This document shows positions 1-64,000 of a DNA stretch of 64,000 bases, piece after piece. The notes below the pieces were generated by a model, which did not search any database, was not told the DNA's origin, and worked only from the letters and a program-made list of their open reading frames with translations. The position numbers and the translations under genes are program-made. The stretch is from Cyanobacteria bacterium P01_F01_bin.150 (GTDB lineage: Bacteria; Cyanobacteriota; Cyanobacteriia; CAKZMO01), in the NCBI GenBank assembly GCA_039189765.1, contig JBCCYL010000002.1, positions 32,001-96,000 of the forward strand, in the 5' to 3' direction. How positions within the stretch are numbered: the stretch's first letter is position 1; each line of letters opens with the position of its first letter.

Positions 1-2
1 AA

Positions 3-335
3 ATGGCAGAATTAAGCTATCGGCAGATTGTCCAAAAACTGTTAGAGGAATATAGCAGCATTCGCTCTTTTAATGAAGAGGTTGAGGCGGAAGCTATCTT
101 TGATGAAAAACGCGATCGCTACCAAGTTGTCCATGTCGGTTGGTCCAATAAGCACCGCGTCTATGGCTGTATTCTGCATCTCGATATCAAAGACGGCAAG
201 ATATGGATTCAACACGATGGCACTGAAGGTGGCATCGCTAACGAGCTAGTAGAACAGGGCGTGCCCAAAACCGATATTGTGCTTGGGTTCCATTCTCCCT
301 TTAAGCGACAATTTACCGATTTTGCGGCGGGTTGA
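3..335 (+). CDS. xisI: XisI family protein (fdxN excision element-associated)
   Basis: 110 aa with typical XisI motifs (FDEKRDRYQVVHVGW, HLDIKDGKIWIQHDGTE, GVPKTDIVLGF). Confidence 0.9.
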   Translation: MAELSYRQIVQKLLEEYSSIRSFNEEVEAEAIFDEKRDRYQVVHVGWSNKHRVYGCILHLDIKDGKIWIQHDGTEGGIANELVEQGVPKTDIVLGFHSPFKRQFTDFAAG

Positions 336-369
336 TGTTGGCGATCGCAGAAGGCATTGCTAGGGGGCC

Positions 370-434
370 AGATCCCGGGGTTCTGCAAAAACGTATCGCC
401 AAACAACAAGGATGATATTAGAACCCCGGGATCT
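370..434. repeat. 65-bp palindromic element, copy 1 (15-bp inverted arms, 35-nt spacer)
   Basis: agatcccggggttct at 370-384 and agaaccccgggatct at 420-434 are exact reverse complements. Confidence 0.9.
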
Positions 435-452
435 CTGCGTAGCTGACCATTG

Positions 453-770
453 CTAGCCGATACGAACCTTCTTGGTTAACACGACCACTACTTCACCGGG
501 CTGTCCTGAGGGAACAGGATGGCTCCAGTCATTGGGTTCTGCATAGTTGAGGACGTACAGCAGCTTAATCGTGTTTTGGACTGCGGCGATGCTGCCAAAG
601 AGCATATGGCGCACGGGTTCGTAGTGGGGCGGCGACGATGACGACATCGTTGTACTAACGGCTACGGTATTTGCTGCATAATTCGCAATATAGCTTGAGG
701 TATAGTTTTCAGCGTAATATCCATCACAAACTGTGGGCGTAAATACGCCCGGTTCAAAGGGTTGAAACAT
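453..770 (-). CDS. Small cyanobacterial hypothetical protein
   Basis: 105-aa ORF; the C-terminal part (VRHMLFGS...LNYAEPNDWSHPVP...GEVVVVLTK) resembles a common small cyanobacterial family; GGAG upstream of the ATG. Confidence 0.6.
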   Translation of the reverse strand: MFQPFEPGVFTPTVCDGYYAENYTSSYIANYAANTVAVSTTMSSSSPPHYEPVRHMLFGSIAAVQNTIKLLYVLNYAEPNDWSHPVPSGQPGEVVVVLTKKVRIG

Positions 771-1195
771 GATTTCTGGTCTCCAGATATAACCATCAAT
801 GGATAGAGACCAGAACCCAAAATCACTCAGCCACTCCGCAACTTGTGGGACAAATCAGGGTAGCTGGGCGATAATCAACCCATACCTCCGAACTGCCTAC
901 GTCAGTTTTTGGGGTGTAGTCATCGGTGTGGTGTTCGTAGCACCCGCCGATGGCGCTAAGTCTCCTGAGTTCTGAGCCAGAGCGACGGCAAGGGGCTGAT
1001 GCGGTAAGTCACTTGGGTGTAAATTACCGATGCAGCGTTGTGCGATCGCCATAAAGACGAAAATAGGCTGATTCCTGTTCAGAGTCAAGCCTCAGAGGTG
1101 CCCGATAATCAACGCTATTTGGCAGAAATAGGCTGCTGAAGGCTGAAAAATCAGACAAAGGTAAGAGTTTTGTGGATTTTTGGGACAGTACGCCC

Positions 1196-1260
1196 AGATC
1201 CCAGGGTTCTACCCAACCTTCATTAAGATCGCCAAATTATTACCAAGAACCCTGGGATCT
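1196..1260. repeat. 65-bp palindromic element, copy 2
   Basis: agatcccagggttct 1196-1210 / agaaccctgggatct 1246-1260, perfect inverted repeat, 35-nt spacer. Confidence 0.9.
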
Positions 1261-1340
1261 CCCCAACGCCCTAACGCCCTAACGCCCCAACGCCCCAACC
1301 GTCCCTCTCCAAAATCTAAAATCTAAAATCCAAAATTCCA
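1261..1340. repeat. Short tandem repeats (8-mer cccYaacg and heptamer aaaatcY, STRR-like)
   Basis: ccccaacgccctaacgccctaacgccccaacgccccaac followed by aaaatctaaaatctaaaatcc. Confidence 0.8.
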
Positions 1341-1343
1341 AGG

Positions 1344-1520
1344 GGTTCAAGAAACTCTTCGGCGCACCTACCAAGCTCCCTGAACCGTTTGTATTTTTGG
1401 ATTACGTGCGTTTCCAAACTGCCGAGGCAAGCGGAACGCATTGCAATCACTGGAACAGGTCTGGACTCTTCAGGGCACTCCCAATGAATTCCCATCCATC
1501 AGCTCTGGCATAGAAGAGTA
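1344..1520 (-). ncRNA. Putative structured DGR spacer RNA 3' of TR
   Basis: Minus-strand stems: ACUCUUC/GAAGAGU (1519-1513 with 1471-1465) and a 13-bp stem with three G:U pairs at 1386-1344; lies directly downstream of TR. Confidence 0.55.
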
Positions 1521-1642
1521 CTGGGGGAGGAACAAACGAGGCGAAAGCCGATGTTGTTGTTCCTGTTGTCTGCGTCGTTCCTGTTACGGTTCGCCGAGCG
1601 GCAGTTCCTGGGATTGTTGATCCACGAACCACCCCGCAGCAG
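1521..1642 (-). other. DGR template repeat (TR)
   Basis: 122-bp match to 3579-3700 with 11 mismatches, all at coding-strand adenines; rich in AAC/AAT codons (reads LLRGGSWINNPRNCRSANRNRNDADNRNNNIGFRLVCSSP). Confidence 0.97.
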
Positions 1643-1705
1643 CAGAGGTGCCTGCCCCAGATTTAGTCTAAAGGATCTGGTTGACTGACCAAACATTGCC
1701 CCCAT

Positions 1706-1811
1706 GCAGTTGAAACTGCGGCTACACAAACAAAACCCGCCTACGCAGGTTAGGAGTAGTCCATTAGTCCCTGAAGAGGGACTTTGTCTGTATAGCCGCA
1801 AATTTATTTGC
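1706..1811. repeat. Inverted pair of REP-like double-hairpin repeats between RT and TR
   Basis: 1706-1751 (reverse) and 1766-1811 (forward) both read hairpin + ttgtYtgtRtagcc + GC-closed hairpin. Confidence 0.65.
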
Positions 1812-1820
1812 CAGGGCGAA

Positions 1821-2897
1821 TTAAGCCACCCCAGACCGACGGCTACGACGAAAGACCAGGGTGGCAAAAATATCTTGGCGTAGGTGCCAGCTATCGGCAT
1901 GTTTAAGGTGGGCACCCCAGCTCTGGATCGATTGAGTTAGGGATTTGACGCTAATCCGGCGTTTTTGATAGCGGCGCTGCAATCGCTTTAGGCGTCGTCG
2001 GGCGCGACGTAGGTTTTCGTTGCGAACGCGGATTCGGTCGGGCAGAATGCGAAAGCCGACAAAGTTTGCGCCGATTGCGGTGGCAAAAAGCTGACTTTTA
2101 ATTGGGTGAATAGTAAGACGAAGCGTAGCCAAATAGTCTTCAATGGCCTGTCGGGCTTGGACAAGTTCGGCTTTGTCGTGGCTAAAAAGGGCAAAATCAT
2201 CGACATAGCGAAGATAGGCGGAAATCTTAAGCTGCTCTTGGACAAAGTGATCGAAGCCGCTGAGGTAGATATTGGCAAAGCACTGGCTGGTAAGGTTGCC
2301 GATAGGAAGACCGCGTCGCCGTTCCAAGGGCGTAAGCAGGGTATCACCTGGGAAATGGCGAATAACGGGGATTTGCTCGTTGCTGCCGTCAATAATTAGG
2401 TCAATCAGCCAGAGAGTGTCGGGGCACTTAATTTTGCGCCGCAGAAGGGTCTTGAGAATTTCGTGGTCGATGCTGGGGAAATATTTGGTGATATCGCACT
2501 GGAGTACGTAGGGATAGGAGCGGGCACAGTGGGTAAAGCGCTGGAGGGCACGATGGGTCCCAAAGCCCCAGCGGTTTGCGTAGGAGTGGTGGATAAAGCT
2601 GCGTTCAAAGATGGGCATAATCACGTTGCACAGGGCATGGTGAACCACTCGATCGCGATAGGGTGCAGCGGAAATTATGCGGGGTTTGGGTTCTTTGATT
2701 TCAAAGGTATGATACTTTCCAGGGCGGTAGGTTTTAGTTTTAAGCTGATGCTGAAGGGTGATTAAATTTTGCTCTAAATTATAGTTAAAATCTAGAACAT
2801 TATCCCTAAATCGTTTGCCTTTTTGAGCATTACGGGCAGATACAAGTAGGTTTTCAAAATCAATAACTTTAGGCCAAAGATTACCGTAACGTTTCAT
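1821..2897 (-). CDS. DGR reverse transcriptase
   Basis: 358 aa; [31 protein letters not shown] (DGR-type SQ motif), catalytic RYVDDF; next to avd and TR. Confidence 0.97.
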
Positions 2898-2960
2898 CTA
2901 ATTAATTTATTTTCAGTTCCAAATTTTTAATTTTTAATTCTAAATTTTTAATTTTTAATT

Positions 2961-3329
2961 CTACACTAAGCTTCCTTGATTTACCCGAGGACTCCGCTTA
3001 CGCTGTTGCTTAATCCAGCCACCAAGATCCTTGCCGATAGTGTTGATTAATTCTCCAGCATGCTGATAACGATCTATTTTGATTAACTCAAAATCTAAAA
3101 GCAGGCGGGTTTGATGCCGAATCACGTCTAGCTTTGAGTTTAGAGCTTCAAGCCGTTCCAGTTTTTGGGTCGCATATCGGGCATAAATCAGCTCTTCTAA
3201 AAGATCGTAGAGATTAGAGGCCATCCGCTCTCCTAACATAAATTTATGCTGTTTGGGAAGACGATTAAGAATGGGAACGTACCATTTAATCAGGTCGTAG
3301 GTTTTCTGGATAATGGGCAAGTCTTGCAT
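2961..3329 (-). CDS. avd: DGR accessory variability determinant (Avd, four-helix bundle)
   Basis: 122 aa, LPIIQKTYDLIKWYVPILNRLPKQHKF...IGKDLGGWIK; directly upstream of the RT. Confidence 0.93.
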   Translation of the reverse strand: MQDLPIIQKTYDLIKWYVPILNRLPKQHKFMLGERMASNLYDLLEELIYARYATQKLERLEALNSKLDVIRHQTRLLLDFELIKIDRYQHAGELINTIGKDLGGWIKQQRKRSPRVNQGSLV

Positions 3330-3523
3330 TTATATGTGTACCGCCAAAAAAGATCACGTTTTATAAAGATTCAGTATTTCACAAAATAGAATACGGTACT
3401 ATTAAGTGGGAGACAGATATTTTTTAAGGAGTGTGCTGCACAATAGAGCTAATTTTAAAAAAGTAATTTGATTTCACTTTGTGAAAGCTTCGCTAACGCG
3501 CGTAGCGCGAAAAAAAGAGTAAA

Positions 3524-3573
3524 AATTAGCCCAAGAGCAAAGGGCAAAAAGGCAAAAGAATAGAGGGCTAATT
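3524..3573. promoter_or_regulatory. Inverted repeat directly downstream of VR1 (candidate DGR target-recognition hairpin)
   Basis: aattagccc 3524-3532 / gggctaatt 3565-3573, 9-bp arms with a 32-nt loop, overlapping the target stop codon. Confidence 0.45.
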
Positions 3574-5545
3574 AAGTCCTGGGGGAGGAACAAACGAGGC
3601 GAAAGCCGATGACGTCGTCCCAGTCGACTGCGTCGTTCCTGTTACGGTTCGCCGAGCGGCAGTACCAGGGATAGTTGACCCACGAACCACCCCGCAGCAG
3701 GCGACGGGTGGACTCTCCTGTTGTCCAAGCACTACCGTCTTTTGGAGCATTGTCGTAATTGTCATGCCAACGGTCTTCGCACCATTCCCAGACGTTGCCA
3801 TGCATATCGTAAAGGCCAAAGGCATTGGGCGGAAAGCTGCCGACTGGCATTGTTTTTTTCCGATATTCGCCTTCCGGGCCGTTGCCGTAGGTGTAGTTGG
3901 CGTCGTAATTGGCGATCGCCGTCGTCAACGTTGGCCCAAAATGAAATGGAGTCGTTGTTCCAGCCCGACAGGCATATTCCCATTCCGCTTCACTGGGTAG
4001 TCGATAGTTTTGGCCGAGGGGCGATAGTTTATTTAATCCTTCGAGGAAGGCGATCGCATCATCCCATGACACTTGTTCAACGGGGCGATCGCTCCCCTTG
4101 AATCCTGAAGGATTTTCACCCATTACGGCTTCATATACTGCCTGGGTCACCACAACCTTGCCCATATAAAAACTGGGCACCGTCACCCGATGAATCGGTT
4201 TTTCTGAATCATACTCATTAGACCCCATATCAAACGAACCACCCTTAATGTGCACCATATCAAAGGTGATGCCATTTCCTAAATCTTCGGTGAAATACTG
4301 AGCCTCCTTAGAAATTTTCTCAATAATTTTTCCCTTATCGTTTACCCGCACCGTTTCAAATGGAACCGTTAAGAGTGGTGATTGTGCGGTTGGTTGGGGC
4401 TTTGGTGAAGAAATCGGTGGTGGTGGCGTTGGAGCCTTTGCAACGGGAGAGAGTTGTGTCGGTGGTTGAGGCTTTGGGGAAGAAATGGTTGGTGCAGGCG
4501 TTGGAGCCTTTGCAACGGGAGAGAAAGGGGCGATCGCCTGTCCCTGGGGGAATCGGATTGGCTGAGGCGGCGTTGGTGCAGACGTGGCAGCAGGAGGATC
4601 AGAAGGCTTTTGCTGCGTCTCAATTGCCAAGCGCTGCTTTAGCGCCAGCGCTTTATCCTCTGCTGAACTTTCCGAACTCAATATGATTTGTTCCCACAGA
4701 TTTTTAGCCGACCCTAGATCTTGTAAAACATACTGGGCATGCAATGCATCCGCCTTAAGCTTATCAACATTGACCGTTGAAGGTGGAAGGGCAGGCTTTG
4801 GGGCTTTTTGGTCCTGAGATACAGGTAACAATAATTGCGTTGCCTTTTCCACTGGTTCTGCAATCACATAGGGGCGCTGGTTGCCAAACTTTTGGGTTAA
4901 GGTCGGTACAGTTTTCTGTAAATAGGCACTGAGTTTCCGTGCACTGCATTGGCTCGGTACACAATCTCCTCGCAGTGCATCCAATAAAGCATAGGTAAAC
5001 GCTCCGTGCTGATGCTCCTCTAGCTCATAGGACTTTTGCCCAGGACTACAGGAAAACAGCGTAATAATTCCGGCTTGTCGCACTAATTCAACGGTTTGGC
5101 TACCAATATCCTTGCCGTAGTCTGATACAACATTTCGACAAGCATCCAATACCAATACCAGGTTGCCTGCCTTACACTCCCGTAATGCTCGGACCACCTC
5201 GTCAACGGCAATGGCCGAATGAATCAAATCTTCTGGATCAGCATTGGTGGGCAACAAAAAATCTCGCCCTTGCTGTCGTCCGCCATGACCGCTAAAAAAG
5301 AGCCAAAAGCTATCGTTTCGTCCCAAACGAACTTTAGAGGAAATTGAGCGAAGGCCTCGTCTTAAATTAACTAGCTCAGGGTGTTGATGCTGGGATTGAT
5401 CGGAGTAGCGCAAGACTTCTTCAAAACCAATGTCCTGAAGGTAATTTTGCATGGCGATCGCATCATTCTCAGCAAATTGTAGATCCCTCAGATCGTCAAG
5501 CTGATAATGATTAACGCCGATAGTAAGGGCAACGTTTCTAGCCAT
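3572..5545 (-). CDS. DGR target: caspase-like peptidase C14 + Pro-rich linker + FGE-sulfatase (CLec-fold) domain
   Basis: FFSGHGG and VLDACRN (His/Cys dyad); FGE motifs RLPSEAEWEYACRAGT and NAFGLYDMHGNVWEWC; C-terminal VR matches TR. Confidence 0.95.
   Translation of the reverse strand: MARNVALTIGVNHYQLDDLRDLQFAENDAIAMQNYLQDIGFEEVLRYSDQSQHQHPELVNLRRGLRSISSKVRLGRNDSFWLFFSGHGGRQQGRDFLLPTNADPEDLIHSAIAVDEVVRALRECKAGNLVLVLDACRNVVSDYGKDIGSQTVELVRQAGIITLFSCSPGQKSYELEEHQHGAFTYALLDALRGDCVPSQCSARKLSAYLQKTVPTLTQKFGNQRPYVIAEPVEKATQLLLPVSQDQKAPKPALPPSTVNVDKLKADALHAQYVLQDLGSAKNLWEQIILSSESSAEDKALALKQRLAIETQQKPSDPPAATSAPTPPQPIRFPQGQAIAPFSPVAKAPTPAPTISSPKPQPPTQLSPVAKAPTPPPPISSPKPQPTAQSPLLTVPFETVRVNDKGKIIEKISKEAQYFTEDLGNGITFDMVHIKGGSFDMGSNEYDSEKPIHRVTVPSFYMGKVVVTQAVYEAVMGENPSGFKGSDRPVEQVSWDDAIAFLEGLNKLSPLGQNYRLPSEAEWEYACRAGTTTPFHFGPTLTTAIANYDANYTYGNGPEGEYRKKTMPVGSFPPNAFGLYDMHGNVWEWCEDRWHDNYDNAPKDGSAWTTGESTRRLLRGGSWVNYPWYCRSANRNRNDAVDWDDVIGFRLVCSSPRT
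3579..3700 (-). other. DGR variable region VR1
   Basis: Identical to TR at all 93 non-A positions; 11 of 29 TR adenines substituted. Confidence 0.97.
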
Positions 5546-5580
5546 ATCGATTTAATTCAACAGTCTCTCAATTTCCCTCT

Positions 5581-5722
5581 TCCCTAGTGCCCAGACTCCC
5601 TAGTGCCCAGACTCCCTGGTGCCCAGACTCTGGCTGGGTGCATCAAAGGGAGACTCTGGCTCCCCAGCCTCACCTGAGCCAGAGTCTCAGGTGAGGGTTC
5701 CCAGCCGGAGTCTGGGAACCAG
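5581..5722. repeat. REP-like palindromic repeat cluster (cccagactctggctggg family)
   Basis: cct(a/g)gtgcccagact three times, then gagccagagtctc and ggttcccagccggagtctgggaacc; related copy near 9690-9740. Confidence 0.7.
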
Positions 5723-5731
5723 GAGAGGGGC

Positions 5732-6136
5732 TTAGGGTTGACGTTCTGGCTTGCTTTCTGGCTTGCCAAACTTAAGGGTAATCGCGCCAGTGGCCCCCGC
5801 TTGGGTCCCGCCAATTCCCATTAGGCTTACCTTTCCCTCCGCACTAATCTGTACAGATAATTCAACCTCCTTCAGTTCCATTCCGGCTAAATCTCCCGCA
5901 TCCTTTTTGGCCTGCCCCAAGGCATTGCCCATGCTTTTCATCAGCCGGGTCAGCTCCCGCTGAATCGTCTGAGCCGACACCTGCACCGGACCAATGCCCT
6001 TACTAGCATCTGTCCCACCGGAACGAGGCGTATTGGATATTGCATCACTCAGAATCCCCTTACTTGGAGCCTCTGCACCCTCTCCACTTGGAGTATAAGT
6101 AATTAACGAAATCGTCTCATCTGACAGGTCTGCCAT
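5732..6136 (-). CDS. Pepco/Trypco-like peptidase-co-occurring small protein
   Basis: 134 aa with a helix followed by ELKEVELSVQISAEGKVSLMGIGG..AGATGAITLKF; directly upstream of a caspase gene; AGGAG upstream. Confidence 0.7.
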   Translation of the reverse strand: MADLSDETISLITYTPSGEGAEAPSKGILSDAISNTPRSGGTDASKGIGPVQVSAQTIQRELTRLMKSMGNALGQAKKDAGDLAGMELKEVELSVQISAEGKVSLMGIGGTQAGATGAITLKFGKPESKPERQP

Positions 6137-6156
6137 GGGGGGTCTCCTTATTACTA

Positions 6157-6296
6157 CAAAAACGTGTGTCTATTTTGTCACAGGAGTTTAGCACAGCCTA
6201 AATTATTCACAAAAGTCTTCCACCCATGCAAAGATCCCGGGGTTCTAATATCATCGTCGGGATAACCCAACACGTTTCGACAGAACCCCGGGATCT
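6157..6296. repeat. Direct repeat A (upstream region of the Pepco-like gene), including 65-bp element copy 3 at 6232-6296
   Basis: caaaaacgtgtgtctattttg...cctaaattattcacaaaa.tcttccaccca.gcaaagat matches 8117-8206. Confidence 0.9.
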
Positions 6297-6373
6297 GGCA
6301 CTGACCTTACTCCTAGAATCTAGAGGGATTCTAAAAATTCCTCAATCCAAAATCTAAAATCTAGAATCTAAAA

Positions 6374-8086
6374 TCAAATAGTTCTGGGGGAAGAACAGAC
6401 AAGGCGAAAGCCGAGGGCATAGTACCTGAGACCTGCATCGAGCCTGTGGCGGTTCGCTGAGCGGCAGAATCTGGGAATTTCCAACCACGCTCCCCCTCGC
6501 ATCCCGCGCAGGGTTGTATCTCCTGTTGTCCAGCTACTACCGTCACTTGGCGCATTGTCATAATTGTCATGCCAACGGTCTTCGCACCATTCCCAGACGT
6601 TGCCGTGCATATCGTAAAGGCCAAAGGCATTGGGCGGAAAACTGCCGACTGGTGTAGTTTTGTTTTGGTCTTTTCCTTTTGGCGCGTTGCCATAGGTGCC
6701 GCTACCGTCGTGGTTGGCGATCGCAGACGTTAATGTCGCCCCAAAATGAAACGGAGTCGTCGTTCCAGCTCGACAAGCATATTCCCATTCGGCTTCGCTG
6801 GGCAGTCGATAGTTTTGGCCAATAAGAGAATAGTCCTTGTTAAGGGCTTTGCAGAAGGCGATCGCATCATTCCATGCCACTTGTTTGACGGGGCGATTCT
6901 CATCTTGAGAGGCTTCGCCAACGCTTCCTTGAAAATTTGAGGGATTTTTACCCATTACGGCCTCATATACCGCCTGCGTCACCGTCACCATTCCCATAAA
7001 AAACGACGGCACACTTACCAAATGCTGTGGACCTTCATCGTTTCCGCGTTGCGCTTCATCAGGCGGTGAACCCATCGTAAAATCGCCACCTGGAATTTGC
7101 ACCATTGTAAACGTCACTCCATTGCTCAGGTTCTCCGTAAACCCATCCACTGTGACTGGATAGCGATTAGTAATATCGCCCCGGTCATTCGTTGGTCCGG
7201 CACTGGGCGATCGCTCCAGCAGTTGTAGCCACTCCGCCATTGACTGGGGACGATACTCCGGCTGAATCGCCATTCCCTTCATAATTGCCGCATTAACCCG
7301 GTCACTAATCGCCACATTCTTTTCCTGGGGCGGTACTAAATCATCGGGACGGGACTCCGCTAAGCTCACCCGTCGAGACAAGGATAGGGGCGGCACCTCG
7401 CCTGTTACCAAGGAATACAGCGTTGCGGCTAGGGCATAGACATCCGTAAATGCCCCTCGCTTGGCATGGGGCTGATACTGTTCCACCGGAGCATAACCAT
7501 CGGTCAAAAAGGGCGTATGTCTGCGGGTTAGGCTGGGGGTAAACTCACGGGCAATGCCAAAATCAATCAGCACCGCCTTGTCCGTCTCCTGCCGTACCAT
7601 AATATTGTTGGGCTTGATATCCCGATGCAGCAGCCCCTGACCATGCACGACCGATAGCGCTTGGCCCACTTGCTGGATATATCGTAGGGCATTAGCTTCA
7701 GTCAGCCTGCCCTTTGTACTAACCATCTCCGCTAAATCGACGCCATCGATGCACTCCATCACCATACAGGTCAGCCGCAGATATTTAGACAGAGTATTAC
7801 CTGGGTTGGGGTGGCACACCTTTTCTGTAAAAAAGCAGTGGACCTTAACAATATGAGGATGCTGACAGCCCCGAATCCTCAGGGCCTCGTTCATAAAATC
7901 ATCCTGAAAACTATCAAAGTCCGAGCGGATTTGGACCTCATCATTCAGGGTTTTAATCACCACCTCACCATAGTCCTGACTGGTGGCCAAATAGGTAATA
8001 CCAAAGCCCCCAACGCCCAGGACTTTTTTAATTCGATAGTTGCCCTCTTGTAGCCGTTGTCCTGGGGTCCATGCCATTCTAATCAA
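6374..8086 (-). CDS. Ser/Thr protein kinase + FGE-sulfatase (CLec-fold) domain; DGR target-like paralog
   Basis: GVGGFG, VVIK, HRDIKPNN, DFG, APVEQ kinase motifs; FGE domain similar to 3572-5545; VR-like C-terminus. Confidence 0.93.
   Translation of the reverse strand: MIRMAWTPGQRLQEGNYRIKKVLGVGGFGITYLATSQDYGEVVIKTLNDEVQIRSDFDSFQDDFMNEALRIRGCQHPHIVKVHCFFTEKVCHPNPGNTLSKYLRLTCMVMECIDGVDLAEMVSTKGRLTEANALRYIQQVGQALSVVHGQGLLHRDIKPNNIMVRQETDKAVLIDFGIAREFTPSLTRRHTPFLTDGYAPVEQYQPHAKRGAFTDVYALAATLYSLVTGEVPPLSLSRRVSLAESRPDDLVPPQEKNVAISDRVNAAIMKGMAIQPEYRPQSMAEWLQLLERSPSAGPTNDRGDITNRYPVTVDGFTENLSNGVTFTMVQIPGGDFTMGSPPDEAQRGNDEGPQHLVSVPSFFMGMVTVTQAVYEAVMGKNPSNFQGSVGEASQDENRPVKQVAWNDAIAFCKALNKDYSLIGQNYRLPSEAEWEYACRAGTTTPFHFGATLTSAIANHDGSGTYGNAPKGKDQNKTTPVGSFPPNAFGLYDMHGNVWEWCEDRWHDNYDNAPSDGSSWTTGDTTLRGMRGGAWLEIPRFCRSANRHRLDAGLRYYALGFRLVCSSPRTI
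6384..6503 (-). other. VR-like region VR2, diverged from the local TR
   Basis: Ungapped alignment to TR 1521-1640 gives about 16 mismatches at TR adenines and about 16 at non-adenines. Confidence 0.75.
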
Positions 8087-8116
8087 CTATCCAGCAATGA
8101 TGAGTTAGAAACGTAT

Positions 8117-8286
8117 CAAAAACGTGTGTCTATTTTGCCACAGGGTTTTAACACCGCCTAAATTATTCACAAAAATCTTCCACCCAAGCAAAGATTCCAG
8201 GGTTCTCTCGAAATGTCTCAAAGATCCCGGGGTTCTAATATTATCGTTGGGATGTCCCACAACGTTTCTACAGAACCCTGGGATCT
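8117..8286. repeat. Direct repeat B (upstream region of the kinase gene), including 65-bp element copy 4 at 8222-8286 and an extra half arm at 8192-8206
   Basis: Matches 6157-6296 with a 30-bp insertion. Confidence 0.9.
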
Positions 8287-8540
8287 CGCACCGACCAGCC
8301 ACTTTTGCAAAACCCCGGAACAAGCATCATCAAAAGTTAGATTACAGAGAGAAAGCATGGCAGTCAGAACAAGAAGTTATCTCAGCAATTGCTCTTGCGT
8401 TGGTTATCAAGGCTGTAATATGGGTCTCTGCGATAAATTCGCATAGATCAGCGCGTTAGACATCAGCTTGTCAAACAACAGGCATTATTGGCTCAAATCA
8501 ACTTTCAATCAACAGGCAAACATAAGGAGAGAGACGTTCA

Positions 8541-9665
8541 ATGGCTGCGGTAAAGAAGTCAGAAAATGTACCAAAAACGATGCAAGAGAAATACGACGCC
8601 ATTGTGGCGATTACCAATGAGTTCTCGAAAAAGCATCTAAACGAGGAATACGCTCAGCTTATTCGATTTGCCACCGCAGCCCTATGTCGAAAACGCCCAT
8701 CTCCCCTCGAAAAAGGCCGAGATAAAACCTGGGCCTGTGGCATCACCCATGCTGTAGGAATGACCAACTTTTTGTTTGATTCCTCCCAAACTCCCCATAT
8801 CAGGGCCAAAGAGCTGTACAAAGCCTTTGGCGTCGGAGAGAGCACGGGCCAGTCTAAATCAAAACAGGTGCGCGATACGTTAAAGATGCGCCAGATGGAT
8901 CACAACTGGTGCTTACCCAGCAGGATGGGAGATAGTCCATCAATCTGGATGATTTCGGTCAACGGCTATATTATGGATGCTCGCTCTGCCCCCAGGGAAA
9001 TCCAAGAAGTCGCCCTAGCACAAGGGCTGATTCCTTATCTCCCAGGCAAAGACGGTAAACCATTGGAGGAAGAATCAAAACTAGAACCAGAAGCATCTAC
9101 TACAGAAAAGTCAGGTGCAAAGTCATCTAAGCAATCTTCCAAGCAGTCATCTAAGCAATCTTCTAAGAAATCCTCCAAGCAATCTTCTAAATCAACCTCT
9201 AAACAGTCTGCCGATACTCTTTACGTTTTAGAAGTTGGCATTATTTCTGGGCCTGTCACTGAAGCGTTTATTAAAAAGAACCCGGAAATCAGCCGCGTTA
9301 TCGAAATTAAGGGCAGCAACACATTAAAAGATTTGCATCGAGCTATCTTCAGCGCCTTCGACCGAGAAGAGGAGCATATGTATGAATTTCAAATCGGTGG
9401 ACGAGGGCCAAATGATCCCAATGCACGACGGTATGGCATCAAGCCCCCATTTGATGATGAGGTGCCCGCAGGGTACGTCTCTAAAACCACAATGGACTCA
9501 TTGCAATTATCAGAAGATGAGGCTTTTGGGTATTGGTTTGATTTTGGCGATGATTGGTGGCATCAGATTAATGTTTTAACGATTCAGGATCAAGTACCCA
9601 AAGGAAAATATCCCAAAGTAACTAAGCGGGTAGGGGACAGTCCTCCCCAATATCCAGACCTTTAG
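8541..9665 (+). CDS. DUF6398-like N-terminal domain fused to a pRiA4b ORF3-like domain, with an SSKQ repeat linker
   Basis: N-terminal LCRKRPSPL...WACGI...NFLFD; C-terminal TLKDLHRAIFSAFDREEEHMYEF...YWFDFGDDWWHQI; AAGGAG upstream. Confidence 0.7.
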   Translation: MAAVKKSENVPKTMQEKYDAIVAITNEFSKKHLNEEYAQLIRFATAALCRKRPSPLEKGRDKTWACGITHAVGMTNFLFDSSQTPHIRAKELYKAFGVGESTGQSKSKQVRDTLKMRQMDHNWCLPSRMGDSPSIWMISVNGYIMDARSAPREIQEVALAQGLIPYLPGKDGKPLEEESKLEPEASTTEKSGAKSSKQSSKQSSKQSSKKSSKQSSKSTSKQSADTLYVLEVGIISGPVTEAFIKKNPEISRVIEIKGSNTLKDLHRAIFSAFDREEEHMYEFQIGGRGPNDPNARRYGIKPPFDDEVPAGYVSKTTMDSLQLSEDEAFGYWFDFGDDWWHQINVLTIQDQVPKGKYPKVTKRVGDSPPQYPDL

Positions 9666-9689
9666 GGCGGACGTATACAGAGACTGTCC

Positions 9690-9765
9690 TCTCGTTCCCA
9701 GACTCTGGCTGGGAATGCCCTCCTGAGACTCTGGCTCAGTTACGTAGGGTGCGTGACAACGCACC
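9690..9765. repeat. REP-like palindromes
   Basis: ctcgttcccagactctggctgggaatg, ctgagactctggctcag and GTAG-headed gtagggtgcgtgacaacgcacc (related copy at 44843). Confidence 0.65.
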
Positions 9766-9874
9766 TTCGCGTGCTGATATATACTCTCGTTCCTCTCTTT
9801 CCCAGGACGGAGGGTTGATGATGTCGGAAAGTAGCCTCGCGTAGGGTGCATTGCCTATACGACTTCGCGACTTT

Positions 9875-12268
9875 TCAGACATCTGCGCTATCGTCCAAAT
9901 CGGATTCGTCATTATCTTCTAAACGAGTTTCTTCGTTATCGTTCAAATCGGGTTCTTCATTATCTTCTAAACGAGTTTCTTCATTATCTTCTAAACGAGT
10001 TTCTTCGCTATCGTCTAAATCGGGTTCTTCGCTGTTTTCCAAATTAGGCTCCTGGCTGTTGTCCTGATCTGGTTCTTCGTCGTCTTCTAGGTCTAGGTCA
10101 ATTTTGCCCATTTCAATCAAAAGTTCCTTAACCCGCTCTCGAATCCGAAGATGGCGTTCCACATCTTCAAACGCGTAGCGATTGTAGCCATTGCGCTCAA
10201 TCAGTCGCTCCAAATTTCTGATTCGTTCAGGGGTATCAGGGTGGGTGGATAACCAGTCGAAACGACTGCTATTTCCCGACTCATCCAATAGAGTTTGCAT
10301 CAAATTGCGCAGTCCATCGGCAGCATAGGGTGAAGACGCCAAAAGACGAGTGCCCAATCGGTCCGCTTGCCTCTCCATATCTCGGCTATAGCGAAGTACG
10401 GTGAGATTGGTCACCAATCCGCCATAGGGAACCGCCTGGAGCACATTTGCAGTCAGATTTCCCCGCGTCACCTGCTGAAAGCCGTGGGACAAAATCGCAT
10501 GGGCCAACTCATGGGCAATCAGTCCCGCCAGCTCCGCCCCCGTGTCCGTGCGGGTAATTGCACCCGCATTGATAAAGATTTTGCCACCAGGCAGGGCAAA
10601 AGCATTAAGTTCATCCTCCGCCACGACGTAGAATTCGTACTCAAACTCGGTTCGTCCCCCTAGTTCAGCCAGATCTTGGCCAATGTCGTTGACGTAGTCC
10701 AGCACCACTTCATCTTCAATCATATCCAGCTCATCGCGGGCATTACTGGCGATTCGTTCCCCGACTGCGGACTCGCCCCGAATCATCAAGACGGTTGTTT
10801 CCAACGCAGATAAGGGACCAAACCAGCTGCCTGTAAAGGCAAATCCCGCAGCTCCAGCGATCGCGTTCCCAATCGCAGTACGGGTTAACCGCCGCCGCAT
10901 CTTTCTACGGAATCGATCCTGATATTCATCTGCCTGGACTTGAAAAGCCTCAGCGTCAGGATGGTCCGGCTCCAGCAATGCAAACTGACGGGAGGCGATC
11001 GCCGCCTGTAGCCATTGCTCATCTGCCACCAGTGCGTCCACCCGTGTCGTTGCCAATTCAGGATTATCCGGATATAGAGCAGTAGCTTGTTCCAACACTT
11101 CCAGTGCTTCGTCAATTTCGTCGGCATTCACCAACACCTGAGCATAGGCCATATGCCCAGGAATAAACTCCGGCTGCTGTTCTCGCAGTAACGCCAAAGG
11201 AATGCGAGTTCGGGTATCGAGACCGGCTTCTAGTCCAGCTTGATATTCCCGCCAATAAACTGCTCCGGCGGGGGAAAGCTGCTCTGGGTCAGAAAACCCT
11301 TCCTGTCGCTCAAACGTCCCCTCTTCATGGAATGGGTCTTTGGCCTGGCGGTAGAGTTCTTCTGCCTCTGCAAATTTTCCTTCGAGGAACAGGCGATCGC
11401 CCTCAATCAATAGTCGCTGTCGCTCCAATTCTTCAGCAGTGAGTTCTTCAGCTTCTTCGTCATCCTCTGTAGTCGTCGTATCTTCTGTGGTCGTATCTTC
11501 TGTAGCCGCATCATTAGACTGGCCCTCGAGCCCAGTAGTCTCTGCGCGTTCACCTTCGAGTTCCTCTTCAGAACCTTGATTGGTTTCAAGCTCTGAATCG
11601 TTAGTCTGCTCTCCGCTAATCTGCTCTTCACCACTATTTTGGGGGGCAGTTGTTTCTTCTAATGTTTGGGTTTTAGCATCTATATCATCAGCGCTGCTCG
11701 CTTCATCTTCTTCAGTAAGGAGGTCTATATTTATATCTGCATCTGCATCTGCATCTGTTTCGGCGTTATCCGTACGGTCTGCTGCCGTAGTGTCAGTACC
11801 TGAAGGGGCAAGATCTGTGGATTCATTTTCAGGTGAATTACTACCCACTGCATCAGACTCTGGTAGGTCAGAGTCTGCTAGGTCAGGATCTGCCTGATGA
11901 TTGTCTATTGGTGATGTGGGGTCTGCCGATTCGGTTGTTTCTTGACTGTCTGCATCTGGCGACCTTTCTGGAAATACCCCTCCATCGGGGATTGTTTGAG
12001 GCGTGACATCTTGAGGCGTGACAGGTGTTACCGTAGGCACAACCTGCCCCATAAGCTCTTCTACAGTTGTCTGTAAGGATAGGTCCTCAGCAGGAAAAGA
12101 GGTAATAGGAAAGGTCTCGACAGTATTTTGAGGCGTGACAGGCTCTTTGGCCAACTTCAAAGATTCAGACGGAAGAGCAAGCGTTTCCGCTGCCATAAAC
12201 AGGGCAAGTCCCCCATAAAAAACACCGCTGCCGACTACTGTCATCAAGTGAAGTACGATTCTGTTCAT
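9875..12268 (-). CDS. M48 family zinc metallopeptidase with TPR region and acidic low-complexity termini
   Basis: NAFALPGG, HELAH, YSRDMERQAD, LSTHP motifs; signal-like N-terminus; 24-bp C-terminal repeats. Confidence 0.88.
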   Translation of the reverse strand: MNRIVLHLMTVVGSGVFYGGLALFMAAETLALPSESLKLAKEPVTPQNTVETFPITSFPAEDLSLQTTVEELMGQVVPTVTPVTPQDVTPQTIPDGGVFPERSPDADSQETTESADPTSPIDNHQADPDLADSDLPESDAVGSNSPENESTDLAPSGTDTTAADRTDNAETDADADADINIDLLTEEDEASSADDIDAKTQTLEETTAPQNSGEEQISGEQTNDSELETNQGSEEELEGERAETTGLEGQSNDAATEDTTTEDTTTTEDDEEAEELTAEELERQRLLIEGDRLFLEGKFAEAEELYRQAKDPFHEEGTFERQEGFSDPEQLSPAGAVYWREYQAGLEAGLDTRTRIPLALLREQQPEFIPGHMAYAQVLVNADEIDEALEVLEQATALYPDNPELATTRVDALVADEQWLQAAIASRQFALLEPDHPDAEAFQVQADEYQDRFRRKMRRRLTRTAIGNAIAGAAGFAFTGSWFGPLSALETTVLMIRGESAVGERIASNARDELDMIEDEVVLDYVNDIGQDLAELGGRTEFEYEFYVVAEDELNAFALPGGKIFINAGAITRTDTGAELAGLIAHELAHAILSHGFQQVTRGNLTANVLQAVPYGGLVTNLTVLRYSRDMERQADRLGTRLLASSPYAADGLRNLMQTLLDESGNSSRFDWLSTHPDTPERIRNLERLIERNGYNRYAFEDVERHLRIRERVKELLIEMGKIDLDLEDDEEPDQDNSQEPNLENSEEPDLDDSEETRLEDNEETRLEDNEEPDLNDNEETRLEDNDESDLDDSADV

Positions 12269-12408
12269 GTTCCTTTCTCCAATTCTTGAAGATAAACGTT
12301 GGGCAGGTGGCAGGTGAATTATTTATTCTGTCTGTTTGATAATGCTAAACCTTCATGCATTATAGGTGTAAGCAGTTTATCCCCTGCACTGATTCATGAT
12401 GTGCACCC

Positions 12409-15222
12409 ATGACTTCATTTTCTGTTAGCCGTCTCTACTCTCGCCTTTTGCCCTTTTGCCTGTGGGCATTTCTCGGATTATGGCTTGCGCTTGGCGGTTC
12501 CTTTATTGCCGTTTATGCTACTGAATCAGCGGCTATCTCATCCGTCACTGTAGACTCAAATCAATCCCTGCTGCAAACTGGCATTACCGCTTTTCAATCG
12601 CAACGATACCGTGAGGCGATCGCCACCTGGGAAACCGCCCTGGCCCAATCCCCAGAAACTCCCTACAACCTTAACCGGGCACTCTTGCTAAGTAACCTTT
12701 CTCTGGCTCATCAACATTTAGGGGAACTGGCTAAAGCCGATCTTTATGTCACGGAAGCGTTGCGTTTATTTGCCCATACCTTTGAAGAAGAGGGGAGCGA
12801 TCGCCATAGTCTATTGGACTGGGAATACTATGCCAAAGCGCTTAACGCCCAGGGCTGGCTACAGTGGCGACAGGGGAATCTTGACCAAGCGCTTGAAGCA
12901 TGGCAGCAAAGTACTGTCGCCTACGATAACGCCGCTTATCAGCCCGGAGTCATCGGCAGCTTGCTCAACCAGGCCAAGGTGCTGCAAACCCTGGGGTTAA
13001 GCCGAGAGACCGAAGAGACGCTGCTTAAAACCCAGACCCTATTAGATGCACAATCGGACCCACAGCTAAAATCCCTGGGGCTGCGGTCCCTTGGCATCGC
13101 CTATCGCCAACTCGGAAAATTGGAGCAATCGATTACTGCCTTAACGGACGGACTACAGCATTTGGAAGTTCAGCTCCAACCGACAAATCTTACCGCGACC
13201 CAAGCGTCTCTCTTCCTTGAACTGGGCAATACTGAACGCGCCCGCTGGACCCTAACTTCAGCTATTAATCCCACCGTTGCCCCTCAACACCGAGATGATG
13301 CCTTGAACTGCTATCACCAAGCTGCATCCATAGCACCGTCCACCCTAGCTCAGCTCCAGGCGGATGCTAACGAATTAAGTTTGTACATCGATGTACTGCG
13401 CCAAGAGGATAGGGGGATAGAACTCAATATCGGCAGTGAGGCTGTGGGCACTTGTCCTCTGTCTTCAGATATCAAAGGAGCGGCATCCTTAGGTTGGATA
13501 AGTGGGCAATGGCAACATATTCAGGCGAGCCTGGCTCAACTTCCGCCGAGCCGAGCGGCAATCGAGCTTCAGCTTAATGTTGTAAATAGCCTTACAAAAT
13601 TGAGGGGTACCCTTTCTGAGTCAGAATTACTGGAACCCACATGGGCAGAAATGGGGCAGGCGTTGGCGATCGCCGTTGACCAAGCGACCCAACTCGATGA
13701 CGGTCGAACGGCATCATACGCCATGGGGCAGCTTGCCCATATTTACGAACGCAATGGCCAATGGGCAAATGCTCAATCGTTAACAAAAGAAGCGATTCGC
13801 CTAATTGAAGCGAAAGATATTCAAGCAGAGGATATTTTATATCGTTGGGAATGGCAATTGGGTCGGATTTTAGCCAAGCAGGGTAAACGGGAAAGGGCGA
13901 TCGCGGCCTATGACTCCGCCTACAAAACCTTAAAAACTATTCGAGGCAACCTGATTAGCATTAATGCTGATATTCAGTTTTCTTTCCGAGATAACGTTGA
14001 GCCGATTTATCGAGAATTTGCCGACTTATTGCTGCAAGCTGACTCAGGTTATCCTGACATCTATCAAGCCAATCTAAAACGGGCGACAGAGGTTATTGAT
14101 GATCTACAGCTTGCCGAGCTAGAAAACTTTCTGGGCTGTAACCTATCGTCGCGGCTACAGCTGAGTGAGAGAACCGTTGACCCAACTGCAGCCATTATCT
14201 ACCCAATTATCTTGTCTGATCGGATTGAGGTTATTCTCAAGTTACCCAATACGAGCAAGCTGTATCAATATACTCAGTTTGTCCCCGCATCGGAGGTGGA
14301 TGACACCCTAAAACAGCTACTTTTTGAACTGGGGCGGCCCTATCGTTCGCCGGAGGGCAAGGCACTGGGGCAACAGGTCTATGATTGGGTGATAAAACCC
14401 CTAAAACGTGATTTAAAAACTGCCCATATTAAAACGTTAGTGTTTGCGTTAGATGGGTCACTGCGTTCGATTCCCATGGCTGCGCTCTACAACGAAGAAA
14501 CAGTCGGAAATGAAACGACACGGACCTATCTGATTGAAGAATACGCCCTGGCAATAACCCCTGGCCTTAACCTTATTGAACCCCAACCCCTAAAGCAAAT
14601 TAGTCTGGATACCCTTGCATTTGGGCTGTCACAATTAAGAAAAGACTTTCCAATTCACGAGGGATTTTTATCGCTTCCGTATGTTGAAAATGAACTAGAT
14701 GAGATTCAAAACTATGTTTCTATAGAATCATTTCTAAATCAAGCCTTTACCGTTTCAACTCTGGAGGAACAAACCCAGGCGTCATCCTTTCCGATTCTCC
14801 ATTTGGCAACCCACGGCCAGTTTAGCTCAGACCCATCGGAAACCTTTATTCTTACTTGGGATAAACGGGTTGGAGTAAACCAGCTCAGCAATATTCTGCG
14901 GCAGCGCGATCAACGAACGCTAAAGCCAATCGAATTATTGATATTAAGCGCCTGTCAGACTGCCACAGGTGACAATCGGGCAGCCTTGGGTTTAGCAGGG
15001 GTAGCCGTTCAATCAGGGGCACGCAGCACTATTGCAACCCTTTGGACGGTGGATGATATTTCAACGGCAGATGTCATGAGTGCTCTCTATAAAGAGCTAT
15101 CTAAAACCGACGTTAATCTGACAAAGGCAGAAGCGCTGCAAAGAGCGCAAGTACAGCTTTTACAACAAAATGTTCCGCCCCAATATTGGGCACCTTATAT
15201 ATTAATTGGCAACTGGCTCTAA
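12409..15222 (+). CDS. TPR + CHAT (caspase/HetF-like) domain protein
   Basis: TPR-like repeats; LHLATHGQF, LILSACQTA, TLWTVDD, YWAPYILIGNWL. Confidence 0.92.
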   Translation: MTSFSVSRLYSRLLPFCLWAFLGLWLALGGSFIAVYATESAAISSVTVDSNQSLLQTGITAFQSQRYREAIATWETALAQSPETPYNLNRALLLSNLSLAHQHLGELAKADLYVTEALRLFAHTFEEEGSDRHSLLDWEYYAKALNAQGWLQWRQGNLDQALEAWQQSTVAYDNAAYQPGVIGSLLNQAKVLQTLGLSRETEETLLKTQTLLDAQSDPQLKSLGLRSLGIAYRQLGKLEQSITALTDGLQHLEVQLQPTNLTATQASLFLELGNTERARWTLTSAINPTVAPQHRDDALNCYHQAASIAPSTLAQLQADANELSLYIDVLRQEDRGIELNIGSEAVGTCPLSSDIKGAASLGWISGQWQHIQASLAQLPPSRAAIELQLNVVNSLTKLRGTLSESELLEPTWAEMGQALAIAVDQATQLDDGRTASYAMGQLAHIYERNGQWANAQSLTKEAIRLIEAKDIQAEDILYRWEWQLGRILAKQGKRERAIAAYDSAYKTLKTIRGNLISINADIQFSFRDNVEPIYREFADLLLQADSGYPDIYQANLKRATEVIDDLQLAELENFLGCNLSSRLQLSERTVDPTAAIIYPIILSDRIEVILKLPNTSKLYQYTQFVPASEVDDTLKQLLFELGRPYRSPEGKALGQQVYDWVIKPLKRDLKTAHIKTLVFALDGSLRSIPMAALYNEETVGNETTRTYLIEEYALAITPGLNLIEPQPLKQISLDTLAFGLSQLRKDFPIHEGFLSLPYVENELDEIQNYVSIESFLNQAFTVSTLEEQTQASSFPILHLATHGQFSSDPSETFILTWDKRVGVNQLSNILRQRDQRTLKPIELLILSACQTATGDNRAALGLAGVAVQSGARSTIATLWTVDDISTADVMSALYKELSKTDVNLTKAEALQRAQVQLLQQNVPPQYWAPYILIGNWL

Positions 15223-15396
15223 CAGGCTCGATTGTATGGCCAATTTTATGGCCAATTTTAGGTGTCCAGAGGATTTTTGTAACATAACCCTAATTTTGGG
15301 AGTAGAGCCTAAATGGGAGTGATATGGTTCCTTTAAAGCCATCACAAGCTTGTGCATGGCTCGGTGCTGAAACCCAAGAAATAAGGCTGTTTTACA

Positions 15397-18300
15397 ATGA
15401 AATGTTCCCGATGTAATCGCTGGATGCAGATTGGCCTAACCCTATTAGCGACAACGTTTACAACTGCAGTTCATGCGGCAACATCAGAACAGCATTCGCT
15501 GGGCACGGATTACAATAGTCCACCTCCTTTAGTTTTGCCTGAATCATCCAATGAGGCAAATAAACCAAGTGAGGATGCGCAGCCAAAGGCTTCAGGGTGG
15601 ATACAAAAAACGGAAACCGCGCCACCGGGGGCCTTACCAACGGTTCGAGTCTTTTTGCCAGGGGAGTATAGTCCTGATAATGGAGTTACGGAGCCTGCGA
15701 TCGCAGAGCCTGCGATTACGGAGCTTGCGATTACGGAACCTGCGATCGCAGAGCCTGCGATTACAGCACCTGTCATTACAGAACCTGCGATTACAGCACC
15801 TGTCATTACAGAGCCTGCTATTGCAAAGCCTACGATTACAGAACTTGCAATTACAGAACCTGCGATTACAGAGCCAGCTCCTTCTCTGCCAGAGCCTTTA
15901 ATTAGCAATGGTGAGGAGTTATCCAATAAAGGAACCGACGCAGTTAACAGATTATCGAGTATTGAGCCAGTTGAATCTCAGGAGCAGGAACCGCTCCCCG
16001 CAGGAGCAGTCCCGACTAGCGTTACGTTTTCTCCTGCTGATTCTGTGGTGGAGCAAAATAGCAAAGTGTCCCAGACGCCTGAAGACCCTCGGCAGGAGAC
16101 GCTTTTATTCCTAGACGAAAAAGAGGAGCCAAATGCCCATAGTCCCGATACCGTAAATATCGCAGAAGATACGAGAGACTTGAATCAGGTGGGCAATACT
16201 CCTCCTAAAAAGAACCCAGCAAATAAGATAGGCCCATCTAAAGAGAGTGAAGTGATTCTAGATGGAGCATCGGATGACCCGTTGATAGCCCAGGTTATTC
16301 CAGATGCAACCTTGGGGAATGAGTCATCCGTGGTGGTTCCCGATCACCCAGCAAATAAGATAGCCCCATCTAAAGAGAGTGAAATGATTCTGGACGGGGC
16401 ATCGGATGACCTGTTAATAGCCCAAGTTATTCCAGATGCAACCTTGGGGAATGAGTCATCCGTGGTGGTCCCCGATCAGACCGTCAGGGGAGATGCCGCA
16501 GATTTAATTGACGGTGGAGCAGTGCGGGGAGCCAATATATTCCACAGTTTTGAAGAGTTTAATGTCAATACAGGGCAGCGGGTATATTTTTCTAGCCCTG
16601 AGGGGATCGATCGCATCCTCAGTCGGGTGACCGGAAACAATGTTTCGGGCATTGACGGAGTATTGGGCGTCGATGGGTTTGCCAATCTGTTTTTGTTAAA
16701 TCCCAATGGTATTCTCTTTGGCCCAAATGCATCGCTGGATGTGGCGGGATCGTTCTTGGCGACAACGGCGAATGGCTTTACGTTTGATGATGGGGTGACC
16801 TTTAGCGCAGTAAATCCAGATGCTCCGCCGATATTGACAATGGATATGCCCCCAGGATTGCAGTACGGCACTGGACAATCTGGGCCGGTGATCAATGGGG
16901 GCAATCTAGCGGTTGGGGCGAATGAGAGCCTGACGCTGACAGGAAGTGCGGTGATCAATACGGGGACGTTGACGGCTGAAGGAGGGGAGGTGGCGATCGC
17001 CTCCTTCACTGAGCCAAGCGCGGTCCAGCTAGGAGAGAAGGGGCAAATTCATGAAATTACATCGCTAGCAGATTTACAGACACCCGAGCAGCCTAATGCG
17101 GTTCCTATTGCACCTTCTGTGGCAGAAATTGTGGCGGGAACGGATATCGCTTTGGGGCTGACGTTGGCCGATACGGGTGAGGTGCGAGTGATGGAGTCTG
17201 GCTCGGTGATTCCTGTCGAGAGCGGCAATACGATTGTTGCTGGAACCATTGATGCCGCGAACCGGAACAGTAATGGTCTGGGCGGTTCTGTGAATCTTAT
17301 TGGCGATCGCGTTGCATTGGTGGATAGCGCCTACATTGATGTATCAGGTGATGGTGGCGGCGGGGTTGCCTTAGTAGGAGGTAATTATCAGGGGCAAGGT
17401 GATTTTCCTCCAGCGTTACGGACCTACGTGGGGTCGAATGCTGAAATTAGGGCAGATGCGGTGACTACTGGAGATGGGGGCCGCGTGATTGTCTGGGCGG
17501 ATCAGGCAACGCATTTTACAGGAGACATTTCAGCCCAAGGGGGAAGCCAAGAGGGGGATGGTGGTTTTGTGGAGGTGTCAGGAGCGGAGTCGTTGGCATT
17601 TGGGGGAGAAGTCAATACCCAAGCGGTGAATGGCCAAATGGGGAGTTTGCTGCTCGACCCTGCGAATATTACGATTTCGGACACGGCCCCAGAGGGCTTT
17701 ACAACGTTGGGTGCAGGGGATCTGAGCTTGGCTGATTTTTTCTACGGAGCGACAGAAGATCAGGGGCAAAACAGCCATTTGACTCCCATAACTGTTGTCG
17801 ATTTGCTGGCATCAAATGATCTGACACTGGAGGCAACAGACACCATTGCGGTCAATAACAATGTCGATGCAAATAGCGATAATAATTTGACCCTAAAGGC
17901 TTCAACCATTGAAGTGAATAATGCTCTGTTAACACAAACAGGGAGAGGAGATATTGTTTTAGAAACTCCACAATCTGTAGGCCATTCAGTAATGTTAGAT
18001 GGTGGAATAGTCAACACAGCGGTAGTGTCAGGAACCATGGGGGATGGAGGAGATGTACGCATTACAACCCATGATTTAACGGTTCAAAATGGTGGAGCTA
18101 TTATTACCAGCACTTTTGGAGCAGGCGATTCAGGGCTATTACAAATTGATGCAACAGGTAATCTTATTGTTGTTGGAAACGGGTCCGTTATTGCGAGTGC
18201 TGCTGGACCAGGCGCTGAGGGCAATGGTGGCGGCGTTACCATTGCTACAGATAACCTTGCTGTAGGCAGTAATGCAGAAATTTTGTCCAATACACTGGGC

Positions 18301-21300
18301 CAAGGAGATTCAGGATTACTACAAATAGATGCGACGGGAGATATTGTAGTTGATGGGGCTGGGGCATCTATTGGCAGTCTAGTTATTGCAGGTGCGGTGG
18401 GAGATAGTGGTGGAATTACTATCACTGCTAATAATCTCTTAGTCAGCAACAGTGCAGGCGTTACGTCCGCTACATTTGGTCAGGGTAGTGCAGGATTGTT
18501 GCAAATTGATGCCACAGGAGACATTGTGGTCGATGGGAATGGGGCATTTATTAGTGGCAATGTTTTGCCAGGCGCTGTAGGGAATAGCGGAGGCATTTTT
18601 ATCACCACCAATGACCTTTCTGTAAGAAATGGTGCACTTGTGGTGGCTAGCACACTTGGAGATGGAAATGCAGGGCGAATAGAGATACAGGCTACAGGAA
18701 ATATTGTGGTCGATGGGGAAGAAACATTTATTGAGAGTGCTGTGGGGCCAACAACAGTAGGAAATAGCGGAGGCATAACTATCAACACCCAGAATCTCTC
18801 GGTGTTAAATAATGCCATTATTTTAACGGATACCTTTGGCCAAGGAGATTCAGGATTACTACAAATCGATGCTACGGGAAATATTGTAATCGATGGGGAA
18901 GGGACATCTATCGAGAGTGCCGTTCTTTCAGGAGCAGTGGGGAATAGCGGAGGCATGACTATCAATACTCAGAATCTCTCGGTGTTGAATAATGCTATTA
19001 TTTCGACAAATACCTTTGGCCAGGGAAATGCAGGATTGCTACAGATCGATGCTATTGGAGACATATCACTAGGTGATGGGGCCATTATTCAGAGTGTGGT
19101 TGGTCCAGGAGCAATAGGGAATAGTAGAGGTATTGCCATTGACACCCAGAATCTCTCAGCACTTAATGGCTCATCGATTTCATCTAACACTTTAGGCCAG
19201 GGAAATTCAGGGGTATTGCAAATCAATGCCAGGGGAGAAGTCCGAGTCGAAGGGAGTGGGACAGCGGTTAGTGCTATTGAGAGTGCTGTTGGCCCTAACG
19301 CCGTAGGAAATAGTAGTGGCATTGCCATTGTGACCAATAATTTATCTGTTCTTAATGATGCAGGCATCTTATCTAGTACCTTCGGCCAGGGAGATGCAGG
19401 ATTATTGCAAATCGATGCCACAGGGGACATTGTTGTCGATGGAAGTGGTGGAGTATCAATTACAGCTATTGAGAGTGCTGTTGGACCTAATGCGGTAGGA
19501 CGTAGTGGTGGCCTTGTTATTAAGGCTAGTAGTTTATTTGTTCTTAATAGTGCAGGTGTCTCATCTAATACATTTAGCCGAGGAAATGCAGGATTATTGC
19601 AAATCGATGCCGCAAGGGACATTGTCGTCGATGGAGAGGCAGGGATTGTTAGCGAAGTTAGACCAGATGCAGTAGGGAATAGTGAAGGCATTACCATAAC
19701 AACCAATAATCTTTTCGTCCGTAATGGCGCAGGCGTATTAGCTAATACCTCTGGTCAGGGAGACGCAGGATTCTTGCAAATTGATGCCAGAGGGGACATT
19801 GTCGTCGATGGGAGCGGTGAGGCATCGTTTACTTCTATTGAGAGTACCGTTGAACCTGATGCTGTAGGAAATAGTGGTGGCATTGTTATTATGACCAATA
19901 ATTTATCTATTAACGGTGCAGGGTTTAATGCAGGCATCTCATCTGGTACCTTCGGCCAGGGAGATGCAGGATTATTGCAAATCGATGCAACGGGGGACAT
20001 TGTCGTCAATGGTGAGGCATTGATTAACAGTCGAGTTCAGCGAGATGCACTAGGGAATAGCGAAGGCATTACCATAACAACCAATAATCTTTTTGTCCGT
20101 AATGGTGCAGGCATTACGGCAAGTACATTAAGCCAGGGAAATTCAGGTCTATTACAGATCCATGCCACTGGGAGCATTGTGGTGGATGGGGACGTGGCCT
20201 TTCTCGCTAGTGGTGTTGGTGTAGAGGCCACAGGTAATAGCTCTGGTCTTAAAATTACCACTAATGACTTATCTGTCCTAAATAGTGCAGTAGTTTCTGC
20301 GAGCACTCGTGGAGAGGGTGACTCAGGCTTATTACAGATCGATGCCACTGGGGATATTCTGGTTGATGGGGAAGAATCAATGATCTCTAGTGCCGTTGAC
20401 CCAAGTGCAGTGGGGAATAGTGAGGGCCTTATCCTTACAACCAATCATCTCGCTGTACTCAATAGCGGCCAAGTGAGTGCTAAAACGGATGGCCAGGGAA
20501 ATGCTGGATCGGTTCAGATTCAATCCAGAGACAACTCGGATTTGCTGATTACGTTAGATGATGAGAGCTTAATCGAAGCAACCACGTCTAATACATTTGA
20601 TGGAGGCAATCTTCAGCTCAATACCCCTGGAGTCCTGACCATCCAAGGCCCAGGCACCTTAACCACTGAAACTAGTGGCGTTGGTAATGCAGGGGATATT
20701 GATATTGAGGCCAATACCTTGGTGCTAGAAGAGGGGGCGACCGCCACTGCTCAAACTGTTGGGGAAGGTGCGGCGGGAGACGTAACTGTCGATGCGGCAA
20801 ATTCGGTTTTGCTCACGGGAGAAGGGACTCGCTTAGCGGCTGAGGCTGTGAACAACTCAGCGGCTGGCAACTTGATCATTACCACAGGCAAATTGGACGT
20901 GACGGACAATGCCAACGTCAGCATCTCCACCCAAGATGGACCTGGTGGTGATATCACTCTTACTCTTAACGACCTTGCCGTAGTGGATAGTCTGATTGAA
21001 GCGGAAACTGAAAATGGCGTCGCAGGTAACCTCACCGTCAATACCCGTGAAAATCCGTCCAACTCCATTGTCTTGAGTGGTGTTCTCCCTAACAATAACC
21101 CTGCTGGACTGTCTGTGGAATCCACTGGAGACCAAGGCCAAGCGGGTATTCTGCGTCTCCACACCCATGATTTAATGGTCCAAGATGGAGCCGATCTATC
21201 TGCCGAGCGGGTACGGGGCAACGTCAACAATGAAGGGGACACCATCCGAATCACCGAGCTTGACAGCCTCACTATCGACAATGCTCGCATTTCAGCGTCC

Positions 21301-24300
21301 ACGCAACGTTCAGGCTTTGCTGGAGGAGTCACCATTGAGGCCACCGACTCTGTCCGCTTTAGTGGTTTTTGGGTGGATGAAGACGGTAATCCCGTCACCG
21401 ATGCCAATGGCAGTCCCCTGGTGGATGAGCTGGGCCAACCCCTTCCGGCCGGGGTCTTTGTTGAAGGCCGGGGAGACGGCATTGCCCTGCCGCTCAATAT
21501 CACCACGGGCGAACTAATTATTGAAAATGGTGCCCAAGCCTCTGTCTCTACGGAAAATGGCCAGGGGGGCGCTTTAAACGTTACTGCCACTGAACGGGTG
21601 CAATTAAAGGATGGAGGACTGTTTGCCCGTGCAACCAACAGCGGCAGGGCAGGGCAAGTCAACATTGCCACCCCAAATCTCAGTCTCAGCAATGGTTCAA
21701 TCATCTCCGCGACCAATATTTCTACCTCAAGCGAAGGTGTCTTCCTAAGTGGCTTGGATACATTGGAAATTTTGGATAGCGAAATTTCCACATCCACTCA
21801 AATAGGGTCAGCGGGTAGTGTGCAAGTCAGTGGAAGAGAAGACGCCCCTGTCAATAGCATTCTCCTACATGGATCAGAGGCTCGCATTGCCGCAAGGGCC
21901 ACTGGGGATGGTGGCAATGCGGATCGGGTAGATCTCAATGTCTTGAATTTGATGGTGGAAGATGGTGCAGAAATTACTGCGTCTAACCGTTCAAGCCGCA
22001 GTGAAGGCGTATTCCTGAGCAACCTTGAGCAGCTTAGCGTGATTAATGGAGGCCAAATTACTGCATCGACAGGAACGGGATTAGCTGGAAGTGTACAGGT
22101 TAATTTAGAAGACGGTGAGCGTCCAGCCAATGCGATCCTTGTCAGTGGCGATAATTCACGGATTGCGGCTGAAGCCACAGAAAATATCGGTAATGCTGGT
22201 AACGTACGCTTTAATGTCCAAGAGCTAACGGTTCAGGATGGTGGAGAAATCAGTACCTCCACCCGGTTTGGAGAGGCTGGAAGTGTAGTGATTAGTGCCG
22301 ATACGGTGTTGCTGAATCAGGAAGGACGCATTAATGCCGAAACCGATGGCGGTCAGGGGGGGAACGTTGAACTTCGAGTAAATGAAACATTACACATTCA
22401 AAATGGGAGCGAGATTTCTGCGACTACCCAATCGGGGACAGGTGGTAGCATTACAGTGAGCGAGCCTGCCATCGTTAACGTGCGGAATAGCCAAATCGCA
22501 GCTACTGCTGAAACTGCTATCGGTGAAGCCGGGGCGGTAAATGTGAATGCGTCAGAATCAATACTTCTTAGTGGCCAAATCAATGATAATCAGCGGAGCG
22601 GAATTTTCGTTTCCGCCCAAGGGGGAGAGGCTGGGGCCTTAACGTTAACCACTCCAACACTCAGCATCCGTAATGGGGCTGAACTTTCTGTAAGCAACGA
22701 AGAATCTGGCGATTCAGGGAATCTTTCGATTACTGCCAATACGGTATCACTGCGCAAAGATGGACAAATCAACGCAGAAACTGATGCTGGTTCGGGAGGC
22801 AGCATCGACCTTGCCATTGGGGAGACTTTAACGCTCAATAACAGCCGAATTTCGGCTACTACCAACGATGGAATTGGGGGCAGTATTATCCTCAATAGTG
22901 ATGAGGGTAATGAATCCTTTACCAATGCTGTGCAGTTGAGGAATGGTAGCGCGATCGCCACCACCGCCACGGGTTCGGGAGATGCGGGTCGTCTGCGCCT
23001 AAATGCCAATAGCCTGACCTTAAATCAATCGGAGATCAATGCGGCAACCAATACGGGGGCAAACGGCAACATTCGCCTCAATGTGGATGAAACACTGAGT
23101 CTGCAAAACGGCAGCGAGATTTCGGCCACCACCCAATCTGGAACAGGCGGCGATATTGTAATTCGCGAAGTGGATACAGTTCGCCTCAGAAACAGCAGTA
23201 TTTCATCTTCAGCCCAGAGAGGAGAAGCCGGTGATCTAAGCATTACCGCATCTGAACGCATTACCTTATCGGGAACCGCTGAAGGCCGGGGTGGACTGCT
23301 GGTGGAATCCCGCCAAGATAAGGGCGGAGAGTTGAGAGTCCAAGCGAACGAACTTTTAGTGGAAGAGGATGCCGATATCTCCGCTTCCACCAATACCGGA
23401 ACGGCAGGGGATATTATCATCACGATCGCCGAGTCAATTCGCCTGAGCGGGGATGGAACGGAACTAGCAGCCCAGGCTAGACGATCTGGAGGCACCGCTG
23501 GCGATGTTGAGATTACAGCCGAGCAGGTAACCGTTGATAATGGAGCGGCAATTCTAGCGTCTAATCAGGATGCGCCCAGTGGCGGCTCGATTACCTTAAA
23601 CGGGCTAGAGACCCTAGACGTTAAACGGGGTAGAATCTCAGCGGAAACAGAAACCGGGGTTGCAGGGAACTTATCCATTAATGCAGTGGATTCAATACAG
23701 TTAACCGATGGAGCGGTGCTGTCCGTTGAAACTGGAGCGTCTCAAAGTTCCGTTAGCGGAGATGGGCGAACTAGTCAGGGTGGGAACCAGGGTAGGAGCC
23801 AGGAGCGCGCGCAGGATAGAGGTCAGAGTAGGGGCGATGGGCGATCGCCCTCAAGAACAGCAGCCTCATCCATCCCCGAAGCCGGTAATCTTTCCATTGC
23901 CACCAATCGTCTAACCCTTGAGGATGGCTCTAGGATTTTGGTAAGCAGCCCCAATGGCCAGGCCGGAAATATTTTGATTCTTGGCTCGGAGGTAGAGCTA
24001 GACAACGGCAGTATTCGCGCAACAACCAGCGCCAATGCGAGTGATGGCAATGAGTCTGCCAATATTACCATTGGCGATTTAGACCTACTGTTCATTGAAA
24101 ACAACAGCTTAATCTCCGCCGAAGCCCTAGCTGGGGCCAATGGCGGCAATATTACTCTGGATGCAGGAAACGGATTTATTATTGCTCCCCCATCAGCCAA
24201 TAGTGACCTAATTGCCAATGCAATTGGTGGAGACGGTGGACGAATTACCATCAGAGCCCTACAGCTTTTTGGGTTTCAAGTAAATTCCGGTGAGTTTGAT

Positions 24301-24726
24301 GACTTACGAGCCAATCAGACCAGCGATATCAGCGTCAGCTCCACCCTTGGAACAGATGGTGTGATTGCCGTTGATGATTTAGGCATTGACCCGGTGCAAG
24401 CAGCAGGAGAATTACCGACAGATACCGCTACGCCCCCCCTCAGCCAGGGATGTCAAGCGGGCAGTGGATCAGGAGAATTTACCAATGCAGGACGGGGCGG
24501 AATTCACGCCAGCCCCTTAGACCCTTTAAGCCACGATGTGAGTTGGGAAGATATTCAGCCATCCAATCAGCGAACAGGGTCTTCATTATTCGATGAAATA
24601 TCCCAGCAAACCGAATCAAGTGCGCATATTGAAGCTGAAGCCTGGTTTATCGATGACAAAGGTAATGTTGTTCTAAGCAATGAACCTGAAGCATATACTA
24701 CTGCTCTCAGATGTCAGATACAGTAG
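15397..24726 (+). CDS. Giant filamentous haemagglutinin-like (TpsA-type) exoprotein
   Basis: Secretion domain motifs NIFHSFEEFNV, RVTG, NLFLLNPNGILFG; Gly/Asn/Thr-rich beta-helical repeats; typical cyanobacterial C-terminus (FTNAGRGG, EAEAW). Confidence 0.92.
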   Translation: MKCSRCNRWMQIGLTLLATTFTTAVHAATSEQHSLGTDYNSPPPLVLPESSNEANKPSEDAQPKASGWIQKTETAPPGALPTVRVFLPGEYSPDNGVTEPAIAEPAITELAITEPAIAEPAITAPVITEPAITAPVITEPAIAKPTITELAITEPAITEPAPSLPEPLISNGEELSNKGTDAVNRLSSIEPVESQEQEPLPAGAVPTSVTFSPADSVVEQNSKVSQTPEDPRQETLLFLDEKEEPNAHSPDTVNIAEDTRDLNQVGNTPPKKNPANKIGPSKESEVILDGASDDPLIAQVIPDATLGNESSVVVPDHPANKIAPSKESEMILDGASDDLLIAQVIPDATLGNESSVVVPDQTVRGDAADLIDGGAVRGANIFHSFEEFNVNTGQRVYFSSPEGIDRILSRVTGNNVSGIDGVLGVDGFANLFLLNPNGILFGPNASLDVAGSFLATTANGFTFDDGVTFSAVNPDAPPILTMDMPPGLQYGTGQSGPVINGGNLAVGANESLTLTGSAVINTGTLTAEGGEVAIASFTEPSAVQLGEKGQIHEITSLADLQTPEQPNAVPIAPSVAEIVAGTDIALGLTLADTGEVRVMESGSVIPVESGNTIVAGTIDAANRNSNGLGGSVNLIGDRVALVDSAYIDVSGDGGGGVALVGGNYQGQGDFPPALRTYVGSNAEIRADAVTTGDGGRVIVWADQATHFTGDISAQGGSQEGDGGFVEVSGAESLAFGGEVNTQAVNGQMGSLLLDPANITISDTAPEGFTTLGAGDLSLADFFYGATEDQGQNSHLTPITVVDLLASNDLTLEATDTIAVNNNVDANSDNNLTLKASTIEVNNALLTQTGRGDIVLETPQSVGHSVMLDGGIVNTAVVSGTMGDGGDVRITTHDLTVQNGGAIITSTFGAGDSGLLQIDATGNLIVVGNGSVIASAAGPGAEGNGGGVTIATDNLAVGSNAEILSNTLGQGDSGLLQIDATGDIVVDGAGASIGSLVIAGAVGDSGGITITANNLLVSNSAGVTSATFGQGSAGLLQIDATGDIVVDGNGAFISGNVLPGAVGNSGGIFITTNDLSVRNGALVVASTLGDGNAGRIEIQATGNIVVDGEETFIESAVGPTTVGNSGGITINTQNLSVLNNAIILTDTFGQGDSGLLQIDATGNIVIDGEGTSIESAVLSGAVGNSGGMTINTQNLSVLNNAIISTNTFGQGNAGLLQIDAIGDISLGDGAIIQSVVGPGAIGNSRGIAIDTQNLSALNGSSISSNTLGQGNSGVLQINARGEVRVEGSGTAVSAIESAVGPNAVGNSSGIAIVTNNLSVLNDAGILSSTFGQGDAGLLQIDATGDIVVDGSGGVSITAIESAVGPNAVGRSGGLVIKASSLFVLNSAGVSSNTFSRGNAGLLQIDAARDIVVDGEAGIVSEVRPDAVGNSEGITITTNNLFVRNGAGVLANTSGQGDAGFLQIDARGDIVVDGSGEASFTSIESTVEPDAVGNSGGIVIMTNNLSINGAGFNAGISSGTFGQGDAGLLQIDATGDIVVNGEALINSRVQRDALGNSEGITITTNNLFVRNGAGITASTLSQGNSGLLQIHATGSIVVDGDVAFLASGVGVEATGNSSGLKITTNDLSVLNSAVVSASTRGEGDSGLLQIDATGDILVDGEESMISSAVDPSAVGNSEGLILTTNHLAVLNSGQVSAKTDGQGNAGSVQIQSRDNSDLLITLDDESLIEATTSNTFDGGNLQLNTPGVLTIQGPGTLTTETSGVGNAGDIDIEANTLVLEEGATATAQTVGEGAAGDVTVDAANSVLLTGEGTRLAAEAVNNSAAGNLIITTGKLDVTDNANVSISTQDGPGGDITLTLNDLAVVDSLIEAETENGVAGNLTVNTRENPSNSIVLSGVLPNNNPAGLSVESTGDQGQAGILRLHTHDLMVQDGADLSAERVRGNVNNEGDTIRITELDSLTIDNARISASTQRSGFAGGVTIEATDSVRFSGFWVDEDGNPVTDANGSPLVDELGQPLPAGVFVEGRGDGIALPLNITTGELIIENGAQASVSTENGQGGALNVTATERVQLKDGGLFARATNSGRAGQVNIATPNLSLSNGSIISATNISTSSEGVFLSGLDTLEILDSEISTSTQIGSAGSVQVSGREDAPVNSILLHGSEARIAARATGDGGNADRVDLNVLNLMVEDGAEITASNRSSRSEGVFLSNLEQLSVINGGQITASTGTGLAGSVQVNLEDGERPANAILVSGDNSRIAAEATENIGNAGNVRFNVQELTVQDGGEISTSTRFGEAGSVVISADTVLLNQEGRINAETDGGQGGNVELRVNETLHIQNGSEISATTQSGTGGSITVSEPAIVNVRNSQIAATAETAIGEAGAVNVNASESILLSGQINDNQRSGIFVSAQGGEAGALTLTTPTLSIRNGAELSVSNEESGDSGNLSITANTVSLRKDGQINAETDAGSGGSIDLAIGETLTLNNSRISATTNDGIGGSIILNSDEGNESFTNAVQLRNGSAIATTATGSGDAGRLRLNANSLTLNQSEINAATNTGANGNIRLNVDETLSLQNGSEISATTQSGTGGDIVIREVDTVRLRNSSISSSAQRGEAGDLSITASERITLSGTAEGRGGLLVESRQDKGGELRVQANELLVEEDADISASTNTGTAGDIIITIAESIRLSGDGTELAAQARRSGGTAGDVEITAEQVTVDNGAAILASNQDAPSGGSITLNGLETLDVKRGRISAETETGVAGNLSINAVDSIQLTDGAVLSVETGASQSSVSGDGRTSQGGNQGRSQERAQDRGQSRGDGRSPSRTAASSIPEAGNLSIATNRLTLEDGSRILVSSPNGQAGNILILGSEVELDNGSIRATTSANASDGNESANITIGDLDLLFIENNSLISAEALAGANGGNITLDAGNGFIIAPPSANSDLIANAIGGDGGRITIRALQLFGFQVNSGEFDDLRANQTSDISVSSTLGTDGVIAVDDLGIDPVQAAGELPTDTATPPLSQGCQAGSGSGEFTNAGRGGIHASPLDPLSHDVSWEDIQPSNQRTGSSLFDEISQQTESSAHIEAEAWFIDDKGNVVLSNEPEAYTTALRCQIQ

Positions 24727-24746
24727 CGTTTCAGGATGGTTCAATC

Positions 24747-25307
24747 TTAGGGTAGAAAACGCGATCGCTCAGCTTCCGAGGGCATCCGACAGGTCTCACG
24801 CCGACCAAAGAGACGATAGCGATTGCGAGCAACCATTCGATAAACGGCATCCCGAATAAACGGGGGAATGCCACCTCCCAACGCAGCAACGGACCACAGT
24901 CCGCCCAGTCGTCGCCAAATTTGAATCACCGCATCGGATTGGGCATATAGCTGATAGGGAGAAGAATCCGAAGATCGGGCAGATGATGGAGCGGGAGATG
25001 ATGAAGCCGGGTCCAAATAGTAGATAGACCATTCTTCTCGATTATGGGGAAGGGGCGGCAAATATTGACGCGCGGTTTCCCCTTGTAAGGGAGAAATATA
25101 GAACAATTCCTTGGTATCAATTTGCAACAGCAGATCGACAAATCCGTTGCACATCACGCAGTCGCCATCAAAAAATATAATGGGCCGATCCTCTTGCCAG
25201 GGTAACGCTGTGCCATCGCTATTGTCTCCAGAGCGTTTGGTCTGGCGATCGCCAGGATAATTATTCCCTACAGAAATTACGCTTTTATTTTGCTGTTGCC
25301 CAACCAT
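24747..25307 (-). CDS. DCC1-like thiol-disulfide oxidoreductase (DUF393)
   Basis: FFDGDCVMCNG and RDAVYRMVARNRYRLFG motifs; start uncertain (ORF extends to 25415). Confidence 0.85.
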   Translation of the reverse strand: MVGQQQNKSVISVGNNYPGDRQTKRSGDNSDGTALPWQEDRPIIFFDGDCVMCNGFVDLLLQIDTKELFYISPLQGETARQYLPPLPHNREEWSIYYLDPASSSPAPSSARSSDSSPYQLYAQSDAVIQIWRRLGGLWSVAALGGGIPPFIRDAVYRMVARNRYRLFGRRETCRMPSEAERSRFLP

Positions 25308-25448
25308 GCTTACACAAACCTCCGACTGTATTGAGAATCCCAGTGCTGTATAGGATTTATTCTGACATTTTTCGCTCGGTCTTGCCTCAGCCCCATAGGT
25401 AAAATGAAATTCCATGGCCTACGCTATACGAGCCAATTAAAGGCAGAG

Positions 25449-25482
25449 ACGGCAGTATGGGCACTCTAGCCCTTACTGCCGT
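25449..25482 (-). terminator. Hairpin downstream of the RTX gene
   Basis: acggcagta / tactgccgt inverted repeat. Confidence 0.4.
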
Positions 25483-25524
25483 GTTTAATTTAAGCGCACA
25501 GCGCCGTAGGTTAGCGGTATCAGA

Positions 25525-27108
25525 CTAAAGCTCAAAGCTTGATGCATCAATAAGATTTGCATTTACGCCTTTGAGAATAGCAATCGTTTTAAAGGAATTT
25601 CCCTGACCATTTCCGTCACGGTCAATTTGAACACGCGCCCGTTGTCCTGTTCCTTTAATCCGCACAAAGTTCTCAAAGGGAGTGTCTGATGTAAACGCTT
25701 TGCCCTTGAAAACAGAGGCAATATCAACCAAGTCAGAGCCTACTTCAAAATCTAAAATCGTATCTGGCTTATCCCGTAAATCCTTTCGAGAAAAGCGGAA
25801 GATATCGCTGCCAGTACCGCCTTTATGGCGATCGCGTCCCCGTCCCCCAATTAAGATGTCATCACCAGCTCTTCCAACCAAAACGTCATTTCCTTTACGT
25901 CCCCGCAGCAGATCGTCTTCCTGGGTTCCCTTTAATCGATCATTCTTATTCGTTCCATTAATCTTGTTGCGACGTTTAGTCGGTGCGGTAGGGTCGGTAG
26001 GAGTGGGAGAATCAGGAGTAGGAGGGGCAGGAGGCTCAGGGGGTGTGGGAGGTTCCGATTCTAATGTGCTTAAAAAAAGCTGAATCTCGCCGTCGCCATT
26101 GCCAACCAGTAAATCTTCCCTGCCATCACCGTTCCAATCCACCGCATGTAAGTTTACTTCATCACCCAACTCAAGGGCCGTTAATTTATTGTCAGGCACC
26201 GTTACGCCGAATAATTCAGTTTCCACATCAGGCATATACGTCCACTGACGATTCGCAAAATCAAAGCGATAGGCTGTGAGATCGGCCAGCACATCAATTC
26301 GGTCATGGCCCAAAAGGAGAATGCGATCGCCCTCATAATTGAGAATAGTCGCCCCAGAAATATCCGTCTCTGTGCTAGTAGAAATGATAATGTTATTGTT
26401 GATGTCGATATACTCAGAGAAGCCCGATACTCTGTTGCCAGTTTTAGGATTGTTATCGGGAAAGTCTCGTTTTTCGCCTGATGGACGAGTGTTGAACTGA
26501 CGGAAAGAATTTAATGAATCCTGCTCATCAACCATGGTGTAAATGTAGTTGCCGTTACCATCCCGAGTGCCAAAGAACAGCTCAAAAATGCCTAACTCGC
26601 TGCTGGCAAAAGCGACCTCAGGCACGCCATTCTCATCAAGGTCCCCAACAACCATCGGCGTATTGCCATTGACAAAAAAATTGCCAGGTAAAAGTTTAAA
26701 TGGGTTGTCATCCCCCGTCAGTTCCCGATAGCCATTGCCATCAGGGCTGAAAACACGGTGACTTGCTCCTGAGTCACTCATAACCAAGTAGTGGCTGTTT
26801 GACTGATTGGGAACAAAAGTGACTCGTAGATTAGCCCCAAAACCTCGACTTGCGGCAGCAAAAGGGTTGTTATCTCCAGTCCGCTCCACCAGGATTCCAT
26901 CGCGGTTCTCATAGTACTTTAATCGTGTTGGATTCAAAACATTGGGATGATGCGCCACTATCACATCTAAATCGCCATCGTTATCCACATCAAACGTGGT
27001 CGGAGCAGCATTCGAACCCACATCAATTCCCTCGAAAGGGTTTTGCGCACCCATTTGTTTTACGAACTTAGCTTGAGCAATGTTTGCTGTAGTTGGAGGC
27101 ATCGTCAT
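25525..27108 (-). CDS. Secreted FG-GAP/VCBS-repeat protein with RTX Ca-binding repeats (type I secretion substrate-like)
   Basis: DVDNDGDLDV and DWNGDGREDLLVG repeats; GxxGxD nonapeptides; C-terminal DTILDFEVGSDLVDI; start uncertain. Confidence 0.8.
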   Translation of the reverse strand: MTMPPTTANIAQAKFVKQMGAQNPFEGIDVGSNAAPTTFDVDNDGDLDVIVAHHPNVLNPTRLKYYENRDGILVERTGDNNPFAAASRGFGANLRVTFVPNQSNSHYLVMSDSGASHRVFSPDGNGYRELTGDDNPFKLLPGNFFVNGNTPMVVGDLDENGVPEVAFASSELGIFELFFGTRDGNGNYIYTMVDEQDSLNSFRQFNTRPSGEKRDFPDNNPKTGNRVSGFSEYIDINNNIIISTSTETDISGATILNYEGDRILLLGHDRIDVLADLTAYRFDFANRQWTYMPDVETELFGVTVPDNKLTALELGDEVNLHAVDWNGDGREDLLVGNGDGEIQLFLSTLESEPPTPPEPPAPPTPDSPTPTDPTAPTKRRNKINGTNKNDRLKGTQEDDLLRGRKGNDVLVGRAGDDILIGGRGRDRHKGGTGSDIFRFSRKDLRDKPDTILDFEVGSDLVDIASVFKGKAFTSDTPFENFVRIKGTGQRARVQIDRDGNGQGNSFKTIAILKGVNANLIDASSFEL

Positions 27109-27224
27109 ATCCTTTGTGTGTGATGATTGGCATATGTAGCGGTGATTGCCAAAATGTAAGTACACTCAACAAAACTATCCTAAAGATGATATTTACTCCG
27201 AATGGCTAAGTGCTGAACTTTTTA

Positions 27225-27261
27225 TTTTGGAAATCCCCTGCGTGGCGGGGGATTTCCAAAA
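27225..27261. terminator. Strong hairpin, probable intrinsic terminator
   Basis: ttttggaaatcccc / ggggatttccaaaa 14-bp arms. Confidence 0.5.
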
Positions 27262-27583
27262 AGCTTTTAGCCGTTGGCATCATAGATCTGTTTGAATGTA
27301 CAAATTACTTATGTACCAATCGCGTGTAGATGATCTTCACACCGCTAGAGAAGATTCATGCAGAGAATGACCTTTTCCAGAACGTTTATAGTCTTAGGCA
27401 CTCTCATTACAAAAGAGACGTTTTCGTTGGGGCGCTGTACATCCCCACGAAAACGTCCTAACCAATATGACCATGGTTGTGTAGTTGTCAGCAAAGCTCT
27501 GGGGTTTCATTTTGAGACGAATCAAAATAGACGATGGTGTGGACGCAACGCACCCACACCATCGTTCAAAACCCATAGCTCCC

Positions 27584-29104
27584 CTAGATTAACTGCTGGG
27601 ATGACTGCAACGTTTCTGGCGTAGCAATAGCCGTGCTTAGTTCAGTCGTGGAGGGTGCCGTATCAGCATTCCCTAAATCTGCAGACTTCCTCGTTTTGCC
27701 CATTCCAGCTTGGGTAAAGTCTTTAACGGTAACAGTACTCATCCATCGTTGGCGGAATACCTCATACAGAACCATCCCAGCCGCAACAGACGCATTTAAG
27801 CTAGGCGTCTTACCCGCAAGAGGGATAGAAACGAGAGCATCACAAGCCTTTTGAGTAGTCAAGCTCAAACCATTGCCTTCCGCACCGATAACAACGGCGA
27901 TCGCCGTATTAAATTCCACAGTATGAACAGCAGGGGAAGCGTCTGACGTCGTACCGTAAATCCAATATCCCGCTGCTTTCAAAGACTCCAGCGCTCGGTT
28001 CAAATTGACGACTCGTGCAACAGGCAATGTCTCTAACGCACCCGCAGCCACCTTTGCTACGGTTGAAGTAATACCTACTGCCCGTCGCTGAGGAATAACC
28101 ACCCCCTGCGCACCCAATGCTTCAGCCGTACGGATAATAGCCCCTAAATTATGAGGATCGGTAATGCTATCGGCAACTACCAGCACAGGCGGTTGGGGCG
28201 TATGCTGAACACGCTCTAACAGTTCTTCTAAGTCTAAGTAGTGGTAAGGCGCAGCCTGAGCCACCACGCCCTGATGGGTTGCCCCCTTGGTTATTTGATC
28301 AAGTCTTTGATATCCAACTTCATCAATAACGGTGCCAACTGCTTTGGCATCATTCAATAGATTATTAAACCGTGGGTCGTAGCGTAGCTTTGATACAATC
28401 CACACTTTGTTAAGCGATCGCCCCTGTTCCAACGCAGACAAAACAGCATGGCGACCGTAAAGCAAATCAGGATTTAAGTCTTCATGCTGGGCTGCTTGCT
28501 TTGGGGCATTATGGGTCTCAACGCTGAAAGACTTATCGGATGAATCATTATGAGCTGGTGTTCTATTAGATACTTTATGGAATCGGCGGTCCTGTTTTCG
28601 TTCGCGAAAAGAATGCCGATTGGAAAACTCTTGGTCAGATTCATCCCGACTGCCATGAGACCTACCAGATATTTTCCTCGGTTTGTTCCGTGATTCTTTT
28701 TTGGGCTTGCCTCTGAAGCCACCGTTTGAATCATCAGAGCGATCGTGGCGTTTCAGAGCATATGACCCCACACGCCCAGGCGCAGAGTCCCCATCTCTAG
28801 AGCGACGAACAGGCCGAACCTCATTGGATGGCGAAGATGAAACATGCTCCCGAGAAGACGAGCGCCCTCTATCATCAAATCGTCCACGGGATCGCCTTGG
28901 TTGAGCATCGTCGTATGAGCGCTCTGAGGTAGATTTTCCCTTTGACCATTTTCGCGATTTAGATGACCTACGAGATGATGGCTTACTTTGGTCATCAGCT
29001 CGGCCATTTCTGGCCTTAAAAGACTTCCCTCCAGAGCGATACTTGGAACGTTTCCCTGATTTTGAAAAATCACCCGATCGCTTTTGGTTGTGCCGTTCTG
29101 CCAT
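27584..29104 (-). CDS. rlmB: 23S rRNA (Gm2251) 2'-O-methyltransferase with a long basic disordered N-terminus
   Basis: SpoU motifs [32 protein letters not shown]; next to mini-RNase III. Confidence 0.92.
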
Positions 29105-29151
29105 CTTACTTATATATCCCTGACTAATTTAACTGGAGATGAGAAGGGGGC

Positions 29152-29577
29152 CTATGAACCAATCGGCAGGAGGGCCAACAATGACCACAACCGATCAGGA
29201 TTTGTTAGATAAAGATATCCCAACAGCGCTTCAAAGCTAGTTGATTGCTGATAGATTTTGGCCGACATCTTTCGTGATGGGCGCGAGGATGCGTTGCGGC
29301 CCCGACGCACAACATCCAACTCATCATCCGTCAGGTGAGATAAAAGACAATGTTCCAAGTAGTGAGCCTGACGCTCAGCTCTAACAGCATTTACAACTTG
29401 GCTATGATAATCATGAATGCGCCTAGCTGGAAAAAGGTAATGGCCTCGAACATACAACTCGTAGACTGAGTCACCAAGATACGCTAGCGCCACAGGAGAT
29501 AATTGGTAGACCTCCTGTGGCGTCAGTGTTCGGTGCCTTAAAGAGATAGGTAGGAAGTTTGACAAGAGTTTAAGCAA
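29152..29577 (-). CDS. mrnC: Mini-ribonuclease III
   Basis: LAYLGDSVYELYVR, RRGRNA, YQQSTSFEALLGYLYL. Confidence 0.9.
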   Translation of the reverse strand: MLKLLSNFLPISLRHRTLTPQEVYQLSPVALAYLGDSVYELYVRGHYLFPARRIHDYHSQVVNAVRAERQAHYLEHCLLSHLTDDELDVVRRGRNASSRPSRKMSAKIYQQSTSFEALLGYLYLTNPDRLWSLLALLPIGS

Positions 29578-29621
29578 TCAAAAAAGAACTCAGATACCAG
29601 CATCTCAAAAAAATGGAGCAA

Positions 29622-29996
29622 CTAACTGATATCTGACTTAAGATTCTCCAATGCTGCCTCCACGGACTCTTGCAGATTAAAAAACTTCTCAAGCCGAACA
29701 ATTTTAACAGTTTGAGTTACGCGAGGATTTGCAACCACCTGAATCTTTCCATTCTTCTCCTGCACCTTCTTAGCGATTTGCACCAAGGCACCCAATCCAG
29801 AACTATCAAGAAAGTCTATCTGCGCAAGGCTCAAAATAAGGTTAGCAGGACCATCATCAACCCATTTTCCAATTACTTTTCGGAAAGTAGGTTCAGAAAA
29901 GGCATCTAATAATCCAGCAAGGACAAATATTTGGCAATTTTCCCTGACTTCGTGTGTGCCCCGTAAACTGACGGTCAGGGTGATCGGTTCAGGAAT
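29622..29996 (-). CDS. STAS-domain anti-sigma factor antagonist (124 aa, probable ATT start)
   Basis: FLDSSGLGALV motif; the frame stays open 54 codons upstream of the TTG at 29834, up to an ATT 5 nt after AGGAGG. Confidence 0.85.
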   Translation of the reverse strand: MPEPITLTVSLRGTHEVRENCQIFVLAGLLDAFSEPTFRKVIGKWVDDGPANLILSLAQIDFLDSSGLGALVQIAKKVQEKNGKIQVVANPRVTQTVKIVRLEKFFNLQESVEAALENLKSDIS

Positions 29997-30102
29997 AGCT
30001 CCCTCCTTTTGGCATCGTTTACCTAACTAGGACGACTCAGTATAAGCGAAGTTTTATAAGGACGCAACAGTTTTTCATCTTTTGTTGTTGTCCTCACGGT
30101 TA

Positions 30103-32004
30103 TTATTGTGTTTCCAACATCTGCAATTTATATAAACTTGCATACAAGCCATTTTGCTCAAGCAGTTCGTCATGGGTGCCAGTTTCAACTAATTCTCCCT
30201 GCTTCAAAACTAGAATGCGATCCACATTACGAATAGTGGATAAGCGATGGGCGATCACGATGGCAGTCCGATCAACCAAGAGACGATCGAGAGCATCCTG
30301 AATCATCGCTTCTGTTCCCACATCCAGATTGGCTGTTGCTTCATCCAAAACTAGCAAAGAGGGATTTCGCACAGCAGCTCTGGCAAAGGCCAAAAGTTGT
30401 TTCTGGCCACCTGATAAATTCGTTCCTCTTTGTCTTAGGAGAGTATTATATCCATTGGGTAGCTGTTCAATAAATTGAGCAACATTTGTGTCAATAGCGG
30501 CCTGTTTGATTTCTTCGAGAGAATAGGCTTCACCGAGAGAAATATTTCGCTTTACATCACCAGCAAATAAGAATCCGTCTTGCAGGATAATCGCCATACG
30601 TTGACGTAATTCTGCTTGGGGCATGTCCCGAATATCAGTGCCATCTAGCAAAACTTTGCCTCGATTGATATCGTATAGCCGACTAAGCAAACGAATAATC
30701 GAACTTTTGCCTGCCCCTGTTGGTCCCACCAGTGCCACCTTTTCCCCAGGTTCGATGGTGAAACTTAAGTCTTTTAGCACAAAATCATCTTCCTTATACC
30801 CAAACCAGACACGATCGAATTGAATCCGGCCATTTCCAACTGGCTGATCAGAAAGGTTAGCGTTGATATGGGAAGACGGTAAACCTACAGAACTGGAACG
30901 AGCAGTTATGTCTGGATCTTTAACGTCAATAGGTTCTTCTAGCAAATTATTGACTCGTTCAAGAGAGGTCAGGCCCGCTTGAATTGCCGTAAATTTTTCT
31001 GCAAACTGCCGTAATGGATTAAACAGGCGTTGGGCAAACAGGACAAACGTTGTTAATTGGCCTAGCTCAATTCCATTGTTCTGAACAAACCACCCTCCTT
31101 GCCACAACACACCAGCGATTGCTATCAGGGCAATCCACTCTAAAGTTGCAGAAACAGCTGAATCAAAAAAGATAGTGCGATCAACTTCCTGTATGTAGCG
31201 TTTGTTGATAGTCCGATAAAATTCGCTGTTGAATCGTTCTCTACGAAACAATTGCACAATACCTACTCCAACAATATTTTCCTGAAGATTGGAGTTGAGG
31301 GCAGACAGCTCTTCTCGTGCTGCATAATTTGCCTGACGGTACTGTTGCTGAAAAAAGATAATTAAAGCGGTAACGGGCAGCAAGATCAAGACTAATAAAG
31401 ATGCCAATCGCCAATCGCGTAAAAACATTGTCAGAGTGATCACCAGCATACTGAATAAATCACCCACAACGCCAATAGCTCCAGTGGAAAAAACATCACC
31501 TAAAGCCTCTACATCACTAGTTAATCGAGTAATTAATCGACCAACAGGAGTTTTATCAAAAAAGCGCGACGATAGCGAAGTGACATGCCTAAATAAATCA
31601 TTGCGGATGTCTTGTGTAATTTGCTGTCCAACTTTTTGGACCTGGTAGCCTTGGATTCCTTTCAAAGCTAATTGCACCGCAATAGTAGTGGCCAGCAGTA
31701 GGATAACGGATTGAAGACCATATTCTATTGAGCGATCGCGTAAAAACCATAGAACCTCACTTTCTTCCTCTCTTAGAATCGAGACAACTTGCCCCACTAA
31801 AATTGGCTGAGTAGCATCTGCAATAGCAAGTGGGATGAGCAATGACATTGCCCAAATTAATAATGCCCTATGCTTTAATGCGTAAGGAACTAGTAAATAA
31901 GCTAGTCGCCAGTCCGCCTGGCGCTCCCATGTTTTTGAGATTATTTTGAGGTTTGATAAAATTGCCACGTTGACCAGACTTTCATGGATTGTTAACGCTC
32001 CCAT
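30103..32004 (-). CDS. ABC exporter, fused permease/ATPase (MdlB-like)
   Basis: TM domain; GPTGAGKS, LSGGQKQ, LVLDEAT, IAHRLST. Confidence 0.93.
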   Translation of the reverse strand: MGALTIHESLVNVAILSNLKIISKTWERQADWRLAYLLVPYALKHRALLIWAMSLLIPLAIADATQPILVGQVVSILREEESEVLWFLRDRSIEYGLQSVILLLATTIAVQLALKGIQGYQVQKVGQQITQDIRNDLFRHVTSLSSRFFDKTPVGRLITRLTSDVEALGDVFSTGAIGVVGDLFSMLVITLTMFLRDWRLASLLVLILLPVTALIIFFQQQYRQANYAAREELSALNSNLQENIVGVGIVQLFRRERFNSEFYRTINKRYIQEVDRTIFFDSAVSATLEWIALIAIAGVLWQGGWFVQNNGIELGQLTTFVLFAQRLFNPLRQFAEKFTAIQAGLTSLERVNNLLEEPIDVKDPDITARSSSVGLPSSHINANLSDQPVGNGRIQFDRVWFGYKEDDFVLKDLSFTIEPGEKVALVGPTGAGKSSIIRLLSRLYDINRGKVLLDGTDIRDMPQAELRQRMAIILQDGFLFAGDVKRNISLGEAYSLEEIKQAAIDTNVAQFIEQLPNGYNTLLRQRGTNLSGGQKQLLAFARAAVRNPSLLVLDEATANLDVGTEAMIQDALDRLLVDRTAIVIAHRLSTIRNVDRILVLKQGELVETGTHDELLEQNGLYASLYKLQMLETQ

Positions 32005-32957
32005 TGGAGACAGAATAAACTATTGAAGTTTTACCCCCAAGTTTATATACTTCCAAACATTGAGTTCTTGGATTAGGAGTAAGTCCCTCTTAGCATTAGC
32101 TTAAGATATAAAACTCACACCAGCATCTCACGCATATCATAATAAAGTTGATTGCTAAGTATTTTCACCTACTTTTCAGTGCTTTAATATACGTCTCATT
32201 GATTTTGATAGCAGCAATGTCAACTCGGATTGTGAGTGTTCTAAAGCAAGCAAGTCATCCTCTTCACCTTGAGGAAAATTGGAGGAGTGTCTGCCATAGC
32301 CTTGGGGTATCTTGTATTCAAATACTCTTCTCAAGGCATATTTTGAGTAGCCAACTTTGCTTTCTCATGGTTCAGAATATAATTTACATCGCTAATCCTC
32401 AGCAAGAGCAATAACATCACTCTCTATGGCAATACCGCCTTGGTTTCTCGTGCTTGGAAGACCAAGTATTTTTACTTATAAACTGTATCTTGATGTGTAT
32501 TCTAAACTCACTTTGGTCAGTAGCGTTTTTCCTGAATTATCACCTGGATTTGATTTGACAAAGCTTTTGCAGACATCAATTGTGATTATGTTAAGATCTA
32601 GGAATCGCATGGTCTTTGTAGCGATTGACACTCCTACTAGATCTACACATCTATTTTTTTGAGATGAATAAAATTTAAGCGAAAGTTCAGCGTGCAACTT
32701 TCCTAAGGAGTTGCGTTTGTTGTTCTTAAGAATACAATAAGCTTTATGATCCACATATCATTTTTTTTCAGGCAGAATATAGAATGGGCTGTACTTTACT
32801 AGCAGGCTTCCATTGAAGCGGAGAACTTTTCAGAGATAGTAATTTAGCACTCTCTGATTCCACTCCTTTGACTCTGGCACATCTCTTAATCATATTTATT
32901 ATTCAAGCAATTTCGTCTAAATTCTGTTTTTAGCAGCTATTTAATGACACAAATTCA

Positions 32958-34055
32958 ATGGATCCCTCAATTCTTGTTGTTGGAAATCAAATACTGCACC
33001 GTATCATCGCGAAATTACTATCCAAGGCTCAAGATTTGGTTCTAGGAACTGTTGAAGTTGCAGATGCAGAATCTATCATTCATGCCCAACAGCCTGACAT
33101 TCTGATTGTTCAAGCAGATGATTGTGCTGCTGTGAGCTTATCCCAGCGTATTCAACAGCAAAGCCGCCTGACATGGATTTATCAGATTTTTGTGGGACAT
33201 TCCTTAAACGAGCAAGTACGCGAGATGGAATTAGACATTGCAAAAGCCCTCGAACAAGGGGCAGACAGCTATTTCTCAAGTCTTACATTAATTGAGTTGG
33301 AGGAATCAATGTCAGAGGGACGAATTGACGTGCTTGAGAATCAGCAAAGGCTGCTGAAGGCACATATACGTGCAGGCTTACGTCGCGTTCAAAAAAACCG
33401 AGAGCTAGTTCAGGCCAATGATTTACTCTCTTCAATCGCACTCTCTGATCCACTAACGGAACTTAATAATCGTCGAGCATTTGAATGGGAACTGCCTCGG
33501 CAAATCCAGGCTGCTCGAGCACGTGCAATGCCCGTGAGTTTGCTGATGTTAGACATTGACTTCTTTAAGAGAATTAACGATCAACATGGTCATATTGTCG
33601 GAGATCAAGCATTACAGATGGTTGCCAATCGAATACGAAACAATCTTAGATTTTATGACACCCCATTTCGATATGGAGGAGAGGAATTTTCTATTATTCT
33701 CAATAATACTCCTCTGCAAGATGCAATCCAGATAGGTCAAAGAATTTGTCATCTAATTTCAGAGCAACCCTTTGTTATTGATGCTAAGTTGCAATTGAAC
33801 ATTACATTGAGTATCGGTAGTGCATCACTCATCATGGAAGATGATGATAAGGGACTGAGCTTATTGCATCGGGCCGATCAAAATTTGCTGATAGCCAAGG
33901 AAAGTGGACGAAATCAGTTAGTTAGTGATAAGGCTCACCGCAACATAGTTCACGGACAGGGTGAAGAGAACTCTAATGATCTGGACGATAGTTCTTCTCT
34001 CGATCACAGCCAGCCTCATTCTCTAATGCACCTTAGTCAGAAAGTCATAATCTAA
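32958..34055 (+). CDS. Diguanylate cyclase with a receiver-like N-terminus
   Basis: DPLTELNNRR, DIDFFKRIND, RYGGEEF. Confidence 0.9.
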   Translation: MDPSILVVGNQILHRIIAKLLSKAQDLVLGTVEVADAESIIHAQQPDILIVQADDCAAVSLSQRIQQQSRLTWIYQIFVGHSLNEQVREMELDIAKALEQGADSYFSSLTLIELEESMSEGRIDVLENQQRLLKAHIRAGLRRVQKNRELVQANDLLSSIALSDPLTELNNRRAFEWELPRQIQAARARAMPVSLLMLDIDFFKRINDQHGHIVGDQALQMVANRIRNNLRFYDTPFRYGGEEFSIILNNTPLQDAIQIGQRICHLISEQPFVIDAKLQLNITLSIGSASLIMEDDDKGLSLLHRADQNLLIAKESGRNQLVSDKAHRNIVHGQGEENSNDLDDSSSLDHSQPHSLMHLSQKVII

Positions 34056-34163
34056 GGCTTTTCCCATACACAAGAGCGTGTTTTGAAGGTTTCAATGAAG
34101 TCTATAGATAAGATTCTATTCACAATATGTGTTTGCTACGCCATTGGTGACTCTATTGAATGC

Positions 34164-34397
34164 TCAATCATCAGCTTTCAAGGACTGCCATCCTGGTAGC
34201 CATAATGCCCTGTTTTTTAATGACGTTGCATTAACCCAGAAGCGAACAGTATCATCGCAAGCCGCAACCATCTCCGCAAATACCAATGCCTTTTGATTTT
34301 TTCGATTAGCGACTTGAAAATGCCGCCATCCCCACATTTCACTAGAGGATGTCCACTTTGAGTTGATAAGGTGCGGAAATTTTTGCTTCTTGGCCAT
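34164..34397 (-). CDS. TIGR02450-type Trp-rich small protein
   Basis: KFPHLINSKWT...WGWRHFQV...LKNRALWLPGW. Confidence 0.8.
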   Translation of the reverse strand: MAKKQKFPHLINSKWTSSSEMWGWRHFQVANRKNQKALVFAEMVAACDDTVRFWVNATSLKNRALWLPGWQSLKADD

Positions 34398-35331
34398 TAA
34401 ATTACTGCTTGAATGTGTTCATAGAATATCTCATTCTACTTTTGAGAATCTACTGCTGAGCAGGCATGGGCACAATAACTCAAAAAATAGAGATACAATT
34501 TGTTTAAGTAAATATAACTAGTCAGAACTAGGCAGGTCCACATATAGCTTGCGTCATCTTTACAGAGATAGCGTAATTTGAAGACATTTGACTATCCTCA
34601 TAACTCATCCCAGCGGGTATTTCTTTTGCATGAGAAAAACGATGCAACGAGGAAACTTTTAAGCATGGACGCCAAGTTCTTGGAGCGGATGCGAGCCTGA
34701 TGATTCAAATATCATCGAAGGGCTTTTATAGAATTCAGTCATTTGGCTGAATTCTATTCAGCCATTCAGCCGAACTCGTTTCTATGCTATCATCTGCTAC
34801 ATTGTATTTATGTAGATACGCGGAAAAGCAAAAGAACGGCGATGATGCTAGCGCTTCATCTGCTTTATGTTTGGGTCTATCATAGGCTATACATAGTTTT
34901 AAGTTAGTCTGACGCACATAGAGGAAGTGCAGATTACTGAAACATTCATAATTTATAACTTATTCCATAACCCTTAATGATAGGTTTCATGGCTATCTTG
35001 TGATGTTTTGTGATTGATGAAAGTTCAGAAATGAACACATCTTCTGGTTAAAGAGGCTACAATTATAAGCATATTTTCCAAGTTCTATTCCCAAATGCAG
35101 GAGAAAAGTGGTGTGTAGATGCTCATAGATCTGGCAGCTTTATATGACTGAACTCAGGGAAATGTCAGTAGTTTTACGATTGATTTTCACCATTTACTCA
35201 TTTGTGGGATATAACAGGGTAGAACAAGAGAGGAAATTGGTTTTAGAGGAGATAGGTTGATTACAACCTTGTTGAATGTATCTGCGTTAGCATTTTGTTG
35301 TCTTGAACTGTAGGAGCATGAGGAACACGGC

Positions 35332-36462
35332 ATGACCCAGGCTAAAGATGTAATTGGAACGGTCGAAAAACTTACCAGTCAGCCAGACGTATTGGTGATT
35401 CCGAAGGATAAAGATAAAGTTGCAAGTACTGCCAGTACTGAAGCTACGGCTGAGAAGAAGACCAAAGGTCGGACATCTCGTCGCCGAGTTCAGGCAAAGA
35501 AGAAGCATTACACTGAAGATTCGATTCGTTTATATCTTCAGGAGATTGGACGTATCCGTCTTCTAAGAGCGGACGAAGAGATTGAACTTGCACGTAAAAT
35601 TGCTGACCTACTTGAGCTAGAACGCATCCGAGAGAAGATTGCGGATGACTTGGATCTTGATCCAATGGATGTGAAAGATGCTGAATGGGCGGAGAAAGTT
35701 GATATGTCTCTGCCTTCGTTCAGGCGTCGTCTATTTTTGGGGCGTAGGGCAAAGGACAAGATGGTTCAGTCCAATTTGCGTCTTGTAGTCTCTATTGCTA
35801 AGAAGTACATGAATCGTGGCTTGTCTTTTCAAGACTTGATTCAGGAAGGAAGTCTTGGCTTGATTCGTGCTGCGGAAAAGTTTGATCACGAGAAAGGGTA
35901 CAAGTTTTCCACTTATGCAACTTGGTGGATTCGTCAGGCCATTACTCGGGCGATCGCTGACCAGTCTCGCACTATTCGTCTACCGGTTCACTTATACGAA
36001 ACTATTTCTAGGATCAAGAAGACGACTAAGCTTCTCTCTCAGGAAATGGGGCGTAAGCCAACCGAAGAAGAAATTGCAACTCGTATGGAAATGACGATTG
36101 AGAAGTTGCGTTTCATTGCCAAATCTGCTCAACTTCCCATCTCTCTCGAAACTCCTATTGGAAAAGAAGAGGATTCTCGTCTAGGTGACTTTATTGAGTC
36201 TGATGGTGAGACCCCTGAGGACCAAGTTTCCAAGAGCCTGCTGCGAGAAGATTTGGAAAGTGTGCTAGACACACTTAGCCCACGTGAACGTGATGTCCTA
36301 AGGTTGCGTTACGGCTTGGACGATGGGCGGATGAAGACGCTGGAGGAGATTGGTCAGATCTTTAACGTAACTCGTGAGCGCATTCGTCAAATTGAGGCAA
36401 AAGCGTTACGGAAGCTGCGTCATCCTAATCGTAACAGTGTCTTAAAGGAGTACATTCGATAG
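35332..36462 (+). CDS. sigA: Principal RNA polymerase sigma factor RpoD/SigA
   Basis: [54 protein letters not shown]. Confidence 0.96.
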
Positions 36463-36480
36463 GGCCTGCTTAGCATAGAT

Positions 36481-36516
36481 TAAAAAAACAGCGTTTATAT
36501 AAACGCTGTTTTTTTA
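36481..36516. terminator. Bidirectional intrinsic terminator
   Basis: Perfect 36-bp palindrome taaaaaaacagcgtttat/ataaacgctgttttttta between convergent genes. Confidence 0.85.
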
Positions 36517-36607
36517 GTAGAAACATTAGGAGAGTCTCATTCGCCTATCACGGTTAATGACGCATGCTTAGTAATACCAATCATTGCTTGCAGTTCTGAT
36601 GATGATT

Positions 36608-37285
36608 TTACTGAAGGTTGCGTCGAATAGAAGGCACTAGAGTCTCTATGTTAATGTAGCGGTCAGCAAAATCGATTAGTAAATCGCTAGTCATAGACGG
36701 CAGGCTGACAACTTCCATTTGAACACCTTGGTAGGCGACTTTATCAATCGCATAAGCCAGAGCGCCTGTTCCACTTAACAACACAAATGTGTTGCAATAG
36801 TCTGCTAGCATCAACATGTCTACAGCCATTTCTACATCTAGGTTGGCTTTTTTAGATCCGTCTTGATGTTGAATGAGGTCCTTTGACACGACACGGTATC
36901 CATTGCACCTCATCCAGTGAAGAAAATTTTGCTGCTTTTGATTTTGAGGATTGACGCCTGTGTAGAAATAGGCCCGTAATAGCTGGCGATCGCGCGTCAA
37001 ACATTGCAGTAGTTTAATATAGTCAATCTCAAACTCAAGTTGAAGAGCTGCATGGAGTAAGTTTGCGCCATCAATAAAAATAGCAAGTTTTTGACATTGC
37101 CAATCTACTTTGCCTTGATGAAAAGACAAATGACGTGTTCTATCTCGATGATGACTATTTAAGAGTGGCGTTGTGCTTGATGTTGGAGGAGTAAAAACCT
37201 CAAACGGATACTCCTCTCCAGCAAAACTACCACTGATAGGATGGCCTGAATTGCCATTACGCTCAGGACGTGGGAGTAACTGCAT
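36608..37285 (-). CDS. NYN-domain (LabA/DUF88) protein
   Basis: AIFIDGANL, LLRAYFYTG, KKANLDVEMAVDML. Confidence 0.88.
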   Translation of the reverse strand: MQLLPRPERNGNSGHPISGSFAGEEYPFEVFTPPTSSTTPLLNSHHRDRTRHLSFHQGKVDWQCQKLAIFIDGANLLHAALQLEFEIDYIKLLQCLTRDRQLLRAYFYTGVNPQNQKQQNFLHWMRCNGYRVVSKDLIQHQDGSKKANLDVEMAVDMLMLADYCNTFVLLSGTGALAYAIDKVAYQGVQMEVVSLPSMTSDLLIDFADRYINIETLVPSIRRNLQ

Positions 37286-37818
37286 ATGAAATCTGACTTC
37301 TCATACAAAAGCAACTAATTTTTCAAGTAACCATTAATACTTAGGCAAAGCATTACCGCAGTGATGATAATTGCTAAACACTTAGAACTATCTAACAGAA
37401 GAATCTGAGTAAGAATACCTTCCGGTCTTTCATAATACCTATGGCCATTAATGTTTTCTTTATGTCTTATTATTTATTGATGTTTCTCCGTGGTTTGTCG
37501 AGTTCTGTCTCGAAGACATATTATTTATTAATTTTTTTCTATAATTTGTCGAATTTTGTTTCAATGATATGAGGTCATATCATTATTAAGATGGACGCGT
37601 GTAAACGATTATATTGGGAGGTGTTCACGCATGCTTTATTTAAAGTTGTTGCCAAAAGTTGATGCTTAGCAGGATGGTTTTTGGTAAGCCAAATAAAAAA
37701 ACTTAGGATTATGGGTCCTTTCTTAACCAATGAATACAGCTTTAGAGGGCAACTCAACAATGGCAGCTCAAATGGCAGCTCATTGAAGATAGCGGAGTAA
37801 CCTGTTTAATTAATCACC

Positions 37819-38313
37819 ATGACACCTAAATTTACAAGCTCTGAAGCATGGCAACAGGCTGAAATACTTATGCAGCCAACATTTATACGTGTTATCGACA
37901 ATATTCGTAAATGTTTGGAATCCTCAGAATGGGATGGTATTTACCAAGATGTTCTCGTTTGGCCTGACAATGCAACTCCAGAAGATAAAGTGCGAGTAGT
38001 TCAATTGCAAAAGGAATTGGAAACCGCTTTTCCTGAAGAGCTTGGCTCAGTTAAAGCTGCATTGGAGAAATTGCCTAAACCTTTCCCTGGGTATGAATTA
38101 CGTCTGTCCAGAGGAGAAAATCATATCACCATCGATTTGTGGCAAATATGCTATCAGATTTGCTTTTCGAATTATCACCCTATCCAGGTTAGCTCAGTTC
38201 CTGTAGAAGTGGACACTCGGTTGCTTAAGACCAACGGGGAAGTGGATTGGCACCACCTAGATGAAAAGGCTAAAGGGTGTGTTGGAGCGATATTTGCTCG
38301 ATTGCCAGCCTAA
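37819..38313 (+). CDS. Conserved cyanobacterial hypothetical protein
   Basis: AWQQAEILMQPTFIRVIDNIRK...DLWQICYQICF...GEVDWHHLDEKAK. Confidence 0.7.
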   Translation: MTPKFTSSEAWQQAEILMQPTFIRVIDNIRKCLESSEWDGIYQDVLVWPDNATPEDKVRVVQLQKELETAFPEELGSVKAALEKLPKPFPGYELRLSRGENHITIDLWQICYQICFSNYHPIQVSSVPVEVDTRLLKTNGEVDWHHLDEKAKGCVGAIFARLPA

Positions 38314-38372
38314 GCAGCGCGTAACGCTAGTCGTAGATTACGGAGGTGTCGCCTCCATCCATCTATAAAGAG

Positions 38373-40484
38373 TTATAAATTAACACAAAGACGAGAAGCC
38401 TCAACTTGCTGAATCGCACGGCATAGAGGCATAGATGGATGGGTGAAAACAACAATCTCTAAATCCGCAGAAAAGCAAAGACCTGCTTTTAACCATTTGG
38501 CAAAGGCTATGTTATTAAGATGGTCAGCCCCTCGCCCTGCAATGAAGCGACGTACGATTCCCAGGATATATATTGGTGGATTGACTGACGATTGCTCTGT
38601 AGAAGGAATATTGGGGGGGAGCGATAATTTCTTAACTAAATAAGCGATCTGGACTTCATCACATTGGCGTAAATACTCGGCGATTTGTTGTCGCTCATCT
38701 GAGGGTAACGCATGATATTCATAGTGATCGTTCAGACGTAGCTTTGCAGATTGGTCTGTGGTACCTGCCCACAGGGCTTGGTGCTGCTGGCGTCGCTGGC
38801 GGTAGAATTCTGCTTTGGTAAATTGCTGTAAAGACTGGTGGACTTCATATAGTAATTCAGCACCAGGAATGACAAAAGCAGGATGATTGGCCATTGCTTG
38901 CTCTAGATGAAAGATTCCTGTCCAATTCTCTTGTTCAACCAGGAGTTTTCCAAAGTAAAAATTAGCGTGGGGATGTTGAGGCGATCGCGCCAAGACCTCT
39001 TGAAATAGCGGAATAGCTCGTCGAGCATCTTGCAATAACCAAGTAAGGTAGGCCCTCTGCCACATTTCTTCAACGGTAAGTGGCAGTACTGGCATAAAGG
39101 TAGAAACTTGATCATGGGAAACATCACCAGCAATCACTTTTTGCTCCAGTCGCTCTAGGCATTGATGCTGTTGTTGGCGGATACGATGTCGAAAATTCCA
39201 GTCTTTTTGATTTTCCTCGACCCAAGCTAAATCTAGCTGATCCATCCACTGCTCTAGCTCTGTACCAAGAAAGTAGTTTGCAGCGGTTTGTGTAGGGGTT
39301 GTTGGTAAAGCATCCAAATCGACCTCATAGTCAAGAGCTTGGAGGCGATCGCTCAAGCAGGGATGAGTATCGTCATTATTAGTGGTGTTCATCAGCGCTA
39401 ACTCTATCGTAGAGCGAGCATCTTCTATGGATGGCCCCCGCTTAAGCCGGTTTAAAACGCCAGTAATAGTGTGATTAGGAGGATGGGCTAATCCATCAGT
39501 TTGCTTGTAAACGCTGGGCCAAATCGATGCGTAGAGAAAATGGCTGTAGATACGTAGTTGCAGCAATGCTTCAGCTTTGGGTTTGACCCCGACCCACTTT
39601 GCCGCAGCTCGATCGGCTTCATACTCATTGGCACGAGCTAGTACAAAGGAATATGCTTTGAAAAAGGGACCGTACCATTGGAAAAAACGACCAAATAACC
39701 AGCCGCCTTGGTGAGTTAGCTCAAACTGTTCAGCTAGGTCAAACCACACTCGTCTAACTTGATATATCCAACTAGAAAACCGCCCATCGTTGCCTGCTAA
39801 GTGGCCCAATTCATGAACCATAACTGCCTGAAATTGCTTCGGGGAAAGAACCTGCATCAATGGCAGACCTAGCAATAGATAGTTTTTGGTCCAGCCAATG
39901 ATTCCAAAGCGAGGGCGCTGAGCAACGGCAGCATTTAAGTCATCAGTGAGTAAGACGTTGTGAAATCGAGGAGCGTTAAGGGATTGGCTAAAACGGTCAA
40001 TTTCTCTAAACAGAACTGGGGCTTGCGATCGCTTTATTGCGATACCTTTTGGAGCTGGAATATAGGTCAAAAATAGTCGGATAATTCCTAGACCTATTAT
40101 TACAATAATGGGGTCAATGGATGAGGCAGCCCCCATGCCATTACGCACTAAAAAATACCGCAAACTAAACAGCAATGAACATAATAGGGTGAATATAAAA
40201 ATAATATAGACGTACCCTAAAATGGCTAAAATTCTTAATCTTAATCGATAGTATTTGGGGTGACGAGAGGCCTGATTTTCAATACGTTTAACAAATGCAT
40301 CAAACTGTTCTGGGGACTGGGGATTCAAAAGGAAGGGCAAGGGGGCGGACTTAATAACCGAAACTTGAGGCCAAGAAGAAAGGCGGGTGCGATAATTAGA
40401 GGCAAGAAATTTAAGGAGAAAGTTAATGTATCGTGATACTGAATTCCTCATCAGGGAGACAGACGTTAAGGTTGACCACTTCAA
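38373..40484 (-). CDS. M48 family metallopeptidase with TM segments and TPR
   Basis: HELGH, ARANEYEAD, DTHP motifs; true start probably further downstream. Confidence 0.85.
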   Translation of the reverse strand: MKWSTLTSVSLMRNSVSRYINFLLKFLASNYRTRLSSWPQVSVIKSAPLPFLLNPQSPEQFDAFVKRIENQASRHPKYYRLRLRILAILGYVYIIFIFTLLCSLLFSLRYFLVRNGMGAASSIDPIIVIIGLGIIRLFLTYIPAPKGIAIKRSQAPVLFREIDRFSQSLNAPRFHNVLLTDDLNAAVAQRPRFGIIGWTKNYLLLGLPLMQVLSPKQFQAVMVHELGHLAGNDGRFSSWIYQVRRVWFDLAEQFELTHQGGWLFGRFFQWYGPFFKAYSFVLARANEYEADRAAAKWVGVKPKAEALLQLRIYSHFLYASIWPSVYKQTDGLAHPPNHTITGVLNRLKRGPSIEDARSTIELALMNTTNNDDTHPCLSDRLQALDYEVDLDALPTTPTQTAANYFLGTELEQWMDQLDLAWVEENQKDWNFRHRIRQQQHQCLERLEQKVIAGDVSHDQVSTFMPVLPLTVEEMWQRAYLTWLLQDARRAIPLFQEVLARSPQHPHANFYFGKLLVEQENWTGIFHLEQAMANHPAFVIPGAELLYEVHQSLQQFTKAEFYRQRRQQHQALWAGTTDQSAKLRLNDHYEYHALPSDERQQIAEYLRQCDEVQIAYLVKKLSLPPNIPSTEQSSVNPPIYILGIVRRFIAGRGADHLNNIAFAKWLKAGLCFSADLEIVVFTHPSMPLCRAIQQVEASRLCVNL

Positions 40485-40686
40485 ACATCCTCTGTTATAG
40501 CAATCCTGACAGATTTCGGATCATGTATTTTCCTCTTGACGGGGATCAACTCAAAACATGAAGAAATGCATACACAAAACAGTATGCACGAAACGGTATG
40601 ATGTACAAGCCCAATTTTGATGCGTTGTGTGTTTAAAATTCAGGTATTGGGTCAGTCGTCAAGGAAGATGGGAGAACAGAGCACAT

Positions 40687-41763
40687 ATGGATATGGCAGC
40701 ACTGGGAACGTTGGTATTTGGACTAGTGCTGTTAGTAGCCGGAGCAGAAGTATTTGTTCGAGGGGCATCTCAACTGGCTGTATTGCTGGGTGTGGCACCT
40801 CTAATTATTGGATTAACTATTGTTGCCTACGGCACGAGTGCACCAGAAATGGCAGTGAGCCTTCAGTCAGGCTTTAACCCAAATGCAGTGGGCATTTCTA
40901 TTGGCAATGTAGTCGGCAGCAATATTTGCAATGTGTTGTTCATTCTGGGCACGTCAGCCATGATTGCCCCATTGATTGTAGCTCAGCAGCTAGTGAAGCT
41001 GGATGTGCCCATTATGATCGGAGTGTCTTTGCTGCTAGTCTTGCTAGCTCAAGATGGTAATTTAGGTCGCCTAGACGGAATGCTACTGCTTATCGGAGCG
41101 GTCATTTATACTGTCTTTTTGTTCTCCCAAGGACGAGAGGATGACGCAGAAGATTATGATCCTGAAGAAGCCCGTAAACAACGAAGTAGTATGGGTATTT
41201 GGGGACTGAACATTGCTCTTATTGCTTTAGGTGGAGCGATGCTGACATTCGGCTCCAGCTTTTTTGTCAATGGTGCAGTAAAGATTGCGCAGTATTTGGG
41301 TCTTAGCAATCTAATTATTGGCTTAACCATAGTTGCGCTAGGAACGTCTTTACCAGAGGCTGCTACTTCTGTTGTTGCCAGCATGAAAGGCGAACGAGAT
41401 ATTGCAGTAGGAAATGTGGTGGGCAGCAATATTTTCAATATTTTGGCGGTATTAGGTGTGGCGGGTATATTTTCTCCTACAGGAATTGAAGTTTCTGCCG
41501 CTGCCTTGAACTTTGATATCCCAGTGATGGTCGCGGTGGCGATCGCCTGTCTTCCCATTTTCTTTTCTGGCAACGTTATTTCCCGATGGGAAGGCATTGT
41601 ATTTCTTGCCTACTATATCGCCTACGTCGGATACGTTATCTTAGACGCCACTGAGCACGATAGTTTACCAATCTATAGTGGAGTCCTGGCAACGTTTGTC
41701 ATTCCCCTTACCGTTATCACATTGTTTATCATTGTAGCAAGGGAATTGCGTAAACAAGCATAG
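40687..41763 (+). CDS. Ca2+/Na+ antiporter (YrbG/CaCA family)
   Basis: Two alpha repeats GTSAPE / GTSLPE, each followed by GNVVGSNI. Confidence 0.92.
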   Translation: MDMAALGTLVFGLVLLVAGAEVFVRGASQLAVLLGVAPLIIGLTIVAYGTSAPEMAVSLQSGFNPNAVGISIGNVVGSNICNVLFILGTSAMIAPLIVAQQLVKLDVPIMIGVSLLLVLLAQDGNLGRLDGMLLLIGAVIYTVFLFSQGREDDAEDYDPEEARKQRSSMGIWGLNIALIALGGAMLTFGSSFFVNGAVKIAQYLGLSNLIIGLTIVALGTSLPEAATSVVASMKGERDIAVGNVVGSNIFNILAVLGVAGIFSPTGIEVSAAALNFDIPVMVAVAIACLPIFFSGNVISRWEGIVFLAYYIAYVGYVILDATEHDSLPIYSGVLATFVIPLTVITLFIIVARELRKQA

Positions 41764-41820
41764 GCGCTTAAAGGCAGAAGGCAGAAATCCAAAATCCAAA
41801 ATCTAAAATCCAAAATTCAA

Positions 41821-42489
41821 ATGTCTGCCCCACCAATTGACAAATTTAATAACCGTCGAGACGCTGGGCAACAATTGGCTTCCAGATTGAATAGTTATGG
41901 CGATTGCTCCGATGCTATTGTGTTGGCCTTGCCTCGGGGTGGAGTGCCGGTGGGATATGAAATTGCTATTGCGCTGCATATACCTCTAGATGTATGTCTG
42001 GTGCGTAAATTGGGAGTGCCTACCCAACCAGAATTGGCAATGGGAGCAATCGCACCGGGAAATATTTGTTTACTTAACCACGTCTTGATTCAAAAGCTGC
42101 GTATTTCGAGGGCGGCGATCGCTACCGTGCAGAAACAGGAAAAAGCTGAATTGGCAAGACGACAACAGGCTTATCGTTTACCCAATGTGCCGATGCCAAC
42201 CCTTGCTGGTAAAACGGTAATTCTCGTAGATGACGGTATTGCCACTGGCTCCACATTTCGGGCGGCGATCGCCACTGTTGAGCGTCACTCTCCCCGTCAA
42301 ATTATTGCAGCTATTCCTGTTGCTTCTCCCTCTGCATGTCAAGAGCTATCCGCACTGGTGGATCGAGTGGAGTGCTTAATTGAACCGCCCGATTTGATGG
42401 CCATTGGTCGTTGGTATAAGGATTTTTCCCAAACTAGTGATGATGAGGTGCGATCGCTTCTTCAGAGTGCTTGTGAGCAGGGGAGTTAG
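41821..42489 (+). CDS. Phosphoribosyltransferase family protein
   Basis: LALPRGGVPV, VILVDDGIATGST, WYKDFSQTSDDEV. Confidence 0.9.
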   Translation: MSAPPIDKFNNRRDAGQQLASRLNSYGDCSDAIVLALPRGGVPVGYEIAIALHIPLDVCLVRKLGVPTQPELAMGAIAPGNICLLNHVLIQKLRISRAAIATVQKQEKAELARRQQAYRLPNVPMPTLAGKTVILVDDGIATGSTFRAAIATVERHSPRQIIAAIPVASPSACQELSALVDRVECLIEPPDLMAIGRWYKDFSQTSDDEVRSLLQSACEQGS

Positions 42490-42534
42490 GGAGTTAGGGA
42501 GTTGGGGAGTTGGGGAGTTGGGGAGTTGGGGAGT
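42481..42534. repeat. 8-mer tandem repeat gggagtt(a/g)
   Basis: About six consecutive copies between convergent genes. Confidence 0.85.
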
Positions 42535-42555
42535 AAAAGGAGTGGGTGTGACGCT

Positions 42556-43071
42556 TTAGAGGAATTTGTCGTAGCAGTAGTAGGGTTTGTCTTTGCCATT
42601 GGCGATCATCTCTCCGGTTTTGATGTAGCCTTTGCGTTCCAGAAATTTCTGCATACGTTGGTTGGTGCTGTGGGTGTCCACTTTGATATAGGTGATGTTT
42701 TGAGCCTGGGCTAGCTGACAGGCAAAGCTTTCTAAAGCAGAGGCAACGCCTTGGTTGCGGTTGTGGATAGAGACGGCAAAGCGATGGATAACAAGAAAGG
42801 GGCGATCGCTCCGCCAGGCCATGGCATCGTATCCATCGGGTTCTTCGTTATCTACCACAATAAAGCCCATGGCATTAGACAAAGTACTCCCGTTCTTTTG
42901 ATCTTTGGCAATATACAGCGCTTGATTATCGACATCTTGGATAAAGCGATCGCGTTTAGGATAGGTCTCGTCCCACTGATTGTTGCCGTAAGTTTTCATT
43001 TCAGTGACGGTCTCTTGAACAATGGTTAATACAGCGTCAATGTCGGTGATAGTTCCTGGAAGAATATTCAT
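42556..43071 (-). CDS. GNAT family N-acetyltransferase
   Basis: QWDETYP, IHRFAVS...RNQGVAS, DTHSTN.RMQKF. Confidence 0.85.
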   Translation of the reverse strand: MNILPGTITDIDAVLTIVQETVTEMKTYGNNQWDETYPKRDRFIQDVDNQALYIAKDQKNGSTLSNAMGFIVVDNEEPDGYDAMAWRSDRPFLVIHRFAVSIHNRNQGVASALESFACQLAQAQNITYIKVDTHSTNQRMQKFLERKGYIKTGEMIANGKDKPYYCYDKFL

Positions 43072-43208
43072 AGGGGTGCTAAGTATTTTGACTTAGGATA
43101 TGGTGGAGTGATTTATCGATAGATAGCATCAGGTGCTGCACTGAATTTCTGCGCTGGATTTCTGCGCCGATTTAATACCAACGTTAGGAGCATGAAGAGG
43201 GCACTATT

Positions 43209-44189
43209 ATGAACCGACCAAATTTTATAATTATCGGGGCTGCGAAGGGTGGAACCACGGCTTTACATAATTATTTGGGACAACATCCTGATATTTTTGT
43301 TACCCGTAAGAAGGAGCCAAAATTCTTTACCTTTTACGGTGATGGTGTTCAAAATGCCTCAATATCAGATCCGCGATTTGATGAAGAAGGTCGGCGGCGC
43401 TATGAGTACACTAAAGCCGGGTCGATTTGTGATTTAGACTCCTACCACGCTCTATTTGATGAGGCAAATGGAGCGAAGGCGATTGGTGAGTCGTCTCCCA
43501 TGTATTTGTATTGTCCAAACAGTGCTCAGCGCATTCAAACCTATGATCCAACACTAAAGCTAATCGCGATTCTAAGAAATCCAGTGGATCGGGCTTTTTC
43601 CCACTATATGCAGTACAGCATTCAGGTGCAGGGAGATGAATACTTACCCACGTTTGAAAAGGCGATCGCCGCTGAACCCATCGACAATCCTAGTATTTGG
43701 TACGGGTTGCGTCACTACGTACGGCTGGGCTTTTACCATGCCCAGCTAAAGCGCTACTTCGATCGCTTTGATTCAAGGCAGATTCAGGTCCATCTGTATG
43801 AGGATTTTAAGCAAAATCCCCAGCAGCTTTTTGGCGATATTTTTCGGTTTCTAAATGTGAATGATGAATTTAAAGTAAATACGTCCACGGCCTATAATGT
43901 GGGGTCTGCGCCTAAAAATCAGTTTATCCATCGCTCCTTGGGGTGGATAAATACAATGGCAAATACGGATAATCAAGCCATCAAAACGCTAAAGTCTAGT
44001 ATTCCCCAGCCGCTCTACCGAGGAATTTCGGCAACAATTCAACGAGTAAAAAAGCAAAATATTACGGAAAAGCCTACGTCCTGTGGGGTTGAAACGCGAC
44101 AGCAGCTCCTAGATATTTATGGGGATGATATTCGAGCACTGCAGGATTTAATCGGCAGAGATTTATCCCACTGGCTAAATCCTGAGTGA
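43209..44189 (+). CDS. Sulfotransferase
   Basis: PNFIIIGAAKGGTTAL (PAPS loop), GESSPMY, ILRNPVDRAFSHY. Confidence 0.9.
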   Translation: MNRPNFIIIGAAKGGTTALHNYLGQHPDIFVTRKKEPKFFTFYGDGVQNASISDPRFDEEGRRRYEYTKAGSICDLDSYHALFDEANGAKAIGESSPMYLYCPNSAQRIQTYDPTLKLIAILRNPVDRAFSHYMQYSIQVQGDEYLPTFEKAIAAEPIDNPSIWYGLRHYVRLGFYHAQLKRYFDRFDSRQIQVHLYEDFKQNPQQLFGDIFRFLNVNDEFKVNTSTAYNVGSAPKNQFIHRSLGWINTMANTDNQAIKTLKSSIPQPLYRGISATIQRVKKQNITEKPTSCGVETRQQLLDIYGDDIRALQDLIGRDLSHWLNPE

Positions 44190-44202
44190 TAACTTTGGCA
44201 AA

Positions 44203-44793
44203 TTAAGGTGCTTTGTCGATGACGGACAAAGCACTGGTGATAATAGACTCCAAACGCTGAGGACACGGGTCCACTTTCGCCATCACCCTTATTCCCTGCA
44301 TCGTACAGGTTAAAAACGTGGCAAGGGCATCAACATCGGCATCAGGGGCGATATCGCCCAGGCGTTGAGCATTACGTAGCGCATGGGCAAAGGCGTGCTC
44401 GACTCGCTTCAGGCTCTTCTGTATACAGGTTGAGGCTTCCTCATCGTGACTACAAAGCTCAACTGCGACATTCGTGACAAAACAACCCCATTGGGACCGT
44501 TCGTTTTCTACTCGATCCAATAGGGTTTGAAAATGATTAATAATATCGGCTTTACCCGCGTCAGGCGCTTCAAGTTTGGCGATCGCCTCCTGCATCACCC
44601 GCCGTTCGTAATGGGCAATGGCTTCAAGAAAAAGCGATCGCTTATCGCCAAAGGTATCGTATAGGCTCCCCCGATTTAACCCCATGGCGTTTAATAAGGT
44701 CTGGACGGATGTTCCTTCATAGCCATACTGCCAGAAGGTTTCCATTGCCTTTTCCAATACTAATTGTCGATCAAACTCCTTTTGCCGTGCCAT
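44203..44793 (-). CDS. TetR/AcrR family regulator (NemR-like)
   Basis: MARQKEFD...FWQYGYEGTS...GSLYDTFGDKRSLF; GCFVTN. Confidence 0.92.
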   Translation of the reverse strand: MARQKEFDRQLVLEKAMETFWQYGYEGTSVQTLLNAMGLNRGSLYDTFGDKRSLFLEAIAHYERRVMQEAIAKLEAPDAGKADIINHFQTLLDRVENERSQWGCFVTNVAVELCSHDEEASTCIQKSLKRVEHAFAHALRNAQRLGDIAPDADVDALATFLTCTMQGIRVMAKVDPCPQRLESIITSALSVIDKAP

Positions 44794-44965
44794 CGAATAT
44801 TTTGCAGAGCGCTCCTAAACATTGCCACCTTTCATCTTAATCTAGGGTGCATGACAACGCACCGATTCTAGAAGTTGCCACTAATGTAAGCGGTGCGTTG
44901 TTTACCATGCCCGATGGGGAAAAGCTCCATAGAATCTTCTCCCCATATATTTCATCCCAACCTCC

Positions 44966-45031
44966 AACGTGTTGTGTCGGCTCCGCCGACACAACACGTT
45001 CAAAATCTAAGAAACACGTTGTGTTTCTTAG
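44966..45031. other. Two adjacent perfect hairpins (16-bp and 11-bp stems)
   Basis: aacgtgttgtgtcggc-tcc-gccgacacaacacgtt and ctaagaaacac-gtt-gtgtttcttag. Confidence 0.7.
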
Positions 45032-45036
45032 GAGTG

Positions 45037-45384
45037 CTAGGCTGCGATCGCAGGTACGATATCCAACATTTGTAGACGCTTAAGAATGGTGGCCTTAGTT
45101 GCCAAGCCCGGCATCCGTTCCACTATCTCACCGTCTCTAAAGACGAGCAGAGTTGGAATAGAGGTGATGTTGTATTGGGAAGCGATCGCCTCTTCATCAC
45201 CCACGTTGACTTTACCGATCTTAACCACGTCGCTATACTCTTGAGCCAGATCCGCGATCACAGGATTCATTACGCGGCAAGGAGCACACCACGGTGCCCA
45301 AAAATCAACAACAACCGGAATCGAACTATCGAGGACTTCTGCGGCAAATGTGTCTGCGGTAATCGCAATAGGTTGAGTCGTCAT
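45037..45384 (-). CDS. Thioredoxin (WCAPC)
   Basis: VVVDFWAPWCAPCR, ITSIPTL; GGAG upstream of ATG 45384. Confidence 0.92.
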   Translation of the reverse strand: MTTQPIAITADTFAAEVLDSSIPVVVDFWAPWCAPCRVMNPVIADLAQEYSDVVKIGKVNVGDEEAIASQYNITSIPTLLVFRDGEIVERMPGLATKATILKRLQMLDIVPAIAA

Positions 45385-45444
45385 AATGTTGTCTCCAAGT
45401 GTGTGCAAAACTCAGGGATATTTCCTTACTTGCCCTATATTTTT

Positions 45445-46116
45445 CTACGAGGCCAATGCCTTGAGGGCATCAACAATTTTGCTGGGGTCAAGACGCTGAG
45501 TGTAGTCTGGGTCGACAAATGCAAAGGCAACAGTGCCATCAGCAGCAATCACATAGGTCGCCGGAATCGGCAGCTCAAATGTGGTATCGCCATTATGGGC
45601 TGGAATATCAATGCCAAACTGACTGTAGATGGGACGCAGCTCCTCTGGCAGAGTAAACGCAAGGCCCAAGGCTTTGGCAACTTGATTGCCCACGTCGCTA
45701 AGAACTTCAAACTCCAGCTCGTTCTTCTCGGCAGTAGACAAAGAGGCATCTGGCGTTTCAGGAGAAATGGCAACCAAATTGGCTCCCAAGCCTTTAATTT
45801 CAGGCAGCTTATTCTGAAGCGCCTTTAGCTCCAAATTACAGTACGGACACCAGCCACCTCTGTAAAACGAAATAACCACGGGACCGGCTTGGAGCAGATC
45901 GCGGATGGCAACAATTTGTCCGGTGGCGTTAGGGAGCTGGATATCCGGCAGCGTTTCGCCTTCCTTTAACGTTCGATCGGCAATACCAGAATCAATCAAA
46001 TTTTGGGTAGCAGTGGCCATGGTGGCTTTGATGGGGTCTGCCACTTTCTGGCGAAATTGAGCTTTGTATTGGGCGATCGCGTCAGTCAATGATGTTGCAG
46101 TAGCAGGCATGGTCAT
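45445..46116 (-). CDS. AhpC/TSA-family peroxiredoxin-like redoxin
   Basis: FYRGGWCPYCNLEL, LPIPATYVI; start uncertain (46110-46140). Confidence 0.88.
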   Translation of the reverse strand: MTMPATATSLTDAIAQYKAQFRQKVADPIKATMATATQNLIDSGIADRTLKEGETLPDIQLPNATGQIVAIRDLLQAGPVVISFYRGGWCPYCNLELKALQNKLPEIKGLGANLVAISPETPDASLSTAEKNELEFEVLSDVGNQVAKALGLAFTLPEELRPIYSQFGIDIPAHNGDTTFELPIPATYVIAADGTVAFAFVDPDYTQRLDPSKIVDALKALAS

Positions 46117-46128
46117 CAGTTCCTTTTT

Positions 46129-46216
46129 TTGAACAATCATTCCAGATTAGGAATTAAAAAACGGCGTTGTGTTCGCCTTGTTTGTCAGTATAACGCATTC
46201 TGGAACGATTGGTCAA
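46129..46216. promoter_or_regulatory. Candidate TetR operator pair
   Basis: ttgaacaatcattccaga (46129-46146) and tctggaacgattggtcaa (46199-46216) are inverted 18-bp copies with 2 mismatches, each quasi-palindromic. Confidence 0.55.
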
Positions 46217-46352
46217 TTATTGTTTGAACTGTCTTGGATCTGATGGGAAGGCAGGTTTTGGGCACTGCACTTTTGACGCAATCTGTTAATTGCGTTTAAT
46301 GTAGAGCCAAGAATAGGATTGATTAACCAAGTGTTGTCCCCATGTAGGAGCG

Positions 46353-47123
46353 TTGCCGTTGCCATTTACGCCTTCTCATATTGTTGCGGTATTGCCGCTG
46401 GTCAAATTGTCCCGCTATGCGCCATTTTCAGCTTTTGCGATCGCCTCCATGGTGCCTGATATTCCCCTATTTGTGCCCATTTTCAACTACTCTCTGACCC
46501 ACTCTATTTCTGGTCTTTTCGCGTTCTGTTTGCCGATGGGCCTGACTGCTTTCGTCATCTTTGAGTCTCTATTAAAGCAGCCGATTATTGCCCTGCTGCC
46601 ACCAACTTACAGGCTGCAATCAACTGACGAGGCCTGGGACTGGCGCAATATTACGCCTCAATCGGTGCTCCTGTTAATGGCAGCTCTTGTTGTGGGAGCT
46701 TCCACCCATGTATTTTGGGATTCATTTACCCATGAGGGACAGTGGGGGGTTCAACAGATTCCAACCTTGGCCCAGAGTTACTCTATTTTTGGAACCTCTT
46801 TGGCAGGTTACAAGATTTTTCAGTACAGCAGCTCTCTACTGGGGATACCCATACTGGCGCTGGCGTTTGCCTTCTCCATCAAACGCGTCGATCGGCGTTT
46901 TCGTGCGTCCGATCGGTTGCGCCCCGGTGTTCGCCCATGGGTATGGGGACTATTGGTCGCAGGGCCAATTGCGGTAAGTGCGATCGCCTTTCGCGTTTCC
47001 TCCTCATTGTCCCAGGCTGTCTTTCTAAGTTTGACGCGCTCCATTACGGCTGCGGTAGGGGCGATCGCAGTGTATGCTCTGCTCTACCAGACTGGAGTAA
47101 TAACCTGTCCTACGGAGAGGTAG
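46353..47123 (+). CDS. DUF4184 family membrane protein
   Basis: PFTPSH...SMVPD...THVFWDSFTH..G.GV. Confidence 0.8.
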   Translation: MPLPFTPSHIVAVLPLVKLSRYAPFSAFAIASMVPDIPLFVPIFNYSLTHSISGLFAFCLPMGLTAFVIFESLLKQPIIALLPPTYRLQSTDEAWDWRNITPQSVLLLMAALVVGASTHVFWDSFTHEGQWGVQQIPTLAQSYSIFGTSLAGYKIFQYSSSLLGIPILALAFAFSIKRVDRRFRASDRLRPGVRPWVWGLLVAGPIAVSAIAFRVSSSLSQAVFLSLTRSITAAVGAIAVYALLYQTGVITCPTER

Positions 47124-47154
47124 AGAAAACTTTAAGAAGCCAACTACAATTGGA

Positions 47155-47772
47155 ATGAGCAATAGTCGGGAGGAGAATCCGATGGTTAGCGTCACAGCGC
47201 GCTCGATGTCGTTTGAGGACTATCTGACCTATGAGGATAAAACAGATAACCGCTATGAATGGATTGATGGAGTATTGGTTCAAATGCCGCCAGAGTCGGA
47301 ACCGAATGCATGGCTTGCGTTAGCTCTACAGCTTTACTTTATCAATACGGGTTTGGTAAAACCTCGTTTAACCCATCGTTACAACTGCGAGATCGAAGTG
47401 CCTACGTTTAAGACCCAACAGCCGCGTAACCGCTTTCCCGATTTTGTGATTTTGCAGCCAGAACATATTGCGCTGACCCAAAAGCGATTGACCATTCGTA
47501 TGGAGATGCCACCACCACTCTTTGTGATGGAAGTGGTCAGCCCTGGTTCCAGCAATCGAGCGCGAGATTATAAGGATAAACGCCAGCAGTATGAGGCACT
47601 GGGGATTCCAGAATATTGGCTCCTTGATCCTGAACAGCAACAAGTTACAGTGTTGTCCCTTGAAGATAATGGATACAGAGAAAGATGCTTCAAAGGTAAT
47701 CAAATTATCCGATCGCCACTCTTTCCCGCATTTTCTCTAACCGCACAACAAGTCCTCAATCCGCCGGAGTAA
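47155..47772 (+). CDS. Uma2 family PD-(D/E)xK endonuclease-like protein
   Basis: RYEWIDG, RFPDFV, MEVVSPG, DYKDKRQQYEALGIPEYWLLDP. Confidence 0.9.
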   Translation: MSNSREENPMVSVTARSMSFEDYLTYEDKTDNRYEWIDGVLVQMPPESEPNAWLALALQLYFINTGLVKPRLTHRYNCEIEVPTFKTQQPRNRFPDFVILQPEHIALTQKRLTIRMEMPPPLFVMEVVSPGSSNRARDYKDKRQQYEALGIPEYWLLDPEQQQVTVLSLEDNGYRERCFKGNQIIRSPLFPAFSLTAQQVLNPPE

Positions 47773-47883
47773 CTGGCATTTAATATCCGTCAAAGCGTTT
47801 ACTGCCGTTGGGTTTCATTGCTTCAACCCAACCTACGCTATCGACAAACTAATAGTGCCTACCTAATGATATCTCTCGAAAAT

Positions 47884-48495
47884 TTAACTAAATTCAGCAA
47901 TTAAGCGATCTACTTCAATTTTTAAGCCTGGCATTGTGGATAGGGCGATCGCATCCCCTTCTCCATACTCTGTACGAATATAGCTGCCATCCTCAGCACG
48001 GCTTCTGACAATAATGGATTTATTCTGCCGATCGATGGACATATACTCACCCACTCCCCGGTGCCAATATTCTGCGTCTTTATCTTCTAAATCGGTTTTG
48101 ACGGATGAGGGAGAGAGGACTTCTACCACCAAAATAGGGGCTGGCATATCCCAGGTAATCGTATCCAGATTATCGGCACTAAGCTGCATTGCTGTATCGT
48201 AGGAAATCACGAGTAAGTCTGGAATTCGCCCTCGATGTTTACTGTGGCGGACTTCGACCTCTAATTTGCCTCCGAGACAGAGCCACTGCTCACCATTCTC
48301 GGAAATCCAAGCATCTATTAAATCCATCAGACGCTCGGCAATAAGGGAATGCAAAAAGCCTTCTTTACCTACGGTTACTACCTCGCCATCTTCCCATCGA
48401 AAGTTGTGCCATGGAATTTGACTGCGATCGTAACGTCGTAGTCTGTAGTCGTCCCATGACATCAATATTGTGGTGGGCCGAGTAGAAATATTCAT
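47884..48495 (-). CDS. Uma2 family endonuclease-like protein
   Basis: RIPDLLV, VVEVLSPS, DKDAEYWHRGVGEY. Confidence 0.85.
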   Translation of the reverse strand: MNISTRPTTILMSWDDYRLRRYDRSQIPWHNFRWEDGEVVTVGKEGFLHSLIAERLMDLIDAWISENGEQWLCLGGKLEVEVRHSKHRGRIPDLLVISYDTAMQLSADNLDTITWDMPAPILVVEVLSPSSVKTDLEDKDAEYWHRGVGEYMSIDRQNKSIIVRSRAEDGSYIRTEYGEGDAIALSTMPGLKIEVDRLIAEFS

Positions 48496-48789
48496 AGTTA
48501 AAACGTACTATATTTGCTTGAAAGCTTTCGTCTGTATCCCAATAAGAGACTGGGCTTGATATATAGAGACGACTTATTACAGAGATGCTTTTGCTAGAGG
48601 GTTTTTGGGTTTTTGTGGAAATCTTAATTTTTTTTAGAGAATTTTGGAAGAGTAAGAAAAGCAATCGCTACACTTAATGGTGCGCTGGTGATATGGAATA
48701 ACGGTTCTCCGTTTGCTCAGTTATATTCTGCTGACGAATTTGTTATGTATCTGGCATCCACCTGTAACCTATTATCTGTTTGAACCCCT

Positions 48790-50091
48790 ATGACTGATAT
48801 TAAATTTTGGAAACCCGCTTATCAGCTCTTTAAGCACGACGTTCCTCTGATGGATGAGGACTTAAAGAACTTTTATGTACGGCGTGATGATAGCCCGGTG
48901 GACAGTTTGGTCACAACCCTCACGATGGAGGATCAGCCTGCCAAATTTTTACTGTCTGGGCATCGAGGCGGCGGCAAAACTACAGAGCTAAAACGATTAG
49001 AGGCTCAATCTTTGGCTGACTACACCGTGGTTTGGGTGGATACGGAGCTATCTCTAGAGCAGTTTAATATTGGCTATGCCGAAGTTATTATCCTGATTGG
49101 CAAAACGATTGTGGAGCGCCTGGCAGAGGTGGGCTGGAAGCTACCGCGCAAGTTGGAGCAGGGACTGTTGGAAAGTTTAGCCAAAGTCACCTATGAGGAT
49201 AAGTTAATCGGGGGCGGCAAGATTGAGTTGCCCAAGCTGTTTACTGATTTGGGGCTATTGCTAAGGGTGGGGTTCGATCGCACGACTACCAGGGTACGGG
49301 AAGTGCGTCCGGCGTTGAGTGATATTGTTAATCGGGTCAATACCATTATTGAGATTGCCGAAGCTGATACGGGAACAAAGCTGTTGGTGATGGTGGATGG
49401 ACTCGATCGCAAGGAGCGTGAGGTGGCTCTGGAAATGTTTTCCAGTTCACTGTTGACCAGTCTAAGCTGCCATATTGTCTATGTTGTGCCTATTTCCCTG
49501 CGCTATTCCACTGCGTTTCAGCAGCCGATGGAGAATTTTAGTGCTTGTTTAGATTTGGACAATATTCCAGTGTTTAAGTGTAATGACCAGCGGCAGCCAA
49601 CGGTGGAAGAAGACAGGGTAGGACGGCATATTCTTAAAAGCGTTATTGCAAAGCGATTAGGAACGTTGGGAGATGCATACAAGGATTTGTTTGCGGCGGA
49701 TGCGCTGGAGCTGATGTGTGAAAAAAGTGGCGGGGTGATGCGGGATTTGGTGCGGTTGGCAAGAATGGCATGTACGGTGGCATCCAAGAAACGGGCTAGC
49801 AAAATTGATGTCGCTATTGTCAAAGACGCGATTCGAGAGGTGCGTCGGATCTATTCGATTGAGGATTACCATTTTCCCGAATTGGTGCTTGTTCATCGGA
49901 CGGGGAAGCGCAGTAGTAATACGTTTGATGTACCCAGCAAGGGAACAATTGTGATTTGCGATGAACTATTGCACCATAGGCTTATCCTTGGATATCGCGA
50001 TCCGGATCGAGGCCGATGGTTCGATGTGCATCCGATTTTGATGGATGATCTCAATCGTTGGCAAGCGGCAAACCCTTCACCCCTTCCGTAG
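48790..50091 (+). CDS. P-loop ATPase (AAA/STAND-like)
   Basis: Walker A GHRGGGKT, Walker B VMVDGLD, SGGVMRDLVRL, WFDVHP. Confidence 0.85.
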   Translation: MTDIKFWKPAYQLFKHDVPLMDEDLKNFYVRRDDSPVDSLVTTLTMEDQPAKFLLSGHRGGGKTTELKRLEAQSLADYTVVWVDTELSLEQFNIGYAEVIILIGKTIVERLAEVGWKLPRKLEQGLLESLAKVTYEDKLIGGGKIELPKLFTDLGLLLRVGFDRTTTRVREVRPALSDIVNRVNTIIEIAEADTGTKLLVMVDGLDRKEREVALEMFSSSLLTSLSCHIVYVVPISLRYSTAFQQPMENFSACLDLDNIPVFKCNDQRQPTVEEDRVGRHILKSVIAKRLGTLGDAYKDLFAADALELMCEKSGGVMRDLVRLARMACTVASKKRASKIDVAIVKDAIREVRRIYSIEDYHFPELVLVHRTGKRSSNTFDVPSKGTIVICDELLHHRLILGYRDPDRGRWFDVHPILMDDLNRWQAANPSPLP

Positions 50092-50095
50092 ACCT

Positions 50096-53000
50096 ATGGT
50101 TTCTGAACTGGTGCCGAATTCTTCGAACCCTATCCCTCCTGTGCCCCTTGAGGCAGAATTGAATGCTGCTGACCAGGAAGAGTTGGCGAATCTGGCAAAT
50201 GTGGTGGCGTTGAGCGATCGCACGGTGGTTTTGTTTGTCATTGCCCCCGATAGTGCGCCGAAGCATCCGGTAACGCTGGCGTTGAAAGCGGAGTTGGCAG
50301 CCTTGGGGGAATCTGAGTTTTTGACGCTGCACTACAGTGATGATTCATTGTTTAAATTTTTGAATCGATTGGATCGGGATGATTCGCCTGAGAACCAACC
50401 CGAACGCCGAGTAGTAATGGCCTTTGGATTGGAGCAGTTGCCGTTGCCTCGGCTGCGCCAGGAGATGCAGCAGTTAAATCTGGGGCGGGAACGGATTTTT
50501 GAGCGCAATTTGGTGCTGGTGTTTTGGCTGAATCGGGAGTCCTTTTTGGATGAGTTCCGTAGCTATGCTGCTGACTTTTGGGACTGGCATACCAGCATTG
50601 CTCGATTTACTACACGTCCTCCTGTGAACCCGCAGCTCTATCCCTATCTGGAATGGATGATTGCCGAAAATTCCCATCTGAAGATGAGCGGGATTATGCA
50701 GGTGAATCGTCAGGTGGATATTTTCCTGGATCAGATTTATGTGTCCCTTAAGGGGGAATGGGTGGAGGTTTCAAGGGAATCGGCAAAGGACCAAGATATA
50801 GCTGAAGAAGATCAAATCGCCAGCTACAGAATTCCGAAAAGAAAAGGATTAGACGCTGGTCTCGTGAATGATCTAGAGCTTTTGAGTCATCAAGAAAAGG
50901 CTTTCCATGACAGTGCAGAATCAGAACAACGGCAAAAGGTATCCCACATAGTGGACTTAGCAGATACTGTGCGATACCACAAACACAGTGTCATTCTGGG
51001 CGATCCGGGGGCGGGAAAGACAACCCTGTTGCGATATTTGGCCCGACATTTTGCTTTAGCTCAGCGAGAGTATGATCCCAATAAGGCGATCGAAAACGTT
51101 AAAGGTGGGCAGCAGGAGGATTTGGGACCGCTGCGATTGCCGATTTTGTTTCGGATTGCTGACTATGCTGAACGACTGGCGACACAACCAGATTTAACCC
51201 TAGTCGGGTATCTGAAGCAGTTTTATCACCAGTGGCAAAATCAGTTTGAGGATGCGGATGGGGAGGCTATTACCCAACTACTGTTGAGAAAAATGGCCCA
51301 GGGGGATTGTCTACTGCTGCTCGATGGGTTGGATGAGGTATTTGACCAGGCCAATCGAGCAGTGGTGGTGAAGCAGATTCAGCGATTGGTGGATGACTAT
51401 GCGGCCAACAAGTTTGTGATTACTAGTCGGCTAGCCGGATATCGAGAAGCGGCGTTGGGTAGTCGCTTTCGAGAATTTACAATCACGCCGATGGATGAGG
51501 CGCAGATTGAGCAATTTTTACAGCGATGGTGTTTGGCGATCGAGGAGGGCCAACGGCCAGATGCTGACAAGACGCTGCAACAGCGGGATGCAGAACGAGA
51601 AACCACAGGCATTATGGCGGCAATTTCCACCAATTCAGGGGTGAAACGGTTTGCGACTAATCCACTGTTGCTGACGATTTTGGCGTTAATTCACCGCAAT
51701 GGGACTCAGTTGCCACAGCGACGAGTGGAGTTGTACGAGTTGGCGGCCAAAACTCTGATTGAAGATTGGCAACAGGGGCGTAATGTTCCTTATGGAGCGA
51801 AACCCCAAAAATTAGTACTCAGGGAAGATGAGGTCACTGAACTGCTGGCCCCCTTAGCGTTTCGAATGCATGCGGAAAAACCGTCTGGCTTAATTGAACA
51901 AGCTCAGGCAGAAGAGTGGTTAACCCCCAAAATGATGGAGCTGTATGGGGTGGAAGAAGGTGCCGCCCTCAAGTTGGTGCGACAGTTTTTGCGTAAGGTC
52001 CGGGAAACCACAGGTTTATTTGTTGAACGTGGTCCGGGAGCCTACGGGTTTATGCATCTCACCTTCGAGGAGTATTTTGCTGCTCGTTACATAGCCGATC
52101 ATGAACGTGATCAAATTTTAGAGATTATTCAATCACACATTTCTGATCCACGTTGGGAAGAGCCTAGTTTACTTGCTTTAAGCTACCTCAAGAAACATTT
52201 TCCTGTTCGGTTTCAAGGTTTGTTTGAGGCTTTATTCAACGACTTGACCCTGCTCGATCAAGAATTATGTTCTCAACAGCAAGGTTCTTATCTAAGAGAG
52301 ATTAAATTTAAGCTGCTTAGATTAAAAAATCGTTTGAACAAAAGAAATAGATTCTATCTTCCCTTAATACAGCCATTGCGTTCCTTTGTTCGAATCGTGA
52401 TGTTATCACCTGTACAGTTTCTGTTAGGACTGATCAATTTCTATACAGAGTTTTTTTTATTTAAGTATGTAACAAGCTTAAGATTCGAAAATTTCAAAAA
52501 AGAGCATAATTATTTCTTCTCAAAAGTCAAGTTAGCGATCTTGGCACTTAAAAATATTGAGATGAGTTGGGCAAGTTTTTCTCAGTTATTAAGAGGAGTA
52601 ATGGCGGCAGAAATTATCTTTGAAAGTTCTATTTTTTCCTCATCTGATTCTAGTCGCCTTCATGTTATTGGAACATGGCTTGAAGATCTACGGGGACTCT
52701 TCTTAGAATCCGCAGAATTATCAAGAACAGATATGGGGTTAGAAGATCTCTTGTCAGACTATCTGAAACTTACCTCTAATGATTTATTGCTAGATCAAAA
52801 AATCCAAGAAAGTTCTCAAAGGATATTTTTTGAACTTTCTAATACGTACTTTAGTTTTTCAGAATCTGAAACGATCGTTGATGTTGTAGAGAGACTCAAT
52901 TTAGACCCCATAGTGAAGACCAGGGCAGTTGCTTATAGTCAAGCAGGGTCTATCTATAAAGAGCATAATAAACATGAAGAAGCTGTTTTTCACTATCAGA

Positions 53001-56000
53001 AAAGTTGTTATTACTATGAAAAGCTAAGAGAAAAACTTGACTTAGTAGAACTTTTTCATGATTTATCTGCTTGTTACCGTGCTTGGAGAAAGTATAAACA
53101 AGCCCTGCGTTGTGAGATGAAAGCTTTAAAGATATGTCAAGAAATTGGGGGAAAGAGAGAGTTAGCAAGAACCTATAATTTTATAGGGATGACTTATGAT
53201 TCTTGGGATAAACACGAGCAAGCGGTTGATTATTATCACAAATCACTCAATGCTTTTCAAGATCTAGAAGACTTAGATTATCAGTCTATTATATGGTCTA
53301 ATTTAGCATTTTGCCATAAAAATTGGGCAAAATATGATAAAGCGATAAACTGCTTAGAAGAATGTTTGGCTTTAGAGAAGAAATTAGAAAATAAATCAAG
53401 AATAGCGGATATTTTTAATAGTTTTGGTAATGTTTATCGTGCTTTGGATAAGTATGAAGAGGCCATCGATTACTACAAAAAAAGTAGTGAAATTTACAAC
53501 GAAACTTCTCAGCATAAAAAACAGGCAGAGCAACTACATGAAATTTCCTTCTGTTATTTATACGATGGAAAACATGAGAAAGCAATACATGCGGCGCAGC
53601 AAGAGTTATCCATACGCCAAGATCTTGATAATCCACTTTACATCGCCATGAGTTACGATCTGATAGCGAAAGGCTATGAGTATTCTAAAAAATATGAGGA
53701 AGCAATTACTCACTACAAAAAAAGTTGCAGCTCCTATGAGCAAGTTAATCGAGATGAGAATATTGCTAAAAACTATACATCTATTGCATCTCTATATTCT
53801 GAACGTAGTAGATATGAAGAATCAATTTTGTATTACGAGAAAAGTGCTAGTATTTACACTCAACTGAACAATTTTCACCAACTTAGAGATCAATTATTCA
53901 ATATATCAGTTTGCTACAGCAAACTAGGTAGGGCAGAGGAAGCCCTAGAAATTCTTCAAAAGAGTCTAAGAATAGCCCAAAAGCAAAATAACATACTAGC
54001 AATAGCCTTTGATTCCTCGTGTGTTGGCACAACTTATAAGACCTTAGGAAAATATAAGCAGGCTATCAAGTTTTATAAGAAAAGCTATGATATCTATAAG
54101 AAAATTAGATTTGAAGAATCCGCTGCCAATAAATGTTTCGACATTTCTGCCTGCTATTCTCACCTAAACCAATTTGACTTAGAGTTGGCATATAAAAATA
54201 AGGAATTGAAAATCAGAGAAAAGCTTGGTGATCAGTCTTTTATTGCTGTAATTCATCGACAATTGGGTCGATTTTATATGCAACAAGAAAAATATAAAAA
54301 AGCAATCTCTAATTATGATAAAAGTCGTATCTGTTATGAGAAGTTAGAACAAGCGGATGATGTGGCATCACAGTGGAATAATTTAGGAATTTGTTATCGA
54401 CGATGTCGTCAATATGAGAAAGCGATTGCCTGTGATATTAATGCTTTAAATATCTGGAAAGAGATTGAGAATAAATCTGAATCGGCTCTTACAAGCGATT
54501 TTATAGGAATTGCATATGATAATTGGGATAAATTTGAGGAAGCTATTGATTACTATAAAACAAGCTACACACAATTTATTGAGTTAGATCAAGAAGATAA
54601 TGCTCTGATAGTTTTGGGAAATCTAGCGAATTGTTGTGAGACACGACAAAAGTATTCGGAAGCCCTAAAGTGGCTTCAACAATGTTTAGTTTTTCAGGAA
54701 AAGCTAGAGCAGAGAGAGGATATCGCGAACACACTCCAGAGGATTGGAGACCTCTATCTTAAGTTACAACAATACGAAGAAGCAATTTCTCATTATGATC
54801 AAAGTCGTATCTGTTATGAGAAGTTAGAACAAGCAAATGATATGGCAACACAATGGAATAATTTGGGCACCTGTTATAGACGGTGTGGTCAATACAAAAA
54901 AGCGATTGACTGTAATAGCAACGCTTTAAATATTTGGACAGAGATTGAAAATGAATCTGAATTGGCTTTTACAAATAATTTTATAGGGATGGCATATGAC
55001 AATTGGGATAAATTTGAAGAAGCTACTAATTATTATCAAATAAGCTACACACGATTTATCGAGTTAGAGCAGGAAAATAATGCCATTATAGTTTTGGGAA
55101 ATCTGGCTAATTGCTGTGAAACACAGCAAAAGTATTCGGAAGCTTTAAAGTGGCATCAGCAATGTTTGGTTTTGCAGGAAAAGCTAGAGCAGAAAGAAGA
55201 TATCGCGAACACGCTCCAGAAGCTTGGTGGTCTCTATCTCAAGTTGCAGCAATATGAGGAAGCAATTGCCCATTATGAAAATAGTCGTGATTGTTATGAA
55301 CAATTGGGACTAGATGATAATATCGCTAATCAATGGCGTAACTTAGCTGACTGTTATATAGAAGGCAGCAGTTATGAGAAAGCAATTGACTGTGCACTTA
55401 AAAATTTAGAGATACGTCGAAAACTTGACGATCCCCAAGCCCTAGCTAAAGCCTATAACTTCGTTGGTATTGCTTGTGACGATGGAAGCCAGTATGAACA
55501 GTCCATTGCTCATTATCAGAAAAGTTGTGAAATATTTGAAACGTTACACCAAACTCATAATGTTGCCACCGTTATGAAGAACATGGCCATGTGCTACGAG
55601 AACTGGGAGAAGTACGAAGAAGCATTAGAGCGTTATCAAAAATGTTTAGTCTTGCAGCAAGAGGCTGATGATAAGGAAAAAGTTGCTAGCACCCATAGTA
55701 GCATTGCACACCTCTATCATGATTTAAAGCGCTATGAAGAGGCTATCCTAAGTTATCAAAGTAGCTGTGAAATTTACCAAGAACTTGGAAATGAAGAAGA
55801 AGCTGCTAGTCTGTGGTTTTGGATCGCACATTCTTATAAGGAATTAGGTGAGCCTAGATTAGAGTTAAAAGCAAAACAAGAGGAACTGTTGGTTCGACAA
55901 AAACTGAACGATTTGCCGGAAATTGCTCAAATATACTCTTGGATAGGACATTTATACCACAAACATAATCAGTATGAAGATGCGATTTCTTATTTTCATA

Positions 56001-57271
56001 AAAGCTCAAATATTTATCAGGACTTAGACGAGGAAAATGATTTTGCAAAGGAGCTTTTGTATCTAGCAAATAGTTACTTTAATCTTGATGATTACACGCA
56101 AGCTCTCCAATACCAAAAGCAAGGCCTAGCCATTCATCAGGCTTATGAAGATATAGAGTGGGTAGCCCTTGCTTTTCGTCAATTAGGTCAAATTTATAAG
56201 GCTTTAGGTCAATATGAAGAAGCCATTAACCAATACCAAGAAAGACGAGAAATCAATCAACAGCTCAAGGAAGACGAAAAAGTAGCTTATGATTGGTCTC
56301 GAATCGCCTCTTGTTACTTGGAGTGGGGTAAAGCTGATTTATTTGTATCTGCTAAGCAGCAAGAATTAGCAATTTATCAGAAACTGGATGTTCAGTCTGA
56401 GATTAAAACACTCCATTTTGAGCTTGGTTCTACTTACCAGAAGTGGGAAAATTATGAATCTGCCATTACTCACTACCAACAAAGTCTTGAAATTGCCGAA
56501 CATCTGGACTTAAAAGATCGCATGGCTTACAGGTTATCTGATCTGGCAGTTTGTTATCGGGCACTGAAAGACTATGAAATGGCGATCGCCCACTATCAAA
56601 AGAGTTTAGACCTACGTCAGGCTTTAGCAGATCATAGAGAAAGTGTTGCTATCCAATATACAGAATTAAGCAACACTAAACGCCTGTGGGCAAAGGAGGT
56701 AGCGCAAGATCAAGCCGTTCCCCTTCTTCAGCAAGCCAATCAACATCTGCAACAAGCATTGCAGCTAGATACTGAAGGGGACTATCGTGGGAATCTGGCT
56801 TACGATCATATCTCCCATGCCCTGTTGATTGCTGAATCCTTGCGTCAGGGGACGGGAAGTAACGAAGTAGTGGGTGACCAAATAGCGGAGTTTCGAAAAG
56901 CATATGAGAAAGGATTTGAACTCTTTGCCGAATTAGATCAGACCGTTAGTAAGGCTGAAGAAGCCTTAGAGATTGCCCGTGCCTATCTGGAAATCGAGCC
57001 ATTGCGGGACTTAGAGCAGGCGGAAAAGCTGGCCCAGCAATCCCTGCAAACCTTCCAAGAGTTTAACCGTCGTAAACCACAAGCCATAGCCTACAGGCTA
57101 TTGGGCGAAATTTCCCTACGGCGCATGGTTGATAAGGGTGAGAATAATGATGATGAGAGGACAATAGCGACTCGATATCTTAACAGCAGCCTTAAAATTT
57201 ACCGTGAGTTGACTATTGATCGGAAGGTTGGAGATTTGGAAGAGCTGTTGGGAAAGGCAGAAAGCAGTTAG
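50096..57271 (+). CDS. Giant NLR-like protein: degenerate NTPase-like N-domain + NACHT + long TPR array
   Basis: LGDPGAGKTT, LLLLDGLDE, ITSR, NPLLLT, FMHLTFEEYFAA; about 1400 aa of TPR-like repeats; ATG 50096 is 4 nt after the ATPase stop (ORF open from 50045). Confidence 0.9.
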   Translation: MVSELVPNSSNPIPPVPLEAELNAADQEELANLANVVALSDRTVVLFVIAPDSAPKHPVTLALKAELAALGESEFLTLHYSDDSLFKFLNRLDRDDSPENQPERRVVMAFGLEQLPLPRLRQEMQQLNLGRERIFERNLVLVFWLNRESFLDEFRSYAADFWDWHTSIARFTTRPPVNPQLYPYLEWMIAENSHLKMSGIMQVNRQVDIFLDQIYVSLKGEWVEVSRESAKDQDIAEEDQIASYRIPKRKGLDAGLVNDLELLSHQEKAFHDSAESEQRQKVSHIVDLADTVRYHKHSVILGDPGAGKTTLLRYLARHFALAQREYDPNKAIENVKGGQQEDLGPLRLPILFRIADYAERLATQPDLTLVGYLKQFYHQWQNQFEDADGEAITQLLLRKMAQGDCLLLLDGLDEVFDQANRAVVVKQIQRLVDDYAANKFVITSRLAGYREAALGSRFREFTITPMDEAQIEQFLQRWCLAIEEGQRPDADKTLQQRDAERETTGIMAAISTNSGVKRFATNPLLLTILALIHRNGTQLPQRRVELYELAAKTLIEDWQQGRNVPYGAKPQKLVLREDEVTELLAPLAFRMHAEKPSGLIEQAQAEEWLTPKMMELYGVEEGAALKLVRQFLRKVRETTGLFVERGPGAYGFMHLTFEEYFAARYIADHERDQILEIIQSHISDPRWEEPSLLALSYLKKHFPVRFQGLFEALFNDLTLLDQELCSQQQGSYLREIKFKLLRLKNRLNKRNRFYLPLIQPLRSFVRIVMLSPVQFLLGLINFYTEFFLFKYVTSLRFENFKKEHNYFFSKVKLAILALKNIEMSWASFSQLLRGVMAAEIIFESSIFSSSDSSRLHVIGTWLEDLRGLFLESAELSRTDMGLEDLLSDYLKLTSNDLLLDQKIQESSQRIFFELSNTYFSFSESETIVDVVERLNLDPIVKTRAVAYSQAGSIYKEHNKHEEAVFHYQKSCYYYEKLREKLDLVELFHDLSACYRAWRKYKQALRCEMKALKICQEIGGKRELARTYNFIGMTYDSWDKHEQAVDYYHKSLNAFQDLEDLDYQSIIWSNLAFCHKNWAKYDKAINCLEECLALEKKLENKSRIADIFNSFGNVYRALDKYEEAIDYYKKSSEIYNETSQHKKQAEQLHEISFCYLYDGKHEKAIHAAQQELSIRQDLDNPLYIAMSYDLIAKGYEYSKKYEEAITHYKKSCSSYEQVNRDENIAKNYTSIASLYSERSRYEESILYYEKSASIYTQLNNFHQLRDQLFNISVCYSKLGRAEEALEILQKSLRIAQKQNNILAIAFDSSCVGTTYKTLGKYKQAIKFYKKSYDIYKKIRFEESAANKCFDISACYSHLNQFDLELAYKNKELKIREKLGDQSFIAVIHRQLGRFYMQQEKYKKAISNYDKSRICYEKLEQADDVASQWNNLGICYRRCRQYEKAIACDINALNIWKEIENKSESALTSDFIGIAYDNWDKFEEAIDYYKTSYTQFIELDQEDNALIVLGNLANCCETRQKYSEALKWLQQCLVFQEKLEQREDIANTLQRIGDLYLKLQQYEEAISHYDQSRICYEKLEQANDMATQWNNLGTCYRRCGQYKKAIDCNSNALNIWTEIENESELAFTNNFIGMAYDNWDKFEEATNYYQISYTRFIELEQENNAIIVLGNLANCCETQQKYSEALKWHQQCLVLQEKLEQKEDIANTLQKLGGLYLKLQQYEEAIAHYENSRDCYEQLGLDDNIANQWRNLADCYIEGSSYEKAIDCALKNLEIRRKLDDPQALAKAYNFVGIACDDGSQYEQSIAHYQKSCEIFETLHQTHNVATVMKNMAMCYENWEKYEEALERYQKCLVLQQEADDKEKVASTHSSIAHLYHDLKRYEEAILSYQSSCEIYQELGNEEEAASLWFWIAHSYKELGEPRLELKAKQEELLVRQKLNDLPEIAQIYSWIGHLYHKHNQYEDAISYFHKSSNIYQDLDEENDFAKELLYLANSYFNLDDYTQALQYQKQGLAIHQAYEDIEWVALAFRQLGQIYKALGQYEEAINQYQERREINQQLKEDEKVAYDWSRIASCYLEWGKADLFVSAKQQELAIYQKLDVQSEIKTLHFELGSTYQKWENYESAITHYQQSLEIAEHLDLKDRMAYRLSDLAVCYRALKDYEMAIAHYQKSLDLRQALADHRESVAIQYTELSNTKRLWAKEVAQDQAVPLLQQANQHLQQALQLDTEGDYRGNLAYDHISHALLIAESLRQGTGSNEVVGDQIAEFRKAYEKGFELFAELDQTVSKAEEALEIARAYLEIEPLRDLEQAEKLAQQSLQTFQEFNRRKPQAIAYRLLGEISLRRMVDKGENNDDERTIATRYLNSSLKIYRELTIDRKVGDLEELLGKAESS

Positions 57272-57375
57272 ATTTTGGATTTTAGATTTTAGATTTTGGG
57301 TTTTGGGTGGAGTAATTTGCCTGTGGGAATACTTTTATAACGCTTCGATGGAAAGAAAGACTTCTGCCCTCTGCT

Positions 57376-57770
57376 CTAGAAGTCTTCTGGGTCCAATCCC
57401 ATTTGGCGTAATCGTGCCGCTAGCTGTTCTGCCCGTTGCAATGCGATTTGTTCTCGTTGTTGGGCGGATTCTCTGAGCGATCGCTCCTCCTCCAACGCTT
57501 GCTGAACTGACTGATTGAGCGATCGCTCCTCCTCCAACTGTTGCTGGGCCTCTTCTTCAGGTAGCAGAACTAAAGCTCCACTTTCGGTAAAGAATCACAA
57601 TTTATCACCATTGTGCAGCCCCACAAAAAGCTCCATCTGGTCACTCCACAACTGACCATTATCGTTGGGCTGTAGCTCCTGATATTGACCATTGATGAGG
57701 GTAAAGCCTCGAAACTCCTTTGTTTCGGGATGGAGCCAAAAATAATTCGATACCTGCCACTCGTCTTGGG
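57376..57770 (-). pseudogene. Uma2-family pseudogene (C-terminal half, internal TGA)
   Basis: Frame reads QDEWQVSNYFWLHPETKEFRGFTLINGQYQELQPNDNGQLWSDQMELFVGLHNGDKL*FFTESGALVLLPEEEAQ...RAEQLAARLRQMGLDPEDF*; stop at 57595-57597. Confidence 0.8.
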
Positions 57771-57816
57771 ACGTTTTTGGTCCCTCGCTGCGCGGGGGAC
57801 CAAAAGCGTCTATGTC

Positions 57817-58167
57817 CTAACTGAAGTGACCACAGCTATACTGGTCGCCAAGACCACCAGTGCTCCACATTTTGCATTGTGTATCTAATCCAGTCCACAA
57901 ATGTGCCTTACTCGCTTTGTTCTTTTTAGTGCGATCGCAAATTAGAAACGTTTCCCATAAATTTTCATGACCATTTGAACGTGACCAATGTTGCAAATCA
58001 ATCATCTTAACCTGTTGAATTTTGGAGACTAAATCTACCGCACTTAGCAGGGTTTCAAACAAGTAGTTGTGGAAATATAATCCTTGTGTCAGGTTGACTT
58101 TAATGCGATGTGAGCCATCTAACCGACCAACAGCAATTTCTACGTTTGGTGATAGGTTGATTTTCAT
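57817..58167 (-). CDS. Hypothetical protein
   Basis: 116-aa ATG ORF just downstream of the desaturase-like gene; no motif recognised. Confidence 0.4.
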   Translation of the reverse strand: MKINLSPNVEIAVGRLDGSHRIKVNLTQGLYFHNYLFETLLSAVDLVSKIQQVKMIDLQHWSRSNGHENLWETFLICDRTKKNKASKAHLWTGLDTQCKMWSTGGLGDQYSCGHFS

Positions 58168-58183
58168 AAGAGCTGAGTTTTCT

Positions 58184-59743
58184 CTAGATTCCGAGCTTAT
58201 CCAATAGTTCCACCGTTTGTTCGGGCTTTACTAAACCGTTGGCGCAGAGGATGCCTGAGGCAGCTACGGCTGGAACGCCGATGCCGGGTACGGTGCTGTC
58301 GCCGACTCGGTATAGTCCTTTGATGGGCGTTTTGTTACCGGGGAACGTGGCTTGGCCTGCGGCGATCGCCGGACCATACGTACCCTGATAGCGTCGTAAA
58401 TAGCGCGCATGGGTAAGGGGAGTGCCAATTAGCTCTAGGGTGATGCGATCGCGAATATCGGGAATTACCTTTTCCAAGGCTCGGAATAGAGGTTGCGATC
58501 GCTCTTGCTTTTGGCTGCGATACTGGTCGTCCCGCTGACCGTTCTGGTCCCAATCGTTTTGCTGCCAGTTGCTGTAGGACTCCAGCGTATAGGCATGGAC
58601 GACGTGATGGCCGTCCGGTGCTAGATTTTTGTCCCATACAGACGGGATAGAAATCATGCAGGTATTGCCGGGAACCGTAATATCTGTATTCTGATCGTGG
58701 ACCACTACGTGGTGTCCAGTTAAATGATCTAGCCCATCGGCGCGAATGCCCAAATGCAGATGCATAAAGCTCTCTACCGCTGGCGTTTCTAACGCTTTTG
58801 TACGGTAGGAACTGGGCAGATCCTCAGGATCTAGCAGGTGATTATAGGTATCCCACAGGGTAGCGTTGGAAATAACGGTGGGCGCATGCAGAACTTTACC
58901 CTTGCGGAGTTTGACGCCGACTGCGCGATTATCTTTAACAATAATTTGCTCTATATGGGCATTAAGCTTTACCTGACCACCCCATTTTTCCAGACCGCTA
59001 ACCAAGGCAGCAATAATTGCGCCACTGCCGCCGATGGGATAGTCGATCACCGATTCGGAGCGTTCGCCAAACATAAACGCCATTTCAGGCATTACGGTGC
59101 CGCTGGCCTTTAGCCCCGACAGCAAAAAGCATTCCACATCTAATAGGCGCTGGACCCAAGGATCTTGCAGAGTACGATCGGACCACTGACTCACCGGACC
59201 ATTGACCACTCCCACATAGGGCAGCATCTTGGCCATATTCCAGGCGTAGCGTTTAAACAGTAGCGGAATGGCGTTAAGGTCAGGGCGAAGAGCTAGAGTA
59301 GGAATGCCCTTGAGGGCGTCGTATAGACCCAGCAGTTTGGCCTCTAGCTGCTGGAGCTGCTTTGCGCCTGTGGGGGTAATAGCGGCGATCGCCTCTCGAT
59401 AACGATCTGCATCGCCATAGATAGGTAGGGTTGCATCAGGGAAATAATAATGCCCCAGCGGATCGTAGGGAATAGTTTCCAGGGGCTGTTCCAGCACATC
59501 CAGTACCTGGCGCAAAGGGTTGAGGGAGGGGCGATCGGCTCCAGCCCCCACGTTACCTAAGCCACAGTAGAAAGAGGGACCAGAATCAAAATGAAATCCC
59601 TTACGGGTAAAACTATGGGCCGCGCCCCCGGCAATGCTGTGACTCTCGCATACCAAAACCCGCTTACCATAACGAGCCAGCAATGCACCAGCAACTAGAC
59701 CACCAATGCCGCTGCCAATAATTATGACGTCTGCATCCTGCAT
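58184..59743 (-). CDS. FAD-dependent oxidoreductase, phytoene desaturase / carotenoid isomerase-like
   Basis: IIIGSGIGGL, FDSGPS, GTPLTHARYL..GTYGP, GDSTVPGIGVPAVAASG. Confidence 0.88.
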   Translation of the reverse strand: MQDADVIIIGSGIGGLVAGALLARYGKRVLVCESHSIAGGAAHSFTRKGFHFDSGPSFYCGLGNVGAGADRPSLNPLRQVLDVLEQPLETIPYDPLGHYYFPDATLPIYGDADRYREAIAAITPTGAKQLQQLEAKLLGLYDALKGIPTLALRPDLNAIPLLFKRYAWNMAKMLPYVGVVNGPVSQWSDRTLQDPWVQRLLDVECFLLSGLKASGTVMPEMAFMFGERSESVIDYPIGGSGAIIAALVSGLEKWGGQVKLNAHIEQIIVKDNRAVGVKLRKGKVLHAPTVISNATLWDTYNHLLDPEDLPSSYRTKALETPAVESFMHLHLGIRADGLDHLTGHHVVVHDQNTDITVPGNTCMISIPSVWDKNLAPDGHHVVHAYTLESYSNWQQNDWDQNGQRDDQYRSQKQERSQPLFRALEKVIPDIRDRITLELIGTPLTHARYLRRYQGTYGPAIAAGQATFPGNKTPIKGLYRVGDSTVPGIGVPAVAASGILCANGLVKPEQTVELLDKLGI

Positions 59744-59757
59744 AGAAAAACGAATCC

Positions 59758-60114
59758 TTAAGCGCCTAAAATCTCTTGCAATACCTCTTCAGATGCTCGA
59801 AAACCCACCAGAACTGCCGTGCCGTCTTTTACAAACAGAGGACGCTTAAGCAGCATGGCATCCGCTGCAAATGCCTCCACCCACTGTTCATCGCTCCAGC
59901 TCTTTTTCTCTTCCCCAATGGCGCGATAGGACATGCCAGAGGTATTCCGCATGGGTTTTGCACCCAAAGCTGCTACCCATTCCTGAATCATTTCTTTTGT
60001 GGGCATTTCTTCTTTGGTATTGATAAAGTCATAGGCTACCCCATGCTCATCCATCCATTTAAATGCCTTTTTACAGGTGCCACAATTGGGAATTCCATAT
60101 ACTTGAATTGCCAT
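59758..60114 (-). CDS. ArsC/Spx/MgsR family protein
   Basis: YGIPNCGTCKKA, NTSGMSYR, MLLKRP. Confidence 0.88.
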   Translation of the reverse strand: MAIQVYGIPNCGTCKKAFKWMDEHGVAYDFINTKEEMPTKEMIQEWVAALGAKPMRNTSGMSYRAIGEEKKSWSDEQWVEAFAADAMLLKRPLFVKDGTAVLVGFRASEEVLQEILGA

Positions 60115-60238
60115 AGGTTAGCTCTTTCACATCACTCTCTACACATCACGGGGGCTTAAAGCTTAAGCCGGGAAAGATTCAACTAGAAATATAAGCTCTC
60201 TGGGTATTCTAGTGGGGGATTGGAAATGTTGCAGCTCT

Positions 60239-61078
60239 CTAGCGGCTGACAATTCCAGACCACTGCACCTTTTTAAGACGTTCCCTCCGATAGGAGAAAA
60301 AGTGTTCAGGGGTCTGAAAGGTACAGTAGGGCGCGATCGCTACCTGTCCCTCAGTCATCCCCAACGATTCAAGCTGTAATTGATTGACCCGACGTACGTC
60401 CAACCGTGCCCGACCCTCTTGGTTATCCTCTAAGACTGGCGGATTACGGATAGCTTGCACTTGAATCAGAATATGATCCACATCAGTATCGGTAAGCGAA
60501 TCTTGGACAAGACGATTAGACAAAACCGTCTGGCTGACCTGAGCTGCAACAGTGGTGGAGACCTGGTATACCTCACCGTCAATTGCGGGTCCCAATGCTA
60601 CCCGGATATCTTGAATCTGACTGCCTTGCTGCTGCATTTGACGAATCGCCACTGGAATAATCTGTTGGGCCGTGCCGCGCCAGCCCGCATGGACTGCTGA
60701 TACGGCTCCTGTCTTAACATCAGCAATTAACGCAGGGGTGCAGTCTGCGGACGCGACCCATAGGGCTTGTCCCGCTTTTTCAGACATTAGCCCATCAGCA
60801 TTTGGAAACGGAAACTGTTCATCTTGCTGTTGACGTTGTTGTTGATAATGGTCAACAGCAGTGGGGGTTAAAACACAGTTGCCGTGGACTTGTTTGACCC
60901 GATAGGCCGTGGCGCTAGGATCGAGATCCGGAGTAATTTCGGCAGGGGGAGAAGGCCACCAGGCATGGGTAAAAAAGCCATGGTTCCAGGGAGCTAGTAA
61001 ATCACAGGTTAAATAGGCGCGTTGACTTGTCTGTGCAGAGCCCGCATCGCCTGCTTTTTTCCACGTCCAGGTATGCAT
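60239..61078 (-). CDS. pgeF: PgeF/YfiH family protein
   Basis: QVHG, ADCTPALI, VHAGWRG, LGPAI, FFSYRR. Confidence 0.9.
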   Translation of the reverse strand: MHTWTWKKAGDAGSAQTSQRAYLTCDLLAPWNHGFFTHAWWPSPPAEITPDLDPSATAYRVKQVHGNCVLTPTAVDHYQQQRQQQDEQFPFPNADGLMSEKAGQALWVASADCTPALIADVKTGAVSAVHAGWRGTAQQIIPVAIRQMQQQGSQIQDIRVALGPAIDGEVYQVSTTVAAQVSQTVLSNRLVQDSLTDTDVDHILIQVQAIRNPPVLEDNQEGRARLDVRRVNQLQLESLGMTEGQVAIAPYCTFQTPEHFFSYRRERLKKVQWSGIVSR

Positions 61079-61192
61079 GAATATGATTTAGTGAGAGAAT
61101 TGGCGAGATAGTCGAATAAGTTGTTCCATCTGTTCTGGGGCGATTATAGCGATTAGCGTCTGTTCTTTCGAACTCATTCTTTATCTACCTCC

Positions 61193-62179
61193 ATGGTTCT
61201 CTCTTCCCATTGGACGACTCTCGCAACATTTCAAATTCAAGAGTACTTGGAGCAATTAGCTAAAGGTCATGCTTTACAAACTTCTTTTAGCGGTTCTCCT
61301 GAGGAAGACATTTACACTTACGCTAAATATTCATCCTTTTTGCCGACCTCCGATATTTATATTTACGATGAATTAATCTCAACCAATCAAACTTTGTGGG
61401 AATTAATCCAGCAGGGGGCAAAGGCAGGAACAGTGGCGATCGCCCATCAACAATCGGCGGGGAAGGGCCAGTGGGGACGGCAATGGGATTCATCGCTTGG
61501 AGGTCTGTATTTATCGCTTGCCCTAGAGCCTAATCTGCCTGTTCAGCAGTCACCCCATTTAATTCTAAGTACTGTGTGTGGAATAGCCTTAGCACTCCAC
61601 TCCTGTCAACTGCCTGTTGCAATCAAGTGGCCCAATGATCTGGTAGTGGAAATGCCATTGGGGTCTTCATCTTCACTGTATAAATTAGGCGGTATTCTCA
61701 CTGAGACTCACATTAACGATCAAACCATTAATCAGGCGGTTATTGGAATTGGCCTGAATGGAGCAAATCCTGTCCCCGATCCTGGTATCAATTTAATCGA
61801 CCTATGGTCTAAGCTTAGGGGCAATCGACCGCAGCCTCCTCTATTAAATAGTTTGAATGGACTAGCGGCGATCGCCATCTACGGTATTTGTTTTGGTTGG
61901 CACAAATTGCAGAAGGAAGGTATTGGGGCGATTTTGCGTGATTATAACCAACTGCTAGTTTATCGCAATCGCCTAGTTCAAATTGAATGGCAAAGACATT
62001 TGCAATGGGTTCGCATTTTGGGTGTGACAGAAGCAGGATATCTGAGAGTGCGACCCGAAAATGCAGGTAAAAAACTTACAGGAACTTTACCTACTGTCTC
62101 ATCGTCTATAGAGGAAATACAGATCCCTACTGGGACAATTAGGCTTGGATATGACAAGGTTTACAGACGAACAGGCTAG
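61193..62179 (+). CDS. birA: Biotin-[acetyl-CoA carboxylase] ligase
   Basis: STN, QSAGKGQWGRQW, IKWPND, KLGGILTE, GIGLN. Confidence 0.9.
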   Translation: MVLSSHWTTLATFQIQEYLEQLAKGHALQTSFSGSPEEDIYTYAKYSSFLPTSDIYIYDELISTNQTLWELIQQGAKAGTVAIAHQQSAGKGQWGRQWDSSLGGLYLSLALEPNLPVQQSPHLILSTVCGIALALHSCQLPVAIKWPNDLVVEMPLGSSSSLYKLGGILTETHINDQTINQAVIGIGLNGANPVPDPGINLIDLWSKLRGNRPQPPLLNSLNGLAAIAIYGICFGWHKLQKEGIGAILRDYNQLLVYRNRLVQIEWQRHLQWVRILGVTEAGYLRVRPENAGKKLTGTLPTVSSSIEEIQIPTGTIRLGYDKVYRRTG

Positions 62180-62825
62180 ATCTTGACTTACTGTCGGTAT
62201 CTTCTCTGATTATTACGGGTAGCTCTTGTTCATTACTTTACACTTCATTCTCGATTGGGAATCCTTTCGTAAATTTTTCGAGAATTCCTGTCCGTCAAGG
62301 GTGTAAATCTGCGTAAGCAACGATTTAATTATGTACAGTGTTGATATTCGCTCGTTGCACTGTGTTTTGCGACGTGGAGTAGCCAACCGTACGCCCTCAA
62401 CATGCTTTGTAAGTATGTGTAATGAAGTATCTGAAAACTTTTAGTTGATAGGAAGTTTGGTCAAAACAAGGTTAAATTCAGCACAATCTAAACCTAGTAA
62501 GAGTTATGACCGGGCTTTCAGATACTCTCTAATGATTTCCCCCAATTAATTAAATGCGGTGCAGTAGTGAGAACTGAGATAATAACGTGCTAGATCTAAC
62601 GTTTGAATGCTGGGAAAAGTATTGAAAAGATTATCATCAGATATTCCTAATTTTTATTGAATAGGTGCAAGTCATCTAACTGATAAATATGCTTTTTTTC
62701 CGGGACATCATTTAAGTCGTAATCAGGGACATCGGCGACATTAACAAAACGTAGGGTGCAAGCTCTCAACAGATTTCTCAGAGTTTAGGTGAAAAAATCA
62801 TTTAATACGTTTTAGTGCGACCGCT

Positions 62826-63398
62826 ATGTCAATAGTTAAAAATAATCTTTCAGATGAAGGTATGCTGTGCTTTCTTAAGCGCAACCCATCTTTATCCTCT
62901 GCTCTGTTTGCGGACTGTTCCCATGATATTCAAGAGGTAACTACCATCATCGAGCCTGTGCTAAAGGCTCCTGAACGATGTCAAGCTGCGTCTTGTTATA
63001 TCCAAGCTGTTTCTTTGGGTGCAACCGGTTTTTTGGCAACAAATTTGCATACTCAGGAAAAGAAAAAAGATAATATTGCTGCCACTGAAACGGCATCTAG
63101 TTGGCTTATTGGTAGAGGATCAACCTGTATATTGAATATGCCAGATAGTTCTGTTTCTCGTTGTCATGCCGTCATCAGCCACCATGCGTACATAGGCTTT
63201 TTCCTAACTGATGTTGGCAGTACTAATGGAACCTGGGTGAATGGAGAAAAGCTAAAGCCTCGACATCGTCATACTCTACAGGATGGAGACTTGTTACGCT
63301 TTGGCAGTCTAAAAATTGAGTTGTTTATCAGCGATCGCCAACAGAGGACTCAGCGACCTGGTAATGCAATTTCCTGTCTAACGACAACACCAGGATAA
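62826..63398 (+). CDS. FHA domain protein
   Basis: IGRG...VSRCHA...DVGSTNGTWVNG...LQDGD. Confidence 0.88.
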   Translation: MSIVKNNLSDEGMLCFLKRNPSLSSALFADCSHDIQEVTTIIEPVLKAPERCQAASCYIQAVSLGATGFLATNLHTQEKKKDNIAATETASSWLIGRGSTCILNMPDSSVSRCHAVISHHAYIGFFLTDVGSTNGTWVNGEKLKPRHRHTLQDGDLLRFGSLKIELFISDRQQRTQRPGNAISCLTTTPG

Positions 63399-63491
63399 TA
63401 AGTAATTGGACACAATTAATTTAATGAAAGTTGAGATATGCGCCCCTCCGGGGCGCATATCTCAATAAAAATAATTTTGTCTAGGTGCTTA
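63399..63491. mobile_element. MITE-like element with imperfect ~25-bp terminal inverted repeats and a central perfect hairpin
   Basis: taagtaattggacacaattaattta versus the reverse complement of the right end, taagcacctagacaaaattattttt; 16-bp stem at 63431-63465. Confidence 0.55.
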
Positions 63492-63549
63492 GTCTGAAGT
63501 GAGATTAGAGTTAGGCCCCAGAATTCTTTAGAAATCCTGAGGCCTAACT

Positions 63550-64000
63550 CTAGTTGCTATCAGTGGTAAAACTTTGTGATGCACTACCCCCATTAGACGA
63601 CGGTGGAGGATTAGATGATGGCGACGATGGTGGTTTATCGTACCCCATTAATTCGGTAGTGGATTCTGTCAGCGCTTTTGGATCCATAAAGACAATCTTG
63701 GCGTTGTTGCTTTGCCCAAGTTGGTAATTGGCATCTACATAGCGCTGTGCGACCAGATAGCGCAATACATCTTGAGCATTTACCGCTTGCCCTCCTAAGC
63801 TGGCACCTAATTGCTCTGCAATCAGACGAGCGGACTCCACCGTTCCTTCTGCTTCTTCAATGGCAGCCTGGCGCCGTCCTTCTGCCTCCAAAATTGCCGC
63901 TCGTTTTTTACTCTCAGCAGCCCGCTCTTGCTCAAGTGAATCCCGTAGAGTTTGGGGGAGGTCAATATTTTGAACTTCCACACGGGTTACTTTTACGCCC
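63550..64000 (-). CDS. SPFH/band 7 (stomatin-like) protein, 5' end outside the window
   Basis: GVKVTRVEVQNI...EQERAAESKKRAAILEAEG...YLVAQRYVDA...SNNAKIVFMDP. Confidence 0.85.
   Translation of the reverse strand, partial: GVKVTRVEVQNIDLPQTLRDSLEQERAAESKKRAAILEAEGRRQAAIEEAEGTVESARLIAEQLGASLGGQAVNAQDVLRYLVAQRYVDANYQLGQSNNAKIVFMDPKALTESTTELMGYDKPPSSPSSNPPPSSNGGSASQSFTTDSN

Follow-up and report, generated by a model that had tools for sequence, protein, structure and literature searches.

A complete DGR with a Pepco-linked caspase-CLec target in a cyanobacterial genome

The function of the chromosomal targets of DGRs has been called 'elusive', and a role as sensors of invaders has been proposed (Dore 2024, PMC10907252). 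In the window, that is, the whole 64,000-nucleotide stretch of cyanobacterial DNA analysed here, a DGR lies next to a gene for a caspase-like protease fused to a CLec domain, and the question that the locus raises is what such a hypervariable protein could serve. Coordinates are those of the window, and the DGR elements and the caspase-CLec, kinase-CLec and Pepco genes are on the minus strand.

Organization and mutagenic signature of the DGR

The locus is a complete DGR with the signature of mutagenic homing. All of the components named in the preliminary description (avd, a DGR-type reverse transcriptase, TR, VR and IMH/IMH*) were found; the locus also has a spacer RNA and, past the VR, a hairpin. 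The cassette is chromosomal and has the order VR-avd-RT-TR-Sp; the avd-RT-TR arrangement differs from that of BPP-1, which is avd-TR-RT. The RT gene (1821-2897) is an intact ORF of 358 amino acids with an RVT_1 domain, and the GNLTSQ and YVDD motifs reported previously were located at residues 200 and 231. Its best PDB match is 8ub7 (E 5e-50), which we take to be the BPP-1 RT, while the group II GsI-IIC RT gave E 3e-19. An assignment to the group II intron or retron RTs was rejected on this better match to 8ub7 and on scores of 141 for group II (cut-off 300) and 57 for retron St85 (cut-off 235). The RT may belong to clade 5E, the monophyletic cyanobacterial group of DGRs. Close relatives of the RT adjoin avd and TR/VR pairs, and the named ones, at 67-74% identity, are mostly cyanobacterial, with one Thiomargarita record. 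The HIP1 octamer occurs 11,400 times, with 123 expected. The Avd accessory protein (2961-3329, 122 amino acids) matches PF22296 with 79 bits and scores 136.3 bits against the NF033474 cut-off of 80. A small ORF at 453-770 was considered as a DGR component and rejected; it follows both DGRs of the genome but is present in about 60 copies genome-wide.

The TR (1521-1642) is 122 nt long and includes 29 adenines, 28 of them at codon positions 1-2. The VR (3579-3700) is located at the 3' end of the caspase-CLec gene and has 17 variable codons. Ungapped alignment of the two on the minus strand reproduced the 11 mismatches described before, found at 11 of the 29 TR adenines and at none of the 93 other sites (hypergeometric P = 2.5e-8 for the restriction to adenines). 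A>T substitutions account for six of them and A>G for five; the first codon position is hit nine times and the second twice, altering 10 codons within residues 623-645, and the translations agree with the 10 changed residues of the preliminary description. About 4e15 protein variants are possible at the VR. The TR/VR identity stops at CCCCCAG, which is followed by T in the TR and by G in the VR, and the IMH* starts at about 1520. At 9 other DGR loci, TR and VR likewise cease to match at this single pyrimidine-to-G difference, which bears out the reading of this point as an IMH/IMH* boundary. A search for further targets of the TR covered 19 other CLec-like genome segments, besides the VR and the adjacent kinase gene, and all had at least 17 non-A mismatches.

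The 0/93 non-A differences set an upper bound of about 3.2% (95%) on TR/VR divergence, and homing has therefore been recent on an evolutionary scale. To this extent the earlier statement of 'recent or ongoing activity' is partly supported; homing may or may not be going on at present. In the assembled contigs of one study (three runs), those identical to the window are interrupted at 1549 and 3607, as is explained by the 33-nt stretch common to TR and VR in which both positions lie, and no VR-site entry was present among the 40 listed of 335 variant rows.

Downstream of the TR, the structured spacer (Sp) part of the DGR RNA (1345-1520) is conserved across 6 DGRs with two-sided changes at 26 of 45 consensus pairs, and one of its stems has an extension of about 30 nt relative to its relatives. 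A search of Rfam with the region 900-8400, Sp included, gave 0 matches. A short GC hairpin (3497-3509), with a 5-bp stem and a 3-nt loop, follows a polypyrimidine tract about 70 nt past the VR and is a candidate homing cruciform. Hairpins of this kind follow 14 of 25 clean VRs, with 0.055 expected by shuffle; the folding z of the whole region is only -1.6 to -1.9. A 9-bp inverted repeat with a 33-nt loop immediately past the VR was dropped as lacking significance. The locus shares with the BPP-1 DGR the Avd, RT, TR, Sp, IMH/IMH*, post-VR hairpin and adenine-specific mutagenesis (Guo 2011, PMC3240598). It differs in that the hairpins of phage DGRs have a 7-10-bp stem and a GRNA loop and lie 4-34 bp away (PMC3240598), and in that the target is a cytoplasmic protease instead of a tail fibre. 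Taken alone, the DGR is a typical representative of a known class.

Two dispersed repeats, neither assigned to a strand, lie within the locus. One, MITE/REP-like and about 140 nt long (1676-1817), is situated between the RT stop and the TR leader, has 20-49 blastn matches per position genome-wide and is missing from a sister DGR on C48 in the same genome. The other, palindromic (5576-5725), has up to about 118 genome-wide matches per position. A scan for promoters and terminators gave no excess above shuffles.

The caspase-CLec target, its kinase neighbour and Pepco

The target gene (3572-5545) codes for 657 amino acids, with Peptidase_C14 at 3-229 joined by a long, flexible, Pro-rich linker to a CLec/FGE domain (FGE-sulfatase, 429-651). 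No transmembrane segment was found in the protein, the maximum 19-residue hydropathy being 0.87. Its protease residues are His87, Cys136, Asp28 and Asp134; Ala25 presumably occupies the metacaspase position of the pocket Cys discussed in PMC5756287. All 28 relatives in the alignment share the His87/Cys136 dyad. The 'active protease' of the preliminary description is to that degree plausible, but an intact dyad is no proof of protease activity (PMC5756287). The statement that cyanobacterial DGRs target multidomain CLec proteins agrees with published caspase-CLec fusions (Vallota-Eastman 2020, PMC7517822; Tery_2077, Pfreundt 2014, PMC4143802), which have the same C-terminal, VR-bearing CLec and an N-terminal orthocaspase or kinase. 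In those passages the DGR targets are, like those of this locus, mostly cytosolic and have degenerate paralogous VRs nearby. The present locus differs in its tightly linked Pepco gene and intact RT; no small partner gene is named in the passages of PMC7517822 and PMC4143802. Caspase alignments were confirmed in 0 of 68 candidate viral contigs, and a caspase domain was found in 0 of 161 metagenome contigs.

The Ser/Thr kinase-CLec gene (6374-8086) carries a drifted second VR (6384-6505), which mismatches the TR at 16 of the 29 adenines and at 18 of the 93 other sites. Fourteen of these 18 non-A mismatches are at third positions (Fisher P 6e-4), and the gene has a tandem repeat downstream instead of a post-VR hairpin. 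From its sequence, it is probably a former DGR target. The preliminary description ended at 5545; the Pepco gene, this drifted VR and the repeat of about 140 nt are absent from it.

The Pepco gene (5732-6136) lies 187 nt upstream of the caspase-CLec gene on the same strand, with the palindromic repeat in between; the corresponding gap in the congener G001 is 13 nt. The product, of 134 amino acids, matches PF24393 with 78.6 bits (cut-off 27) and resembles Atlas Pepco clusters at 0.93. It matches Trypco1 weakly (E 0.006), as do 11 of 29 Pepco relatives at E<=0.1, and its C-terminal tail has 11 amino acids, the median being 6 in 52 relatives. A loop motif G-x-[RK]-small is present in 45 of 50 Pepcos, compared with 12.7 in shuffled sequences, for a motif defined post hoc from the alignment and among non-independent kin. 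The window Pepco has in its N-terminal loop S-K-G, at Lys26 and Lys46, and not G-x-K. A monomer model of modest confidence (pLDDT 68) consists of a helix and a beta-hairpin, and a PDB fold search with it returned nothing at E<=0.001; a predicted complex of the caspase dimer with Pepco scored 0.22, where the mark is 0.32, and was counted neither for nor against the pairing.

Linkage of Pepco to caspase genes extends beyond this locus. All three Pepco matches in the source genome, two of them near-identical copies, are directly upstream of a caspase gene. Pepco is directly upstream of 21 of 33 other cyanobacterial caspase-CLec genes and <=3 kb downstream of 7, while 4 have none in the region fetched; the background is about 240 Pepco matches in 401 genomes. 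Of the 30 best Pepco matches, 23 have a caspase gene <=1.5 kb away. A TR with <=1 non-A mismatch accompanies 8 of 30 scorable caspase-CLec genes, all 8 with Pepco, placed after the TR in two; two more genomes, L032 and L034, have the same cassette with 0 non-A mismatches. Diversification is optional, since 16 of 30 genomes with caspase-CLec genes gave no RT match and the G001 ortholog is without IMH and hairpin. The identity correlations (Mantel r) were 0.38 for Pepco and the caspase domain, 0.29 for Pepco and CLec, and 0.46 for caspase and CLec; this last value being the highest, much of the correlation reflects shared descent.

Similar units have been described as Pepco-protease and EACC1-caspase modules, in which, as here, the gene upstream of the fused protease and sensor codes for a small effector (Evans 2025 preprint, PMC12642450). 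There, FGE is among the Pepco-linked sensors and DGRs among the EACC1-linked ones, and DGR diversification of Pepco sensors is not stated in the passages of that text used here. The Pepco tested in PMC12642450 is linked to trypsin/Avs4 and is cut after Ile97, losing a C-terminal tail of about 2 kDa. The caspase-linked cyanobacterial Pepcos differ from this SsPepco type in their C14 partner, short tail and conserved basic motif in the N-terminal loop. C14 proteases other than caspases favour Arg/Lys in the P1 position (PMC5756287), and the caspase probably cuts Pepco after Lys/Arg of this loop and not in the C-terminal tail; the P1 residue is uncertain because one EACC1-associated caspase cuts at Asp. 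By analogy with a Streptomyces relative, which is a protease-activated pore, Pepco is predicted to be both the caspase substrate and a pore-forming effector, a mechanism that has to be regarded as transferred by homology because of the short tails and the weak Trypco1 matches.

A possible suicide-defence module and its alternatives

The arrangement suggests a compact defence unit for cell suicide whose sensor is hypervariable, and we consider it somewhat probable that the locus is a DGR-diversified two-gene module in which the variable CLec would act as the sensor of an invader and the caspase would kill the cell by cleaving Pepco. In the first step, whose footprint is present here and whose mechanism is established in BPP-1, RT and Avd copy the TR-Sp RNA, introducing errors at adenines, and the resulting cDNA replaces the VR at the IMH. 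The variable residues would form the ligand-binding face of the CLec domain, as suggested by alignment to TvpA. A multivalent foreign molecule, for example a phage protein, could then cluster the cytoplasmic protein and switch on the caspase domain, which would cleave Pepco, most likely past Lys/Arg of the N-terminal loop. The cut Pepco may permeabilise the membrane as its Streptomyces relative does, so that the infected cell would die and its kin be spared.

A regulatory function, in which the variable CLec adjusts the partners or substrates that an orthocaspase binds in homeostasis, differentiation or stress-induced death and Pepco serves as adaptor, inhibitor or non-lethal substrate, appears unlikely. 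It corresponds to the view of cyanobacterial DGR targets in PMC7517822, kinase-CLec paralogues are common (one is next door), Trypco domains were initially taken as adaptors (PMC10907252), and PADLOC matched no defence-specific model to Pepco or to the CLec part. However, about 4e15 variants would suit anticipatory recognition better than the tuning of fixed partners, and the small proteins that accompany the protease belong to, or resemble, two families shown to be lethal pores. The second of these is suggested at the sister DGR, whose caspase-CLec target scores 145.9 against the EACC1-associated NF047832 (cut-off 140) and where an ORF of 137 amino acids is similar (0.92) to Atlas clusters that bear EACC1, with the family on 25% of their members; Pfam gave no match to PF19953 (EACC1) in this ORF. 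Quite improbable, in our judgement, is a CLec that acts as a substrate-recruiting arm, binding an invader protein for destruction by the caspase, with Pepco cleavage secondary or absent. Sensor and protease are indeed parts of a single polypeptide, joined by a long flexible linker, FGS domains are regarded in PMC7159879 as interacting directly with invader molecules, and Pepco is missing near 4 of 33 such genes; but it is <=3 kb from 28 of 33, even if rearranged behind the TR, and has retained its basic-residue loop motif.

The DGR could also be intact in sequence yet silent at present or disabled not long ago, with the repeat between RT and TR as one conceivable cause, leaving the VR as a fixed relic. 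This bears on present activity alone and is compatible with the suicide-defence function. The repeat includes a terminator-like hairpin (1751-1734, coding strand), of a kind with 8 matches compared with 7.5 in shuffles; interrupted RTs with clean TR/VR pairs are seen in L079 and L102, and T. erythraeum has a dead RT yet clean VRs (PMC4143802). Against this, the cassette has retained an intact IMH, hairpin and Sp structure as well as intact ORFs for RT and Avd, and the TR of T. erythraeum possesses a start site of its own (PMC4143802), so that read-through from the RT is maybe dispensable. We regard silencing as rather unlikely.

Significance

Each part of the locus is already known, and caspase-CLec DGR targets in cyanobacteria have been published. 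The 'antigen sensors' of clade 5 in multicellular bacteria are likewise DGR-diversified CLec proteins proposed as sensors for programmed cell death, and Trypco1/2 and caspase domains are listed <=20 kb from RTs, cyanobacteria included (PMC10907252). Those systems signal via STAND or MoxR-vWA ATPases with Trypco as adaptor, whereas here sensor and protease are one chain and the cassette is without an ATPase gene; no MoxR, vWA or STAND NTPase domain was found in 10 scanned proteins of window positions 1-15222. The partner here is a PF24393 Pepco, and the word 'Pepco' is absent from the text and supplements of PMC10907252. More tentatively, and with some doubt, the locus may be a minimal ATPase-free circuit of innate immunity whose receptor is diversified somatically, in which a DGR-rewritten lectin fold and a caspase would open a Pepco pore by N-terminal Lys/Arg cleavage, a second activation mode, and two sister DGRs would feed Pepco and EACC1-like effectors.

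The invader-sensor idea can be tested directly in a unit of two genes whose read-out would be lethal. If the proposed function is true, the locus would be a bacterial counterpart of a diversified immune receptor that is coupled to cell death through a pore, Pepco biology would extend to caspase partners, and this would be the simplest system for showing anticipatory anti-phage specificity made by a cellular DGR.

Organization and identity of the retroelement

The window contains a genuine and intact DGR, of a class already known. All genes of the locus lie on the reverse strand and, in gene order, include a kinase-CLec gene (6374-8086), a Pepco gene (5732-6136), the caspase-CLec target gene (3572-5545), avd (2961-3329, above the NCBIfam cut-off), the RT gene (1821-2897) and the TR (1521-1642), followed by the spacer. 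The VR, located within the target gene at 3579-3700, differs from the TR at 11 positions, every one a TR adenine (11 of 29), while none of the 93 other positions is changed (P = 2.5e-8). The differences fall at codon positions 1 or 2 and alter 10 residues, and the 17 codons that can vary from this TR could generate about 4e15 proteins. The mismatch counts, motifs and boundary of the preliminary description were correct on recount, and its identification of a DGR is upheld by the joint presence of avd, a DGR-like RT, the adenine-only signature and an IMH/IMH*-type boundary.

Among solved structures the best match of the RT was 8ub7 (E 5e-50), which we take to be the BPP-1 RT, with the group II intron RT GsI-IIC far behind (3e-19); as a group II intron or retron RT the protein scored under both cut-offs. 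The single base that closes the TR/VR identity is the same at nine other loci, as IMH/IMH* would predict. Downstream of 14 of 25 clean VRs there is a polypyrimidine tract with a short GC hairpin, whose loop is of the GNA type on one strand; a mononucleotide shuffle predicts 0.055 such cases. Kinship among these VRs makes them non-independent, and an unrelated repeat accounts for two of the 14. The hairpin of the window (3497-3509) is unlike those of phages (PMC3240598) in both size and spacing. The spacer is kept across six DGRs, with two-sided changes at 26 of 45 pairs. HIP1 excess and the predominance of cyanobacteria among the named RT relatives point to a cyanobacterial host.

Homing history and other DGR loci

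Non-adenine divergence between TR and VR is at most about 3.2%, a bound derived from 0 of 93. A complete sister DGR with its own TR and an RT 78% identical to that of the window is found on contig C48 of the same genome (L001:6676-11457). Each of the two matches its own VR yet has 15-17 non-adenine differences to the VR of the other; homing therefore went on after they split, which, judged from these alignments, is past activity and no proof of present activity. Of the "recent or ongoing activity" proposed earlier, the recent part stands on an evolutionary scale, and the ongoing part does not follow from these data. A dispersed repeat of about 140 nt (1676-1817) separates the TR from the RT stop codon and is missing from the sister DGR, and other dispersed or short tandem repeats occur in or around the cassette at 5576-5725 (the gap between the Pepco and caspase genes), 1260-1340 and 6339-6376. 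The VR of the kinase-CLec gene has drifted from the TR (mismatches at 16 of 29 adenines and 18 of 93 other positions, the latter mostly third positions) and is followed immediately by a tandem repeat at the place expected for the hairpin. This gene looks like a retired DGR target, such as those described in T. erythraeum (PMC4143802).

The target of the sister DGR is a caspase-CLec above the EACC1-associated model cut-off, with 12 of 34 adenines changed. Upstream, with one ORF intervening, lies a 137-aa ORF that is directly upstream in genome G002 (L030, same layout); its likeness to EACC1 comes from Atlas only (0.92; family on 25% of cluster members), and EACC1 was not found in it by Pfam.

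On contig C134 (L002:5826-10110) an orphan TR-Sp is located 360 nt past a 1221-aa NACHT-GUN4-CLec gene (12 of 23 adenine and 2 non-adenine differences); avd and RT were not found there by tblastn, and the TR-Sp may be served in trans. RT-less target-TR cassettes also occur at L081, L084 and L094, and an orphan TR at L160. Four CLec-like segments in tandem (L005, G000:C2:156033-160055) and a second such array of five (G000:C120:27410-32803) have no matching TR in the genome (at least 29 non-adenine mismatches). Directly downstream of a two-target DGR, L026:727-2351 includes the gene of a probable trypsin-like protease together with a small gene; by eye the two resemble a Trypco-trypsin pair. 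The small ORF at 453-770 of the window follows both DGRs, probably by chance; it belongs to a family of about 60 copies in the genome with about 55 conserved C-terminal residues and no significant Pfam hit. A CHAT-TPR protease gene followed by that of a 3109-aa protein resembling, by eye, a filamentous-haemagglutinin-type exoprotein (12409-24726) is a pair common in cyanobacteria and apparently unrelated to the DGR.

Association of Pepco with caspase-CLec genes

Pepco (PF24393, 78.6 bits, cut-off 27) is encoded 187 nt upstream of the target, by a gene that the preliminary description overlooked. All three Pepco matches in the genome precede a caspase gene, two of them being near-identical copies. 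At L007:1408-3207 and L008:1408-2922 a near-identical short Pepco (101 aa, 2-residue tail) is followed by a caspase with a different C-terminal region. A non-exhaustive survey of 401 class-level genomes, using an alignment of three caspase-CLec proteins as query and scoring at most three candidates per genome, yielded 31 regions around matches covering both domains, the source genome and G053, the latter part of the query, being left out. Pepco is directly upstream in 21 of the 33 caspase-CLec genes found and within 3 kb downstream in 7 (for two of these the Pepco is common to an adjacent caspase gene, and a contig end truncates another); it is missing from the fetched region at 4, and one could not be told. 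The background is about 240 Pepco matches in 159 of the 401 genomes. In the reverse direction, a caspase lies within 1.5 kb of 23 of the 30 best Pepco matches.

TR scoring covered 30 of the 33 genes. A TR with no more than one non-adenine mismatch exists for eight, and none of these eight lacks Pepco: the gene is directly upstream in six cases and behind the TR in two. Avd and RT are adjacent in four (two RTs interrupted), another three have a TR nearby but no RT within the fetched region, and the remaining gene is a remote target. The full window cassette is also present in L032 (16 of 39 adenines changed) and L034 (19 of 27), with zero non-adenine changes in both. The order in L079 and L102 is caspase-CLec, avd, interrupted RT, TR and Pepco, the effector gene being displaced behind the TR yet kept. 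Diversification of the Pepco/caspase-CLec pair is optional, because the RT search gave no match in 16 of 30 carrier genomes and because in the congener G001 the pair is present and the IMH and hairpin were not found on a contig that ends 366 nt downstream.

A possible sensor-caspase-Pepco pathway

The target caspase-CLec has no transmembrane segment, and in alignment its VR corresponds to the C-terminal segment of TvpA, presumably the TvpA variable region. All 28 relatives compared keep His87, Cys136 and Asp134, and at least 90% keep Asp28; we take Asp28 and Asp134 to be an acidic pocket. A Streptomyces Pepco and a Ktedonobacter EACC1 were shown to be latent pores that partner proteases open once a fused sensor detects a phage protein (PMC12642450). 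From these pores, together with the features of the target, we infer by homology a pathway in which the variable CLec would bind an invader molecule, this binding would switch the caspase on, and the activated caspase would cut Pepco, leading to cell death. An intact dyad is no proof of protease activity (PMC5756287), the window-type Pepco is weakly homologous to the Trypco-type protein that was tested, and the identity correlations (Pepco-caspase r = 0.38, Pepco-CLec 0.29, caspase-CLec 0.46) are in large part a product of shared descent.

The Pepco cut site probably differs here from that of the characterised Streptomyces protein, SsPepco. The C-terminal tails have a median of 6 residues, and G-x-[RK]-small occurs in the loop between the N-terminal strand and the long helix in 45 of the 50 Pepcos scored (out of 52) against 12.7 expected, for a motif picked after the alignment was viewed and a loop placed from a structure model. 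In the window Pepco, Lys26 and Lys46 each stand in an S-K-G motif, and G001 retains both. Such basic residues fit what PMC5756287 describes for non-caspase C14 proteases, a preference for Arg/Lys at P1; among EACC1 caspases, one cleaves at Asp (PMC12642450).

Cyanobacterial caspase-CLec DGR targets (PMC7517822, PMC4143802), the DGR sensor hypothesis with Trypco neighbours (PMC10907252, PMC8195603, PMC7159879), and FGE-fused Pepco proteases and DGR-linked EACC1 modules (PMC12642450) have been published. In the literature searched, only PMC12642450 names both "diversity-generating retroelement" and "Pepco", and the accessible part of its text does not join them; its Figure 5A and supplements, or Nicastro 2023, may already show such loci. 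What is added here is that a DGR-diversified caspase-CLec and a Pepco effector are tightly and recurrently linked, in a cassette with no ATPase, together with a predicted mode of Pepco cleavage that would be an alternative to that of the SsPepco system.

What the first reader, a model, noticed from the sequence alone, without database searches (positions are those of the whole stretch)
6374..6660. Second VR seems to follow a different template than the adjacent TR
Seen: the kinase-FGE 3' end (6384-6503) aligns without gaps to the TR but has about 16 mismatches at TR adenines and about 16 at non-adenines, many at third codon positions. The 100 bp at 6553-6652 differ from the caspase gene (3748-3847) at only 3 positions. 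Simple drift since duplication does not explain roughly 17% non-A divergence next to about 3%. Inference: VR2 is written by a second TR elsewhere in the genome, or it preserves an ancestral TR that was replaced in this cassette, or gene conversion homogenised the flank but not the VR.
Basis: partly seen in the sequence, partly recalled or inferred. Interest (0 to 1): 0.75.

Follow-up and report, generated by a model that had tools for sequence, protein, structure and literature searches.

The report
Out-of-sync second variable region beside a retroelement
A cyanobacterial diversity-generating retroelement rewrites the tip of one neighbouring gene, while the similar tip of a second neighbouring kinase gene is an old relative that this element does not rewrite, which is an ordinary situation in these bacteria.

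Summary
VR2 (6384-6503) differs from the TR at 16 adenines and 16 non-adenines, 14 of those 16 at third codon positions. The 100 bp at 6553-6652 differ from 3748-3847 at 3 sites.

The odd part is the flank, not VR2. Silent-site divergence in the VR (10 of 24 codons, 10.4 expected) equals that of the rest of the two FGE domains. The roughly 150 nt just 5' of the VRs are unusually alike (4 of 39, 14.9 expected, P=5e-5). The pair also shares residues there that no relative has. This points to a short gene-conversion tract between two old paralogues.

VR2 has not been overwritten by the adjacent TR for as long as the paralogues have been apart. It also lacks the pyrimidine-rich 3' flank seen after all 15 TR-matched VRs of this DGR clade. 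The 64-kb window holds no second RT, TR or TR-linked RNA.

In 8 related loci, 16 of 16 FGE genes near a TR match it.

A second TR elsewhere in the genome could not be checked, because the genome is not in the accessible collections.

Verdict: an ordinary, probably retired or never-recruited target. Interest is low to moderate.

The parts
1517..1642 (-). Template repeat (TR) of the DGR
   Evidence: It aligns ungapped to VR1 with 11 of 12 differences at TR adenines. Of its 30 adenines, 29 fall at codon positions 1 or 2 of the VR frame.
1340..1516 (-). Conserved structured RNA domain directly 3' of the TR (part of the DGR template RNA)
   Evidence: In an alignment with 7 related loci, 27 of 40 predicted pairs show compensatory changes. 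Covariance model R1 hits 1439-1522(-) at 84.7 bits; the next best hit in the window scores 9.8 bits. The window copy was in the training set. There is no Rfam match in 1-9000.
1821..2897 (-). DGR reverse transcriptase
   Evidence: Pfam RVT_1, E=2e-21. Motifs IGNLTSQ at residue 199 and YVDD at 231. It is 66-72% identical to the RTs of L004, L016, L030, L034 and L036.
2961..3329 (-). Accessory protein bAvd
   Evidence: Pfam bAvd, E=4.7e-22.
3490..3574 (-). Pyrimidine-rich 3' flank plus GC hairpin that follows VR1
   Evidence: It matches the flank shared by TR-matched VRs of related loci (alignment). The HMM built without the window scores it 10.4 bits at the expected place. Pyrimidine fraction 0.75, with a TA[AG]CCC motif.
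3575..3700 (-). VR1, the variable region in register with the TR
   Evidence: 11 A-site differences and 1 junction difference in 126 nt.
3572..5545 (-). Caspase (Peptidase_C14)-FGE target gene
   Evidence: Pfam Peptidase_C14, E=6e-27, and FGE-sulfatase, E=1.7e-55.
3701..3853 (-). Low-divergence tract, caspase-gene copy
   Evidence: 12 differences in 133 nt over 3721-3853, and 3 in 100 nt over 3748-3847. Silent differences are 4 of 39 against 14.9 expected.
5732..6136 (-). Pepco-domain gene upstream of the caspase gene
   Evidence: Pfam Pepco, E=6.5e-22. The same Pepco, caspase-FGE, Avd, RT, TR order occurs in L030.
6150..6306 (-). Upstream region of Pepco, duplicated upstream of the kinase gene; it contains the palindrome 6232-6296
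   Evidence: 87-90% identical in ungapped blocks to 8105-8296.
6380..6505 (-). VR2, homologous to the TR but out of register with it
   Evidence: 35 differences in 126 nt: 16 at A and 19 at non-A, with 15 of those 19 at codon position 3. Differences reach the 3' end, at TR positions 1538, 1535 and 1529. The junction base is A where TR-matched VRs have G.
6506..6658 (-). Low-divergence tract, kinase-gene copy
   Evidence: Same as for 3701-3853.
6374..8077 (-). Ser/Thr kinase-FGE gene (ATG at 8077)
   Evidence: Pfam Pkinase, E=1.9e-35, and FGE-sulfatase, E=8.7e-59. The closest database relatives are at most 73% identical over about half the protein.
8105..8296 (-). Second copy of the duplicated upstream region, with palindrome 8222-8286

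Best explanation
The locus is a normal cyanobacterial DGR read on the minus strand: Pepco, caspase-FGE (VR1), bAvd, RT, TR. A structured RNA domain follows the TR.

Inferred mechanism: the TR RNA is reverse-transcribed with errors at adenines, and the cDNA replaces VR1.

The kinase-FGE gene just upstream carries VR2. VR2 is the homologous tip of an anciently diverged FGE paralogue. It is not rewritten by this TR. Its non-adenine differences are ordinary, selection-filtered paralogue divergence, mostly silent third positions, and are as large as in the rest of the FGE domain.

What made VR2 look odd is the about 130-150 nt just 5' of both VRs. A short gene-conversion or recombination event between the two neighbouring paralogues made that stretch nearly identical more recently.

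VR2 most likely is no longer, or never was, a retrohoming target. It lacks the 3' flank that accompanies every TR-matched VR in this DGR clade. In its place are heptamer repeats and a palindromic element.

Shown: the counts, the divergence profile, the pair-specific similarity, the absence of a second TR, RT or TR-RNA in the window, and the missing flank.

Inferred: that the flank is needed for homing, and that no matching TR exists elsewhere in the genome.
For: 1. Every retrohoming event copies the TR's non-A bases into the VR from the 3' end inward. VR2 differs from the TR at 16-19 non-A sites spread over the whole VR, including three in the last 45 nt.

2. 14 of 16 non-A differences are at third codon positions (P=3e-4). 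That is long-term divergence, not RT error.

3. Among aa-identical codons, silent differences are:
- background FGE: 10/37 two-fold and 27/54 four-fold
- VR: 10/24, against 10.4 expected (P=0.52)
- patch: 4/30, against 10.9 expected (P=0.004)
- patch plus the 47 nt up to the VR: 4/39, against 14.9 expected (P=5e-5)
. Nei-Gojobori pS is 0.61 for background, 0.44 for the VR and 0.22 for the patch.

4. The patch is under no general nucleotide constraint. Third-position identity to 99 homologous HSPs is 50%, against 46% in a control block, with a maximum of 80%.

5. The FGE cores of the pair are 67% identical. That is no closer than to other genera (49-68%). In the tract the pair is 95% identical, against 61-82% to others, with residues unique to the pair.

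6. VR2 is 20% different at non-A sites from the window TR. That equals the distance between the window TR and the L030 TR.

7. In 8 loci with a TR, all 16 FGE genes have VRs with 0-5 non-A differences. L030 has the same core cassette without a kinase-FGE gene.

8. All 15 TR-matched VRs of the clade (14 in loci, plus VR1) are followed by a pyrimidine-rich tract, with pyrimidine fraction 0.57-0.76 and C fraction 0.23-0.33. VR2's flank has pyrimidine 0.51 and C 0.09, no motif, and no HMM hit even with filters off.

9. The window has one RT, one Avd, no further TR-like copy and one TR-linked RNA domain.
Against: - A-sites in VR2 are enriched for differences (16/29 against 16/91), and VR2 keeps the TR's codon layout. 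It therefore was, or still is, diversified by some TR of this kind.
- The gene is intact, so nothing shows decay.
- The rest of the source genome could not be searched. Its contig is 181,767 bp, of which the window is 64 kb.
- The need for the 3' flank is inferred, not tested. The leave-one-locus-out HMM recovered it in only 5 of 13 TR-matched VRs at E<=0.01, and gave some hit in 9 of 13. The '15 of 15' therefore rests on composition and on reading the alignment.
- The tract was picked post hoc. With about 5-7 windows of that size in the domain, P=0.004 for the patch alone is modest.
- The 47 nt between the patch and the VR hold 11 differences, about 7 of them non-synonymous by the estimate, so the tract is not clean.
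Confidence: 0.62

Rival explanations
1. VR2 is an active target of a second TR located outside the window. That TR either belongs to a second DGR or is a second TR served in trans by this RT. VR2 stays in register with that TR.
For: - A-site enrichment and a preserved codon layout in an intact gene.
- Trans and remote targets, and genomes with several DGRs, are documented (passages read): PMC5758913, PMC10907252, PMC7517822 and PMC7159879.
- 69 of 76 related FGE loci have no TR of this clade within the fetched flanks, so distant TRs or no TR are the rule for such genes.
Against: - No TR-like copy, second RT or second TR-linked RNA domain in 64 kb.
- VR2 lacks the 3' flank found after all 15 TR-matched VRs of the clade, and has A instead of G at the VR/TR junction.
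- No Asn-rich TR-like short ORF was found with the VR2 peptide. The search gave 1 hit, which is not TR-like. This is a weak negative.
- No match in PLSDB plasmids.
Confidence: 0.2
2. VR2 preserves the sequence of an ancestral TR of this cassette. The RT-TR module, or the TR alone, was later replaced or diverged quickly, and only VR1 followed the new TR.
For: - Among 9 TRs compared, VR2 is closest to the window's own TR: 20% non-A difference, against 29-51% for the other 8.
- Silent divergence falls towards the 3' end of the genes.
Against: - The VR1/TR constant residues match the caspase-FGE relative L030. Those of VR2 match the kinase-FGE relative P0005. The two VR types therefore predate this cassette.
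- L030 has the same core cassette without a kinase gene.
- VR divergence is no lower than the old FGE-core background.
Confidence: 0.08
3. VR2 is still hit by the adjacent TR. The non-A differences come from non-canonical (non-A-to-N) mutagenesis or from rare, partial homing.
For: Non-A-to-N differences occur in 86 of 372 curated DGRs, and targets of one DGR can differ in this respect (PMC5758913, passages read).
Against: - The highest number per target in that survey was 11. VR2 has 16-19.
- 14 of 16 are at third codon positions and mostly silent, which mutagenesis would not produce.
- The differences reach the 3' end, where every homing event would erase them.
Confidence: 0.03

Closest known systems
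Cyanobacterial DGRs with C-type-lectin/FGE targets fused to kinase or orthocaspase domains, and their 'VP paralogues' (Vallota-Eastman et al. 2020, PMC7517822; passages read)
   Same: - An RT, Avd and TR cassette.
- The VR lies at the 3' end of FGE/CLec genes with kinase or caspase N-termini.
- Paralogues with varying VR/TR homology occur inside DGR loci as well as far away.
   Different: Here the out-of-register paralogue lies 2.7 kb from the in-register one. The two have exchanged a short stretch next to the VR. In my sample of 8 TR-bearing loci, all 16 neighbouring FGE genes were in register.
Thiohalocapsa PB-PSB1 DGR loci (Dore et al. 2024, PMC10907252; passages read)
   Same: - A perfect match at non-adenine sites is used there as the test for which TR serves a VR.
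- Some VRs have no perfect match anywhere.
- Targets arise by duplication and recombination.
- MITE-like repeats degrade redundant parts.
   Different: No population data exist here, so activity cannot be measured. The organism and the domain partners also differ.
Bordetella phage BPP-1 DGR target recognition (Guo et al. 2011, PMC3240598; abstract and passages read)
   Same: Sequence just 3' of the VR, containing a GC-rich hairpin, is needed for efficient homing. This gives a precedent for reading VR2's missing flank as loss of target competence.
   Different: The BPP-1 element is 24 bp with an 8-bp stem and a GRNA loop, 4-34 bp from the VR. The flank seen here is a pyrimidine-rich tract of about 60 nt, with a hairpin about 65-85 nt from the VR. 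Its function is untested.
Multi-target and non-canonical DGRs in the curated survey of Wu et al. 2018 (PMC5758913; passages read)
   Same: Two or more targets per cassette are common (50 of 372 with two). Targets of one DGR can differ in non-A-to-N differences.
   Different: The maximum there was 11 non-A-to-N differences in one target. VR2 has 16-19, beyond what that survey accepted as a target.

Membership tests
Diversity-generating retroelement (the cassette itself) | Reverse transcriptase of the DGR type with an intact catalytic motif | tested here: met
   RVT_1, E=2e-21. YVDD and IGNLTSQ are present. That the second motif is DGR-typical is recalled, not tested. The RT is 66-72% identical to RTs beside TR/VR pairs in 5 loci.
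Diversity-generating retroelement (the cassette itself) | A TR/VR pair whose differences fall at TR adenines, with the VR at the 3' end of a target gene | tested here: met
   TR against VR1: 11 of 12 differences are at A, and the twelfth is at the junction.
Diversity-generating retroelement (the cassette itself) | Accessory protein (Avd) and a structured RNA beside the TR | tested here: met
   bAvd, E=4.7e-22. The RNA domain 3' of the TR covaries, with 27 of 40 pairs compensatory.
Target (VR) of the adjacent TR - applied to VR2 | Differences from the TR confined to TR adenines, allowing minor exceptions | tested here: not met
   16 differences at A and 16 at non-A in 120 nt. The 16 TR-matched VRs in related loci have 0-5 non-A differences.
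Target (VR) of the adjacent TR - applied to VR2 | Identity with the TR over the 3'-terminal (IMH-like) segment, and the VR-type junction base | tested here: not met
   Three silent differences in the last 45 nt. The junction base is A, while VR1 and 13 of the 14 TR-matched VRs shown have G and the TRs have C or T.
Target (VR) of the adjacent TR - applied to VR2 | The clade-typical 3' flank (pyrimidine-rich tract, GC hairpin) | tested here: not met
   Pyrimidine 0.51, C 0.09, no motif and no HMM hit, against 15 of 15 TR-matched VRs that have the tract. That the flank is required for homing is not testable here.
Target (VR) of the adjacent TR - applied to VR2 | Homologous position and frame at the 3' end of an FGE/CLec gene, with variable codons opposite the TR's AAC codons | tested here: met
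   Ungapped alignment in the same frame. A-sites are enriched for differences.
Target of some other TR (trans or remote target) - applied to VR2 | A TR elsewhere that matches at all non-A positions | tested here: inconclusive
   None in the 64-kb window.
Gene-conversion tract between paralogues (3701-3853 / 6506-6658) | Silent divergence significantly below that of the flanking homologous sequence | tested here: met
   4 of 39 against 14.9 expected, P=5e-5. The VR on the other side shows 10 of 24.
Gene-conversion tract between paralogues (3701-3853 / 6506-6658) | Similarity specific to the pair and not shared with outgroups | tested here: met
   95% protein identity in the tract, against 61-82% to 13 homologues. 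Third-position identity to 99 HSPs is 50%.

The most novel reading that the evidence does not exclude
In this cyanobacterial DGR clade, target competence is set by a clade-specific element 3' of the VR: a pyrimidine-rich tract of about 60 nt, then a GC hairpin. This differs from the BPP-1 hairpin. On this reading the kinase-FGE gene was switched off as a target when that element was replaced. The replacement was a rearrangement that put heptamer repeats and a palindrome-bearing copy of the Pepco upstream region behind VR2. The frozen VR2 and the short conversion tract would then be the footprint of a natural decommissioning of one DGR target, while its neighbour stays active.
Probability: 0.25. 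Interest if true: 0.5.

Novelty: new member of a known kind. Interest (0 to 1): 0.3.

Why it matters
The result shows how to read an out-of-register VR. Compare its silent divergence with the rest of the domain before invoking a second template.

It gives a clear local example of the split between a rewritten and a non-rewritten paralogue side by side.

Two by-products may help annotate which FGE genes in cyanobacteria can be DGR targets. One is the shared 3' flank of TR-matched VRs. The other is the covarying RNA domain 3' of the TR, which has no Rfam family. Both need experiments.

For the finding itself the outcome is ordinary. Paralogues with partial TR homology inside cyanobacterial DGR loci are already described (PMC7517822).

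Tried and rejected
- **Exact pattern scan of genome contigs.** I used the shared 3' end of the TR and VRs, with the three variable sites left open. It gave 0 hits. The source genome is therefore not in that collection, and no TR2 search was possible there.

- **Close relatives for a strain-level comparison of VR2.** The protein's cluster has 1 member. The next relatives are at most 73% identical over about half the protein, and at most 57% in genome contigs. No comparison was possible.

- **Short-ORF search with the 43-aa VR2 peptide, to catch a gene-called TR2.** It found 1 candidate, P0121, which is not Asn-rich. This is a weak negative.

- **PLSDB plasmids, blastn with VR2.** No match.

- **Rfam on 1-9000 at E<=0.1.** Nothing.

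- **Classical GC hairpin close to the VR.** None is convincing for VR2. TR-matched VRs in related loci mostly lack a perfect stem of 10 bp or more in their 200 nt of 3' flank as well. That criterion alone was dropped.

- **HMM of the 3' flank as a strict classifier.** Leave-one-locus-out recovery was only 5 of 13 at E<=0.01, because the element is low-complexity. I used it as supporting evidence only.

- **An exact match between the tract's 3' edge and the TR's 5' edge.** I considered that this would show VR1 being re-overwritten after a longer conversion. The 47 nt between patch and VR hold 11 differences, so the edge can only be placed within about 20-50 nt. The idea is kept as speculation.

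- **Is another known TR closer to VR2 than the window's TR?** No. The other 8 TRs differ at 29-51% of non-A sites.

- **Similarity decay upstream of VRs in other multi-target loci.** The bin -76 to -150 is often the most similar bin because of protein constraint. Raw nucleotide identity of the patch is therefore not evidence on its own, and I used the stratified silent-site test instead.

- **Not checked.** No supplementary files of any paper were opened.
Full report
**What is there**

All parts of the locus lie on the minus strand:
- a Ser/Thr kinase-FGE gene, 6374-8077;
- a Pepco-domain gene, 5732-6136;
- a caspase (Peptidase_C14)-FGE gene, 3572-5545;
- bAvd, 2961-3329;
- a reverse transcriptase, 1821-2897, with YVDD and IGNLTSQ motifs;
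- a 126-nt template repeat (TR), 1517-1642.

Three ungapped copies of the repeat exist in the window and no others: TR, VR1 = TR+2058 (3575-3700) and VR2 = TR+4863 (6380-6505). HIP1-like GCGATCGC sites and all database relatives point to a cyanobacterium. The nearest proteins carry Leptolyngbyaceae labels.

**Check of the observation**

TR against VR1 shows 12 differences in 126 nt. Eleven are at TR adenines and one is at the junction. This is a textbook TR/VR pair.

Fourteen of those 16 are at third codon positions (P=3e-4), and A-sites are enriched (P=2e-4). The codon table shows that 11 whole codons differ only silently.

The 100 bp at 6553-6652 differ from 3748-3847 at 3 sites.

**Where the anomaly really lies**

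The two FGE domains are 76% identical in DNA over 624 nt and 172/242 identical in protein.

Nei-Gojobori silent divergence (pS) by segment:

| Segment | pS |
|---|---|
| N-terminal part of the domain | 0.65 |
| Next block | 0.55 |
| Patch | 0.22 |
| 47 nt between patch and VR | 0.27 |
| VR | 0.44 |

I then counted only aa-identical codons, stratified by degeneracy:

| Segment | Silent differences | Expected at background rate | P |
|---|---|---|---|
| Background | 10/37 two-fold, 27/54 four-fold | - | - |
| VR | 10/24 | 10.4 | 0.52 |
| Patch | 4/30 | 10.9 | 0.004 |
| 47 nt between patch and VR | 0/9 | 4.0 | 0.004 |
| Patch plus the 47 nt | 4/39 | 14.9 | 5e-5 |

VR2 is therefore exactly as far from VR1/TR as the rest of the domain. 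The about 150 nt in front of the VRs are the outlier.

**Is the tract a constraint or an exchange?**

Against 99 homologous FGE segments from 76 loci, the kinase gene's third-position identity in the patch is 50%, against 46% in a control block, with a maximum of 80%. So there is no general nucleotide constraint.

In protein, the pair is 95% identical in the tract (42/44), against 61-82% to 13 other homologues. In the FGE core the pair is 67% identical, no closer than homologues from other genera at 49-68%.

The pair shares residues in the tract that none of the relatives shown has. This is pair-specific homogenisation of a short stretch between two old paralogues, that is, gene conversion or recombination.

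Two caveats apply. The tract was chosen post hoc. The 47 nt next to the VR contain 11 differences, about 7 of them non-synonymous by the estimate, so the tract's 3' edge can only be placed within about 20-50 nt of the VR boundary.

**What this says about VR2 and the adjacent TR**

Retrohoming copies the TR's non-A bases into the VR starting at the 3' end. VR2 carries silent differences throughout, including three in its last 45 nt. No cDNA from this TR lineage has entered it for as long as the paralogues have been diverging.

VR2's non-A distance to the window TR is 20%. That equals the distance between the window TR and the TR of L030, a Synechococcales genome whose RT is 72% identical. None of the 8 other TRs is closer to VR2; they differ at 29-51%.

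The constant residues of VR1/TR agree with the caspase-FGE relative in L030. Those of VR2 agree with the kinase-FGE relative P0005. The two VR types therefore belong to two old gene lineages.

**Comparison with related cassettes**

Seven of the 76 loci fetched with the kinase-FGE protein carry a TR of this clade (L002, L004, L009, L016, L030, L034, L036). One more (L062, Cytophagia) carries a distant DGR.

These 8 loci hold 16 FGE genes. All 16 VRs match their TR, with 0-5 non-A differences. L004 has three kinase-FGE genes, all in register with one TR.

The window is the exception, with 1 of 2 in register.

L030 has the same core order (Pepco, caspase-FGE, Avd, RT, TR) and no kinase-FGE gene. 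In the window, the kinase gene is bracketed by two copies, 87-90% identical, of a region of about 190 nt. That region otherwise precedes Pepco (6150-6306 and 8105-8296). Both points fit the kinase gene being a later arrival at this cassette.

Outside cassettes, clusters of FGE paralogues with mixed differences and no TR within the flanks are common; 9 further loci show them.

**A missing 3' flank**

All 15 TR-matched VRs of the clade (14 in loci, plus VR1) are followed by a pyrimidine-rich tract. Its pyrimidine fraction is 0.57-0.76 and its C fraction 0.23-0.33, and 12 of 15 have a TA[AG]CCC motif. In most, a GC hairpin and a T-run follow about 65-85 nt downstream.

An HMM built without the window finds it after VR1 (10.4 bits). 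It finds nothing after VR2 or the TR, even with filters off.

VR2 is followed instead by heptamer repeats and then a palindrome (pyrimidine 0.51, C 0.09).

At the VR/TR junction, VR1 and 13 of the 14 TR-matched VRs shown have G, where the TRs have C or T. VR2 has A.

In phage BPP-1, sequence just 3' of the VR is required for efficient homing (PMC3240598, abstract and passages). By analogy I read the missing flank as loss of target competence. This step is inferred. The HMM is a weak classifier (5 of 13 at E<=0.01 when the tested locus is left out). It also finds the flank behind 10 of 68 FGE genes without a nearby TR.

**A second TR?**

Within the window there is no other TR-like copy, no second RT or Avd and no second copy of the covarying RNA domain that follows TRs in this clade. 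Model R1 gives 84.7 bits at 1439-1522, and the next best hit is 9.8 bits.

Beyond the window nothing could be checked. The source genome is absent from genome contigs and its protein cluster has one member. A short-ORF search gave one hit, which is not TR-like. PLSDB gave none.

**Verdict**

| Explanation | Confidence |
|---|---|
| VR2 is the tip of an old kinase-FGE paralogue that the adjacent DGR does not rewrite; the near-identical flank is a short conversion tract; VR2 is probably a retired or never-recruited target | 0.62 |
| A second TR elsewhere writes VR2 | 0.20 |
| VR2 preserves a replaced ancestral TR | 0.08 |
| Non-canonical mutagenesis by the adjacent TR | 0.03 |

The non-canonical-mutagenesis model is contradicted by the third-position bias and by the count exceeding the maximum of 11 in the curated survey (PMC5758913, passages).

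**What is known**

Three points are already in print, all read as passages:
- CLec/FGE paralogues with varying VR/TR homology, inside DGR loci and elsewhere, often with kinase or orthocaspase N-termini (PMC7517822).
- The 'perfect match at non-adenine sites' test, VRs without any match, target birth by duplication and recombination, and erosion by MITE-like repeats (PMC10907252).
- FGE domains coupled to DGRs in cyanobacterial conflict systems, with the TR nearby or elsewhere (PMC7159879).

The finding is therefore a new member of a known kind.

I ran no search aimed at prior descriptions of the shared 3' flank or of the RNA domain 3' of the TR in this clade. The DGR papers I opened were read only at the passages my search terms returned, and none of those passages mentions either. 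I make no claim that they are unpublished. That TR RNA needs flanking segments for cDNA synthesis is known for BPP-1 (abstract in the listing).

Noticed in passing
window 370-434, 1196-1260, 6232-6296, 8222-8286 (plus half copy 8192-8206); L023 11859-11951; L021 about 3300-3365: A 65-nt palindrome (15-nt arms, 35-nt spacer) occurs 4 times, all within the first 8.3 kb around the DGR. There are none in the other 55.7 kb (9 arm hits against 0.11 expected). Related palindromes sit just 3' of full-length kinase-FGE genes in two other cyanobacteria. They are the only ones in 1.2 Mb of fetched loci. The element looks MITE- or REP-like, and its role is unknown.
   Followed up: partly
window 6150-6306 and 8105-8296: The regions upstream of the Pepco gene and of the kinase gene are duplicates of about 190 nt, 87-90% identical in blocks, with a 30-nt indel. 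Each contains the palindrome. This suggests a shared promoter or leader, or insertion of the kinase gene by recombination in this region.
   Followed up: partly
window 1340-1530 (minus strand); L002, L004, L009, L016, L030, L034, L036 just 3' of their TRs: A conserved, covarying RNA domain of about 190 nt follows the TR. 27 of 40 predicted pairs show compensatory changes in 8 sequences. There is no Rfam match. A covariance model of its first 87 positions finds it only beside TRs (all hits are training sequences). It is probably the counterpart of the BPP-1 spacer RNA.
   Followed up: partly
window 3490-3574 (minus strand) and the 3' flanks of 14 TR-matched VRs in 7 loci: A shared pyrimidine-rich tract, usually with a GC hairpin and a T-run, follows TR-matched VRs. 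The HMM also finds it behind 10 of 68 FGE genes without a nearby TR at E<=0.01. It may mark genes that can be targets.
   Followed up: partly
L004 1869-1991: One of three kinase-FGE VRs served by one TR is the most degenerate of the sample. It has 5 non-A differences, its last about 15 nt no longer align to the TR, and its junction resembles VR2's. It may be an early stage of falling out of register.
   Followed up: no
window 4382-4524: Two tandem 72-nt copies, 87% identical, lie in the Pro-rich linker of the caspase-FGE gene between the caspase and FGE domains.
   Followed up: no
window 1308-1345, 6339-6376, about 41786-41821, about 57268-57318: Heptamer tandem repeats (AAAATCT type), reminiscent of cyanobacterial STRR repeats (the name is recalled). 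They occur 3' of the TR and directly 3' of VR2, and are also found in several fetched loci.
   Followed up: no
window 3-335, 8541-9665, 9875-12268, 12409-15222, 15397-24726, 50045-57271: The neighbourhood holds an XisI gene, a DUF6398/PRiA4_ORF3 gene, a TPR-M48 peptidase and a TPR-CHAT protein. Two very long ORFs of 3109 and 2408 aa were not examined.
   Followed up: no
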